This document shows, piece by piece, positions 1 to 51,229 of a stretch of DNA of 51,229 nucleotides. How positions within the stretch are numbered: position 1 is the stretch's first letter; every line of letters starts with the position of its first letter. Made by a program: the position numbers and the translations under genes. The notes beneath the pieces were generated by a model. The model did no database searches, was not told the DNA's origin, and saw only the letters and a program-made list of their open reading frames with translations. Source of the stretch: Deltaproteobacteria bacterium (GTDB lineage Bacteria > Myxococcota > JACRCW01); the NCBI GenBank assembly GCA_016218805.1, contig JACRCW010000021.1, forward strand, positions 1-51,229, given 5' to 3'.

Positions 1-238
1 ACGCCGCCGGCTCGGCATCCCGTGCCAACAGGAGTGGACCCCCCAACCACGGGCCCGCTCCCAGCCTCCATTGGACACATCGCCGCGCCGCATTTCGATC
101 CAGGCAAGCCCGGAGCCGACGGGGCCGCTAATCAAGTACCTCACGCGTCCCTCCTCCCATTGTGCTCCATCACATGGTGCTCCGTGGTGGGGTTGATCGC
201 AACGCTCCTCGCTCACAGGTTGGTCCAGCGGTGTTCAG

Positions 239-1354
239 TCAGCGCCGCAGCCACCGCACCGGGTCCACCGGGCGTCCGCGCGCGCGCAGCTCAAAGTACA
301 ACCGTGGCCCCACCAGGCTCTCACTGTCACCCACGAACGCGATCACGTCCCCCTCCGCCACCTCGTCACCCGCCTGCACCACCATGCGCGACAGGTGCGC
401 CAGCAGCGTGTGGTACCCGTCCCCGTGGTCCACAATGAGCAGCTGCCCGAACCCGCGCAGCCACCCCGCGTGCACCACCCGCCCGCGTGCCACGGCCACC
501 ACCTTCTGTCCCAGCGGCGCGTTGATGGACACGCCGGAGTGCATCACCTCCGTGCCCGCCCGCTCGTGCGTCACGCCAAACGGCACGTCCACCGCGCCGT
601 CCGTGGGCCAGCGCAGCTGCCCCTTGAGCGCGGCAAACCCGGAGGCGTTCTGCGCCGGGGGAAGATCATCCATCAGGTCACGCAGGCGGCGGCGCGCGGC
701 GTTGAGCTCATCAATGCGCTGTTGCGCGGCGCCCTTGCGCAGCCCCACCGCCATCAGGGATGCGGCGCGGCTCACCCGCGTGGCGGCGGCGGCCCGGCGC
801 GCGCCCTCCAACGTGCCGCGCTCCTGGGCCAGGCGTCCCTGCAGGTCGCGCAGGCGCGCGCGCTCGTGCAGCAGCGCCTCGCGGCGGGCCTGCACGCGTT
901 CCACCAGCGCCGCATCATGCTCCGCCACCTGCCGCAGCACGTGCCGCGTCCACACCAGGTCCCGCATGGACCGCGCGCCCAGCATCATCTGCAGGTCCGC
1001 CTGGGGCCCCAGCCACATCATCCCGCGCAGCCGCCGGGTCAGCGCCGCCTCCGCCTCCTCCAGCTCGCGCGTGAGCCGCGCCGCGTCCAGCTCCGCGTCC
1101 GCCACCTGCTGCTGCGTGCGCGCCACGCGCGCGTCCAGCTCCGCGGCGCGCGCATCCAGCCGCGCCATGGCCTCGTCCAGCTCGCCCAGCGCGCGCGTGA
1201 TGGACCGCTCCTCGCGGACAATCTCCTGCAGCACCGCTTGCCGCTCATCCATCTCACGCACCAGCCGGGCCAGGTCCGTTTCCGTGCGCGCCGCGTCATC
1301 CGCGCCGGCCGCGGCCCACAGCATCCCCACCAGGAGCACGGCGGTCCCGGCCAC
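239..1354 (-). CDS. envC: EnvC-like murein hydrolase activator (coiled coil + M23/LytM domain)
   Basis: Signal-like N-terminus, long coiled coil, C-terminal M23 fold (HSGVSI, IVDHGDGYHTLLAHL, LYFELR) with degenerate Zn ligands; directly downstream of ftsEX. Confidence 0.85.
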   Translation of the reverse strand: MAGTAVLLVGMLWAAAGADDAARTETDLARLVREMDERQAVLQEIVREERSITRALGELDEAMARLDARAAELDARVARTQQQVADAELDAARLTRELEEAEAALTRRLRGMMWLGPQADLQMMLGARSMRDLVWTRHVLRQVAEHDAALVERVQARREALLHERARLRDLQGRLAQERGTLEGARRAAAATRVSRAASLMAVGLRKGAAQQRIDELNAARRRLRDLMDDLPPAQNASGFAALKGQLRWPTDGAVDVPFGVTHERAGTEVMHSGVSINAPLGQKVVAVARGRVVHAGWLRGFGQLLIVDHGDGYHTLLAHLSRMVVQAGDEVAEGDVIAFVGDSESLVGPRLYFELRARGRPVDPVRWLRR

Positions 1355-2272
1355 TCACGCCTCCTCGCGCCCGGCAAACCGCGTCACCCCCACCAGCCCG
1401 CCCAGGATTCCCAGCCCGGCACCCAGGCCCATCAGCGCCACCACCACGCCCAGCGGGGGCCCGCCCAGGCTGACGGACCCAAACGCGCGCGCCAGCGCCT
1501 GTTCCACCTGCAGCGCCAGCACGCTGTGCAGCCCCAGCAGGCACCCGCCCGCCAGCGTCCCGCCAGACAGCCCCTGCAGCGCGCCCTCAATGACAAACGG
1601 CGCGCGCACAAACGCGGGTGACGCGCCCACCAGCACCATGATCTGCACCTCGTCCCGGCGCGCCAGCAGTGTCAGTTTCAGCGTGTTGGAGATGACCAGG
1701 ATGGTGACCAGCGCAATGAGCGCGCCCAGCAGGCCGCCGGCCAGCCGCAGGATGCCCAGCACGGCACCCAACCGGCCCAGCTCCTCGGCGCCCCATGCCA
1801 CCTCCACCACCAGCGGCTCGCCCTTGAGCGCCGCCGCCACGCGCTCAGACTGCTCCGCGGGGCTGCCCGGCAGCAGCTCCACCTCCACGGCGGCGGGAAT
1901 CACGTCGTCATCCATGCCGTCCAGCACGTGCGCGCGCTCACCCAGCGCTTCGCGCAGGCGCGCGCGGGCGCCGTGGCTGCTGACAAAGCGCGCGTCCAGC
2001 ACGCCGTCCACGGACCGCGCGCGCTGACGCACGGGCTCGGCCAGCTCCGCGGTGACGGTGGGATCCAGGAACGCCACCACCAGCATCTCGCGGTTCCACG
2101 CGTCCGCCAGGCGGGACAGCTGCAGCAGCAGCAGCGCAAACGCCCCCAGCGCGGTGAGGCTGAGAGCAATGATACCCACGGACAGGCTCATGGCGCCGGC
2201 GCCCTGCCGCAGGCCCAGCAGCGCGGTGCGCGTGACGCTGCGCGCCTGGTTGATGGCGGTGGTGATCATCAC
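1355..2272 (-). CDS. ftsX: Cell division ABC permease FtsX
   Basis: 4-TM pattern with ISNTLKLTLLARRDEVQIMVLVGASPAFVRAPFVIEG motif; overlaps ftsE. Confidence 0.92.
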   Translation of the reverse strand: MMITTAINQARSVTRTALLGLRQGAGAMSLSVGIIALSLTALGAFALLLLQLSRLADAWNREMLVVAFLDPTVTAELAEPVRQRARSVDGVLDARFVSSHGARARLREALGERAHVLDGMDDDVIPAAVEVELLPGSPAEQSERVAAALKGEPLVVEVAWGAEELGRLGAVLGILRLAGGLLGALIALVTILVISNTLKLTLLARRDEVQIMVLVGASPAFVRAPFVIEGALQGLSGGTLAGGCLLGLHSVLALQVEQALARAFGSVSLGGPPLGVVVALMGLGAGLGILGGLVGVTRFAGREEA

Positions 2273-2934
2273 ACCCCCGCCGAATGCACGCGCCCGTCCG
2301 CCAGCGCAATGATGCGGTGCCGGTAGCGCGTCAGCAGGATGGGATCATGCGTGGCGACGACGACGGTGGTGCCGCGCGCGTTGATGTCACTGAGCAGGTT
2401 CATGATGTCCACGGCGCGCTCCGGGTCCAGGTTGCCGGTGGGCTCATCCGCCAGCAGCACCAGCGGCTCGGTGACAATGGCCCGCGCAATGGCCACGCGC
2501 TGCTGCTCGCCACCGGACAACCGCCGCACCTCGGCGGCGCGCTTGTGCGCCAGCCCCACGCGCTTGAGCGCGTCAAACACGCGCTGGCGCGTGACGGACG
2601 GAGAGAGGCCCTGCACGTCCAACGCCAGCGCCACGTTCTGCTCGGCGGTGCGGGTGTCAATGAGTTTGAAGTCCTGGAACACCACGCCAATCTGCCGGCG
2701 CAGCAACGGCAGTTGGCTGTCCGCCAGGTGCGCCACGTTCTTGCCGGCAATGAAGACCTGGCCGCGGTTGCAGCGCTCGGCCAGGAACAGCAGGCGCAGC
2801 AGCGTGGTCTTGCCCGCGCCGGAGGGCCCCGTCAGGAACACAAACTCACCCTTCTCCACGGCCAGGTTCACGTCGTCGAGCGCCGGCCGCGCGGCGCGCT
2901 CATACACCTTGGAGACGTGGTAGAGCTCAATCAT
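2269..2934 (-). CDS. ftsE: Cell division ATP-binding protein FtsE
   Basis: GPSGAGKTT, RRQIGVVFQDFKL, LSGGEQQR, LADEPTGNLD; upstream of ftsX. Confidence 0.93.
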   Translation of the reverse strand: MIELYHVSKVYERAARPALDDVNLAVEKGEFVFLTGPSGAGKTTLLRLLFLAERCNRGQVFIAGKNVAHLADSQLPLLRRQIGVVFQDFKLIDTRTAEQNVALALDVQGLSPSVTRQRVFDALKRVGLAHKRAAEVRRLSGGEQQRVAIARAIVTEPLVLLADEPTGNLDPERAVDIMNLLSDINARGTTVVVATHDPILLTRYRHRIIALADGRVHSAGV

Positions 2935-3141
2935 GCGCGGCTCTCCACCCTAAGCCCGCGTTTTGACACGTCAACTTTCCCGCACGTGGCCGCCGCTGCC
3001 CTGGGGCTTGTGGCCACGCTGCCGCCGGTCACCGCCGAGCACCATTGACAAGCGGTGTCCGTTTCCCTCAATTGCGCGCCCTTTCACCAACCCCCCCTAC
3101 CCGGTAGGGCTCCCCGCCCTCCGGTGACAATGGATTGAGCT

Positions 3142-5256
<2,115 letters not shown>

Positions 5257-5278
5257 CACGCGGGCACGCCGCGTACCG

Positions 5279-5313
5279 GGGCCGCTCCTGTCAACGGATG
5301 ACGGGGGCGGCCC
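5279..5313 (+). terminator. Hairpin after fusA, between convergent genes
   Basis: GGGCCGCTCCTGTCA-acgga-TGACGGGGGCGGCCC 15-bp stem (2 G-U pairs), weak T tail. Confidence 0.6.
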
Positions 5314-5321
5314 TTCCGCTT

Positions 5322-5894
5322 TCAGGGCGGCAGGTCCGCGTGCAACTCCGCAACGGGAAGCGTGACGCCGACGGCGGGCAGTTCCACCACCGCCTGCAGG
5401 CCCTGGAACACCGTGTTGCACCAGTTGCCTGACGCATCCGGGGAGAAGACCTCCACGGTGGGACGCTGGCCGTCCACCAGCACGTAGTGCCGCAATGACG
5501 CGATGGACCGGTACGCCACAAACTTGTCCCCCCGGTCGTACGCCTCCGTCGACGGCGACAGCACCTCCACGATGACAGTGGGGTTGAGCACCGTGTCCGC
5601 CGGTCCCGGTGGGTGGAACCGCGGCGGACCGCAGATGACCATGAGGTCCGGATAGACCACGATGCCGGGCCCCGGAATTTACAGCCGGACGTCGCTGCCG
5701 AACGGCTGGCAGGGCTTGCCCCGCAGGCGCCCACTGAGCGCCGCTCCGAAGCTGGGGCCCAGTTTGGCGTGCCGCAGCGTCCCGCCGACCCTGGCGAACA
5801 TCTCGCCGCCGATGAACTCGCTGCGCTCCGGCGCGTCCCGCTCCAGGCGCAGGTACTCGTCGACGGTGAAGCGCCGGGGCACGCGGGCAGTCAC
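5322..5894 (-). pseudogene. Uma2-family (PD-(D/E)xK) endonuclease interrupted by in-frame TAA at 5679-5681
   Basis: ORFs 5679-5894 and 5322-5660 share one frame: FTVDEYL..E.IGGEM..H..SDVRL*IPGPGIVVYPDL..VEVLSPSTEAYDRGDKF..Y. Confidence 0.85.
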
Positions 5895-5978
5895 AATGGC
5901 CCGGAGGTTATGGCAGCGGTGGCGGGAAACGCCATGTACGCGCGGGGAGGCCGGTCAGGCAGGGCGGGCGGAGAGCGG

Positions 5979-6869
5979 TCAGGGCGGCGCGTCCGCCCCC
6001 ACCGGCATGGCGCGGCGGGGAGACGGGTACAACGGTCCCTGCACCAGCGTGGGACCGGGCCACGACGGTTGCCGCACCAGGGGGAGCGCGGGTTCCAGGT
6101 CCACCTGCACGTCCCACAGCTCCACGTCGTGGAAATGGGCGCGGCCGCCGCGGGTCAGCAGCCACTCCTCAATCCGGTGCGCCACCACCACGCCGCCGCC
6201 CACGTCGCGGTAGTCGGCGTACTCGGCCCGCAGGCGCCAGGGGAGCCCGGCCAGCCGCACCACGTATTCCACCGCCGTCACCAGCCCGCTGTCACCGTCC
6301 ACCTCCAGCACCCATTCCACCTCGCCACCGCGCCGGTCCCGCAGGGACAGCAGCAGGTGCGGGCCGTGCCGCGGCACCAGGCGCACCTCCGCAAAGTCCG
6401 GGTCCACCGGCTCCCAGGGCCGCACCAGCCCCATCATCACCGTGAGGTGCAACTCGCGGCGGACGCCGGCCACCGGCGTGTACGGGCGCCCGTTGACAGC
6501 GGTGCGCAGGTGCCCGTCCTCCAGCGCCCACGCCACGCGCCCGCCGTCACGCTGCGCCACCTGCCAACCCGCCGCGCGCGTGAAGTCAAAGCGCGTGCTG
6601 GCCACCCATGACGGCGCCAGCTCCGGGTACACCAGCTCGGCAATACCCGGCTCAAAGGTGTCTTCGCTCATGAAGCGCATGGCCTGCAGGCGGCGCCCTC
6701 CGGTGTGTGCACGGCGGGCCTCCTGCCACGCGTCCCACGCGCCGCTGGGTCCGGATTCCAGCACGCGGAACAGCCGCGGCCGGCACGCGGAGGTCCCCAG
6801 CAGGACCCCCAGCAACGCCACCGCCCAGCACGCCCATGGGAACAGGCCCCTGCGCATGCGCCGGAGCAT
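5979..6869 (-). CDS. Hypothetical lipoprotein, possibly LolA-like fold
   Basis: Basic N-terminus, hydrophobic stretch, TSA-C lipobox-like site; YADYRDVGGGVVVAH motif; ATG at 6869 chosen. Confidence 0.6.
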   Translation of the reverse strand: MLRRMRRGLFPWACWAVALLGVLLGTSACRPRLFRVLESGPSGAWDAWQEARRAHTGGRRLQAMRFMSEDTFEPGIAELVYPELAPSWVASTRFDFTRAAGWQVAQRDGGRVAWALEDGHLRTAVNGRPYTPVAGVRRELHLTVMMGLVRPWEPVDPDFAEVRLVPRHGPHLLLSLRDRRGGEVEWVLEVDGDSGLVTAVEYVVRLAGLPWRLRAEYADYRDVGGGVVVAHRIEEWLLTRGGRAHFHDVELWDVQVDLEPALPLVRQPSWPGPTLVQGPLYPSPRRAMPVGADAPP

Positions 6870-6919
6870 GGTCCGGCCCCCCCCGCCGCCACAACCACGC
6901 TGCCGGGGCACCGCCCGCG

Positions 6920-7765
6920 TCAGCGCACCGGCTTGCCGTCCCGGTACTCCACGTCAACCACCAGCTCCCCTTTGGCGTCCCACTGCTTGAAGCGGCCGTG
7001 CTGCACGCCGGCCTTGTAGTACGCCTCCGCCTCGCGGCTGCCCTCAGCGGAGTACTTCACCCACCGCCCATGCCGTTTCCCGTCGAGATACTCCCCCTCC
7101 TCCACCAGCTGCCCGCTCTTGTGGTAGCCGCGGTAGGGACCGTGCTGGCGGCCGGGCTTGCCGGGCTGCTCGCACCAGGTCTCCAGGCCCTGCGGGGGCG
7201 AGAACCCCTTCTGCTCTGTGCCCTCCGGGCAGCGGTCCTTCTGCAGCACGCGGTCCAGGCGCGCGCGCGTGGACGGGTCAGGCTCCGGTGCCTTCTCGCC
7301 ATCCCCCGCGTAGCGGCCCGGGAGGAGGCCGGTGCCGGTGAGCGCCAGGCTGGCTTCGCGGTCCACCCGGGTGACCAGCATGGGGACGCGGTAGCGGACG
7401 CGCACACTGACCGGTTGGGTTTCTTCGCCGCCGCGGATGGTGACCTCCAGCCCGTCATCCGGCAGGGACGCGCCGGCGGAGAGCACGCGCGCGCGGACCA
7501 GCGCGGCCACGCCAAACGCGTCCGTACCCGCCGGCAGCGGCGAACTGGCCAGCGAGGGCAATGCAGCCTCCACCGCGTTGTACCGGTCCCGCAGTTTGTA
7601 GCCCGCGGCCAGCAGCGCCACGGCGGCAACCAGCAGCACGGCGTTCCACGGGATGCTCCCCGCCTGCACCGGCGGACGCCCGGCGGGTTTCTTGCCGCCC
7701 TTTGCGGCCCTGCCGGCGGGCGTCACGGGCGGCTTGCGGGCGGGCGGCGGCGGGGGAGCAGGCAT
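6920..7765 (-). CDS. Membrane-anchored MORN-variant repeat (YwqK-like) protein
   Basis: Three repeats (HGPYRGYHKSGQL..EGEY.DG, HGRWVKY, HGRFKQW); single N-terminal TM. Confidence 0.75.
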   Translation of the reverse strand: MPAPPPPPARKPPVTPAGRAAKGGKKPAGRPPVQAGSIPWNAVLLVAAVALLAAGYKLRDRYNAVEAALPSLASSPLPAGTDAFGVAALVRARVLSAGASLPDDGLEVTIRGGEETQPVSVRVRYRVPMLVTRVDREASLALTGTGLLPGRYAGDGEKAPEPDPSTRARLDRVLQKDRCPEGTEQKGFSPPQGLETWCEQPGKPGRQHGPYRGYHKSGQLVEEGEYLDGKRHGRWVKYSAEGSREAEAYYKAGVQHGRFKQWDAKGELVVDVEYRDGKPVR

Positions 7766-7813
7766 GGCCAACGGGTACCACGCCCGGCGTGGCCGGCGCA
7801 GCCTGGGGCAGGC

Positions 7814-8581
7814 CTAGGGCGGAGCGGCGATCCACCCATCCACGTACTGCCAGACGGCCGCCAGCGCCGGGCGGACGGTCACCGCCAGCAGGCCGTGGAG
7901 CAGGACGCCACCCAGCGCCACCGAGGCCGCGCCGCCCAGCATGATGGGAAGAAACGCTTCGCCCAGCACCCCCAGGCTGATGGTGTTGGTGATGGCAAAC
8001 GTCAGCGGCACCAGCGAAAAGCCGCCGCCCACGACGAACAACGACACCAGCAGCACCGGCAGCGCGGCGAGCGCGAACGCAACGGGGGCCAGCGCCGTGC
8101 GCAGCACGCGGCGGCCGGGGCTGTCCCGCCGGTCCAGGCGGGCGCGCAGCGGCGGCACCACGCGGCGCGCCACCGAGCTTGCGGACGCGGAGGCCACAAA
8201 GAACGCCGTCTCCAGCAGCGGCACCAGCAGCAGCGTCCCCGGAACAATGAACGCCATTCCAATGATGGCCAGCGCAACCGCCGCCAGGTCCTGCCACCCG
8301 GTGTTCAACTGCAGCATCTGCCACACCAGGACGCCCAGGCCACCCGTGGCGGCGGCGCCCAGCACCAGCGGCACCCCCACGCCCAGCACCAGCCCCACGG
8401 ACGTCCCCAGGGCGACGTCCGTCCCCCACCCCAGCCACGGTGACCCGGACGCGGGCTCCTGCTCCATGGGCGGCCGTTCCGGTTCCACCGCCGGCGCCTC
8501 GGGCGCCTCGGGCGAACCTACCGGTGGCGGGTTGTCCGCCGGCGGCGCAGCCAACAGGCAGGCGAGAAGGAGCGCGCTCAT
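7814..8581 (-). CDS. Hypothetical polytopic membrane protein
   Basis: Signal-like start, Pro-rich linker, several hydrophobic helices; starts 4 nt after ridA stop. Confidence 0.6.
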   Translation of the reverse strand: MSALLLACLLAAPPADNPPPVGSPEAPEAPAVEPERPPMEQEPASGSPWLGWGTDVALGTSVGLVLGVGVPLVLGAAATGGLGVLVWQMLQLNTGWQDLAAVALAIIGMAFIVPGTLLLVPLLETAFFVASASASSVARRVVPPLRARLDRRDSPGRRVLRTALAPVAFALAALPVLLVSLFVVGGGFSLVPLTFAITNTISLGVLGEAFLPIMLGGAASVALGGVLLHGLLAVTVRPALAAVWQYVDGWIAAPP

Positions 8582-8585
8582 GCGT

Positions 8586-8996
8586 TCAGTCCGGCAGCAC
8601 CGCGGTGGCCTCAATCTCCACCTTGGCGCCCTGCTCCAGCAACGCCCTCACTTCCACCAGCGACATGGCCGGGTAATGACGCCCCATGCGGTCCCGCCAC
8701 GCCTGGCCGATCTCGGCGCGCTGCGCGGAGTATTCGCGGTGATCCGTGACGAACACCGTCATGCGCGCCACGTGCTCCGGTAGTCCACCCGCCGCCCGCA
8801 CCACCGCCAGCACGTTGTCCAGCGCCTGCGCCCACTGCTCATGCAGGACCGCCGTGTGGAAACGCTCCTGCGCGTCCCACCCCACCTGCCCCGCCACAAA
8901 CAACACCCGTCCCCGGCCCACCATCCCGTTGGCGTAACCCTTGGGCTGCGCCCATCCCTCGGGCTGGATCCGCTGCAGCGTGCCCTGCGTTGACAT
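8586..8996 (-). CDS. RidA/YjgF family enamine-imine deaminase
   Basis: PKGYANG, LFVAGQVG, YPAMSLVEVRAL, KVEIEATA; GGAGG RBS upstream. Confidence 0.88.
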   Translation of the reverse strand: MSTQGTLQRIQPEGWAQPKGYANGMVGRGRVLFVAGQVGWDAQERFHTAVLHEQWAQALDNVLAVVRAAGGLPEHVARMTVFVTDHREYSAQRAEIGQAWRDRMGRHYPAMSLVEVRALLEQGAKVEIEATAVLPD

Positions 8997-9066
8997 GGCA
9001 AGACCTCCGTCGTCCCGGCGCGAGGCAACCACACCGGTACGCGCCACCGCAAATCCCTCAGTCAGA

Positions 9067-9360
9067 GTGGACCAGGGTCAACGCCGGTCGCCGGACACAC
9101 TTGGCGAACGGCCCGCACCGCAGGGCGCAGGCAACAGCTGCTGAGGTGCAGGCACGTTGGCGGGCGGGATGTGGAGGGACCGGCTTCGCCGGTCAGAGGG
9201 GAAGAGGCGGGATGGGCCGGCGACCGGCGGGGACGCCGGTCCCACTGCGCCCCTTCAGGTCCGTTGCGCACCAATACACTCCGGACACACTTGGCGATTT
9301 CCGGCCCCGCACCCCAGCGCAGGCATGAGCTGCTGAGGGTGCAAGCGGGTTGGTGGAGGG
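9067..9360. repeat. Intergenic mosaic: two imperfect ~80-bp direct repeats plus REP-like GTGG-hairpins
   Basis: CCGGACACACTTGGCGA...GCGCAGGCA..AGCTGCTGAG..GTGCA.GC..GTTGG at 9091 and 9281; hairpins at 9171-9194 (+), 9222-9245 (-) and degenerate 9067-9089. Confidence 0.7.
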
Positions 9361-9379
9361 GCACGCGTCGACGCCGGGA

Positions 9380-9757
9380 TTAGGACCCCTTGACGATGAT
9401 GGCGCCCTTCATCATGTCCATTCCGCACAACCACTGGAAACTCCCAGCCTGCGCGGGCGTGAACTCCACCGCCGTCTCCTTGCCAAATGGCAACTCCGTC
9501 TTCTTCACGTTGAACGCCGGCAGGTGCACCTGCGCGCCACACTCGCCCTTGCTCTCCTGGATGAAGATGAGCCTGGCGGGGACGCCTGCCTTGAGTTCCA
9601 CCGCCTTGGGCACGTAGCCCATGTCCGTCACCCGCACGCGCACCACCTGCGTGCCGCCCTGCAACTCCGCCGCCGCCACCGCCGCGGCCGGCCTGGCCGC
9701 CTCGTCCTTGCACGACACTGACAACGCCACCAGCACCACGCACCACAACGCTTTCAT
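9380..9757 (-). CDS. Cupredoxin-domain lipoprotein (CupA-like)
   Basis: SVS-C lipobox-like site; GYVPKAVELKAGVP, EC, FTP..AGSFQWLCGMDMMKG. Confidence 0.8.
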   Translation of the reverse strand: MKALWCVVLVALSVSCKDEAARPAAAVAAAELQGGTQVVRVRVTDMGYVPKAVELKAGVPARLIFIQESKGECGAQVHLPAFNVKKTELPFGKETAVEFTPAQAGSFQWLCGMDMMKGAIIVKGS

Positions 9758-9780
9758 TGCTCCGCTCCTTCCAGGCCCCG

Positions 9781-10653
9781 TCACCGCCGTACCCGCTCCA
9801 GCAGCGCCGCGTCCACGCCCAGCCGCTTGACCGCGTCCTCAGCCTGCTGGGTCACCACCGCCTCCGGCACGTACGCCGCGCGCAGGGACTCCGCCACCGT
9901 GGTCACGTCTGCCGGCCGGATCCGTCCCTCCTGGGCCAACACCAGCGCCGCCTGGAGAAACCCGTGCACCGGACACACCTTGGGATGCCCAAACGCCAAC
10001 GGGTCACGCCCCCGCTCCAGGCGGATGAACACCCGCGCCACGGGGTCCGGCGTCTGCGGCAAACGGTCTGCAATGCGCAACGCCTCGTCCACCTCCGGGG
10101 CTTGCGCGCCCATGGTCAGCATGCGCTGCCGGAGCGCATCACCGCGCAGGCCGGCGCAGATCTCGCCAAACAGCGTGAACACCGCGGCGTCACTCTCCAC
10201 GTCATCACCAAACAGCCACCAGCGTGACGGTCCGGGAATGTCACGGCGGTACAGCAGCAGGGCGCACGTCTTGTAGCCCACCTGTTCCCTGATGGCCTTG
10301 GGGCGCAGCGCCCTGAGGTACCCGAACTGGTCCTTGAACGTGATGCCGTCATGCTGCACGCCGTCCAGCAGCATCTTGCGCTCCAGGATCCCGCGCAGCT
10401 GCGGCGGTGACCCGCTGACAAAGTACAACGGCGCCAGCAGCGGTTCGGCACCCGGCCCGCGCCGCAGCGCGCGGATGAGCGCCACGGCGCCAGGCACCGC
10501 GCGCTTGTCCAGCGCGGCCTCCGCCACAATGCCCAGCAGGCCGCGGACGGAGGAGAACCGCGTCTCCAGGTATGTCTTGTCAATGTCCCATACGAACACG
10601 TCACCCGCGTAGTCCGGCGGCAACGTGCGGTGGTTGGTGCGCTCCAGCAGCAT
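9781..10653 (-). CDS. HAD-superfamily App1/DUF2183-like phosphatidate phosphatase
   Basis: WDIDKT (DxDxT motif I), FVSGSP (II), GYK (III), LFGDDVESD (IV); in operon with glycerolipid genes. Confidence 0.72.
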   Translation of the reverse strand: MLLERTNHRTLPPDYAGDVFVWDIDKTYLETRFSSVRGLLGIVAEAALDKRAVPGAVALIRALRRGPGAEPLLAPLYFVSGSPPQLRGILERKMLLDGVQHDGITFKDQFGYLRALRPKAIREQVGYKTCALLLYRRDIPGPSRWWLFGDDVESDAAVFTLFGEICAGLRGDALRQRMLTMGAQAPEVDEALRIADRLPQTPDPVARVFIRLERGRDPLAFGHPKVCPVHGFLQAALVLAQEGRIRPADVTTVAESLRAAYVPEAVVTQQAEDAVKRLGVDAALLERVRR

Positions 10654-10672
10654 GGTCACAGCGACGTCCCGC

Positions 10673-11653
10673 TCAGGCGCGGGAGCCCACCGCCTCCTTG
10701 TCCAGCTCCAGGTCCAACTTGAGGATCTCCTCCAGCGCGGGGCGCGCCTTGGCGCGGCCCTCCAGGATGTCATTGACCACGCGCATCAGCGGCAGGTTCA
10801 GCTTGAGGCGGCCCGCCAGCGCGGCAGCTTCGCGCGCGGTGGCCACGCCCTCCACGCAGCCTTCCACGCTCTGCAGCGCGCCCTCCAGGGACGCGCCCTG
10901 CGCCATCAGACCGCCCACGTCACGGTGGCGCCGCGTGGAGGAGACGTGGCGCGGGATGAGGTCCCCCACCCCGGCCAGGCCGCTGAAGGTGGACACCTCG
11001 CCGCCCAACCGCACGCCCAGCCGCGTGGCCTCGGACAGGCCGCGGGTGAGCAGCACACCGCGGGAGGTCTCACCCATCTCCAGCGCGTCCGCCATGCCGC
11101 TGGCCAGCGCCGCCACGTTGGAGATGGCGCCGGCCACCTCCACGCCCACCACGTCCATGGTGGTGTGCACCTTGATGGGCGTGCCTTTCACCAGCGTCTT
11201 GAGCATCTCCGCCACCTCGTCGTACCGGCTGGCCAGCACGGCCACCAGCGGCCGCTGCGAACTGGCCTCGTCAAAGTACAGCGGCCCGCCCAGCGCGCCC
11301 ACCTTGCGCACGCAGGTCACCGCGCGGATGGCGGCGTGCGGCAGCGTGAACCCGGGCCCCACGCCGCGGCACGCGTGCAGCACCACGTGGTCCCCGCGCG
11401 CGTGCGGACCGTAGTGGTCCGCCACCTCGGGCAGCGCTTCGGCGGGGACGGCGAACAGCACCATGTCCGCGTCCGCCACCGCCGCGCCCATGTCGTCGTG
11501 CACGTGCGCCTTGGGGTGCGCGTGCCGCAACGTCTCCCGCGCGCGTGGATTGCGGGCCCACACGCGGACCTGCGCCGGCGTGCGCGTCATCAGCTCCGCC
11601 ACGCGCGTGGCCAGGCGCCCGCCGCCCAGGATGGCCAGGTGGAGACCACTCAT
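10673..11653 (-). CDS. GpsA-like NAD(P)-dependent glycerol-3-phosphate dehydrogenase homologue with degenerate active site
   Basis: Rossmann start, DVVGVEVAGA, TRGLSE, GLAGVGDL, CVEGV; catalytic Lys replaced by Ser. Confidence 0.8.
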   Translation of the reverse strand: MSGLHLAILGGGRLATRVAELMTRTPAQVRVWARNPRARETLRHAHPKAHVHDDMGAAVADADMVLFAVPAEALPEVADHYGPHARGDHVVLHACRGVGPGFTLPHAAIRAVTCVRKVGALGGPLYFDEASSQRPLVAVLASRYDEVAEMLKTLVKGTPIKVHTTMDVVGVEVAGAISNVAALASGMADALEMGETSRGVLLTRGLSEATRLGVRLGGEVSTFSGLAGVGDLIPRHVSSTRRHRDVGGLMAQGASLEGALQSVEGCVEGVATAREAAALAGRLKLNLPLMRVVNDILEGRAKARPALEEILKLDLELDKEAVGSRA

Positions 11654-13299
11654 GCGGCACCTCCCCGTCCCAGCGCGCGGTGGTCTGAGGTCAATACCGG
11701 CCGCAGGCCCTCTTCGCGCTCAAACCGGTAACCCTCCAACCGGTTCTGGTAATACAGCAGCAGCGCGCGGTCCGTGGGGAACACGCGGTCCCCGCGGCGC
11801 AGGGCGGCCGGGGACGTGTGGTAGATGGAGAAGTGCCGCAACCCGTCGGTGACCACGTCCTCCGCGGTGCGGTCCGCCACGCGCGGTCCCAGGCGCACGC
11901 CGCCGCGCGCCGCCAGCCCGCGCAGTTCCGTCAGCATGCGTTCCACCTCGCGGTAGGTGTCCAGCAGCGGCACGTCGTCGCGCTCGGCGCCCTGGCGGAC
12001 CAGGCGCAGCGTGTCCACGGACGGGTTCTGCCGCCGCAGCATGGAGAAGATGGCGCGCGCGGTGACATGCGTGGACTGGATGACGTTGTCCTTGAAGTAC
12101 GCGTCGCTCAGGCGCACGCCCACCTCGCGGGTGTACTCCGCGTCGCGGGTCTCGTGCGCCTCCGGCTTGCCGCCGCGCAGCACGTAGCGCGCCGGATCCA
12201 CACGGCGGCCGCGAGGGTCCAGGCTTTCGCCCTCGTCATCCACCGGATTGCCAAACGGGTCCATCCCGCGTCCCAGCGTGAAGAAGATCCGCGAATCCAG
12301 ACTGAACAGCTGCCGCACGAAATCAAACACGCGCTTGGGCCGGCTGAATTCGTCGTCGGTAATGATGTAGCGCGACTTGCCGACCTCCTTGAGGAAGTCA
12401 TCAATGAGCGTTTCAGCTTCCAGCACCAGCTCATAGGAGATGGTGGCGGGGACGATGAAGATGCGCGGGTTGGGTTTGTTGCGTTGCAGGTTGTTGATGA
12501 AGGCGCCCAGGCCCGTGCCCAGCAGGCCCAGCTTCAGGCGCTTCTCCACGGAGCCGGACCGGCAGCGCGTACCGCCGGGGAAGAAGATGTTGTCATAGCC
12601 GTGCTCCAGGGTGAGCGTGGCGTACTCCTTGAGCGTCTCCTTGTAGAGCGGGTCCTGCTTCTTGCGGTCCACCGTGTACGCGCCCAGGTTCCGCATGAAG
12701 AACCCAATGAGCGGGTTGCTGAACAGGTTGAGCCCCGCGCCGTAGATGAACGGCGGCAGCCCCATCCGGTACAGCGCGTACCCCACAATGATGCTGTCCA
12801 TGTTGGACACGTGCGTGGGCACCACGATGACGGTGCCCACTTCGTGCAGGCGGCGGATGTGTTCCAGTTCACCCTGCACCACCAGCGCGTCCTCCAGGCT
12901 GGGCAGGTTGGCAAAGTCCGCCAGGATGCGCTTGGGGCTCATGGCGTTGAGCAGCAGGCCGAGCGCCGGTTCACCCGCGCGCGTGACCAGGTCATACAGC
13001 CGCGGTTCAAAGTGCCCGGCAATCTCGTTGCCGTAGCGGTCCACCGCCTGCCCAATGAGATCCAGCAGCGCGCGGTCGGACGCGCGCGTCATCTCATGGC
13101 GCGCGCGGTTCCAGAACGCGCGGTCCGCATCCACCGTGCGCGAATCACGGTCTTCCTTGAGGCGCCGCATCTCGTGGTAGATGCTGTCCGCCAGCACTTC
13201 GTCCGGCCGCGTCTTGCCCGCCTCCACGGAACGGCTGACGGTGGCCAGCACGCGGCTGTGCAGTTCAGTGAGGACGCGTTCCTTGTCTTCCGGTCGCAT
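11650..13299 (-). CDS. PlsB-like glycerol-3-phosphate acyltransferase
   Basis: PTHVSNMD (HX4D), GAGLNL, GAYTVDR, FFPGGTRCRSG, IVPATISYE. Confidence 0.85.
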   Translation of the reverse strand: MRPEDKERVLTELHSRVLATVSRSVEAGKTRPDEVLADSIYHEMRRLKEDRDSRTVDADRAFWNRARHEMTRASDRALLDLIGQAVDRYGNEIAGHFEPRLYDLVTRAGEPALGLLLNAMSPKRILADFANLPSLEDALVVQGELEHIRRLHEVGTVIVVPTHVSNMDSIIVGYALYRMGLPPFIYGAGLNLFSNPLIGFFMRNLGAYTVDRKKQDPLYKETLKEYATLTLEHGYDNIFFPGGTRCRSGSVEKRLKLGLLGTGLGAFINNLQRNKPNPRIFIVPATISYELVLEAETLIDDFLKEVGKSRYIITDDEFSRPKRVFDFVRQLFSLDSRIFFTLGRGMDPFGNPVDDEGESLDPRGRRVDPARYVLRGGKPEAHETRDAEYTREVGVRLSDAYFKDNVIQSTHVTARAIFSMLRRQNPSVDTLRLVRQGAERDDVPLLDTYREVERMLTELRGLAARGGVRLGPRVADRTAEDVVTDGLRHFSIYHTSPAALRRGDRVFPTDRALLLYYQNRLEGYRFEREEGLRPVLTSDHRALGRGGAA

Positions 13300-13341
13300 G
13301 GGACGGAGTCCATAGCGTGGCGGGGCCGGCGCGGTCGATGT

Positions 13342-14910
13342 TCACGGGCAGGTGGAGTTGCCACAGCTGGTGGCGACCGGGAACACCCCGCCGCGGCGGT
13401 ACAGGCTCCCCGCGCTCACCTGGATGGTGCCCGGGGTGATGGTGCTCCCGGCCTGCGCGTTGGCGGCGTCAAACACGCCCATGGCGTCCACCAGGATCCC
13501 GTAGCTGAAACCGGTGGGGACCCACGTCAGCACCTTCCCCGCTGACGTGGACACCGCCATGCTGGAGTTGCCGGAGACCCGCAGCGCGGTGCTGGCGCCG
13601 CTGCGCCCGGTGAAGGTGTACGTGGTGTCCGCGTTGGTGAGCAGCTGCACGCGTGACTGCTCCGTGGCGGCAATGCCGTACATCACGTTGGTGAGCGTGA
13701 TGGGCCCGCTCACGTCCAGGAACGCCCCCTGGATGGCCAGCAGGGACCAACTGTTGTTGCCGCTGACGGTCACCCCCGCCACGGAACAGTGCGAGGCCTG
13801 CCCGCAATACACGCCCATGGACCCGTTGTTGTCCGCCACCAGCGGTGCGCCGAGCGAGAGGCGCGCCTGGAACTGCACCAACACCCCGTAATAGGTGTTG
13901 CCGGACAGCGTGACGACGGACGTGGCGCTGGTGGCACGCGTGGATCCCGCGCAGTACCAACCGGTGGACGTGTTGTTCTCCGACCGCACGGCGCCGCTGA
14001 GCGTGCAGTGGCTGCGTTCACAGATGATCCCCAGGCTGGCGCGTTGGACGGTGGTGTCCGCAATGTCCAGGTTGTCCGCGTGGAAGCCGCGGATGCCGTA
14101 GTAGACCACGTCCGCCACCGTCACCCCGACGACGGACCCGCCAAACGCGGACGCGTAGTAGATCCCATGGGACGCCACGGCGACCGTGGGCGCGGCGGCC
14201 AGCGCGCCTGACAGCGTGGTCAACGCGGCGCCGGCGCCCAGGATGTTGACGCGGTACCCGCGGCTGATGGTGGCCTGCGCGGTGGCGCCCACAGGGAGCG
14301 GGAAGGTGCCGGGACCCACGTGCACGTTGCACGCATCCGGGCCCACGTCCGGCAGCAGGTCCACCGCGCGCTGCACGGTGGTCACCGCGCAGCGCGTAAC
14401 CCCGGCAGACGCTGCGGCGTCCGCCAGGCCGTCACAGGTCGAGTCGTCACCGTCAGTGCGCACGTACAGTTCCACCGCGCCGCGGGTGCGCCGCGCCAGC
14501 GTGGAGATGCTGCCCGGCGCTGCGTGCACCGCCTCATCTGCGTGGCGGGCGTACGGGACGGAACCCACCGGCTGCGCCGTGACCAGCGCCGCGCCGTCCA
14601 CGCTCACGTCGTACGTGACGTCGCTGCCGTCAAAGAACCCGGGGCAGGACGCGGTGTCCACACCGGCCTGGAAGGTGCCGTCCGTGGCGTTGGGCGTGAG
14701 GGTGACATCCGGCGGCTGGCAGGTGGTGGTGCCCTTGTGGAACTGGAAGGAGAGCACGTGCGGACCCGCCAGCGGGGCCCCCGCCGCGTCTTGCAGCGTG
14801 CCGGAGTAGTACAGGGTGGACGGCGAGAGGCCACCGCGTTCCGCACGCGCCAGCCAGCCGCCCACCACGCCCCCCACGACGAGCGCCGCCGCCACCGCGT
14901 GTTTGTTCAT
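13342..14910 (-). CDS. Secreted right-handed beta-helix (tailspike/pectin-lyase-like) protein
   Basis: Signal/anchor; YSGTLQDAAGAP..SVPYA domain; LYVRTDGDD..TTVQRAVDLLP..GPGTF helix cap; repeated S.N..YG(V/I) coils. ATG at 14910 overlaps upstream stop (ATGA). Confidence 0.75.
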   Translation of the reverse strand: MNKHAVAAALVVGGVVGGWLARAERGGLSPSTLYYSGTLQDAAGAPLAGPHVLSFQFHKGTTTCQPPDVTLTPNATDGTFQAGVDTASCPGFFDGSDVTYDVSVDGAALVTAQPVGSVPYARHADEAVHAAPGSISTLARRTRGAVELYVRTDGDDSTCDGLADAAASAGVTRCAVTTVQRAVDLLPDVGPDACNVHVGPGTFPLPVGATAQATISRGYRVNILGAGAALTTLSGALAAAPTVAVASHGIYYASAFGGSVVGVTVADVVYYGIRGFHADNLDIADTTVQRASLGIICERSHCTLSGAVRSENNTSTGWYCAGSTRATSATSVVTLSGNTYYGVLVQFQARLSLGAPLVADNNGSMGVYCGQASHCSVAGVTVSGNNSWSLLAIQGAFLDVSGPITLTNVMYGIAATEQSRVQLLTNADTTYTFTGRSGASTALRVSGNSSMAVSTSAGKVLTWVPTGFSYGILVDAMGVFDAANAQAGSTITPGTIQVSAGSLYRRGGVFPVATSCGNSTCP

Positions 14911-15563
14911 GGGAATCCTCCCTGCAGGATGGTGTTCCCGTCGCTGCCGCGCGCGGTTGGACCGGAGCGGAATGCGCCGCGCAGCCGCACCGCGCCATCT
15001 GCGGCCGCGGCCGACGGCAGGAATTCTCCGCGCAACCGCGGCGGGCCGGACACCGACGCGGCCGAGGAACTCAACGGCGCCGCCGAGGTTCCGGACGACG
15101 GCAGTGCCGAGGCGGACGATGAAAGACCGGTGGCCGACGAGGACGGCACGGATGACGACGCCCGCGACGCGGACGTGGCCGACGAGGAGGGCGCTGACCC
15201 GGTGCCGGACGATCCGCGCGAAATGGACGACGACGGCTGCCACGCTGAGGACGGGACGCCCGACGACGACGACGACGACGACAACAACAGCGACGATGCC
15301 GGGAATGAGGACGTCCCCCCGCCCTTGCCGTTCTCCCCGGTACTCCGGCGGCAGTGCAGGCGGTCCGGGTCGCACGTCCAACCCGCGGGGCAGTCCTCGT
15401 CGTGCTCGCAGCCCGCGTACTCGGGGCAGCCGCCCGCACACAGCAGCAGGACGGCGGACACGGCGGCCGCGGCCCGGTCACGTGCGCGTGGCAAGCAGCC
15501 CTCCCATCCAGGCCAGGCCCACTGCCGCACACGCCAGACCCGCCACGCCCAGCAGCACGGCAC
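14907..15563 (-). CDS. Cys-rich/Ser-rich lipoprotein (start uncertain, possibly GTG 15461)
   Basis: LLLCAGG-C, CEHDEDCPAGWTCD..C module, poly-Ser linker, short C-terminal LRGEF/LRGAF/LQGGF repeats; stop overlaps next ATG. Confidence 0.6.
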   Translation of the reverse strand: MPCCWAWRVWRVRQWAWPGWEGCLPRARDRAAAAVSAVLLLCAGGCPEYAGCEHDEDCPAGWTCDPDRLHCRRSTGENGKGGGTSSFPASSLLLSSSSSSSGVPSSAWQPSSSISRGSSGTGSAPSSSATSASRASSSVPSSSATGLSSSASALPSSGTSAAPLSSSAASVSGPPRLRGEFLPSAAAADGAVRLRGAFRSGPTARGSDGNTILQGGFP

Positions 15564-15849
15564 CCGCTCCCAGCAGAAAAGGGGGCGCCTGCAGCGCCAG
15601 GAAGCGCGGTGTGCCGCTCAGCCCCGGCGTGGGCACCTGCCCGACGATTCGGCCCTCCCCCGCCGCCAGCCCGCCCAGCAGCGCGCCCCCCGCCACGACC
15701 GCACCCGTGGACATGAGCCCGGCGCCCAGCAGCACGCCCACGGCCGCGGGCGCTGCGCGCACCCAATCCGGGGCGTGGGCCGCCGTCCCCGGGGGGTGGA
15801 GCAACAGTGTCAGGGCCAGCGCCGGGAGCACGGCTCCCGACGGTAGCAC
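15478..15849 (-). CDS. Hypothetical membrane protein
   Basis: Hydrophobic ORF co-oriented and tightly packed with neighbours. Confidence 0.4.
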   Translation of the reverse strand: MLPSGAVLPALALTLLLHPPGTAAHAPDWVRAAPAAVGVLLGAGLMSTGAVVAGGALLGGLAAGEGRIVGQVPTPGLSGTPRFLALQAPPFLLGAGAVLLGVAGLACAAVGLAWMGGLLATRT

Positions 15850-15858
15850 GCCGCGCGG

Positions 15859-16611
15859 TCAGTCCGTCTCGGGGTCCAGGATCTCACAATCGTCGGAACC
15901 GAACCCGCCGCCGGACTCGTTGCACTTGGCCAGCCGCTCGCCGATCACCTCGGCCGAGAAGTTCACCTTGATCTCACCGGTGACGACGTCATCCGGGTCC
16001 CCGTCATCCTTGTCCACCGTGTACACCAGCCCACCGCGCACCCAGCCGGCGGGGCCCGGGTTCTCCCCCAGCTGGCCAAACTCCAGCTCCACCCGGTAGC
16101 GCGAGCCGTACTCGCGCACGTGGTCGGGATACTCGCTGCGATTGCTGAGTTCCGCTTCGCCCGGGTAGTACGTGATGCTGACCTCGGGGTCATTGCCCGT
16201 CGTCGTCGGGCTTTCACTGTCGTACACCACCTTGTCACCGGAGCTCAGCGCCTGCGCGTGCGTCACGCTCAGCAGGATGCTGGGCTGCGTACGCAGGCCG
16301 TCGCTGTAGTGGTTCTTCTCAAAGATGCTCCACTCGCGGCGGTCCTCGTGCGGGTTGAACAGGAACCCGTGCAACCGGATGCGCAGCACCGTCCCGCCGG
16401 CGGTGTCTTCGCGCCTCTTGTACTCCGTGCGCCGGCCGGTGGAGGTGGTCACTTCCACCGGCACGTACTCATCCCAGTACGCGTACTGCGTGCGGAAGGT
16501 CCACGGCGCAATGGTGGACCCCAGCTTGCCCGACGAAATGCTCCACGGGGCGCAGGAAAGGACTGGCAGGACTGACAGGGCCGCCACTCCGGCGGCGAGG
16601 ATACGACGCAT
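15859..16611 (-). CDS. Hypothetical lipoprotein
   Basis: MRRILAAGVAALSVLPVLS-C signal; globular-looking composition, strong GC3 bias. Confidence 0.7.
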   Translation of the reverse strand: MRRILAAGVAALSVLPVLSCAPWSISSGKLGSTIAPWTFRTQYAYWDEYVPVEVTTSTGRRTEYKRREDTAGGTVLRIRLHGFLFNPHEDRREWSIFEKNHYSDGLRTQPSILLSVTHAQALSSGDKVVYDSESPTTTGNDPEVSITYYPGEAELSNRSEYPDHVREYGSRYRVELEFGQLGENPGPAGWVRGGLVYTVDKDDGDPDDVVTGEIKVNFSAEVIGERLAKCNESGGGFGSDDCEILDPETD

Positions 16612-16775
16612 GCAAGACCTCCATGTCGCCCGGACGTGCCGGGACGTTCCGTGGGACACCGTATGGTCGCGCCCGCGTGTCAGGTCAACCGGCGTGCGCG
16701 TCGGCGGGGCGGGTGTGTGCTAGGGAGGCGCGCGCGGCCCGCACCGGCGGGGACGCACCAAGGGACGGCGCGCCC

Positions 16776-17474
<699 letters not shown>

Positions 17475-17478
17475 CCCC

Positions 17479-20037
17479 ATGCTGTCCCTGCTCAGACTTG
17501 TGGCGGCGCGGCACCTCCGGGACTCCCGGGGGCGGACGCTGCTGACGCTGCTGGGCATCTGCGTGGGGGTCTCCGCCGTGGTGGGCATCACGGCGCTCAA
17601 CGGCGCGGTGCTGGACGCGTTCAACACCATGGTGGCGTCCATATCGCGCGGGAGTGACCTGCAGGTCAGCAGCGGCGAGGTGGGTGTCCCAGACGAGATG
17701 CTGGAGAAGGTCCGCGCGGTGCCGGGCGTCACCAGCGCCAGCCCGCTGCTGGAGAACACGGTGATGGACCCCGCCACCGGGGACCGCATCCTGGTGCTGG
17801 GGATTGACTTCCTGGGCCATGACCCGTTCCGCGGCCTGGCCGAGAAGGAGGGCGGCAAGAACATTGTTGACGACGAGATGGCGTTCCTGAACAACCCCCG
17901 CGCGGTGCTGGTGGCCGGGCCGTACGCGCAGGCGCACGCGCTCAAGAAGGGGGACGTGGTCAAGCTGCTGACCGCATCCGGGCCCGCGGACTTTGAGATT
18001 GCCGGGCTGCTGGCGCCTACCGGCGCGGCCAAGGCGTTTGGCGGCAGCGTGGGCATCATGGGGATGGATGCCGCGCAGCTCATGTTTGGCAAGGAGAACC
18101 GGTACGACCGCATTGACGTGGAAGTGGACGTGACGGTGGGCGCTGACGCCGTGCGCGAGCGCATCCGCGCGGCCACCGGCGGCGGCATGGTGGTGGACCG
18201 CCCCAATGACCGGGGCCAGCGCATCAGCCGGATGGTCTTTGCCCTGCAGACGGCGCTGCAGCTGGCCAGCGGGGTGGCGCTGCTGGTGGGCATCTTTGTG
18301 GTGTTCAACACCATGGCCATTGCGGTGATGCAGCGGCGGCGGGAGTTGGCCACGCTGCGCGCGCTGGGCATGCCGCGCGCGCAGGTGGTGGCCCTGGTGG
18401 CGGGCGAAGCCGCGCTGCTGGGCATCCTGGGCGGGCTGGCCGGCGTGCTGCTGGGGCGGCTGCTGGCGGAGCTGGCGCTGCAGAGCGTGGCGGACGCCAT
18501 CAGCGCCATCTACGTGGAGATCAAGCCGTCCGGCGCGCAGGTGCCGGCGTGGCTGGCGGTGACGGGCTTCCTGATGGGCGTGGTGACGGCGGTGGTGGGC
18601 GCGGCGCGCCCCGCCGCGGACGCCGCCGGCGTGTCCCCCGTGATGGTGCTGGCCGGGCGCGCCACGTCACTGCGGCCGCCCCGGCATCCCGCACTGATGG
18701 CGCTGGCGGGCGGCCTGACGCTGACCTCCGCGCTGTTTGTGGCCACACTGCCGGCGTGGAATGACATCCCGGTGGCCGGCTACGTGGCGGCGTTCCTGGT
18801 GCTGGTGGGCACGGCGCTGTGCGCGCCGCTGGTGCTCAGCGGCCTGCGCGCGGCCACCGAGCCCGTGATGCGCGCGCTGGGCTCCGTCACCGGGCAGCTG
18901 GCGTGCGGGAACCTGACGCGGGACCTGTCACGCGCGTCGGTGACCAGCGTGGCGCTGATGTTTGGCCTGGCGCTGAGCATTGGCGTGGGCGCCCTGGTGG
19001 GGAGCTTCAAGTCCACCATGGATCAATGGCTGGTGACCTCCGTGCCGTCGGACATGTTCCTGTCCGTGGGCGGCGGGCTGGCGGACCAGAAGAACATCCC
19101 CGTCAAGGTGGAGGTGGGCGCCGGCCTGGCGGACGTGCCCGGCGTGGAGGCGGTGTTCCACGTGCGCATGGCGCAGCTCCCGTTTGAAGATCTTACGCTG
19201 CAGGTGCTGTCACTGGAGACGGACGTGTACATGCGCCGCGCCAAGCTGATGGTGCGTGATGGTCCCTCCGTCATCACCGGCCAGATGCTCCGCTCCACCG
19301 GCGGCGTCACCATCAGCGAAAACCTCTCCTCCAAGAAGCACCTGCACGCGGGAGACGTGCTGGTGCTGGGCACGCCCAAGGGCCCGCGCCGGTTCCCCAT
19401 CCTGGCGGTGGCGGTGGATTTCACGTCGGACCAGGGGTTTGTGATGATGGACCGGTCCACGTACACGGAGGCGTTTGGGGACACCCTGGCGGACATGTTC
19501 CAGCTGTTCCTGAAACCGGGGACGGACGTGGAGGCCACGCGCCGCGTGCTGGCGCAGCAGTTTGGGCCGCGCGGTCTGACGGTGACCACCAACGGCGAGT
19601 TCCGCGCCTACGTGGGGGCGCTGGTGGACAACGCGTTTGCGGTGACGGGCGCCATCCAGCTGGTGGCGGTGCTCATTGCGCTGCTGGGGATCATCAACAC
19701 GCTGCTGGCCGCGGTGCTGGACCGCACGCGGGAGATTGGCGTGCTGCGCGCGGTGGGCGCGCTGCGCTCACAGGTGAACGCGGTGATGGTGGTGGAGGCC
19801 ATCCTGCTGGGCCTGGGCGCGGCGGTGATGTCCGTGGTGGCGGGGTCCGCGTTTGGGCACATCTTCACGGCGGTGATCAACTTCCAGTCCACCGGCTGGA
19901 GCCTGCCGTTTGTGTTCCCGTGGGGCACCGCGGGACAGGCCGCACTGCTGTCCGTGGGCGTCGCGGCCATCGCGTCGCTGGTCCCCGCGCGCCGGGCGGG
20001 CCACCTGGACGTGCGGGACGCGCTCAGCGTGGAGTGA
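17479..20037 (+). CDS. ABC transporter permease, duplicated MacB/FtsX-type
   Basis: Two halves, each with a periplasmic domain followed by RRRELATLRALG / RTREIGVLRAVGA. Confidence 0.9.
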   Translation: MLSLLRLVAARHLRDSRGRTLLTLLGICVGVSAVVGITALNGAVLDAFNTMVASISRGSDLQVSSGEVGVPDEMLEKVRAVPGVTSASPLLENTVMDPATGDRILVLGIDFLGHDPFRGLAEKEGGKNIVDDEMAFLNNPRAVLVAGPYAQAHALKKGDVVKLLTASGPADFEIAGLLAPTGAAKAFGGSVGIMGMDAAQLMFGKENRYDRIDVEVDVTVGADAVRERIRAATGGGMVVDRPNDRGQRISRMVFALQTALQLASGVALLVGIFVVFNTMAIAVMQRRRELATLRALGMPRAQVVALVAGEAALLGILGGLAGVLLGRLLAELALQSVADAISAIYVEIKPSGAQVPAWLAVTGFLMGVVTAVVGAARPAADAAGVSPVMVLAGRATSLRPPRHPALMALAGGLTLTSALFVATLPAWNDIPVAGYVAAFLVLVGTALCAPLVLSGLRAATEPVMRALGSVTGQLACGNLTRDLSRASVTSVALMFGLALSIGVGALVGSFKSTMDQWLVTSVPSDMFLSVGGGLADQKNIPVKVEVGAGLADVPGVEAVFHVRMAQLPFEDLTLQVLSLETDVYMRRAKLMVRDGPSVITGQMLRSTGGVTISENLSSKKHLHAGDVLVLGTPKGPRRFPILAVAVDFTSDQGFVMMDRSTYTEAFGDTLADMFQLFLKPGTDVEATRRVLAQQFGPRGLTVTTNGEFRAYVGALVDNAFAVTGAIQLVAVLIALLGIINTLLAAVLDRTREIGVLRAVGALRSQVNAVMVVEAILLGLGAAVMSVVAGSAFGHIFTAVINFQSTGWSLPFVFPWGTAGQAALLSVGVAAIASLVPARRAGHLDVRDALSVE

Positions 20038-20063
20038 GTGCGCCTGCTAGAGTGAGCCCTTAG

Positions 20064-22325
20064 ATGCGGGTCATCCCACATGTGGTGCTGGCGGCCGCCC
20101 TGGGCGCCGCGGGGACGGGTTGCCACACGGCGGCCTTTGTCTGCGGGTCTGATGCGGACTGTGACCAGGTGCACGGCTGCGACCCCGCAGACCGCGTGTG
20201 CCGGCGCCGCTGCACCGGCGCGTGCGCGGGGGGCCTCACCTGCGAGGACGGCCTGTGCCGCCCGGGATCCGCCGGTGCGGCATCCTCCTCGTCCTCGTCG
20301 GGTGTCGCGCCCGGAACCTCCGGCGCTACCAGTTTGGCCACGGTGACCTCCAGCGCCCCGGCAACCTCCACCGTTCTGACCAGCTCTACCGGAACCTCCG
20401 CGCCCGCCGCCGCGTCGTCGTTTTCGTCGTCGTCTTCGTCGGAGGGACGCTCGTCATCTGGCACCAGCCTCCCCACCGCCACCTCCCAACCGGAGGTCAG
20501 CTCCTCCGCACCCGGCGCCACCTCCGGGCCGGACGTCAGCTCGTCCTCCGGCCGCGGGCGGTCCTCCTCGTTCGGCCGTGCCTCCGCGTCCTTCACGCCA
20601 GCACGCTCCAGCTCCGCGGTGCTGGCATCATCCGCCGCCGCCCTCTCTTCCTCCGCCGCCCCCCCGGCTGCGGTGAACGCGCTGCCAGACCCGGTGGGCG
20701 CGTACGTCGCGGGGAGCTGCAACCGCCTGCGTCTGGTGATGGTGGATGCCAATGATACGCCCGCCACCACCAACGCGGTGCTGTCCCTCAACCTGTTCAC
20801 GTATGACGCGCTCGGCCAGTTCTTCGCGGATTCGGACACCACGTGTTCCGCTCCGCCCATTGCCGCGCTGGATGTCCTGGCAGGCGCCGTGGAGGCCCAC
20901 GTCCGCGTGGTGCTCCGGACCGTCCCGTCCACCACATTGGGCGCCATGAACGCATTTGGGGGACCGGCCCGCACGGCCACCGTGAGCGTGATCCCCTCCG
21001 CGCTGCAGGTCACCGCACCCACCTCCCTGCTGGTGGGCGAATGCTCCGGCGCCATCCGCGTCCACCTGTTGGACAACGCCGGCCAACGCGTTGCGGCGGG
21101 CTCGGTCACCGTCACGCTGGACGTCACCGAGGCCCCCTCGCAGGTAGAGCTGTTCTCCTCCGCCAATTGCACGGGTTACCCCTCATCCACCGCGCAGGCT
21201 CTCTGGAACACCACCAACGGCGCGGTGTTCTCCGCCCGCGGTTTGCGGGATCACGCCGAAAACCTCCGAATCTCCGCCGCCGGGTTGGAGCAACTCCACG
21301 CGCTGACCTTTGACGCGCGGGTGCAACGCGGCACCTGCTTCCTGCTGGCCAATTCCGGCGCCGTGGATTGCCCGGTGTACCGCGCCGTGCGGGACGTGAA
21401 CCGCACCATGATGCTGTTCTCCTCGCGTTTCACGGACAATACGCCCCGGAACTCCGCCATCACCTGTCAGCTGGCCAATACGTCCACCATCGCCTGCCGG
21501 CGCGCGGGGACGGACGGCGCCATCGCCGTCATCTCCTGGCAGGTGTTTGAATCCGCTACCGGGCTGTCCGTGCAGCACCTTACCTCCGGGTGCACCTCGG
21601 ACACGGGCACGTTCATCACGCTGCCCACACCCGCCACGGCCTCCTCATTCCTCCTGTTCAGCGCCCGCGGCGGCGGCGGCACCATCAATGATGATGACTT
21701 CCGCACCGCGGAGCTGCAGCTTCCCTCAACGGTGATTGTGCGCAATGGGCGTCCGGCGTGCATCCCCGTCAGCAGCGGCGGCGAGGACTACGCGCTGCAG
21801 GTGGTCACCTGGACCGGCGCGTCCGTGGTTTCCGGCACGCTGCAGGTCCCCATCAACGCCGGCTCCATGGGCGTGGCGGCCACGGGCTCGGCCGCGCTGG
21901 CAACGTGGCGCGCCTCGGGCTCACCCACCGCGTGTGCCGCGTTCACGGAAGCGGAACCCGCGGGAAACCTGGTCACACTGTTGCGGGGAAACTCTGACAC
22001 GGGTTGCGCCACCGCCGCGGTGGACACCACCTGGCAGGCGCTGAGCTTCCCCGCGGCGGTCACCGTCACTGCGTTTGGCCTGCAATTCAGCGGGACGTCC
22101 GCAACCTGGCCGCTCAACAGCAACGTTGACCCGGGGAGCACGTTCGTGTTCGCCAGCGGGCAGGGCTACTCAGGGCAGGGCGGCGGAACCGTGGCGGGCA
22201 TTACGTCCGTGGCGTCTGACGCGGTGGCCACGCTGGATGTTTCGTTGTCAACGTTGACGGTGACGCGCGGAACGGGGACCGGGGCGGTGCGGTTCCTGGT
22301 GCAGGTGGTGTGTGTGCCGCCGTGA
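20064..22325 (+). CDS. Large surface lipoprotein (Cys-rich module, Ser/Thr linker, beta-rich domains)
   Basis: AGTG-C lipobox-like site; CGSDADC..C..C..C; long Ser-rich spacer. Confidence 0.7.
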   Translation: MRVIPHVVLAAALGAAGTGCHTAAFVCGSDADCDQVHGCDPADRVCRRRCTGACAGGLTCEDGLCRPGSAGAASSSSSSGVAPGTSGATSLATVTSSAPATSTVLTSSTGTSAPAAASSFSSSSSSEGRSSSGTSLPTATSQPEVSSSAPGATSGPDVSSSSGRGRSSSFGRASASFTPARSSSAVLASSAAALSSSAAPPAAVNALPDPVGAYVAGSCNRLRLVMVDANDTPATTNAVLSLNLFTYDALGQFFADSDTTCSAPPIAALDVLAGAVEAHVRVVLRTVPSTTLGAMNAFGGPARTATVSVIPSALQVTAPTSLLVGECSGAIRVHLLDNAGQRVAAGSVTVTLDVTEAPSQVELFSSANCTGYPSSTAQALWNTTNGAVFSARGLRDHAENLRISAAGLEQLHALTFDARVQRGTCFLLANSGAVDCPVYRAVRDVNRTMMLFSSRFTDNTPRNSAITCQLANTSTIACRRAGTDGAIAVISWQVFESATGLSVQHLTSGCTSDTGTFITLPTPATASSFLLFSARGGGGTINDDDFRTAELQLPSTVIVRNGRPACIPVSSGGEDYALQVVTWTGASVVSGTLQVPINAGSMGVAATGSAALATWRASGSPTACAAFTEAEPAGNLVTLLRGNSDTGCATAAVDTTWQALSFPAAVTVTAFGLQFSGTSATWPLNSNVDPGSTFVFASGQGYSGQGGGTVAGITSVASDAVATLDVSLSTLTVTRGTGTGAVRFLVQVVCVPP

Positions 22326-22534
22326 GCACCGCGGCATCCGTCATCCGGAGGACGGCCTAGGCCGGGTGACCTCCGCTTCTCGACGGAACCCCATCCGCTT
22401 CATGACTTCGGCCGGTGGACGGACTCCGGATAGGTCGATCATCCGATGGTAGGGGGACGAACCACCTTGTCGCAGGCCTCGATACACGCCTTGTGCCCCG
22501 GTCGCGTGTGGCCGGGCCGCCAGGAGAGGCCGCC

Positions 22535-23740
22535 ATGCGTATCAACAGCAACTTCGCGCAGACACTGATGGGGATGGTGGAACGCATGTTCCAGGCCTCC
22601 ACGCAGCCCGCCGCCCTGCCGGCCACCGCCGGTGGCCCCGCGCTTTCGCCGTTTGGGCGGGATGGGTTTGAAATGGCGCGCCGCAACTGGATGCAGGGTC
22701 TGTCCGGCGCCACCCAGCTGGCCCCCGGCGGCCGCCCGGACATCCCCACCAAGGACCCGGTGACTGACCCGCAGCCGCAGCCTCCCACGACGGACAACCC
22801 CACCACGCCCATCTCCGACCCGCAGCCGCAGCCGCCGCAGAGCAAGCGGAAGGTGTTTGTGTTCGGCAACAAGAAGCACCCGCGCACGCTGGGCAGCTTC
22901 CTGAAGAAGGCGCAGAAGTACGGCATCAACATTGACCCGTCCAAGTTCACCCCTGAACAGCTCAAGATGAAGATCCCCGCGGGCAAGTCCATCGTCGTTT
23001 CAGACGGCGGCGAGATCCTGGGCATGAAGGACACGCGTGACGTGATGGGCGACGACAACCTGGGCGTGCGCGGTCACCTGCGCGGGCGCGGTGACCTGGA
23101 TGACACGCACACCGTGTCCCGCCAGGGCTATGAGACGGTGGGCCGGGGCGGGGACGTTGAGGTCAATGGCCAGAACTACGAGGTGGACAACACGTTCCTC
23201 AAGTCCCCCGTGGCGCTGGACCTCAACCACGACGGGAAGATTGGCACCACGGGCGCGTCCACCGCGCAGAAGCGCGCGGATGGCAAGGTGGGGAAGACCG
23301 TGATGTTTGACGTGGACGGTGACGGCAAGAAGGACCGCACCGAGTGGATGTCCGGCAACGGCGACGGGCTGCTGGTGGATGACCGCGACGGTGGGGCCAC
23401 GCGCGCCATGAAGGGCAACGGCGAGATTGACGGGCGGCGCCTGTACGGGGACCAGGGTGGTAAGTACGCCAACGGCTACGACAAGATGGCGCAGCGGGAC
23501 AGCAACCACGACGGCAAGCTCTCCGGCCAGGAACTGGAGGGACTCAAGGTCTGGGTGGACGACGGCGACGCGCTCATTGGCAAGGGCGAACTCAAGTCCC
23601 TCAAGGAACTGGGCATCACGGAGATGTCGGTGGGCATGCACACCGAGCAGAACGCGCGCGGTGAGGACCTGATGCGCTCGTCGTTCGTGCAGAACGGGCA
23701 GCAGCAGATGAGCGAGGACGTCTGGTTCGCCACGCACTGA
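22535..23740 (+). CDS. Protein with C-terminal FrpC self-processing-module-like Ca2+-binding domain
   Basis: AGGAG RBS; SPVALDLNHDG, FDVDGDG..TEW, DGLLVDD, NGY...DSNHDG, LKVWVD, ELKSLKELGI, DVWF. Confidence 0.75.
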   Translation: MRINSNFAQTLMGMVERMFQASTQPAALPATAGGPALSPFGRDGFEMARRNWMQGLSGATQLAPGGRPDIPTKDPVTDPQPQPPTTDNPTTPISDPQPQPPQSKRKVFVFGNKKHPRTLGSFLKKAQKYGINIDPSKFTPEQLKMKIPAGKSIVVSDGGEILGMKDTRDVMGDDNLGVRGHLRGRGDLDDTHTVSRQGYETVGRGGDVEVNGQNYEVDNTFLKSPVALDLNHDGKIGTTGASTAQKRADGKVGKTVMFDVDGDGKKDRTEWMSGNGDGLLVDDRDGGATRAMKGNGEIDGRRLYGDQGGKYANGYDKMAQRDSNHDGKLSGQELEGLKVWVDDGDALIGKGELKSLKELGITEMSVGMHTEQNARGEDLMRSSFVQNGQQQMSEDVWFATH

Positions 23741-23758
23741 GCCGGCACGGCACCTCCG

Positions 23759-23805
23759 CCAACGCGCCGCCGCGAATGCCCCCATCATTCGCGCCGGCGC
23801 GTTGG
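23759..23805 (+). terminator. Long GC-rich hairpin
   Basis: CCAACGCGCCG-c-CGCGAATG...CATTCGCG-c-CGGCGCGTTGG just after the 23740 stop; no U-tract. Confidence 0.5.
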
Positions 23806-23927
23806 TGTGTCCGCCGGATGTGTGTGGCGCGCCTTCATGCACCGGGCGCGTGACGTCGTTGTGCGGGCTTGCAAACAAGGCCGGACGTGCCAGCATGCGT
23901 GGCCGCGGCAAGACCACCGCTCCCAGC

Positions 23928-26336
23928 ATGACGTTCTCCTCCCGGCGTTCCGCGGCAACGCACCGCATCCCCCGGCCGTGGCCTGCCTGCGCGGTGCTGG
24001 CGCTGGCGTGGGCGGCCGCACCGGCGCAGGCAGACTTCTTTGGGCTGGAGCCGGGAGCGCGCGTCCGCGGGCACCAGGACCTGGACTGCAAGAAGTGTCA
24101 CGCCGAAGGGACGGGCAGCGGCATTGACCGCAACAAGTGCCTGGGGTGCCACGACCACCGCGACCTGCGCGCGCAGGTGGAGCACGGGCGCGGGCTGCAC
24201 GGCCGGCCCGAGTTCCAGAAGAGCTGCGAGAAATGTCACGTGGACCACAAGGGTGAGAAGGCGCGGGTGATTGACTGGAAGCTGGAAGGCGGAATGGACC
24301 AGTTCAACCACGCCAAGACGGGCTACGAGTTGGAAGGCCGGCACCGCCGCGTGAAATGCACGGATTGCCACAAGGCGCGGTTTGAGCGGTCCGGGACACC
24401 GCGTTTCCTGGGCCTGGACCAGAAGTGCCTGTCCTGCCACCAGGACGTGCACAACTTCCAGAACACGCGCAAGGAGCTGACGGACTGCACCGTGTGCCAC
24501 CAGTTTGACGCGCGCGAGATAGCGAGCCAGCAGGCGGTGCTGCGCACGTTCAACCACGCCGCGGTGACGGAGCACGCGCTGCGGGGCGCGCACGACGACA
24601 TCAAGTGCACGAAATGCCACACCCAGGGCAAGGCGTTCAGGATGGCGCAGAAACCGCAGGGCTGCGCCAGCTGCCACAAGGACCCGCACCGCAACGTGTA
24701 CACGGCGGAGGGCCGGTCCTGCGAAAAGTGCCACGTGGAGGACAAGGCGAGCTTCAAGGAACAGCGGTTTGACCACGGCAAGACGCGGTTCCCGCTGCAG
24801 TTCACCCACGCGCGCACGGCGTGCACCAAGTGTCATCCCAAGGAGGTGCTGAAGTCCCCCGCGCTGGACTGCCTGGGCTGCCACCGCGAGGACAATGTGC
24901 ACGTGGTGGCGGGCGCGGACCGGTTTGACGGCGTGGCATGCCAGAAGTGCCACACACCGCAGGGGTTCAAGGGGCGCGTGATCTTCAACCACGGCCAGGA
25001 GACCCGGATGAAGCTGGCCGGGCGGCACGCGGAGGTGGGCTGCGCCGGCTGTCACCGCGGGAAACCCAAGGCGGAGGTGCGCACGGCGGAGGACACCTTT
25101 GAGCGGTTCAAGAGCGCGGAGTGCATTGGCTGTCACCAGCACCGTGAGGCCCACCAGCGTGCGTTCCATGACACGCCACAGGTGTGCACGCGCTGCCATG
25201 TGCCGGGGTCCGACAACCTCAAGCTGCCGCCGCACGACAAGCTCTCCGAGGTGTTTGCGCAGGCGGGCGCACACGCGGCGGTGAGCTGCGAGAAGTGCCA
25301 CGGGGAGGGGATCAAGAAGCTCAAGGTGGGCGCTGACTGCGTGACGTGTCACGAGGACAAGCACCGCGGCACGCTGGGCGAGGGTAAGAACTGCAAAGCG
25401 TGCCACACCGAGGGCTACGCGTTCCTGCAGGTGAGCCTGGATCATGACCGCGACACGCACTACCCGCTGACCGGGCGGCACGCGTCCGTGCGGTGCGCGC
25501 GGTGCCACCCGGGCGCACCGGCGACCTACAAAGTGCCGGAGCAGAAGTGCGTGGACTGTCACGGCGCGCAGGACGTGCACGCGGGGAAGCTGGGCCTGGA
25601 CTGCGCCCGGTGTCACACGCCGTCCGGTGGCGCACCCCGGTTTGACCACGCCCGGATGACGCGCTTCCCGTTGGAGGGTGCGCACGCGCGGGCGGAGTGC
25701 GTGGGATGTCACGCGCTCCCGGAGCGCGGGCCGGATGGCCAACCGGTGGTGGACTGGCAGTTCCGCGCACCGGGTAAGGACTGCAAAACGTGCCACGGCG
25801 ACCGGCACGGCGTCTCCGCGGCCTCCACGTGCGCGCGGTGCCACGGCATGGAGGACTGGCGCACGCGCATTGTGGACCGCTACCACGACGTGCCGCCGTT
25901 CAGCCTGCTGGGACAGCACTCCGACCTGGAGTGCACCAAGTGCCACGGCCAGTCCGCGGACCTCACCGGCACCGGCACGCGCTGCGAGAGTTGCCACCGC
26001 CAGGATGACATCCACGGCGGCGCGCTGCGCGAGTGCCAGCAGTGCCACCGCGTCCAGGGTTGGATGCCCTCATCCTTCACGCACGCCACCACGGGCTTCC
26101 CGCTGCAGGGCATCCACCGCACGCTGGATTGCCGGCAGTGCCACGGCGTGGGCGCGTACTCGGGGATGAGCAGTGAGTGCATCAGCTGTCATCTGAGGGA
26201 CTGGGCCAACGCTACTTCGCCGGTGGCCAACATCTTCCACAACGCTGTGGTGCAGGACCCCAACTGCCTCCCGTGCCACAACCAGGTCTCCTGGTACCGC
26301 GGCCCGCGCGGTGAACTGCGGAGGAACCTGCGGTGA
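23928..26336 (+). CDS. 30-heme cytochrome c built of ten triheme repeats
   Basis: 30 CxxCH motifs counted by hand; repeat F(D/N)H..T.(F/Y).L.G.H; Sec signal ending AQA-D; start may be ATG 23895 or 23928. Confidence 0.93.
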   Translation: MTFSSRRSAATHRIPRPWPACAVLALAWAAAPAQADFFGLEPGARVRGHQDLDCKKCHAEGTGSGIDRNKCLGCHDHRDLRAQVEHGRGLHGRPEFQKSCEKCHVDHKGEKARVIDWKLEGGMDQFNHAKTGYELEGRHRRVKCTDCHKARFERSGTPRFLGLDQKCLSCHQDVHNFQNTRKELTDCTVCHQFDAREIASQQAVLRTFNHAAVTEHALRGAHDDIKCTKCHTQGKAFRMAQKPQGCASCHKDPHRNVYTAEGRSCEKCHVEDKASFKEQRFDHGKTRFPLQFTHARTACTKCHPKEVLKSPALDCLGCHREDNVHVVAGADRFDGVACQKCHTPQGFKGRVIFNHGQETRMKLAGRHAEVGCAGCHRGKPKAEVRTAEDTFERFKSAECIGCHQHREAHQRAFHDTPQVCTRCHVPGSDNLKLPPHDKLSEVFAQAGAHAAVSCEKCHGEGIKKLKVGADCVTCHEDKHRGTLGEGKNCKACHTEGYAFLQVSLDHDRDTHYPLTGRHASVRCARCHPGAPATYKVPEQKCVDCHGAQDVHAGKLGLDCARCHTPSGGAPRFDHARMTRFPLEGAHARAECVGCHALPERGPDGQPVVDWQFRAPGKDCKTCHGDRHGVSAASTCARCHGMEDWRTRIVDRYHDVPPFSLLGQHSDLECTKCHGQSADLTGTGTRCESCHRQDDIHGGALRECQQCHRVQGWMPSSFTHATTGFPLQGIHRTLDCRQCHGVGAYSGMSSECISCHLRDWANATSPVANIFHNAVVQDPNCLPCHNQVSWYRGPRGELRRNLR

Positions 26337-28564
26337 CGCGCACGGCGTTGCTCCCCGCGCTGGTTTCGCTCTTGCTGCTGCCGGGGCGCGCGTTCTCCGC
26401 CAACGAGACGCCCGCCCCGGCGCCGCCTCCGCCGCCCGTGGCCCAACCCACGCATGCGCCCGCGTCCCCGCGCGCGCCCGGGAAGAAGCCCCCCGCACAA
26501 GCCACGCGCCACACCCCGCGCGGGCTTCCCAACACGGTGGATGGGCGCGTGTGGACGTCCACGCTGTACACCGTGAGCCAACCGCTGGGTGTGGAATGGG
26601 GCTACGGGCAGGTGGGTGCGCAGGTGGACGCGGAGCAACTGTTTGGCACGCCGGTGGGGGTGCACGTTGACGGTTTTGTGCAGCAGCGCCTGTACCAGCG
26701 GCCGCTGCGGCTGGGGCCGCCCGTGCTGTTTGGTCCGGAACCGTGGTCCGGCAGCGGTGTCCGCCATCCGCGCTACCTCACGTATGACCGCCTCACGGAA
26801 GCCAACCTCAGCGTGAAGACCCGGTGGGCGGATGTCTTTGTAGGTCGTACGATCGTACCCAGCGCGTTCCAGGCCATGGTGGACGGCGTGGCGGGCAGCG
26901 CGGCGGTGCTGCACTGGGGACGCGTGGGCGCGTGGGCGGGGCTCATGCCGGACCTGTGGCACCCGCGCATGTGGCTGGACCGTGACTACCGCAGCCTCAG
27001 CGGGTTGTTCCCCGCGGACGGTGACACCGCGTTCACCGGCGACGCCGTGGGGGGCGAACTGGCGCTCATTTCGCGCGGGCCGCTGCGCCTGGTCTCCGGG
27101 CCACTGGACGGGCAGACCCTGTTCAACCTCCGCTTTGCCACGGCGGGTGCCAGCTTCTCCACGCGCTTCCCCATGTTCACCTCCGACACCAGCGCCCAGC
27201 TCATCCTGTGGAACCCGGCCGCGCGGTGGACGGTGACCTCCGGTACGCCGTCTCCCGGCGCGCTGGGCTTCAACGCCTCACTGCCCACGTCCTGGGTGGA
27301 CGCCGCGCTGGTGAACCACCTGATGACATTCAAGCCGCTGCGGCCGCTCAATTTCCACTTCCGTTCATCGTGGGATGCGTGGGGTGCGCTGCGGTCCCTG
27401 GACGTGCGGCGCGTGGATCCCTCCGGCAATCCCGTGGGCGCGCTGCGCCACCCGGTGGGTTTCACGGACCCGCTGGTGGACCAGACCGGCGGCCTGCGCG
27501 AGCTGCTGCTGGACGCCACCTTCCGCGGTGACTGGCCCTTTGGGTTGTCCGTCCAGGCGCATCACTACCAGTCACTGGTGACGTCACAGTCTTGGCGTTT
27601 CTACCAGTCAGACCTGGTGCAACCGGGCGTGTCAGAGCAGTTTGCCGTGGCGGCGGGCAACCCGGGCGCCCCGCCGGGAGAACGCCAGCAGCTCATCCTC
27701 AATGGCAAGAAGCTGGACCTGCAGACGTTGGCCATGGTGCAGCGCGAACGCCTGCGCGCAAGCGGCTGGGTCAGCCCGCTGGGTTTCCTGTTCAAGGACA
27801 GCTCGGCGCAGCTGTACGGCGAGGTGTTTGTGGAGTGGCGGCGCGATCACCCGCGGCTGCGCCCCGAGGGGGATGCGCTGTGCATGCTGGACAAGGATGG
27901 TGACGGCGTGCCGGAACCCTACGGCACCGCCTCCGAGTGCCGCGTGTGTCAGGCGCAGCGCGTGGACGCCGCCGGCAATCCCGTGCTGGATGCGCAGGGC
28001 AACCCCACCTACCAGCTGGCCTACGGCGAGACCTGCGGCAGTGCCGGCGCCAATCGCCTGGCCCGCCCCGACGACACCGTTCGCTACGGCGGCACGGTGG
28101 GCCTGCGTGATCCCACGCTGTACGACTCCGTCACCTACGATCTGTCGCTCACCGGGATGGACGGGTGGACCAACCGTGCGGTGGTAGCGCGGGCGCGCGT
28201 GGGGGCGTTGGTGTTCGGCCAGGTCAATGTGGACCTCGGCATGACCTATGAGCTCAGCTTCAACCAGCGCTATTTCACGTCAGACGCGCCGTACAACGTG
28301 ACGGGCGTGTCCAAGACCGTCAACGGCTACTACCCGCGCAACGCCGTGGGACAGGCGTTCGTGTTTGACGGGAACGTGCTGTACCGCGTTGCGTGGGGAC
28401 TCACGTTTGAGGCGAGCTACCTGATGTTCTTTGAGGAGGAGCCCGTGGTGCAGGACTTCATCTTTGGCAACGGGGCCAACGCGGCGGGCGTGGTGGGCTA
28501 CCTGCCGCGGGACACGCACCAGGCACAACAGCTGTTCCTGCTGCGCGCGTCCTACCGGCTCTAA
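26333..28564 (+). CDS. Putative outer-membrane beta-barrel protein
   Basis: Signal AFSA-N, alternating amphipathic aromatic-rich strands, C-terminal LFLLRASYRL; GTGA overlap with the cytochrome gene. Confidence 0.72.
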   Translation: MTRTALLPALVSLLLLPGRAFSANETPAPAPPPPPVAQPTHAPASPRAPGKKPPAQATRHTPRGLPNTVDGRVWTSTLYTVSQPLGVEWGYGQVGAQVDAEQLFGTPVGVHVDGFVQQRLYQRPLRLGPPVLFGPEPWSGSGVRHPRYLTYDRLTEANLSVKTRWADVFVGRTIVPSAFQAMVDGVAGSAAVLHWGRVGAWAGLMPDLWHPRMWLDRDYRSLSGLFPADGDTAFTGDAVGGELALISRGPLRLVSGPLDGQTLFNLRFATAGASFSTRFPMFTSDTSAQLILWNPAARWTVTSGTPSPGALGFNASLPTSWVDAALVNHLMTFKPLRPLNFHFRSSWDAWGALRSLDVRRVDPSGNPVGALRHPVGFTDPLVDQTGGLRELLLDATFRGDWPFGLSVQAHHYQSLVTSQSWRFYQSDLVQPGVSEQFAVAAGNPGAPPGERQQLILNGKKLDLQTLAMVQRERLRASGWVSPLGFLFKDSSAQLYGEVFVEWRRDHPRLRPEGDALCMLDKDGDGVPEPYGTASECRVCQAQRVDAAGNPVLDAQGNPTYQLAYGETCGSAGANRLARPDDTVRYGGTVGLRDPTLYDSVTYDLSLTGMDGWTNRAVVARARVGALVFGQVNVDLGMTYELSFNQRYFTSDAPYNVTGVSKTVNGYYPRNAVGQAFVFDGNVLYRVAWGLTFEASYLMFFEEEPVVQDFIFGNGANAAGVVGYLPRDTHQAQQLFLLRASYRL

Positions 28565-28791
28565 CCGGAGCGCGGCACCGGGTCCTCCTCGGGGTGCGCG
28601 CCAATGTCCTCACCCGCGGGCGCGCTCACCCGCTGGGCGAGCACCCGCAGCGCCGTCTCCAGGCGCTCCACCCGCTCCTCCAGCTGCATGAGCCGCCGGT
28701 CCTTGTCCGCCACCACGCCGCCCAGCGTGACGAGTTCCTCCTGCGCAAACGCGAGCTTGATCTCCAAGTTGTCCAGGCGCGGGTCATCCAT
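28561..28791 (-). CDS. slyX: SlyX family protein
   Basis: RLDNLEIKLAFAQEEL...L coiled coil, acidic Pro tail. Confidence 0.75.
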   Translation of the reverse strand: MDDPRLDNLEIKLAFAQEELVTLGGVVADKDRRLMQLEERVERLETALRVLAQRVSAPAGEDIGAHPEEDPVPRSG

Positions 28792-28997
28792 GCGGAGAGT
28801 GTCCTGCGCGGGAGGCCCGCGGTCCAGCAGCCCGCCGTGGCGCTGCAGGTGCCGCCCCGGCTGCAGGACCGCATGTTGGACCCCGGCGCACGCCACGCTA
28901 CGCTGCCGCGGTTGTTCCGGGACACCAGTTGTTGTCGCAAGTACTCGGCGCTAAGTCGCCGCTCCCCGTCTCCGGAAGACAACCTGGACGTTACTGA

Positions 28998-29561
28998 ATG
29001 ACGCTTGCCGCCCGTTGTGGACTCCTGCTGACCGCCGTCGCCGTTGCCACGGTGGCCCGGGCGGAGATTCCCGTGGACCGCGCGGCGCAACTGCTGTTCC
29101 GTGCGCTCGCCTATGAGCGGCGCATCGTCGCCAACCCGGCCCCGGAGGCGCTCATCAGCGTGGTCACCCGCACCGGCGGCGTGGCGCCCGCGTGCGTGGC
29201 CATCAAGCAGGAACTCCAGCAACTGGCCCTCCAGACGCCCGTCGGGAAGCGCCGCGCCAAGGTCGGCTACCTCGCGTTCATTGACGCCAAGACCTTTGGT
29301 GAAGCGTTGCGGCGCGTGAAGCCTGACGCGGTGCTGGTGTGCGGGGGACTGGAGCCCGCCGTGCCCTCCATTGCCGAGGCAACGCGCGAGCACAAGGTCC
29401 TCTCGTTCGGCATGTCGCGCGCCATGGTGGATGCCGGCCTGAGCGTGGCGCTGGATGACGTGCGCGGGCGGCCGGGCCTGGTGGTGAACCTGGCCAACGC
29501 GCGCGCGGAGGGCGCCGCGCTGGACGCGTCGCTCCTGCAGGTTTCTGACGTGATCCGCTAG
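28998..29561 (+). CDS. YfiR/HmsC-like periplasmic protein
   Basis: Signal peptide; C-terminal LVVNLANARAEGAALDASLLQVS. Confidence 0.7.
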   Translation: MTLAARCGLLLTAVAVATVARAEIPVDRAAQLLFRALAYERRIVANPAPEALISVVTRTGGVAPACVAIKQELQQLALQTPVGKRRAKVGYLAFIDAKTFGEALRRVKPDAVLVCGGLEPAVPSIAEATREHKVLSFGMSRAMVDAGLSVALDDVRGRPGLVVNLANARAEGAALDASLLQVSDVIR

Positions 29562-29563
29562 GC

Positions 29564-29600
29564 CGCGTTCCGGTCCCGCGCACACCGCGGGCGGAACGCG
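29564..29600. terminator. Hairpin between convergent genes
   Basis: CGCGTTCCG..CCCGCG-caca-CGCGGG-CGGAACGCG inverted repeat. Confidence 0.5.
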
Positions 29601-29603
29601 CGG

Positions 29604-31034
29604 TCAATAGACCACCGCAAAGTGATTGACGCCCACAAACAGCGCCAGCAACGCCACGACGACGAGCGCCAGCGCCCGCTGAACGCGTGACCCGGGCGGC
29701 AGCGCCTCTCCCAGCGTGGCCGTGTACGCAAGACCGTAAACCACGGTGAAAACCGCCGGAATGATGTACTTGGCCTTCAATGGCTGCCAATCCCACTTGG
29801 GCGTATTCAGCGCAAAAGCCAGCTGCGCCACGACGAGAACAACCCCGAAAACCAGCAGCACCAGGCCCAGTCCTTCCAAGACGGTCATTCGCCTTCTGAA
29901 CACCGTGACCACAAACAGCAACCAGCCGCCCACCAGGAACCAGCGCAGGTTCCCCAGGTAGAAGTCCCCAATGGACCGTACCCTCGGCGGCGACGCGTTG
30001 CGGCCCTCCGGGTCGGGCGGATAGCCCATGGACGGATCGCGCCGCCACAACTGGAACCAGAAGCTGCCGTACCAGTTGTCGTTGATGGAATCATGCCGGC
30101 CCCGCAGGTCTGGCACGTTGACGGTGAGCAGGCGCCACAGGACGCCTTCCAGGTCCCGGTCCACCTCGTCGCGGTTGGCGGCCAGCCCCGGTTGCCCAAA
30201 CTTCTCCACGTTGCCCGGGAGGAACGTGCCGGTCTCCGCGTAGTAGTGGACGCCGTAGAACGGCGCGGCGAGCAGCCCCGTCAACGCAAACGAACCCGCC
30301 AACCTCCCGGACGCACGCGCCACCTCACGCAGCGGCCGCTGCGCCACCGCCCAGGACGCAATCAGGCACAACACCGGGACGGCAAGGAACAGGAGGCACG
30401 TGAACTTGGTGTACAGCCCGAGCGCGAGACAGACCCCCAGCCACAGGAAGCGCAGCCGCACACGCGTGGGGCCGTCCTGCGCGCGCGCCACGGGGAAGAA
30501 ACACGCCACGGATGCCTGGAGCACCAGGATGAAACACAGCAATACCGTGCTTTCCATCTCCACGCCCCAGGACAGACCGATCACGATGGGCATGGAGAAG
30601 CTGCCGTACAGCAGCAACAGCCCCGGAAAGCTGCGCAACAAGCCCAGTGACTTCATGACGTGGCGCGCCACCAGGAAGGACGCGAACACGGCGAGGAACG
30701 AGTGGACCTGCGCGGCGCGCGCGGCGCCCAGTCCCGTCAGCATGATGCCGCGGGTCAGCAGGAAGCACAGCGGCGGATGGTAGCTGTAGAACAGTTCATC
30801 CACGGGCGGCAGGTCCAACCCGCGGATGGAGCGCACCATTTCCAGGTAGGGACCGCGGTCAAAACCCGTTGAAATGCCCCACGTGACCAGGGCAACGAAC
30901 AGCTTCCCGAGCACCAGCAGCGCGAGCAGCGCGCGCTCAACCCGAGCGGGAGCGCTGGCCTGCGTGAATGTCACGGAATCAGCCACGGCGCCGGGATGCT
31001 CCTCCCCGGTCCCCTGTGAGCACAAGTTCCGCAC
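29604..31034 (-). CDS. GT-C (ArnT/PMT-like) membrane glycosyltransferase
   Basis: About 10-11 TM; GFD after TM1, YHPPL, LGLYTKFT; start uncertain. Confidence 0.65.
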   Translation of the reverse strand: MRNLCSQGTGEEHPGAVADSVTFTQASAPARVERALLALLVLGKLFVALVTWGISTGFDRGPYLEMVRSIRGLDLPPVDELFYSYHPPLCFLLTRGIMLTGLGAARAAQVHSFLAVFASFLVARHVMKSLGLLRSFPGLLLLYGSFSMPIVIGLSWGVEMESTVLLCFILVLQASVACFFPVARAQDGPTRVRLRFLWLGVCLALGLYTKFTCLLFLAVPVLCLIASWAVAQRPLREVARASGRLAGSFALTGLLAAPFYGVHYYAETGTFLPGNVEKFGQPGLAANRDEVDRDLEGVLWRLLTVNVPDLRGRHDSINDNWYGSFWFQLWRRDPSMGYPPDPEGRNASPPRVRSIGDFYLGNLRWFLVGGWLLFVVTVFRRRMTVLEGLGLVLLVFGVVLVVAQLAFALNTPKWDWQPLKAKYIIPAVFTVVYGLAYTATLGEALPPGSRVQRALALVVVALLALFVGVNHFAVVY

Positions 31035-31230
31035 CGTCTGCCTCCCGCAGACGCCCTGGTGACTCCAAAGTCAAAGTCATCCGGTTGTCCTAGGACGGTC
31101 GCGCGGATCTCCACCGCTGGCCGCTCCACGTCGTCATGTTGGCGCGCCTGCGTCCCGGAGCCATCCGCTTGACCGATGCGCGACCGAACGCCGTCCGACT
31201 AGATTGACACGCACGTCAACGGAGGCGGCA

Positions 31231-32271
31231 ATGCGGAGAGCGGCGATGGCGGTGGGGGTGGCGGCGTGTGCATGCGTGACACAGGTGGAGTCCCCGGCGG
31301 CGGACCCGGTGGGCCTGGCCGCGGAGGGTGACAGCGTGCGCCGCGGTTTGTCCGTGGATGCGCAGCGGGCCCGCGCAGATGGCATCAAAGACGTGGCGCG
31401 GGCGCGCGGCAGCCGCAACCCGCTGTTGTTTGCGGCCATTGCGTACCACGAGAGCGGGCTGGCGCAGTGTTGGTCAGAAGCGACGTGGACGTGCCAGGGA
31501 CCGTGGTCAGACGCATGCGGCGGGCCGGTGCTGGCGGGCGCGGCAGATGGACCGTGCGCCAACGAACAGGGCGGCCTGGGCATGTACCAACTGGATTCTG
31601 GCACGCACGCGCAGACGCTGGGCGCGCACGGTGCGGACGTGCTGTCCCCGGAAGGGAATACCCGCGCCGGCATTGACTTCATCATCCACAAGACGCGTAT
31701 CTGCCCCAACACGCCGCAGTTTGGCGGTGACGACGAGGTGCTGGCGTGGCTTGACCGCGCGGTGCCCGGCAGCGCGGAATACGACGCATTCATGACGGCG
31801 ATGGCGTGGTGTTACAACGGGTGCGCGCCCAGCTACACATCCTGCAACCACCAGGCGGTGAAAGCATCCTATCGCGGTGCCGCCGAACACCTGCTCAGCG
31901 CGTTTGGGACTGCTTACTGGTTTGACGGCGCGGGGACGGCGGAACCACCGCCACCGCCTGCCGGCTGCGGCGCCGTCAGCTACCAGGGGTACTGCAATGG
32001 CACCACGGTGGTGTGGTGCGAGAACAACGAGTTGCGCTCAGCCAATTGTGACGCCCAGGGCCACGTGTGCGGCTGGGAGAGCGACGCCGTGGGGAACAAC
32101 TGCGTGGCCCCGCCGCCACCGCCGGGCTGCGGTGACGTGACCTACCAGGGATACTGCAGTGGTTCGACCCTGACGTGGTGCGAGCAGGACGCGATCCGGA
32201 CGTATGACTGCGCCAGCGCGGGCATGGGCTGCGGGTGGCAGGACGACGCGACGGGGAACAATTGCCGCTGA
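31231..32271 (+). CDS. Lipoprotein with lysozyme/lytic-transglycosylase-like domain and two C-terminal Cys-rich repeats
   Basis: GGAGG RBS; AIAYHESG, GLGMYQL, N..AG, YNG motifs; tandem GCG.V.YQGYC.G.T..WCE...C...G..CGW..DA.GNNC. Confidence 0.75.
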   Translation: MRRAAMAVGVAACACVTQVESPAADPVGLAAEGDSVRRGLSVDAQRARADGIKDVARARGSRNPLLFAAIAYHESGLAQCWSEATWTCQGPWSDACGGPVLAGAADGPCANEQGGLGMYQLDSGTHAQTLGAHGADVLSPEGNTRAGIDFIIHKTRICPNTPQFGGDDEVLAWLDRAVPGSAEYDAFMTAMAWCYNGCAPSYTSCNHQAVKASYRGAAEHLLSAFGTAYWFDGAGTAEPPPPPAGCGAVSYQGYCNGTTVVWCENNELRSANCDAQGHVCGWESDAVGNNCVAPPPPPGCGDVTYQGYCSGSTLTWCEQDAIRTYDCASAGMGCGWQDDATGNNCR

Positions 32272-32333
32272 CACCGCGCAACCCGCGCGAACGAAACAGG
32301 CCAATTGGATAGCGCGGTATTCGTGTCCCGCGG

Positions 32334-32681
32334 TCAGCCGGCGATCTTCCCCCACGGCAGGCCGGTATGGGGTCCCGACTCCGTGAAGCGGTACGTGGCA
32401 ACGCTGGCAGCGTCCAGCCGCGCGCGCAGGCATGACCGGCACGCAAACACCTCAGGCGTCATGGCCACGACCAGGTCCGCGTCGTTGCCGCACACCGAGC
32501 ACCGGGCGATCAAACGGTCGTCCTGCACCAGTTCGCGGCCCTTGATCCAACCCTTTCCCGCCACCCGCACCTCAAACGCGTGGTCCACGTTGCCTCCGCT
32601 GCTGCCATGCGGCTGTGCAGACTGTAGCAGCCTGGGCCCGCGCGCAACCCGCCGGCAGATCCAATCGCGTGTTTTCCCCAT
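32334..32681 (-). CDS. Hypothetical protein with CxxC..CxxC zinc-ribbon
   Basis: CSVC and CRSC; GGGAG upstream of ATG 32681. Confidence 0.45.
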   Translation of the reverse strand: MGKTRDWICRRVARGPRLLQSAQPHGSSGGNVDHAFEVRVAGKGWIKGRELVQDDRLIARCSVCGNDADLVVAMTPEVFACRSCLRARLDAASVATYRFTESGPHTGLPWGKIAG

Positions 32682-32822
32682 CAACTCCCGGACGGATTGA
32701 TCCGCGCGGACTGGTGGGGATTCACGCATCCGCGCATGCCGGGGCCCGGCCGGCCGGGTACATCCATGCTCAACCAAACGGCCGGCGGCCGCACTCTGCG
32801 CTGCCGTCGGCGCGGAGGGACC

Positions 32823-33266
32823 ATGGCAACAGTTCGGACGCCCAGCGACGAGGTTCGCAGCGATATCCAGGAGACTCTGGGGCGGGTGCCAGAGTGGGTC
32901 AACGAGCTTCCGCAGACGGCTCTGCCGCCTTTCTGGAGCCTGATGAAGAACTTCCAGCTCGGCGAGACCAGGATTCCCAACAAGTACAAGGAATTGATCG
33001 GATTGGCGGTCTCCGGCGCAACCCGGTGCCGCTATTGCGCGCTGTTCCACACGGAGGCGGCGCGGCTGAACGGCGCCACGGACGAGGAGATTGCCGAGGC
33101 GAGCCTCATGGGCGGGTTCACCATGATGGCCAGCACGTTCCTCAACGCCCAGCAGGCCGACTACGACTCCTTCAAGCGGGAGACGCTGGACATTGTGGCC
33201 TACGTCAAGGCCCAGGCGGGCAAGACGCCGCAGGCCTCACCGGCCGCGCATGCTGATCGGGTCTGA
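32823..33266 (+). CDS. Carboxymuconolactone decarboxylase/AhpD-like protein
   Basis: GGAGG RBS; IPNKYKELIGLAVS..TRCRYC..FH..AARLNGATDEEIAEA. Confidence 0.85.
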   Translation: MATVRTPSDEVRSDIQETLGRVPEWVNELPQTALPPFWSLMKNFQLGETRIPNKYKELIGLAVSGATRCRYCALFHTEAARLNGATDEEIAEASLMGGFTMMASTFLNAQQADYDSFKRETLDIVAYVKAQAGKTPQASPAAHADRV

Positions 33267-33546
33267 CCCACGGGCGCTGGCGCGCCTGGAGATGGCAGGT
33301 GTGATCGAAAGGCGCGCCGGCGCTTGGTGCACGGCGCCGCGCTGGCAAGGCGCGATGATGCGCGCCGCGTCCGCGCTGTGGGCCGCAGGTGACGAGGGGA
33401 GGGATTTGCGCGTTCCCATTGCGTGGGCGCTGGTGGACATCTTTGGCGCGGGTGTGACGGATGAGGAACTGGTGGAAATGACCGCGGTGCTGCATGGCCT
33501 GGAGTTGCAGCACGTCCCGCGGAGCGCGGCCGGCGCGTTGCGGTGA
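33250..33546 (+). CDS. Hypothetical protein
   Basis: Overlaps the CMD gene end, plausible composition. Confidence 0.45.
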   Translation: MLIGSDPRALARLEMAGVIERRAGAWCTAPRWQGAMMRAASALWAAGDEGRDLRVPIAWALVDIFGAGVTDEELVEMTAVLHGLELQHVPRSAAGALR

Positions 33547-33647
33547 GGCCGCTGGAACCCCGCGCCCGCTACGATCCGCGCATGCAGCGACGGAGAACGC
33601 CGCCGCACGGGTGGACCCGCGGACCGAAGTTTGCCAACGTCCACCGC

Positions 33648-35000
33648 GTGACTAGGCCCACGCCCGCGCCGTCGCCGCGCGTGCTCATCATTGACGACGA
33701 GAAAAACATCCGCACCACGCTGGCGGTGTGCCTGGAGTCCTTGGGTTGCGTGGTGGGCCAGGCATCCAACGGGGCCGAAGCGCTGCAGCAGGTGCAGCGC
33801 GACGTGTTTGACCTTGCGTTCCTGGACCTTCGGCTGGGTGCCGAGGACGGCCTGGCGTTGCTGGGTCCCCTGCTGGCGGAGCGTCCAGGGATGCAGGTGG
33901 TGATCATCACCGCGTATGCAACGGTGGACACGGCGGTGGAAGCGCTGCGCGCGGGCGCGGCGGACTATGTGCAGAAACCCTTCACACCCCCGCAGATTGC
34001 CCACGTGGTACGGCGTCTGCGTGAGCAGCGCGCGCTGCACGCGCGCGTGACGGACCTGGAGACGCAGCTGCGGTCCACGTCGCCGCGCACGGATCTGACC
34101 ACGCATTCTCCCGTCATGCGCGGCGTGCTGGACATGCTGGAGCGCGCGGCGGCGTCCGGCGCGCCGGTGCTGCTGCGCGGCGAGAGCGGCACGGGGAAGA
34201 GCCTGCTGGCGCGCCACGTCCACGCGCTGAGCGCCCGTGCCAACGGGCCGTTCATCACCATCAACTGCCCCACGCTCAGTGAGGACCTGCTGGCCTCAGA
34301 GTTGTTTGGCCACGCGCGCGGCGCGTTCACCGGCGCGGTGAAGGACCAGCCCGGGCGGGTGGAGGCGGCGGACGGCGGCACGCTGTTCCTGGATGAAATT
34401 GGTGAAATTCCTCCGGCGCTGCAGGCCAAGCTGTTGCGGTTTGTCCAGGACCGGGAGTTTGAGCGCGTGGGCGAGAGCCGGCTGCGCCGCGCGGACGTGC
34501 GCGTCATCTCGGCCACCAACCGGAACCTGGAAGCGGACGTGCAGGGCGGCCGGTTTCGCGAGGACCTGCTGTACCGCCTCAACGTGGTGGAGGTGACCGT
34601 TCCGCCGCTGCGGGACCGGCCCGACGATATCCTCCCGCTGGCGCGGGGATTCATCGCGTTCTTTGCAGCAAATACCCGCAACCCGTCGCTGGGGCTGTCC
34701 CCGGAGGCGGAGTCCGCGCTGCGGGCGCACGCGTGGCCGGGGAACATCCGCGAGTTGCGCAACGCGCTGGAGCGTGCGGTGGTGCTGTGCCGCGGCGCAA
34801 CGGTGACGGCGGCGGACCTGCCGCAACGCGTGACCCACGGCAGCCACGCGGCACCGCGGCTGGGCGGGGACGTGACGTTGGAGGAACTGGAGCAGGAGCA
34901 CATCCGGCTGGTGACGGAGCGCGCGGCGTCGCAGGCGGAGGCGGCGCGGATCCTGGGTGTGGATACATCAACGCTGTGGCGGCGCAAGAAGAAACAATGA
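33648..35000 (+). CDS. Sigma54-dependent response regulator (REC-AAA+-HTH, NtrC/AlgB-like)
   Basis: IIDDE, AFLD, GESGTGKS, SELFGH, GAFTGA, LFLDEIGE, WPGNIREL, Fis-type HTH; start uncertain (33543-33648). Confidence 0.92.
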   Translation: MTRPTPAPSPRVLIIDDEKNIRTTLAVCLESLGCVVGQASNGAEALQQVQRDVFDLAFLDLRLGAEDGLALLGPLLAERPGMQVVIITAYATVDTAVEALRAGAADYVQKPFTPPQIAHVVRRLREQRALHARVTDLETQLRSTSPRTDLTTHSPVMRGVLDMLERAAASGAPVLLRGESGTGKSLLARHVHALSARANGPFITINCPTLSEDLLASELFGHARGAFTGAVKDQPGRVEAADGGTLFLDEIGEIPPALQAKLLRFVQDREFERVGESRLRRADVRVISATNRNLEADVQGGRFREDLLYRLNVVEVTVPPLRDRPDDILPLARGFIAFFAANTRNPSLGLSPEAESALRAHAWPGNIRELRNALERAVVLCRGATVTAADLPQRVTHGSHAAPRLGGDVTLEELEQEHIRLVTERAASQAEAARILGVDTSTLWRRKKKQ

Positions 35001-35003
35001 GTT

Positions 35004-36839
35004 TTACGGCTGCGCCACCGTGGCCACAGGCAGCGTGAACCAGAACAGCGCGCCACCGCCTGGGGCGCCCTCCACGGCCATCTTTCCGCCGTGGGCCTGC
35101 ACCACCTCCCGGGCAATGAACAGGCCGAATCCCGCGCCCTGCCGTGCCTGGCCGGGAACCCGGAAGAACTTCTCAAACACGCGCGTGCGGTATTGCGGCT
35201 CCACCCCGGGTCCGGTGTCCTGGACCTCGAAGCGCACCTGGCCGTCCTGGTGATGCGCGCGCAGCGTGATGCTTCCCTCGGGCGGCGTGTAGCGCAGCGC
35301 GTTGCCCACCAGGTTGTCGAACACCAGCGCGATACGATCCTGGTCCACGTTCACGGCCGGCAAACCCACGGGCTCATCCACCGTGAGACGCACGTTGCGG
35401 CTGGTGGCCTCGCCCTCGTGCGCCGTCAGCGCGGCGGCCAACAACTGGGATACCTCCACCGGACGCGTGGACACCGCCAGCGCGCCCCCCTCAATGCGCG
35501 AGAGGTCCAGCAGGTCATCCACCATGGACTGCAAACGCCCGCAATCATGCCGGGCGGCTTCCAGCAGGTCGCGCTGCTTGTCCGTGAGTTCCCCGACCAC
35601 GCCGTCCAGGCACAGGTGGATGGCCATGCGCAGGCTGGTGAGCGGGGTACGGAACTCGTGGGCCACGGTGGCCACCAGGTTGTTCTTCAGTTCGTCAAAG
35701 CGGCGCAGGCGGGTGACGTCCTGCAGCACCAGGGTGACCCCCACCACGTGGCCGTTCTCGTCATGCACCGGGGCCGCGCGCGGGAGCAGGTGCCGCTCCT
35801 GATCCAACGTCGTCACGCGCACCGCGTCCTCCAGGCCGCGGGGAACCCACGCCCCCTTTCCCGCGCGCACGTGGTCCCGCGTGCGCTCCACCGTTTCCCG
35901 CAGGACCGGGGGCAGACCGGCCAGCGGCTGGTCACCGGCCATGCGCACCCGCAGTACCTCCTCTGCCGGGAGGTTGAGGTTCACCAGCCGCCCCTGCGCA
36001 TCAAACGTGAGGACCGGGTCAGGCAGACTGTCAATGGCGGCCTGCGCACTGCGCTGCGCGGCCAGCAGTTCGCCCAGCGTGCTGCTCTGGTAGACCGCCA
36101 GGCGCTGGGCCATGGCATTGAACTCGCGCGTGAGCTCCGCAATCTCATCATTGCCCAGCACCGGCGCACGCGCATTGAAGTCCTGGTTTCCCAGGCTGCG
36201 CGCCGCCTGCGTCACGTCCTGCAGCGGGCGCAGCAGGCGGCCCGTCCAGCGTTCGGTGATGTACAGGCCCAGCACCATGGCGAGCGCCAGCACCCACAAC
36301 AGCGCGGTGCGGACGGCGGCCGCCGCGCGCTGCGCGTCCATGCTCTTGCGCACCACCGCGTCCTGGTTGATGACCAGGATGCGCTGCAGTGCCGTCGTCA
36401 CGCGCTGGAGCGCGGGCCGCGCCTCGCCCAGGTAGGTCTGGTTCCACTCCGGCCCGGGCGTCATCAGCAACAGGCGCTGCGTGGAGGCCGCGTACAGCGT
36501 GGCCGCCGCGCGCAACTCGCGCGTCACCAGGTCTTCACCCGGCTCGGTGATGTTGCCCTCCTGGATGCGCAGCTCGCGCTCCAGCCGCTCCAGGTGGTCC
36601 CGCGCGGCGGGCACGCCCACCGCGGCGCGGCCCAGCAGCGCATCCATCATGGCGCCGTCCACCCGCGCCACCGCGTCCTGCATCTTCTGCACGGCAAGAA
36701 TGGAGCGCTGGTTGTCCTTGAGGATGGCCTCCGCGCGCGTGGCCAGGCTGGAGACGGTGGCGAACGAGAAGATCCCGGTGAACGCGGTGGTGGCCACCAG
36801 CGGGACCAGCGCCAGGCGCAGCTTGGCGCGCAGCTTCAT
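35004..36839 (-). CDS. Sensor histidine kinase (periplasmic helical sensor, HAMP, PAS, HisKA, HATPase; KinB-like architecture)
   Basis: 2 TM, HAMP, AHEFRTPLT, NLVGNALRY, DTGPG, GAGFGL; ATGA overlap with kdpD fragment. Confidence 0.9.
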   Translation of the reverse strand: MKLRAKLRLALVPLVATTAFTGIFSFATVSSLATRAEAILKDNQRSILAVQKMQDAVARVDGAMMDALLGRAAVGVPAARDHLERLERELRIQEGNITEPGEDLVTRELRAAATLYAASTQRLLLMTPGPEWNQTYLGEARPALQRVTTALQRILVINQDAVVRKSMDAQRAAAAVRTALLWVLALAMVLGLYITERWTGRLLRPLQDVTQAARSLGNQDFNARAPVLGNDEIAELTREFNAMAQRLAVYQSSTLGELLAAQRSAQAAIDSLPDPVLTFDAQGRLVNLNLPAEEVLRVRMAGDQPLAGLPPVLRETVERTRDHVRAGKGAWVPRGLEDAVRVTTLDQERHLLPRAAPVHDENGHVVGVTLVLQDVTRLRRFDELKNNLVATVAHEFRTPLTSLRMAIHLCLDGVVGELTDKQRDLLEAARHDCGRLQSMVDDLLDLSRIEGGALAVSTRPVEVSQLLAAALTAHEGEATSRNVRLTVDEPVGLPAVNVDQDRIALVFDNLVGNALRYTPPEGSITLRAHHQDGQVRFEVQDTGPGVEPQYRTRVFEKFFRVPGQARQGAGFGLFIAREVVQAHGGKMAVEGAPGGGALFWFTLPVATVAQP

Positions 36840-37999
36840 GACGACGTCCCGGGGCGCTCGGGTCCGAGCGCGATGATGTGCAAGTCAAAATCCCGCGCGG
36901 CGTCCACCATCCGGTGGACCATGTTGGGGCGCAACACGCGCTTCCACCACGGTGCCTCCGAGCGACCGAGCAGGATGTGCGCCACCTGGTGGGTGGCGGC
37001 AAAGTTGATGAGCGCCGGCACCGGGTCCTGCGCCTGCAGGCGCGTCACCTCGGCGCCCAGCGCACGCGCCTTGTTGACGTTCTCCAGCAGGTGGCGCTGC
37101 GCCTCCGAGTCAATGTTGATGGAACTCTCCGCCGGAGTCTCCACGTAGACCACGTACCAGTCCGTGTTGAGCCGTCCTGCCAGCCGGGACCCCGCAAACA
37201 ACAGCTGCCCCGCGCGGGGCGAGCCGCTGGACAGGCACACCATGATGCGGCCGGCCACCTCGCGGCTGGCCTGGGTGGCCGGTCGCGAGGACAAGGCGGC
37301 GCGGTCCACACGCTGGGCCACCTCGCGCAGGGAGAGCTCGCGCAGCGACGTCAGGTTATCCATCTTGAAGAAGTGTTCCAGCGCCCAGCTGATCTTCTCC
37401 GGTGCGTAGATCTTCCCACTCTTGAGGCGTTCCAGCAGGTCCTCCACGGCCAGGTCCACGTTCACCACCTGGTCCGCCTGCCGCAGGAATGCGTCGGGCA
37501 CCACTTCGCGCACCTTCACACCGGTCACGCGCTCCACCAGGTCATTGAGGCTCTCCAGGTGCTGGATGTTGAGCGCGCCAATCACGTTGATTCCCGCGGC
37601 CAGGATTTCCACCACGTCCTGGTAGCGCTTGCTGTTGTGACACAGGGGGACGTTGGTGTGCGGCAGCTCGTCAATGATGGCCACCTGGGGATGGCGCTGG
37701 ATGATGGCCGCCACATCCATCTCCTCCACCACCACGCCGCGGTATTCAAAGCGGAGACGCGGGACCTGCTCCAGTCCCTCGGTGAGCGCGTGGGTGTCCG
37801 GGCGGCCGTGCGTCTCCACAAACCCCAGCACCACGTCCACGCCGCGCTTCTTGAGTCCGTGCGCTTCCTCCAGCATGCGGAACGTCTTGCCCACGCCGGC
37901 GGCGGGCCCCACGTAGACCTTCAGGCGGCCGCGCTTCTGGCGCTCCACCAGTTCCAGGAAGTCCTCGGCCCGGCTGCGGGTCAACGCGGGTTCCACCAT
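36836..37999 (-). CDS. kdpD: Truncated cytoplasmic KdpD (KdpD N-terminal domain + Usp domain; no TM or kinase)
   Basis: GRLKVYVGPAAGVGKT, ETHGR, IDELPHTN, KRYQDV, NIQHLESLND, LRELSLR, Usp domain. Confidence 0.9.
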   Translation of the reverse strand: MVEPALTRSRAEDFLELVERQKRGRLKVYVGPAAGVGKTFRMLEEAHGLKKRGVDVVLGFVETHGRPDTHALTEGLEQVPRLRFEYRGVVVEEMDVAAIIQRHPQVAIIDELPHTNVPLCHNSKRYQDVVEILAAGINVIGALNIQHLESLNDLVERVTGVKVREVVPDAFLRQADQVVNVDLAVEDLLERLKSGKIYAPEKISWALEHFFKMDNLTSLRELSLREVAQRVDRAALSSRPATQASREVAGRIMVCLSSGSPRAGQLLFAGSRLAGRLNTDWYVVYVETPAESSINIDSEAQRHLLENVNKARALGAEVTRLQAQDPVPALINFAATHQVAHILLGRSEAPWWKRVLRPNMVHRMVDAARDFDLHIIALGPERPGTSS

Positions 38000-38008
38000 G
38001 TCATGGGC

Positions 38009-38590
38009 TCAATGCACCGCACCAAACTGCGTGTCCAGTGCCAGGTTGAGACGCAGCACGTTGACCCGCGGTTCCCCCAGCAGGCCCAGGTCACGGCCCT
38101 CCACCATGGAATCCACCAGCGTGGACACGCGCGCCGGCTCCACGCTGCGCGCCGCGGCCACGCGCACCAGTTGGTAACGCGCCGCCGCCACGCTGATGTG
38201 CGGGTCCAGGCCGCTGCCGGACGCGGAGACCAGGTCCACCGGGATGTGCGTGGCCCCCGCGTGCTGCGCGGAGATGCGCGCGGCATCCGCGGTCACGCGC
38301 TCCCGCAGCCTCTTGGACGTGGGCCCCAGGTTGGATCCACCGGAGGCCAACGCGTCATACCCCGCGCCCGCCGCGGAGGGACGTGACCAGAAGTACCCGG
38401 CGTGCGTGAACGCCTGGCCAATCAGCGCGCTGCCCACCACCCTGCCCCGGTCATCCTTCACCAGGCTGCCGTTGGCCTTGTCCGCGAACAGCACCTGCGC
38501 CAGCGCGGTGACCGCGGAGGGGTACAACAGGCCCGTCAGCAACACGGTGAGACCGGTGACCCGCAGCGACGTCAGCAAGGTGCGCAGCAT
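38009..38590 (-). CDS. kdpC: K+-transporting ATPase subunit C
   Basis: ANGSL, GSALIGQ, YFWSRPSA, SGSGLDPHIS, VNVLRLNLALD. Confidence 0.95.
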   Translation of the reverse strand: MLRTLLTSLRVTGLTVLLTGLLYPSAVTALAQVLFADKANGSLVKDDRGRVVGSALIGQAFTHAGYFWSRPSAAGAGYDALASGGSNLGPTSKRLRERVTADAARISAQHAGATHIPVDLVSASGSGLDPHISVAAARYQLVRVAAARSVEPARVSTLVDSMVEGRDLGLLGEPRVNVLRLNLALDTQFGAVH

Positions 38591-38601
38591 GCTGCCTCCA
38601 C

Positions 38602-40650
38602 TCAGACCAGGCCCAGCGCGGACAGCGCCAGGTCCAACAGCTTGATGCCCGCAAACGGCGCCACCACGCCGCCCACGCCGTAGATCAGCAGTGACCGCCG
38701 CAGCAGCGCGGCCGCGCCCAGCGGACGGTACGCCACGCCGCGCAGCGCCAGCGGAATGAGCAGGATGATGATGAGTGCGTTGAAGATGACCGCCGCCAGG
38801 ATGGCGCTGCGCGGGGATGCCAGCCCCATCACGTTGAGCGGCGCAATCTCCGGGAATGCCACCACAAACAACGCCGGCAGGATGGCAAAGTACTTGGCGA
38901 CGTCATTGGCGATGGAGAACGTGGTGAGACAGCCGCGCGTCATGAGCAATTGCTTGCCAATCTCCACCACCTCCAGAAGCTTGGTGGGATTGGAATCCAG
39001 GTCCACCATGTTGCCCGCTTCCTTGGCGGCCTGCGTTCCGCTGTTCATGGCCACGCCCACATCCGCCTGGGCCAGCGCGGGGGCGTCGTTGGTGCCGTCT
39101 CCGGTCATGGCCACCAGCCGGCCCCGCGCCTGCTCGTCCTTGATCCGCTGCATCTTGGTTTCCGGCGTTGCCTGCGCCAGGAAATCATCCACGCCCGCCT
39201 CCCGGGCAATGGCGGCGGCCGTGTTGGGGTTGTCCCCGGTGATCATCACCGTGCGGATGCCCATGGCGCGGAACCGGTCGAATCGTTCCTTCATCCCGGA
39301 CTTCACCGTGTCCTTGAGGTGGATGATTCCAAGCAATTGCCCGTTGTCGCTCACGGCCAGCGGCGTCCCTCCGTCGTCACCAATGCGCCGGGCGATACTC
39401 CGGGCCTCCTCCAGCACGGTCACGTCCCGCACGCCGCTGGCCTGAATCACCGCATCCACCGCGCCCTTGCGCACCTGCCGGCTGCCCACGTCCGCCCCGC
39501 TCATGCGCGTGTGCGCGCTGAACGGAATGAACGTCACGCCGTTGTTGCCATCCGCGCGGGGTGGCGTGCCGTAGCGGCTGTCCGCCAGCGCCAGGACGGA
39601 ACGGCCCTCCGGCGTGTCATCCGCCGTGGAGGAGAGCACCGCGGCGTCCGTGAGGCGCTCCTGCGCCACGCCCCGCAGCGGGATGAATTCCGCGGCCATG
39701 CGGTTGCCCAGCGTGATGGTCCCCGTCTTGTCCAGCAGGATGATGTCCACGTCGCCCGCGGCCTCCACCGCGCGCCCGCTGGTGGCCACAATGTTCTTGC
39801 GGATGAGCCGGTCCATCCCGGCGATGCCGATGGCGGACAGCAACCCGCCGATGGTGGTGGGGATGAGACAGACCAGCAGCGCAACCACCACCGTGGCCCC
39901 CAGCGTCACGCCGGAATACGCCGCCAGCGGCACCAGACTGACGCAGGCCACCAGGAAGATCATCGTGAGACCCACCAGCAGGATGTGCAGCGCCAGTTCG
40001 TTGGGCGTCTTCTGCCGGCGCGCGCCCTCCACCAGGGTGATCATGCGGTCCAGGAAGCTCTCGCCGGGATTGCTGGTGATGCGCACCACGATGCGGTCGC
40101 TGAGCACGCGGGTGCCCCCGGTCACTGCGGAGCGGTCGCCCCCGCTCTCGCGGATGACCGGCGCGGACTCGCCGGTGATGGCGGACTCGTCAACCGAAGC
40201 GATGCCCTCGGTGATCTCGCCGTCGCCCGGGATGACCTGGCCGGCCTCAACGACCACCATGTCGCCCTTGCGCAGCACGCTGGACGGGACCTGCTCCTCG
40301 CGCCCCTCCACCAGGCGGCGGGCCATGGTCTCTTTGCGCATCTTACGCAGCGTGTCCGCCTGCGCCCGGCCCCGGCCTTCGGCCACCGCCTCAGCAAAGT
40401 TGGCAAACAGCACGGTGAACCACAGCCACAGCGTCACGCTGCCGGTGAACCAGGCGGGCTCCGCCCAGGCAGGACGGGCGAGCAGGTCCCGCAGCCACAG
40501 TGCGGTGGTCAACACGCTTCCCACCGCCACCACAAACATCACGGGATTGCGCATCACCGCGCGCGGGTGAAGCTTGGCAAACGCCTGGACGACGGCGTTA
40601 CGGAGGATGGGCCCGTCCCACAGCGAAACCGCCTTGAGCTTGGAGGTCAT
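38602..40650 (-). CDS. kdpB: K+-transporting ATPase subunit B
   Basis: [45 protein letters not shown]. Confidence 0.97.
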
Positions 40651-40652
40651 GG

Positions 40653-42374
40653 TCAGAAGACCTTTCCGGCGGCACCCAGGAAGTGCTCCACCAGCGGCCC
40701 CAGTGCCAGCGCGGGGAAGAACGTCAACGCCCCCACGATCACCACAACTCCTGTGAGCAGAACGGTGAACAGCGCCCCGTCGGTGGGGAACGTGCCGGGG
40801 GACGGCGGCACCGTCTTCTTGCGCGCCATGGTACCCGCCACCGCCAGCGCGGGAATGATGAGCCAGAAGCGGCCCGCCAACACGGCCACGCCCAGCGTGA
40901 CGTTGTAAAACAGCGTGTTTGCGGAAAGTCCGGCAAATGCGCTGCCGTTGTTTCCCGCGGCACTGGAGTACGCGTACAGGAGCTCTGACAGGCCGTGCGG
41001 GCCGGCGTTGTTGAGCGAGGACACGCCGTACTCGGCCACCGCCGCCCAGCCGGTGAATGCCAGGATGACCAACGGGAAGATGAGGATGTACAGCGTGACC
41101 AGCTTGATATCCCGCGGTTCGATCTTCTTACCCAGGTATTCCGGCGTGCGGCCCACCATCAGGCCCGCCAGGAACACGCTCAACAGCACCATGATGAGCA
41201 TGCCCATCAGCCCCGCGCCCACACCGCCAAAGATGACCTCTCCCAATTGGATGTTCACCATGGGCACCAAGCCACCCAGCGCGCTGAAGCTGTCATGCAT
41301 GCTGTTGACGGCGCCACAGGACGCGTCCGTGGTGACGGTGGCGAATAGGGCCGAATTGGCAATGCCGAACCGGACCTCCTTGCCCTCCATGTTGCCGCCA
41401 TCCTCCGCCACCGCCAATCCGGCAAACGCGGGACTGGCCTGTGCTTCGGCCGCGTAGCTCACGCCGACACCGAGGAGAAATAGCAGGCCCATGCTGGCAA
41501 GAATGGCCCAGCCATGGCGCGTGTTTCCGGCCATCAGCCCGTACGCGTAGGTCAAACCCGCGGGCATCACGAAGATGGACAGCATCTGCAGGAAGTTGGT
41601 CACGCCGTTGGGGTTCTCAAACGGGTGGGCGCTGTTGGCGTTGAAGAACCCACCGCCGTTGGTGCCCAGCATCTTGATGGCCTCCTGGGACGCCACCGGC
41701 CCCATGGCCAGCACCTGCTGCGCACCCTCCAACGTGGTGAGCTCCACGTACGCGTCCAGGTTCTGCAGCACGCCCTGGGAAACCAGCGCCAGCGCGTACA
41801 CCACGCACGCCGGCAGCAGCACAAAGAAGATCCCCCGCAGCAGGTCCACCCAGAAGTTGCCCAGCGTCGCCGGGGCGTCCCCGGCCGGAGCGGGGCGCGT
41901 CAGCCCGCGCGCCAACGCCACCGCAACCGCCAGTCCCACCGCTGCGGAGGTGAAGTTGTTCCACCCAAGGGCGGCCATCTGCACCAGGTAGCCCATCGTG
42001 GATTCGCCCGAATAGCCCTGCCAGTTGGTGTTGGTGACGAAACTGGCCGCTGTGTTGAACGCGCTGGAGGGCTCCACGTTGCCCAGGCCGGCGGGGTTGA
42101 GCGGCAACTGCACCTGCACGCGCTGCAGCAGGTACGTGTACAGGACGCTGACCGCGCTGAACGTGAGCAGCGCGCCCGCGTACTGCCTCCACGTCTGCTC
42201 CGCGGGTGACACGCCGCAGGCCCGCAACAGCGCCCGCTCAGTCACCGCGCCCAGGCGCCCCAGCGGCGCCTCCGGGGATGCGAAGACGCGGTGAAGGTAG
42301 CGACCCACGGGAGGCGTCAGGGCCAGCAACACGGCGCAATAGACCAGGATCTGGAGCCAGCCTTGCGTTGACAT
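40653..42374 (-). CDS. kdpA: K+-transporting ATPase subunit A
   Basis: [43 protein letters not shown]. Confidence 0.97.
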
Positions 42375-42382
42375 GATGGGCC

Positions 42383-42472
42383 TCAGAACTTCTCGGGACG
42401 CCACAGCGCAAAGAACAGGTAGGCCAGCACCAGCGCGGTCAGGACGGCACCTGCAACGTATTCAGCGAACAT
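42383..42472 (-). CDS. kdpF: K+-transporting ATPase subunit F (29 aa; absent from the ORF track)
   Basis: MFAEYVAGAVLTALVLAYLFFALWRPEKF with YL..AL..PEKF signature; GGAGG RBS; directly before kdpA. Confidence 0.92.
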   Translation of the reverse strand: MFAEYVAGAVLTALVLAYLFFALWRPEKF

Positions 42473-42491
42473 GGCGAATCCTCCACGCCGC

Positions 42492-42575
42492 TCAGGCCCG
42501 GTCGCACAACTCGGTGAATGCCCAGCACACGCCAAAGAATGCGAGGGTGGCGATGACAAGAACGGAATCCAGCAT
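42492..42575 (-). CDS. Second small hydrophobic Kdp-associated peptide (27 aa)
   Basis: MLDSVLVIATLAFFGVCWAFTELCDRA; AGGAG RBS; fills the gap between porin and kdpF. Confidence 0.7.
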   Translation of the reverse strand: MLDSVLVIATLAFFGVCWAFTELCDRA

Positions 42576-42586
42576 GGCGTTCTCCT

Positions 42587-43783
42587 TCAGAAGTAGACCA
42601 CCGCGCCGCCCACCAGCAGGTTCTGCGTGCGCGTGCCGATCACGGTGCCGTCGTCGGTCGTTTCGGCCGTGCCGAACGCGGGCACCGAGGAGTAGTCCGA
42701 CCGCGCCTCCAGCTTGAGGGACAGGAACGGCGCCGGCATGAGTTCCACGGTGGCGGTGGCGCCCGTGAGCCACTGCTCAAAACCGGAAATGGCATTGAAT
42801 GGATCCAGGAACGTCTCCAGGCGGAACGCGAATGCCAGCTTTTCCCACTGCAACAAGCGCAGGTACGCACCGGCCGCCGCCCAGACCTGGTGCTTGTCCT
42901 TGTCAGCCTGCTGGTAGCCCACGTCCACCTGTGCGCCCAGGTTGACGTGCGGCGTGGGCTTGAGGACGACCACCAGGTCATTGAAGAAGCGCACGCGCGT
43001 GTCCAGGTACGGGCTCTGCCAGCCGGTGAGCGTGTTGCGCGCGCCGGGCAGTTCAGACCCCAGCAGCGTTCCCCACGAGAGCACCAGGCGCTCCGAGTTC
43101 CACGCCACCTGCGTGCCCACGGATTTGAACAGGTTGTTTTCCCCCGTGACCTGCCAGCCATTGAGCAGCAGGCCCGTCACGGTGACGTACCGCGGGAAAG
43201 CGTAGGAAACCTTGAGCCCGGCGGAGTAATAGGGGGAATACTCGCCGCTCCAGGCGCGCGTGTAGTTCCAGTTGTCCTTGCTGGCCATCACCTCCAGGCC
43301 CACGTGGCTGGGGAACTTCCCCGCTTCCACGGTGAGACCGCGCACAAACGGCGCCGCGTACCCCACCGATGCGGTGAGCACGTTGCGCAGGACGTCCGGA
43401 CCGGTGGCAATGCCGCGGGGTTCGCCGGCGTGAAGCACCTCAATGCCGTTGCCGAACGCCAGCGTGAGCCTCCCCAGGACGGGGCCCTTCTCCACCGCAA
43501 CATCCAGCGCCGCGAGGTTGAGCGTGAACTCATTGAAACGCTTACCTGTGCTGCCCGTGCCGGGGAGGAAGTTGGCGCCGTCCGCAGGCCGATTGGAATT
43601 GACCGCGAAATACGTGTCCACGAAACCGTGCAAAGTCACGCCGTCCAACCACTCCGGCAGGGCGGGCGGCGGAGGCGCGGGCGCAACCGGCGCTGGCGCC
43701 GCGCCGGGGAGCACCTCCTGCGCGCGGGTGGTCTCCCCGGAAAGCAGCATCACGGTGATGAGGTTCAACGGGGCCGCGCTCAT
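42587..43783 (-). CDS. Putative outer-membrane porin (OmpL/BBP2-like beta-barrel), first gene of kdp operon
   Basis: GFVDTYF, GKFPSHVGLE, DNWNYTR, PYYSAG, LNGW, C-terminal VVYF. Confidence 0.8.
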   Translation of the reverse strand: MSAAPLNLITVMLLSGETTRAQEVLPGAAPAPVAPAPPPPALPEWLDGVTLHGFVDTYFAVNSNRPADGANFLPGTGSTGKRFNEFTLNLAALDVAVEKGPVLGRLTLAFGNGIEVLHAGEPRGIATGPDVLRNVLTASVGYAAPFVRGLTVEAGKFPSHVGLEVMASKDNWNYTRAWSGEYSPYYSAGLKVSYAFPRYVTVTGLLLNGWQVTGENNLFKSVGTQVAWNSERLVLSWGTLLGSELPGARNTLTGWQSPYLDTRVRFFNDLVVVLKPTPHVNLGAQVDVGYQQADKDKHQVWAAAGAYLRLLQWEKLAFAFRLETFLDPFNAISGFEQWLTGATATVELMPAPFLSLKLEARSDYSSVPAFGTAETTDDGTVIGTRTQNLLVGGAVVYF

Positions 43784-43797
43784 GGTGGTTCTTGCAG

Positions 43798-43813
43798 AGC
43801 AACACACGAGCCA
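43798..43813 (-). promoter_or_regulatory. Sigma54 (-24/-12) promoter of porin-kdp operon
   Basis: Minus strand TGGCTCGTGTGTTGCT = GG-N10-GC; matches TGGCAC-N5-TTGCW with one mismatch. Confidence 0.75.
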
Positions 43814-43854
43814 GCTTGCCTCGCGCGAAAAGGCTCGCGTTTCTGCGGGGTGGC

Positions 43855-43888
43855 TTGCATCCCGCACGGTTGCCCTTGCGGCCTGCAA
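43855..43888. promoter_or_regulatory. Candidate tandem enhancer sites for a sigma54 activator
   Basis: TTGCATCCCGCAC (43855-43867) and TTGCGGCCTGCAA (43876-43888), 21 bp apart, upstream of the promoter. Confidence 0.45.
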
Positions 43889-43964
43889 CGGCGGCGCCCC
43901 GAACAGCGCGAACGGGTCCGTGAACGCCCGCGCACCGCCGCGGGGCGCGTGTACGCTGCACCGC

Positions 43965-44864
43965 ATGGGGATGCGGCGAGATGACCGCGCACGTCGTTCC
44001 ACTGGGGCCGCGGCGCGGCTGGTCACGTCCGCGGTGGCCATTCAGCTGACGTGGTGGGCCTGTGAGTCCGCGGACTCCTCCAAGCGGCTGCAGCCCGTGG
44101 GACTCGACAGCCTGCCGCATGCCGTGATGACGCTTTCTGTGCACGACGAGCGGTCGCAGCTTGAGGTGACCGTAGCGCTCGCCTTTGGGCGGGACGACGG
44201 GGCGGACTCCAACTGCGGCCGGCTCCGCGACGACGCCGTCGGCACGCTCAATGGCGTTCGACTCACGTCAACGGCCCTGGGGCAAATCGAGCCGAGCTGC
44301 GGCGTGGGCGACGAGACGTGTGACGAAACCGCGCGATTCACCGGTTCGTGGTGGCGTGGGTACGCGGACGGTGGAAACGCGCTCGCAGTGATCCAGGACG
44401 GGACGGGTCAGGTCAGCATGACCGTGCCGAGCGCGCTGGCCGTGCGGCAGTGGAACATGGTGGATCCGGAGGTCGTGCCGTCGGACTTCCCGCCGGTGGT
44501 GGCGTCCGGCGCGCAGCTGGTGTTTGCACGCGAGCCGCCGACGGACGTGCTGCTGCAAAGTGGCCGGGTGTGGTTCGAATACCCCGTGTTCCAGGATTGC
44601 CCCCGCGATGCGGGCGTCCCGTCTGCCGACGCGGGCGAGGTCGGTCTTCTTCTCGGCTGTTGGGTGAGCCGTGTGTCCATTGAAGGGAACAGGGTCACAA
44701 TTCGCCTGGCGGAGGGCATGCCGCCGGGGACCGGCACGCTCCACATCCACATCCCCACGCAGCCCCTGCAGGTCACCCGCTGCGAAGGAGCAGAACGGTG
44801 CACCTTCCAGAGATACGACCCTGCCGAATGGGGATGGCCACTGACCATCACGTCCGCTCCGTAA
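43965..44864 (+). CDS. Hypothetical secreted protein or lipoprotein
   Basis: Basic N-terminus, hydrophobic stretch, WWA-C; paired Cys; start uncertain. Confidence 0.55.
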   Translation: MGMRRDDRARRSTGAAARLVTSAVAIQLTWWACESADSSKRLQPVGLDSLPHAVMTLSVHDERSQLEVTVALAFGRDDGADSNCGRLRDDAVGTLNGVRLTSTALGQIEPSCGVGDETCDETARFTGSWWRGYADGGNALAVIQDGTGQVSMTVPSALAVRQWNMVDPEVVPSDFPPVVASGAQLVFAREPPTDVLLQSGRVWFEYPVFQDCPRDAGVPSADAGEVGLLLGCWVSRVSIEGNRVTIRLAEGMPPGTGTLHIHIPTQPLQVTRCEGAERCTFQRYDPAEWGWPLTITSAP

Positions 44865-45022
44865 CGCGCGACGCGGCAGGTGCACTTCGCCGGGTTGTGG
44901 CGCGTCCTACGGACAGCTCGGGTACACGCCGCCGTCGGCGGTGCACTCCGTGCATTGCGGACCGGTGAAGCCCGTGTCGCAAGCGCACAAGCCCGTGGAG
45001 GGCACGCACGTCCCGTGGCCAA

Positions 45023-45360
45023 ACGCGCTCGACTGCCCGAAGTGCCACGCGGAGATGACGGCGATCGCCATCATCGAGGGCCAGGAACAGAGCGCGCGCT
45101 ACCTGGAGCATACCGGGCAGGCCACCGTGCACCCGCAGGCCGTGGGGCCGCCGGACCTCGCCGCGTAAGCCCGACAAGGACCCATTGACGACGTGGACCA
45201 CCGGCCCGCGCAGGGTGACGCATGCCGAGAAGAGTGCCGCGGCGCAGGATGCCCGCCCGGGATGGCCGATGCATGCACACCACAGCGTTTCCAGAAGGCC
45301 GGACGGGCGGCTCTGCTCTGCGGGGCCGATGGGGGGCGTGGTCAGCGGGTCACCCGGATG
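45023..45360 (+). repeat. Direct repeat copy 1: IS91-family transposase 3' end plus downstream non-coding DNA
   Basis: ALDCPKCHAEMTAIAIIE..ARYLEH..GPP*; highly similar to 50707-51036. Confidence 0.85.
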
Positions 45361-45516
45361 GGCGGTCTACCCGTTTCACCGGCGAAAGGGCCGGTTCCGG
45401 CTGGACATGGGGAGTGGAGAGCCGCAAAGACCGCGTCGTGATCTTGGCGCAGCGGCTCCGGTGGAAGGGCGACAATGCATGGGAGTTCCTACGCGTATGG
45501 AGTGCCATTGGGCTCG

Positions 45517-47295
45517 TCAGCAGCCGTGCGTTTCGACGAGCTTGAGTGTCTGGGCCGGGCCACCACGTTTGAGTGTGAGCGAGGCTTCCGTCGTCGTGAC
45601 GGAGCAGTCGTCGCCGTCACCCACGCTGATAAGGCGGTATTCGATGCGAAGCTCCTGGCCGCTGTGCTCAAACAGCGTCCACCACCTGGTGCCCGCCTGG
45701 GGGCGCCGGGTCTTGGGAGGGTGAACGCCATCGATGCGCCCGAACGGCAACTCCGTGCCGCCCACGTTGAGCCAGACGGTGTCCTGGTCATTATCATCCA
45801 CCATGAACACGTCTTCCTTGTCCGCCATGCGCCATTTGTAGACATTCGAGAGCAGGCGCGCGGAGGCCAGAGGGAGCAACGGAGCACCGGGCGGGGGCGG
45901 AACACACTCACAACTCGAAGGTGGCGTCACGGCCACGGGAGGCGGCAGGTTGCGCCGCGGTCCCACCTTTCCAGAGTAGGACCGGACGTGCTCCAGGATG
46001 GCCGCCTTGGCCGTTTCCGGACTGGTGGCCCAGACCAGGCCGATCAACGTGTCCTGTGATGACGGGGGCCGGACCCAGATGGTGGTGCTCTCATCACCCG
46101 CAGTCGGCGTCCAACCGGTGGTGGAAACACGGACACCGTCGGGATGGACAGACAGTGGCAGTTCGCAAGTCTTGGAATACGGCAGGGCGTACGCAAACGC
46201 CGTTTTTCCCTGGACTCTCTGAGGCGGCGGAACGACGAGGCGCGCCCAGCCGGCGTCTGAAAAGACCTGGTTGATGGCGCTGCTCCGCGCATTCTGGGCC
46301 TTGCGGGACTTTTCCCATGCGGCGCGCTCCGGCGATGCGTCTGGGGGCTCGCATGCGGGGCGGGCGCTGTTCACCACGCACCCGTTCAGGACCTCGTCCT
46401 TCACCGCCGGGGGATTGAGCGAAGGGCCATGGAGCGTGGACATCAACGCGCGCTGTCCGGTGCACGCGTCCAGTGTGGTGGCACTGCTCCGCGTGTTCCA
46501 TGGCTCAACCGCATCCCGCTCGCCGATGCTCGCCAATGGAAGTGCCGCCCGCATGGCCAGATCGAACTGACCTGCTGCCGTCGCGGTGCGCGCGAGGGCT
46601 TTGCGGATCGAGTCGTTAAGTGGGTTGAGCACCATGGCGCGCTCGAGCAGACGGGAGGCTTCCAGCGGGCGACCCGCGGCCTCTTCTTCGGCGGCCTGAG
46701 TGACCAGCCTGGCGGGTGTGAGCTTATCGCGCGAAAGGTACTTCCACATGAGGAAGCCGTGGAATGGCGTGGGCGCGCCCGTCATCGGCGGTCCGTCAAA
46801 GATCAGCTCCTTGAGGGGTGGTACCTCGCCTCGCACCTCCGCCCAGTCCGAGTCCACCTTCAGCACCGTCACCGCGGTGTTGATGGGCAGCTCGGCTTCA
46901 ATCCTGGCACGGGCGTCCGCTCTGGCGCGCAGCCGGATCGAGGTGGCTGAAACAAAACCCCCGTCGTTGGCCGCAGGAGGCTTGAGCGCCATGGGACCCG
47001 GTGGTTCCGGCTCACGTGCCACGGGCTTGAGGCGTTTGAGTGCCGCGAACACCCGGGCGTGCTCGGCTTCCAGGCCCAGGCCACTCCACCATCCGGCCTG
47101 GATTTCCCATGCTTCACGCAAGGATGGGTCCGCGCGCGTGGCGTCTTCCGCGGCGACCCGCGCTTCCCGCGCTTCCGCGTGGGCCAGCTGCGTCTTGGCC
47201 CGGGCAAGGAACTCCTGCCCTCCTTGGGCCGCCTGCGCGTCAGTTGCTCCGAGGACGACCATCATGGGACCCATGACCAGCAGCCGCTGCCGCAT
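45517..47295 (-). CDS. Secreted protein with TPR-like helices and bacterial SH3-like domain
   Basis: Signal ending AQA; IRLRARA..ARIEAELPINTAVTVL....WAEV; LERAMVLNP; GAGG RBS. Confidence 0.65.
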   Translation of the reverse strand: MRQRLLVMGPMMVVLGATDAQAAQGGQEFLARAKTQLAHAEAREARVAAEDATRADPSLREAWEIQAGWWSGLGLEAEHARVFAALKRLKPVAREPEPPGPMALKPPAANDGGFVSATSIRLRARADARARIEAELPINTAVTVLKVDSDWAEVRGEVPPLKELIFDGPPMTGAPTPFHGFLMWKYLSRDKLTPARLVTQAAEEEAAGRPLEASRLLERAMVLNPLNDSIRKALARTATAAGQFDLAMRAALPLASIGERDAVEPWNTRSSATTLDACTGQRALMSTLHGPSLNPPAVKDEVLNGCVVNSARPACEPPDASPERAAWEKSRKAQNARSSAINQVFSDAGWARLVVPPPQRVQGKTAFAYALPYSKTCELPLSVHPDGVRVSTTGWTPTAGDESTTIWVRPPSSQDTLIGLVWATSPETAKAAILEHVRSYSGKVGPRRNLPPPVAVTPPSSCECVPPPPGAPLLPLASARLLSNVYKWRMADKEDVFMVDDNDQDTVWLNVGGTELPFGRIDGVHPPKTRRPQAGTRWWTLFEHSGQELRIEYRLISVGDGDDCSVTTTEASLTLKRGGPAQTLKLVETHGC

Positions 47296-47636
47296 GAAGA
47301 CCTCGCGTGTCCAACCGATACACGTCCTCATACGTCTGCGGACCCTTCCTGTCGATGATTGGCCTGCTCGGCGCTCCCAACAACAAGGCTTCCACGCAGA
47401 AATCCGTGGGTTCCGTTGAGCGCGTGCACAGAGAGCGAACGACGCCCGCCGCTTCGTCGAGGAACAACACGGGACGCGGAGCGGCCGCCCAGGGCCGCAC
47501 AAGACAGAAGACCAGACCGCGGTGAGACCCGAACACGCTCTCCTGACTGAACGCGGCGACGTCGTGGGGGGGGCGGTGCCTGGGCGGGTCACCCCGGTGA
47601 CCTCCACTCCGAACGCAGCGCACCGAACGAGCTCGC

Positions 47637-48360
47637 TTGCCGAAGAGAGTGCCGCGGTGCAGGAATTGCCCGAAGTGCGGCCATGACGACGTCGTTTGCT
47701 CTTTCTCCAAGGGCCGCGGCCCGTGCACATCCTGTTCGGCGCGGGCAATGGGAGACGGCGCGGCGCACTTGTGTGACCACGTGCTTCCGTGCGTTCCCTA
47801 TCGACAATGGGTGGTGAGCTACCCGTTTCAGATGAACGGCGCCCTGGCGTTCAAGCCGGACCTGCTGGCGGCGGGGGAGCGCATGGTGACCGACGCGCTG
47901 TGCCGCTGGCAAAAGGCGCGCGCAGATGACGACGACGGAAAGCCCGGCGGCGTGCTGGTGCGGCAGCGCTTTGGCGGGAGCTTGAATTTGCACGTTCATG
48001 CACACCTGCTGGTGATGGACGGGGTGTACCGGAGGAACGCGGGCGGCGCTTTGGTATTCGTACGCGCGCCGGAACCGACTCCGGACGAACTCTCCGCGCT
48101 GGCGGCGAGCATCCGGCGGCGGATGGACACGCTGTTCAAGCGACGCGGTCTCATCCGGCAGGACGACGACACGGGGAATCTCCCGGAACAGCTGGATGCA
48201 CTGGGCGCGTGGCGCTGGGCCAGGAAAAGCGGGAACGCCAGGGGCCCGCGCTATCGGTGGTGGACGATGTGGAGCACCCGCGCGGCGGCGTGGTGGGGAA
48301 GGCGGACGGGCTGAACGTGTACGCCTCGGACGTGATCGACGGCGACCGGGAGACTTCATG
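47637..48360 (+). pseudogene. IS91-family (Y2 HUH) transposase N-terminal remnant, frameshifted near 48200 and truncated
   Basis: CPKC..SFSKGRGPCTSC, VPYRQWVVSYP, QRFGGSLNLHVHAH..DGVY; continues in another frame as GLNVYA; no catalytic Tyr region. Confidence 0.85.
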
Positions 48361-48781
48361 GAGCATCAGGCGCTTGAGAGCCGCGGTCGCCTTGGGAGGC
48401 CTGGCCAACCCCCGAGCGACCCATTCAAGTCCTCCGCCGGCAATTTCACCTCCTCCACCTGGGTGCTCCATTCCGGCTGGATCAGGAGTGGCGTCAGGAG
48501 TTGGGTCACGGAGCCCGTCGATTGTGAGCGCTCGATTGCTCAGGTCAGGCCAACGCTCGAACAACGCGGCTCGAATGGTCCGGAAAATCACTCCCAATGA
48601 GGCTTGTCCGTAGGTGGTGGCCAACGAGGAACGAGGACTGCGGGTTGGGTCGCCGGTCCCTGGGGTTCTGTTGATTGAATTGCGGCGCTCAGCTAGGCGC
48701 CCCACGAGTTGTGTTCAAGAGCACAGCGAACCCTGTTGTTCGCTCAACCGCACACCACCGCACACCATGAGGTCTCAGCCT

Positions 48782-49489
48782 ATGAAATTCCGCGCCCGGG
48801 GAGTTCTTTTCGAGACGGTTGTCGTCAGCATCCTGGCATGCGCCTGCCAGCCAGCCGGGGAGCACTCCTGCGCGAGCGACACCGACTGCAAGGGGAGCCG
48901 GGTCTGCGTGGACGGCGCTTGCGAGGAGCCAGCTACGGCAAACACGTCAAGCAGTGGCGGAAACCAGACTTCCAGCAGCAGGGCCCCATCAACCGGCACC
49001 ACCCAGCAGCCCCTCACGGCCGGGTCGCGCCTCCAGGTGAAGCGCCTGGTTGGTGCGGATGGCTCCACACGCCAAATTGGCTTCCACGACCAGACGCTCG
49101 ATATTGATTGCGATTTCGTTCGAACGGAAGCAGGTGATTTCCTGTGCGCTCCGGTGTCTGGTGCCGGCCTGCTGGAGCCGTCCGCAGCAAGGACGTTCGG
49201 CCAGTACTACGCCGATCCGGCCTGCACAGAGCCGCTGGCAAGTTCTGATCTTGGGTCGGACAAGCTCAAGTACATTGTGGAGGGTCGGGGCACTACCGTC
49301 TTCGTCGATATTGCCGTGCTGGGCCGCGTCCTGGCTCCGGGCGCAGAGCACCTGGGGAGCCTGTATTTCAAGCAGAGTCCCACAACGGGCACCTGTGGAG
49401 TCTATGCGCGGACCAACACGCACTATTATCGGTATGGCTCTGATGTGAGCCTGTCGACGTTCGCGGCTGCCACTGTTTCCATGGAGTAA
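48782..49489 (+). CDS. Hypothetical Cys-rich lipoprotein
   Basis: LACA-C, CASDTDCKGSRVCVDGAC, Ser/Thr linker, YYADPACT; lower GC than host genes. Confidence 0.7.
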   Translation: MKFRARGVLFETVVVSILACACQPAGEHSCASDTDCKGSRVCVDGACEEPATANTSSSGGNQTSSSRAPSTGTTQQPLTAGSRLQVKRLVGADGSTRQIGFHDQTLDIDCDFVRTEAGDFLCAPVSGAGLLEPSAARTFGQYYADPACTEPLASSDLGSDKLKYIVEGRGTTVFVDIAVLGRVLAPGAEHLGSLYFKQSPTTGTCGVYARTNTHYYRYGSDVSLSTFAAATVSME

Positions 49490-49767
49490 TGGGTGACCGT
49501 TGGTCCTGGATTTGGCGCGTGCGGAACCGTCCGGGAGAGTGAGCCAGTCATCCACCTGCCAGTAGGTTCGCCGTTCTGCGCCGTGCTCACCCCAACGGGC
49601 GCCCTGCGCGTTGGTCCAGCGTGACTCGGGCGAGGGCAATCCCTTCCCGGCCACGCGGCAAAACCAAAACACGCGTTGTGGACCTTGACCCGGTGTGCGG
49701 GTGTGGCGCCGGTGCGCCAACCGGCAGGCGGCGGGACGCGCTCGCAGGGGCTGACCAGATCGGCAAG

Positions 49768-50687
49768 TTCGTGTTGCAGCGGGGCCTGCGTGCGTGGCTT
49801 GCACAGTCCGAGCACTGGACTCGCCCCACCGACCCAACCGCCTCCCAGTGCTGGAGCCGCGGGAACCGGTGTGCTGGTTTCCGACGAGGTTCAAGCCCAT
49901 CTCGTCCACGTGCTGGCCACCATGGCCCTGTCTTGCCGCGAGGAGATCCACGCATGAGCACATCTGCACATCTGAAGATCACGGCGCGCCACCTCGAGCG
50001 CAACGCGTATCTCTACGTTCGGCAATCAACCGTGCGCCAGGTGTTCGAAAACACCGAGAGCACCAAGCGCCAATACGCGTTGCGCCAACGCGTCATGGCA
50101 CTCGCTGCGGAGTTCCCGGCATTATGGCGGGACTCCCGGACGCCGGCTCGCGAACGCACCGGATGCTGGCGCTGCTGGTCGAGGATGTGACGTTGATCAG
50201 ACAGCACGACATCACCGTCCACGTTCGGTTCCGCGGCGGGACGACGACAACACTGAAGCTCCCGCGCCCGCTCACCGCCCAGCAACTGCGCGCCACGCAC
50301 GATAACGTGCGCCGAGACATCGACGCCATCCTCGACGAGTACACCGATGCGCGGGTGGCCCACGAGCTCAACGAGCGAGGCCTGAAGGCCGGCGCCGGTG
50401 AAACGTTCAATGCGCTCAGCGTCAGGTGGTGCGCACCTCCACCAAGCTCAAGAGCCTCAAGGACCGCATGCTTGCTGGCGGTTGGCTGACCCAGAAACAA
50501 CTCGCCGCGAAGCTCTGCGTTGGCCGCACCACCATCAACCGTATGCGCTGCGCCGGCAGCCTCACAGGTCGCATCTGTGGCGAACGCGGCGAGTGGCCAT
50601 ACTGGCCACCTGACGCAGCAGCGCCGCCACCCGTCCATGGTCCGACCCACCCAATGGGCAATTCAACGGTACGAGGTGCAGTATGAA
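49768..50687 (+). mobile_element. Internally deleted serine-recombinase element with imperfect terminal inverted repeats
   Basis: TTCGTGTTGCA ... TGCAGTATGAA ends (8/11 match as inverted repeats), AAG on both outer flanks; contains recombinase remnant. Confidence 0.5.
49954..50686 (+). pseudogene. Large serine recombinase remnant (N-terminus fused to C-terminus, frameshifts near 50160 and 50428)
   Basis: KITARHLERNAYLYVRQST..ES...QY catalytic N-terminus joined to FPALW.D..T..RER, LLVEDVTL, VAHELNERG. Confidence 0.8.
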
Positions 50688-50706
50688 AAGCGTTCCTGGG
50701 GCATCG

Positions 50707-51036
50707 ACGCGCTCGACTGCCCGAAGTGCCACGCGCGGATGACGGCGATCGCCATCATCGAGGACCAGGAGGAGACCGCGCGCTACCTGGAGCATACCGG
50801 CCAGGCCTCCGTGCACCCGCGGGCCATAGGGCCGCCGGACCTCGCCGCGTAAGCCCGACAAGGACAACTGACCACGTGGACCACCGGCCCGCGCAGGGTG
50901 ACGCTTGCCGAAAGAGTGCCGCGGCGCAGGATTCCCGCCCGGAATGGCCGATGCATGCACACCACAGCGTTTCCGAAGGCCGGACGGGCGGCTCTGCGGG
51001 GCCGAAGGGGTGCGTGGTCAGCGGGTCACCCGGATG
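50707..51036 (+). repeat. Direct repeat copy 2: IS91-family transposase 3' end plus downstream non-coding DNA
   Basis: KRSWGIDALDCPKCHARMTAIAIIED..ARYLEH..RAIGPP* (coding part begins 50688); matches 45023-45360. Confidence 0.85.
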
Positions 51037-51229
51037 CGCTGCCTTCTATGGGAGGGGATGTCAAGACAGATCTCTCCCGTGCACCGCGTTTCCGCACCCG
51101 TTGAAGGGCTGGATATCCGGCGTCCGCCACATTTCGGCACGCGCAACAATCGGCTGGGGGCTGGGGTGACCGTGGCGTGCTCACCCGCAGCGGGCTGGTT
51201 CGTCAGCGTCGAGGTGTCTCCTTCACTCC

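Follow-up and report, generated by a model that had tools for sequence, protein, structure and literature searches.

We propose that two adjacent genes in the window (the whole 51,229-nucleotide stretch of DNA analyzed here) probably encode an electron wire that spans the cell envelope, with its far end docked in an outer-membrane barrel. The cytochrome that would form the wire is of the periplasmic type known from the predicted PCC3 conduits, and hence the pair is not the new system that the original prediction had seen in it; given the PCC3 and PCC4 precedents, we rejected the idea of a categorically new system. What the analysis adds is an invariant 30-heme count combined with the co-retention of an unlinked membrane partner, and a previously unnamed family of 22-strand barrels. 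The features of the locus are collected in Table 1.

Table 1. Features of the 30-heme cytochrome and barrel locus, in window coordinates
Feature	Positions	Strand	Basis or remark
30-heme periplasmic c-type cytochrome	23928..26336	+	Ten triheme modules in 802 aa; of the PCC3-periplasmic type
Predicted cleavable Sec signal peptide, 35 aa, ending AQA (AQA/DFF), without lipobox	23928..24032	+	Sequence inspection
N-terminal module, hemes 1 to 3, common to PCC3-type periplasmic cytochromes	24033..24314	+	Alignment and weak fold likeness
Shine-Dalgarno-like GGAGGA and GTGA stop/start overlap (translational coupling)	26320..26336	+	Sequence
Outer-membrane protein: signal peptide, Pro/Ala-rich linker, barrel; C-terminal YRL	26333..28564	+	743 aa; no Pfam, NCBIfam, or PDB-sequence family
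22-strand beta-barrel without N-terminal plug domain	26537..28558	+	AlphaFold model, fold searches
slyX, convergent; operon boundary, outside the system	28561..28791	-	PF04102, 34.7 bits (cut-off, 30)

The cytochrome reading frame contains exactly 30 CxxCH motifs and, by motif count, none of the CxxCK, CX3CH, or CX4CH types; shuffled versions of the protein (n = 2000) had a mean of 0.4 CxxCH motifs and a maximum of 4. The motifs are arranged in ten triheme modules of 66 to 94 aa (mean, about 77 aa), the first of which is spaced unlike the other nine. The protein has 61 Cys residues and 37 His residues outside the motifs, amounts to 26.7 aa and 2.85 kDa of peptide per heme, and lacks a catalytic motif. 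To assess the ligands we used an alignment (A4) of 60 rows, chosen by length and motif count from 120 listed cytochrome-family matches. In its 50 thirty-motif rows, 32 non-motif His residues are retained in 98% or more, and the conservation of any Met does not exceed 44%; the window protein retains 60 of 60 motif Cys residues and 32 of 32 conserved His residues. Given these 32 His residues and the lack of a conserved Met, all 30 hemes can, judging from the sequence, be bis-His ligated, with two His to spare. The mature start is common to the cytochrome orthologues, and a lipobox pattern, sought by regular expression and inspection, occurs in 1 of 56 orthologue N-termini, in the middle of the signal. 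An alternative start 11 codons upstream, as called in the genome collection, gives a protein of 813 aa. The original prediction of ten triheme modules of about 75 aa, of extra His nearly sufficient for bis-His ligation, of no CxxCK, and of a cleavable signal peptide thus stands, and we also count its description of a wire-like cytochrome as supported. A structural model of the protein built without hemes (pLDDT 70, pTM 0.34) had no Foldseek match at E ≤ 0.001 and reached a Z of 3.4 at best in a wide fold search, which says nothing on the novelty of the fold. The N-terminal module is weakly similar to residues 66 to 174 of chain 6r2q_A, which we take to be MtrA (VIA Z 3.4, rmsd 3.2, 74 aligned residues).

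The cytochrome stop codon (TGA, 26334-26336) overlaps the GTG start of the barrel gene at 26333, as originally described, and is preceded by GGAGGA at 26320-26325. The convergent slyX gene ends the operon, and hence there is no third cytochrome downstream of the pair. A promoter and terminator scan of the locus returned matches at chance level only. The DNA of the window is present in groundwater runs of one study: contigs from three DNA runs have zero differing letters or indels relative to the window, with no single piece covering the whole stretch and with one run possibly being the source of the window itself. RNA runs carrying the locus were absent from the listing.

That the downstream protein is an outer-membrane barrel, as had been claimed, is borne out by its AlphaFold2 model (25 sequences; pLDDT 72, pTM 0.67). 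The secondary structure of the model yields 22 strands, with all of the short turns on one side and all of the long loops on the other. The predicted periplasmic turns average 4 aa, and the predicted extracellular loops average 32 aa, extend up to 77 aa, and total about 350 residues of low model confidence. An ideal 22-strand barrel, with the shear number assumed, would be about 40 Å across. TonB-dependent receptors accommodate a plug of about 150 residues inside 22 strands; by analogy, the barrel found here could have room for one or two triheme modules of 75 residues. Searches of the barrel protein and 25 family members against Pfam and NCBIfam recovered no barrel family, the PDB sequences held no match for the barrel protein, and PF11854 (the MtrB/PioB family) was not found in the genome. 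Fold searches recovered generic outer-membrane barrels only (best Z 14.3, with many near-ties), and the barrel chain 6r2q_B of the Mtr complex ranked 41st, with a TM of 0.31. Close homologues numbered 8 among 8000 candidates, and a profile search returned 19 representatives at E ≤ 0.001, along with a sister clade of 58 proteins (profile match probability, 100). An initial scan of the genome collection with the barrel profile confirmed 0 of 32 pattern matches. No match to the family was obtained for the barrels of two paralogous clusters in the same genome (E 0.3 with a two-sequence profile), and a weak one (probability 49.9, E 1.7e-4) for the barrels of Bacteroidota-type clusters that share the cytochrome family.

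All 22 complete loci (the window, L005-L008, L019-L022, L071, L073-L078, L080-L084, and L086) have a 30-motif cytochrome gene directly upstream of the barrel gene on the same strand, which leads us to reject the reading of the two as chance neighbors. Two of these loci come from one genome; 21 were found via the barrel and L086 via the other two genes. We left out L072, in which a contig end cuts the cytochrome (14 motifs visible), L079, the contig of which ends within the barrel, L009 and L010 as repeats of L008 (the former identical, the latter with the same match figures), and four duplicate loci. The co-occurrence proposed as a check was thus found throughout, and the variation in repeat number sought alongside it was absent from the barrel-linked loci, all of which have 30 motifs. 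None of the 22 complete loci has a second, extracellular multiheme cytochrome. In Geobacter Pcc (OmbB/ExtB/ExtE), a porin of the OmbB/ExtB family goes with a periplasmic and a lipoprotein cytochrome; the window cluster has no lipoprotein cytochrome. Trees of the cytochrome and of the barrel recover the same three clades, a weak argument for the pairing since kin share history. Beyond these loci, the cytochrome belongs to a very large family of variable size, with E ≤ 1e-30 for 2928 of 8000 candidates. Among the listed matches of 770 to 930 aa, the motif count is 30 in 50 proteins, 33 in 6, 36 in 2, and 29 and 28 in a single protein each; the longer members among the matches listed have 39 to 57. 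The source names of the close relatives are Myxococcota, Myxococcales, or Deltaproteobacteria, in agreement with the suggested myxobacterial kinship. The contig of one relative is titled as seawater metagenome.

The closest parallel is PCC3, outlined in PMC5566968 as a porin with a periplasmic cytochrome, an extracellular cytochrome, and an inner-membrane protein. Passages of the same paper describe the periplasmic cytochrome as repeat-containing and heme-rich (median, 21), with few residues per heme, and members with 21, 24, and 27 hemes, which may span the periplasm, are mentioned in PMC9900912. Indeed, the spanning of the periplasm by a long, repeat-built cytochrome together with a porin is a published PCC3 hypothesis, to go by parts of PMC5566968, PMC9900912, and PMC7096707, and a passage of a preprint (bioRxiv 10.1101/2025.02.27.639646) calls PCC3 functionally unverified. 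An excerpt of PMC7096707 puts the crossing of a 200-Å periplasm at about 27 hemes and the length of 86 hemes at 630 Å; by scaling, we estimate about 220 Å for a chain of 30. As a reference we used a locus titled Agarilytica sp. (L035), placed in PCC3 by its gene layout and motifs. The window cytochrome aligns collinearly from the N-terminus with the 21-heme protein of this locus (E 3e-55, 29% identity), as against an E of only 1e-13 for its 19-heme, extracellular-type protein. The two systems thus have in common a long cytochrome built of the same triheme module, with the same N-terminus, next to a large barrel (only barrels are among the top fold matches of the window protein), and, in the relatives of the window, a membrane domain of five helices that carries SGXXG and two WX3HX13H motifs. 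They differ in that the heme number is fixed at 30 here, in contrast to the 21, 24, or 27 of PCC3, in that the extracellular multiheme cytochrome is absent from the cluster, and in that the barrel is not detectably similar to the single PCC3-layout porin compared, that of L035 (E 0.077). Further, the membrane domain of the relatives is fused to four-[4Fe-4S] and cNMP-like domains, is often unlinked, and was not found in this assembly; the window cluster lacks an inner-membrane protein, and the fusion is adjacent at 7 of the 22 loci. The systems are also set apart by taxonomy (Myxococcota here, Proteobacteria in PCC3). With neither an outer cytochrome nor a membrane protein in the cluster, we rejected membership in PCC3. 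No description of a 30-heme Myxococcota pair was found in the titles and abstract openings searched, a coverage outside which most subscription journals fall.

At those 7 loci, the cytochrome gene is preceded by the gene for a protein of about 670 aa, of which only the last 124 aa are on the contig at L019. It combines a degenerate cNMP-like domain, a 16-Cys ferredoxin domain (four [4Fe-4S] clusters), and a five-helix di-heme-b membrane domain. The cNMP-like assignment is a lead only (Pfam E 0.07 in one of five proteins; Atlas score 0.87). The ferredoxin domain has HycB-type Fe-S subunits as its best solved match (E 9e-8), is matched by PF13247 in four of five proteins (best E 1e-5), and is the most conserved part of the partner. 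The membrane domain carries two WX3HX13H motifs and SGxxG, which in a passage of PMC5566968 define the inner-membrane component in PCC3 and PCC4, and all five proteins match the membrane protein of L035 (E 5e-19 to 3e-7).

We surveyed 401 genomes of the phylum, with barrel searches that began with a strict first look and the counts of which are lower bounds. Two such searches matched at least 7 and at least 14 genomes, their union being at least 20; the membrane protein was matched in 22 genomes and the cytochrome in 27. The cytochrome is present in 20 of 20 barrel genomes and the membrane protein in 19, the exception being the assembly of the window itself, which is 92% complete. The relatives thus carry a third, inner-membrane component, and the original two-gene description did not hold. 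The membrane-protein genomes outside the 20 are G283, the locus of which on opening has a divergent barrel, and G148 and G142, which are 70% and 85% complete and in short contigs. Within family f6, the cytochrome, the barrel, and the membrane protein are all found in one and the same set of 14 among 20 genomes. At each of the 13 f6 loci visible, the membrane gene is separated from the pair; it sits elsewhere behind a TPR gene at 7 of 7 loci examined, of 14. Five of the six f6 genomes without these genes belong to one genus (g8, with 0 of 5 carriers); since the noncarriers come mostly from one genus and kin are not independent, this co-retention profile amounts to few independent events.

In the assembly of the window, tblastn, a motif scan, a six-frame profile search, and a genome search found no homologue of the membrane protein. 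The TPR orthologue is present (C40:45519-48107; 46% identity over 750 aa) and is followed by an unrelated gene, whereas in relatives, at each of the 14 loci visible, the gene that comes after the TPR gene is the membrane gene; hence, the ancestral site of the partner is empty. We think it probable that the partner has truly been lost from this genome; its relocation, with the copy unassembled, is possible but the less probable outcome. Candidate feeders of the chain are CbcL-like and NapC-like cytochromes on contig C146 (the NapC match is under its cut-off, and the CbcL label is a reading of a multiheme and b561 domain combination) and an NrfD-type module on C151. The genome also encodes two MtrC-like proteins and three COX1-family matches, two of them above cut-off; frames with at least three CxxCH motifs number 38, the CbcL-like, NapC-like, NrfD-type, and MtrC-like proteins being among them. 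For cytochrome c maturation, ResB and CcsA-family genes are present and CcmE was not found in the genome, a gene content that we read as System II.

Other known systems offer looser parallels. Like this pair, PCC4 subgroup II lacks an extracellular cytochrome, and according to a passage of PMC5566968 it has an Fe-S (PF13247) gene upstream of the same kind of membrane-protein gene, in one case annotated as a single gene. However, PCC4 has three small cytochromes (4, 5, and 10 hemes) in place of one 30-heme chain, and on this ground we rejected membership. With MtrAB, MtoAB, and PioAB, the pair shares the two-gene logic of a soluble-type cytochrome and a plug-less barrel, together with the weak MtrA-like fold of the first module; they have 10 hemes rather than 30, and TIGR03508 (the DmsE/MtrA family) scores the cytochrome at 42.2 bits against a cut-off of 192.2. 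The barrel, with 22 strands, has no family match to MtrB or PioB. The solved structure of MtrB has 26 strands. A prediction of 28 for MtrB is quoted in PMC7096707, where part of the text also describes MtrAB alone as able to reduce soluble acceptors. As the cytochrome is not decaheme, TIGR03508 is below cut-off, and PF11854 was not found, we rejected membership in this group as well; its mode of working would be like that of PCC3 or MtrAB. The expectation of no close match to MtrAB or to a solved structure was correct. The polymers of c7 units from Geobacter, such as dodecaheme GSU1996, likewise consist of tandem triheme units, and GSU1996-type c7 is the best solved-structure match by sequence (E 1.8e-5 with a single sequence, 5e-19 with a profile). 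GSU1996 has a His/Met heme. The cytochrome here differs from it in its His spacing, in having no conserved Met ligand, and in the coupling to a barrel gene. Of the parallel drawn earlier with these polymers, the tandem triheme units stand, but the likeness is only loose, TIGR04257 (nanowire_3heme) scoring 16.6 bits where its cut-off is 40. Parts of PMC7399161, PMC11495043, and PMC12133095 deal with large cytochromes or with conduits from other taxa and do not describe this pair.

Taking these observations together, we postulate that the cytochrome would leave the cytoplasm via Sec and receive its 30 bis-His hemes through System II (ResB/CcsA). It may then form an extended chain of about 220 Å across the periplasm, as far as a model with a pTM of 0.34 allows, with the C-terminal modules probably docking in the open periplasmic mouth of the plug-less barrel. 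We infer docking by this end because the first module is weakly like 6r2q_A and is common to PCC3 cytochromes paired with other barrels. The last hemes would thereby come to the surface with no need for a separate outer cytochrome. In the relatives, the inner end of the chain would meet the five-helix di-heme-b protein, the cytoplasmic N-terminus of which would hold the four [4Fe-4S] clusters and the degenerate cNMP-like domain. The conservation of the Fe-S domain and the oxidoreductase-like neighbors in related clusters favor a cytoplasmic donor, from which electrons would pass across the inner membrane, with outward flow the more likely direction. If the partner is lost here, the CbcL-like, NapC-like, or NrfD-type membrane cytochromes would feed the chain. 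Some observations speak against a conduit: 22 strands make a barrel narrower than MtrB, the long extracellular loops (in a low-confidence model) could cap the pore such that the hemes may lack surface exposure, and this genome is without a detectable inner-membrane partner.

One alternative keeps the conduit and changes only the donor and the direction, and thus falls within the likelihood that we assign to the conduit as a whole: it might be quinone-linked and respiratory, or might take up electrons inward from Fe(II) or reduced organic matter, as proposed for PCC3. The b-heme protein would then trade electrons with the quinone pool, with the Fe-S domain as an accessory. A quinone-active role for the membrane domain is proposed in a passage of PMC5566968, the groundwater-associated genome keeps an intact pair without the Fe-S partner, and CbcL-like, NapC-like, NrfD-type, and MtrC-like proteins are all encoded in it. 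We nevertheless regard this version as somewhat unlikely, with the Fe-S domain being the most conserved part of the partner and, in related clusters from other phyla, a gene that by its sequence motifs is flavin/Fe-S oxidoreductase-like lying between the membrane protein and the cytochrome, both of which indicate a donor or acceptor in the cytoplasm. It is less likely again that the chain serves in the periplasm as a store or bus for electrons, acting as a capacitor tethered to a nonconducting barrel whose role would be to let in a small substrate or to hold the chain in place. Cytochromes very rich in heme have been suggested to serve for storage (in sections of PMC9900912 and PMC11495043), the roughly 350 loop residues could make a lid or a binding site, and the outer cytochrome is absent; yet a store offers no obvious reason for exactly 30 hemes at 22 of 22 loci when longer family members among the matches listed have 39 to 57, and the absence of a plug leaves the periplasmic mouth open.

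Two further readings appear improbable. The barrel might be a dedicated export pore that delivers the cytochrome to the cell exterior, where it would form a surface wire; large plug-less barrels do include export pores, and ushers and AlgE are among the generic fold matches. This has to be set against the likeness of the cytochrome to the periplasmic rather than the extracellular PCC3 type (E 3e-55 versus 1e-13) and against the co-distribution with an inner-membrane partner. The least probable of the readings is that the pair is a nonworking orphan left in this genome by the loss of the partner, as the missing partner and the unrelated gene behind the TPR gene might indicate; both frames are intact, the 60 motif Cys and 32 conserved His residues are kept, an unlinked layout is also seen at L007 and at 13 f6 loci, and the assembly is 92% complete.

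The variant described here is the simplest form in which to study whether one long cytochrome can bridge the whole periplasm and what PCC3-type clusters do, as it consists of a single barrel, a single cytochrome that does not vary in length, and a single membrane protein. A molecular ruler is suggested by the fixed heme count. Our most far-reaching reading of the envelope-spanning conduit, which we put forward as a speculative and rather doubtful one, is that several uncultured Myxococcota lineages possess a quinone-independent wire of fixed length that leads from the cytoplasm to the cell surface by way of four [4Fe-4S] clusters, two b hemes, and 30 c hemes. Within this wire, a single cytochrome would be both the periplasmic bridge and the surface terminus in a new barrel family. 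Such a wire may be gated by the cyclic-nucleotide-like domain and used for surface redox chemistry (e.g., iron acquisition or cell contact) rather than for mineral respiration. As standard profiles for MtrB do not detect this barrel family, surveys of electron-transfer genes would, where they depend on such profiles, overlook these Myxococcota.

Residues 517 and 536 of the outer-membrane barrel encoded alongside the 30-heme cytochrome, both in loop 8, form a cysteine pair that is invariant across the nine closest barrels, some of which also carry a second such pair. These cysteine pairs are probably extracellular disulfides.

The gene immediately upstream of the cytochrome, which we did not see at other loci, occupies the position held in relatives by the gene for the inner-membrane partner, a di-heme-b membrane protein fused to a four-[4Fe-4S] ferredoxin domain. 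Elsewhere in the window, a BBP2 porin (PF07642, 211 bits) precedes the Kdp-like genes, and this region is ordinary.

Features of the window and related loci of the same genome (locations without a contig refer to the window)
Feature	Location	Strand	Remarks
Beta-helix protein	13342-15441	-	Secreted-looking, without clear family; weak NosD/Beta_helix matches
Cys- and Ser-rich probable lipoprotein	20064-22325	+	Secreted-looking, without clear family
Gene upstream of the cytochrome	22415-23740	+	Pro/Thr-rich linker; EF-hand-like Asp/Gly repeats (below Pfam cut-off)
Protein with Cys-rich C-terminal repeats	31204-32271	+	Secreted-looking, without clear family
Kdp-like potassium transport and sensor genes	35004-44041	-	Read from translations
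IS91-type transposase fragment	47637-48314	+	PF04986, PF14319
L098 cluster, paralogous to the window pair	G000:C54:26533-31679		33-heme cytochrome, 9-heme probable lipoprotein, 586-aa barrel-like protein
L099 cluster, paralogous to the window pair	G000:C36:5998-13896		30-heme cytochrome, 636-aa barrel-like protein, convergent 30-heme probable lipoprotein
TPR protein (L101)	G000:C40:45519-48107		

The barrel-like proteins of the two paralogous clusters share 40% identity with each other; neither matches the barrel family of the window, and the inner-membrane partner is absent from both clusters. The same genome (G000) also holds an island of 14-, 19-, 4- and 9-motif cytochromes (C165:2624-21074), two of them fused to long N-terminal repeat regions, together with resB, ccsA-family genes and a radical-SAM-like gene; transposase/integrase-like genes lie nearby.

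Among the relatives, one genome (G115) has two copies of the 30-heme cytochrome and barrel pair (L022, L080) but one full-length inner-membrane partner. Beyond the phylum, clusters with the same cytochrome family are found in Bacteroidota and other phyla (L029-L036, L054), where some of the cytochromes reach 73 CxxCH motifs and, in several cases, a gene for a ~450-aa Fe-S flavoprotein-like product sits between the membrane-protein gene and the cytochrome genes.

Orthologues of the TPR protein directly precede the inner-membrane partner gene at all 14 of the 14 visible loci, most of which also have a Ser/Thr-kinase-like gene opposite the TPR gene. The protein matches the CcmH/CycH TPR domain (48.9, above the cut-off of 42); although TPR families cross-match, this resemblance may hint at a role as a cytochrome-assembly chaperone.
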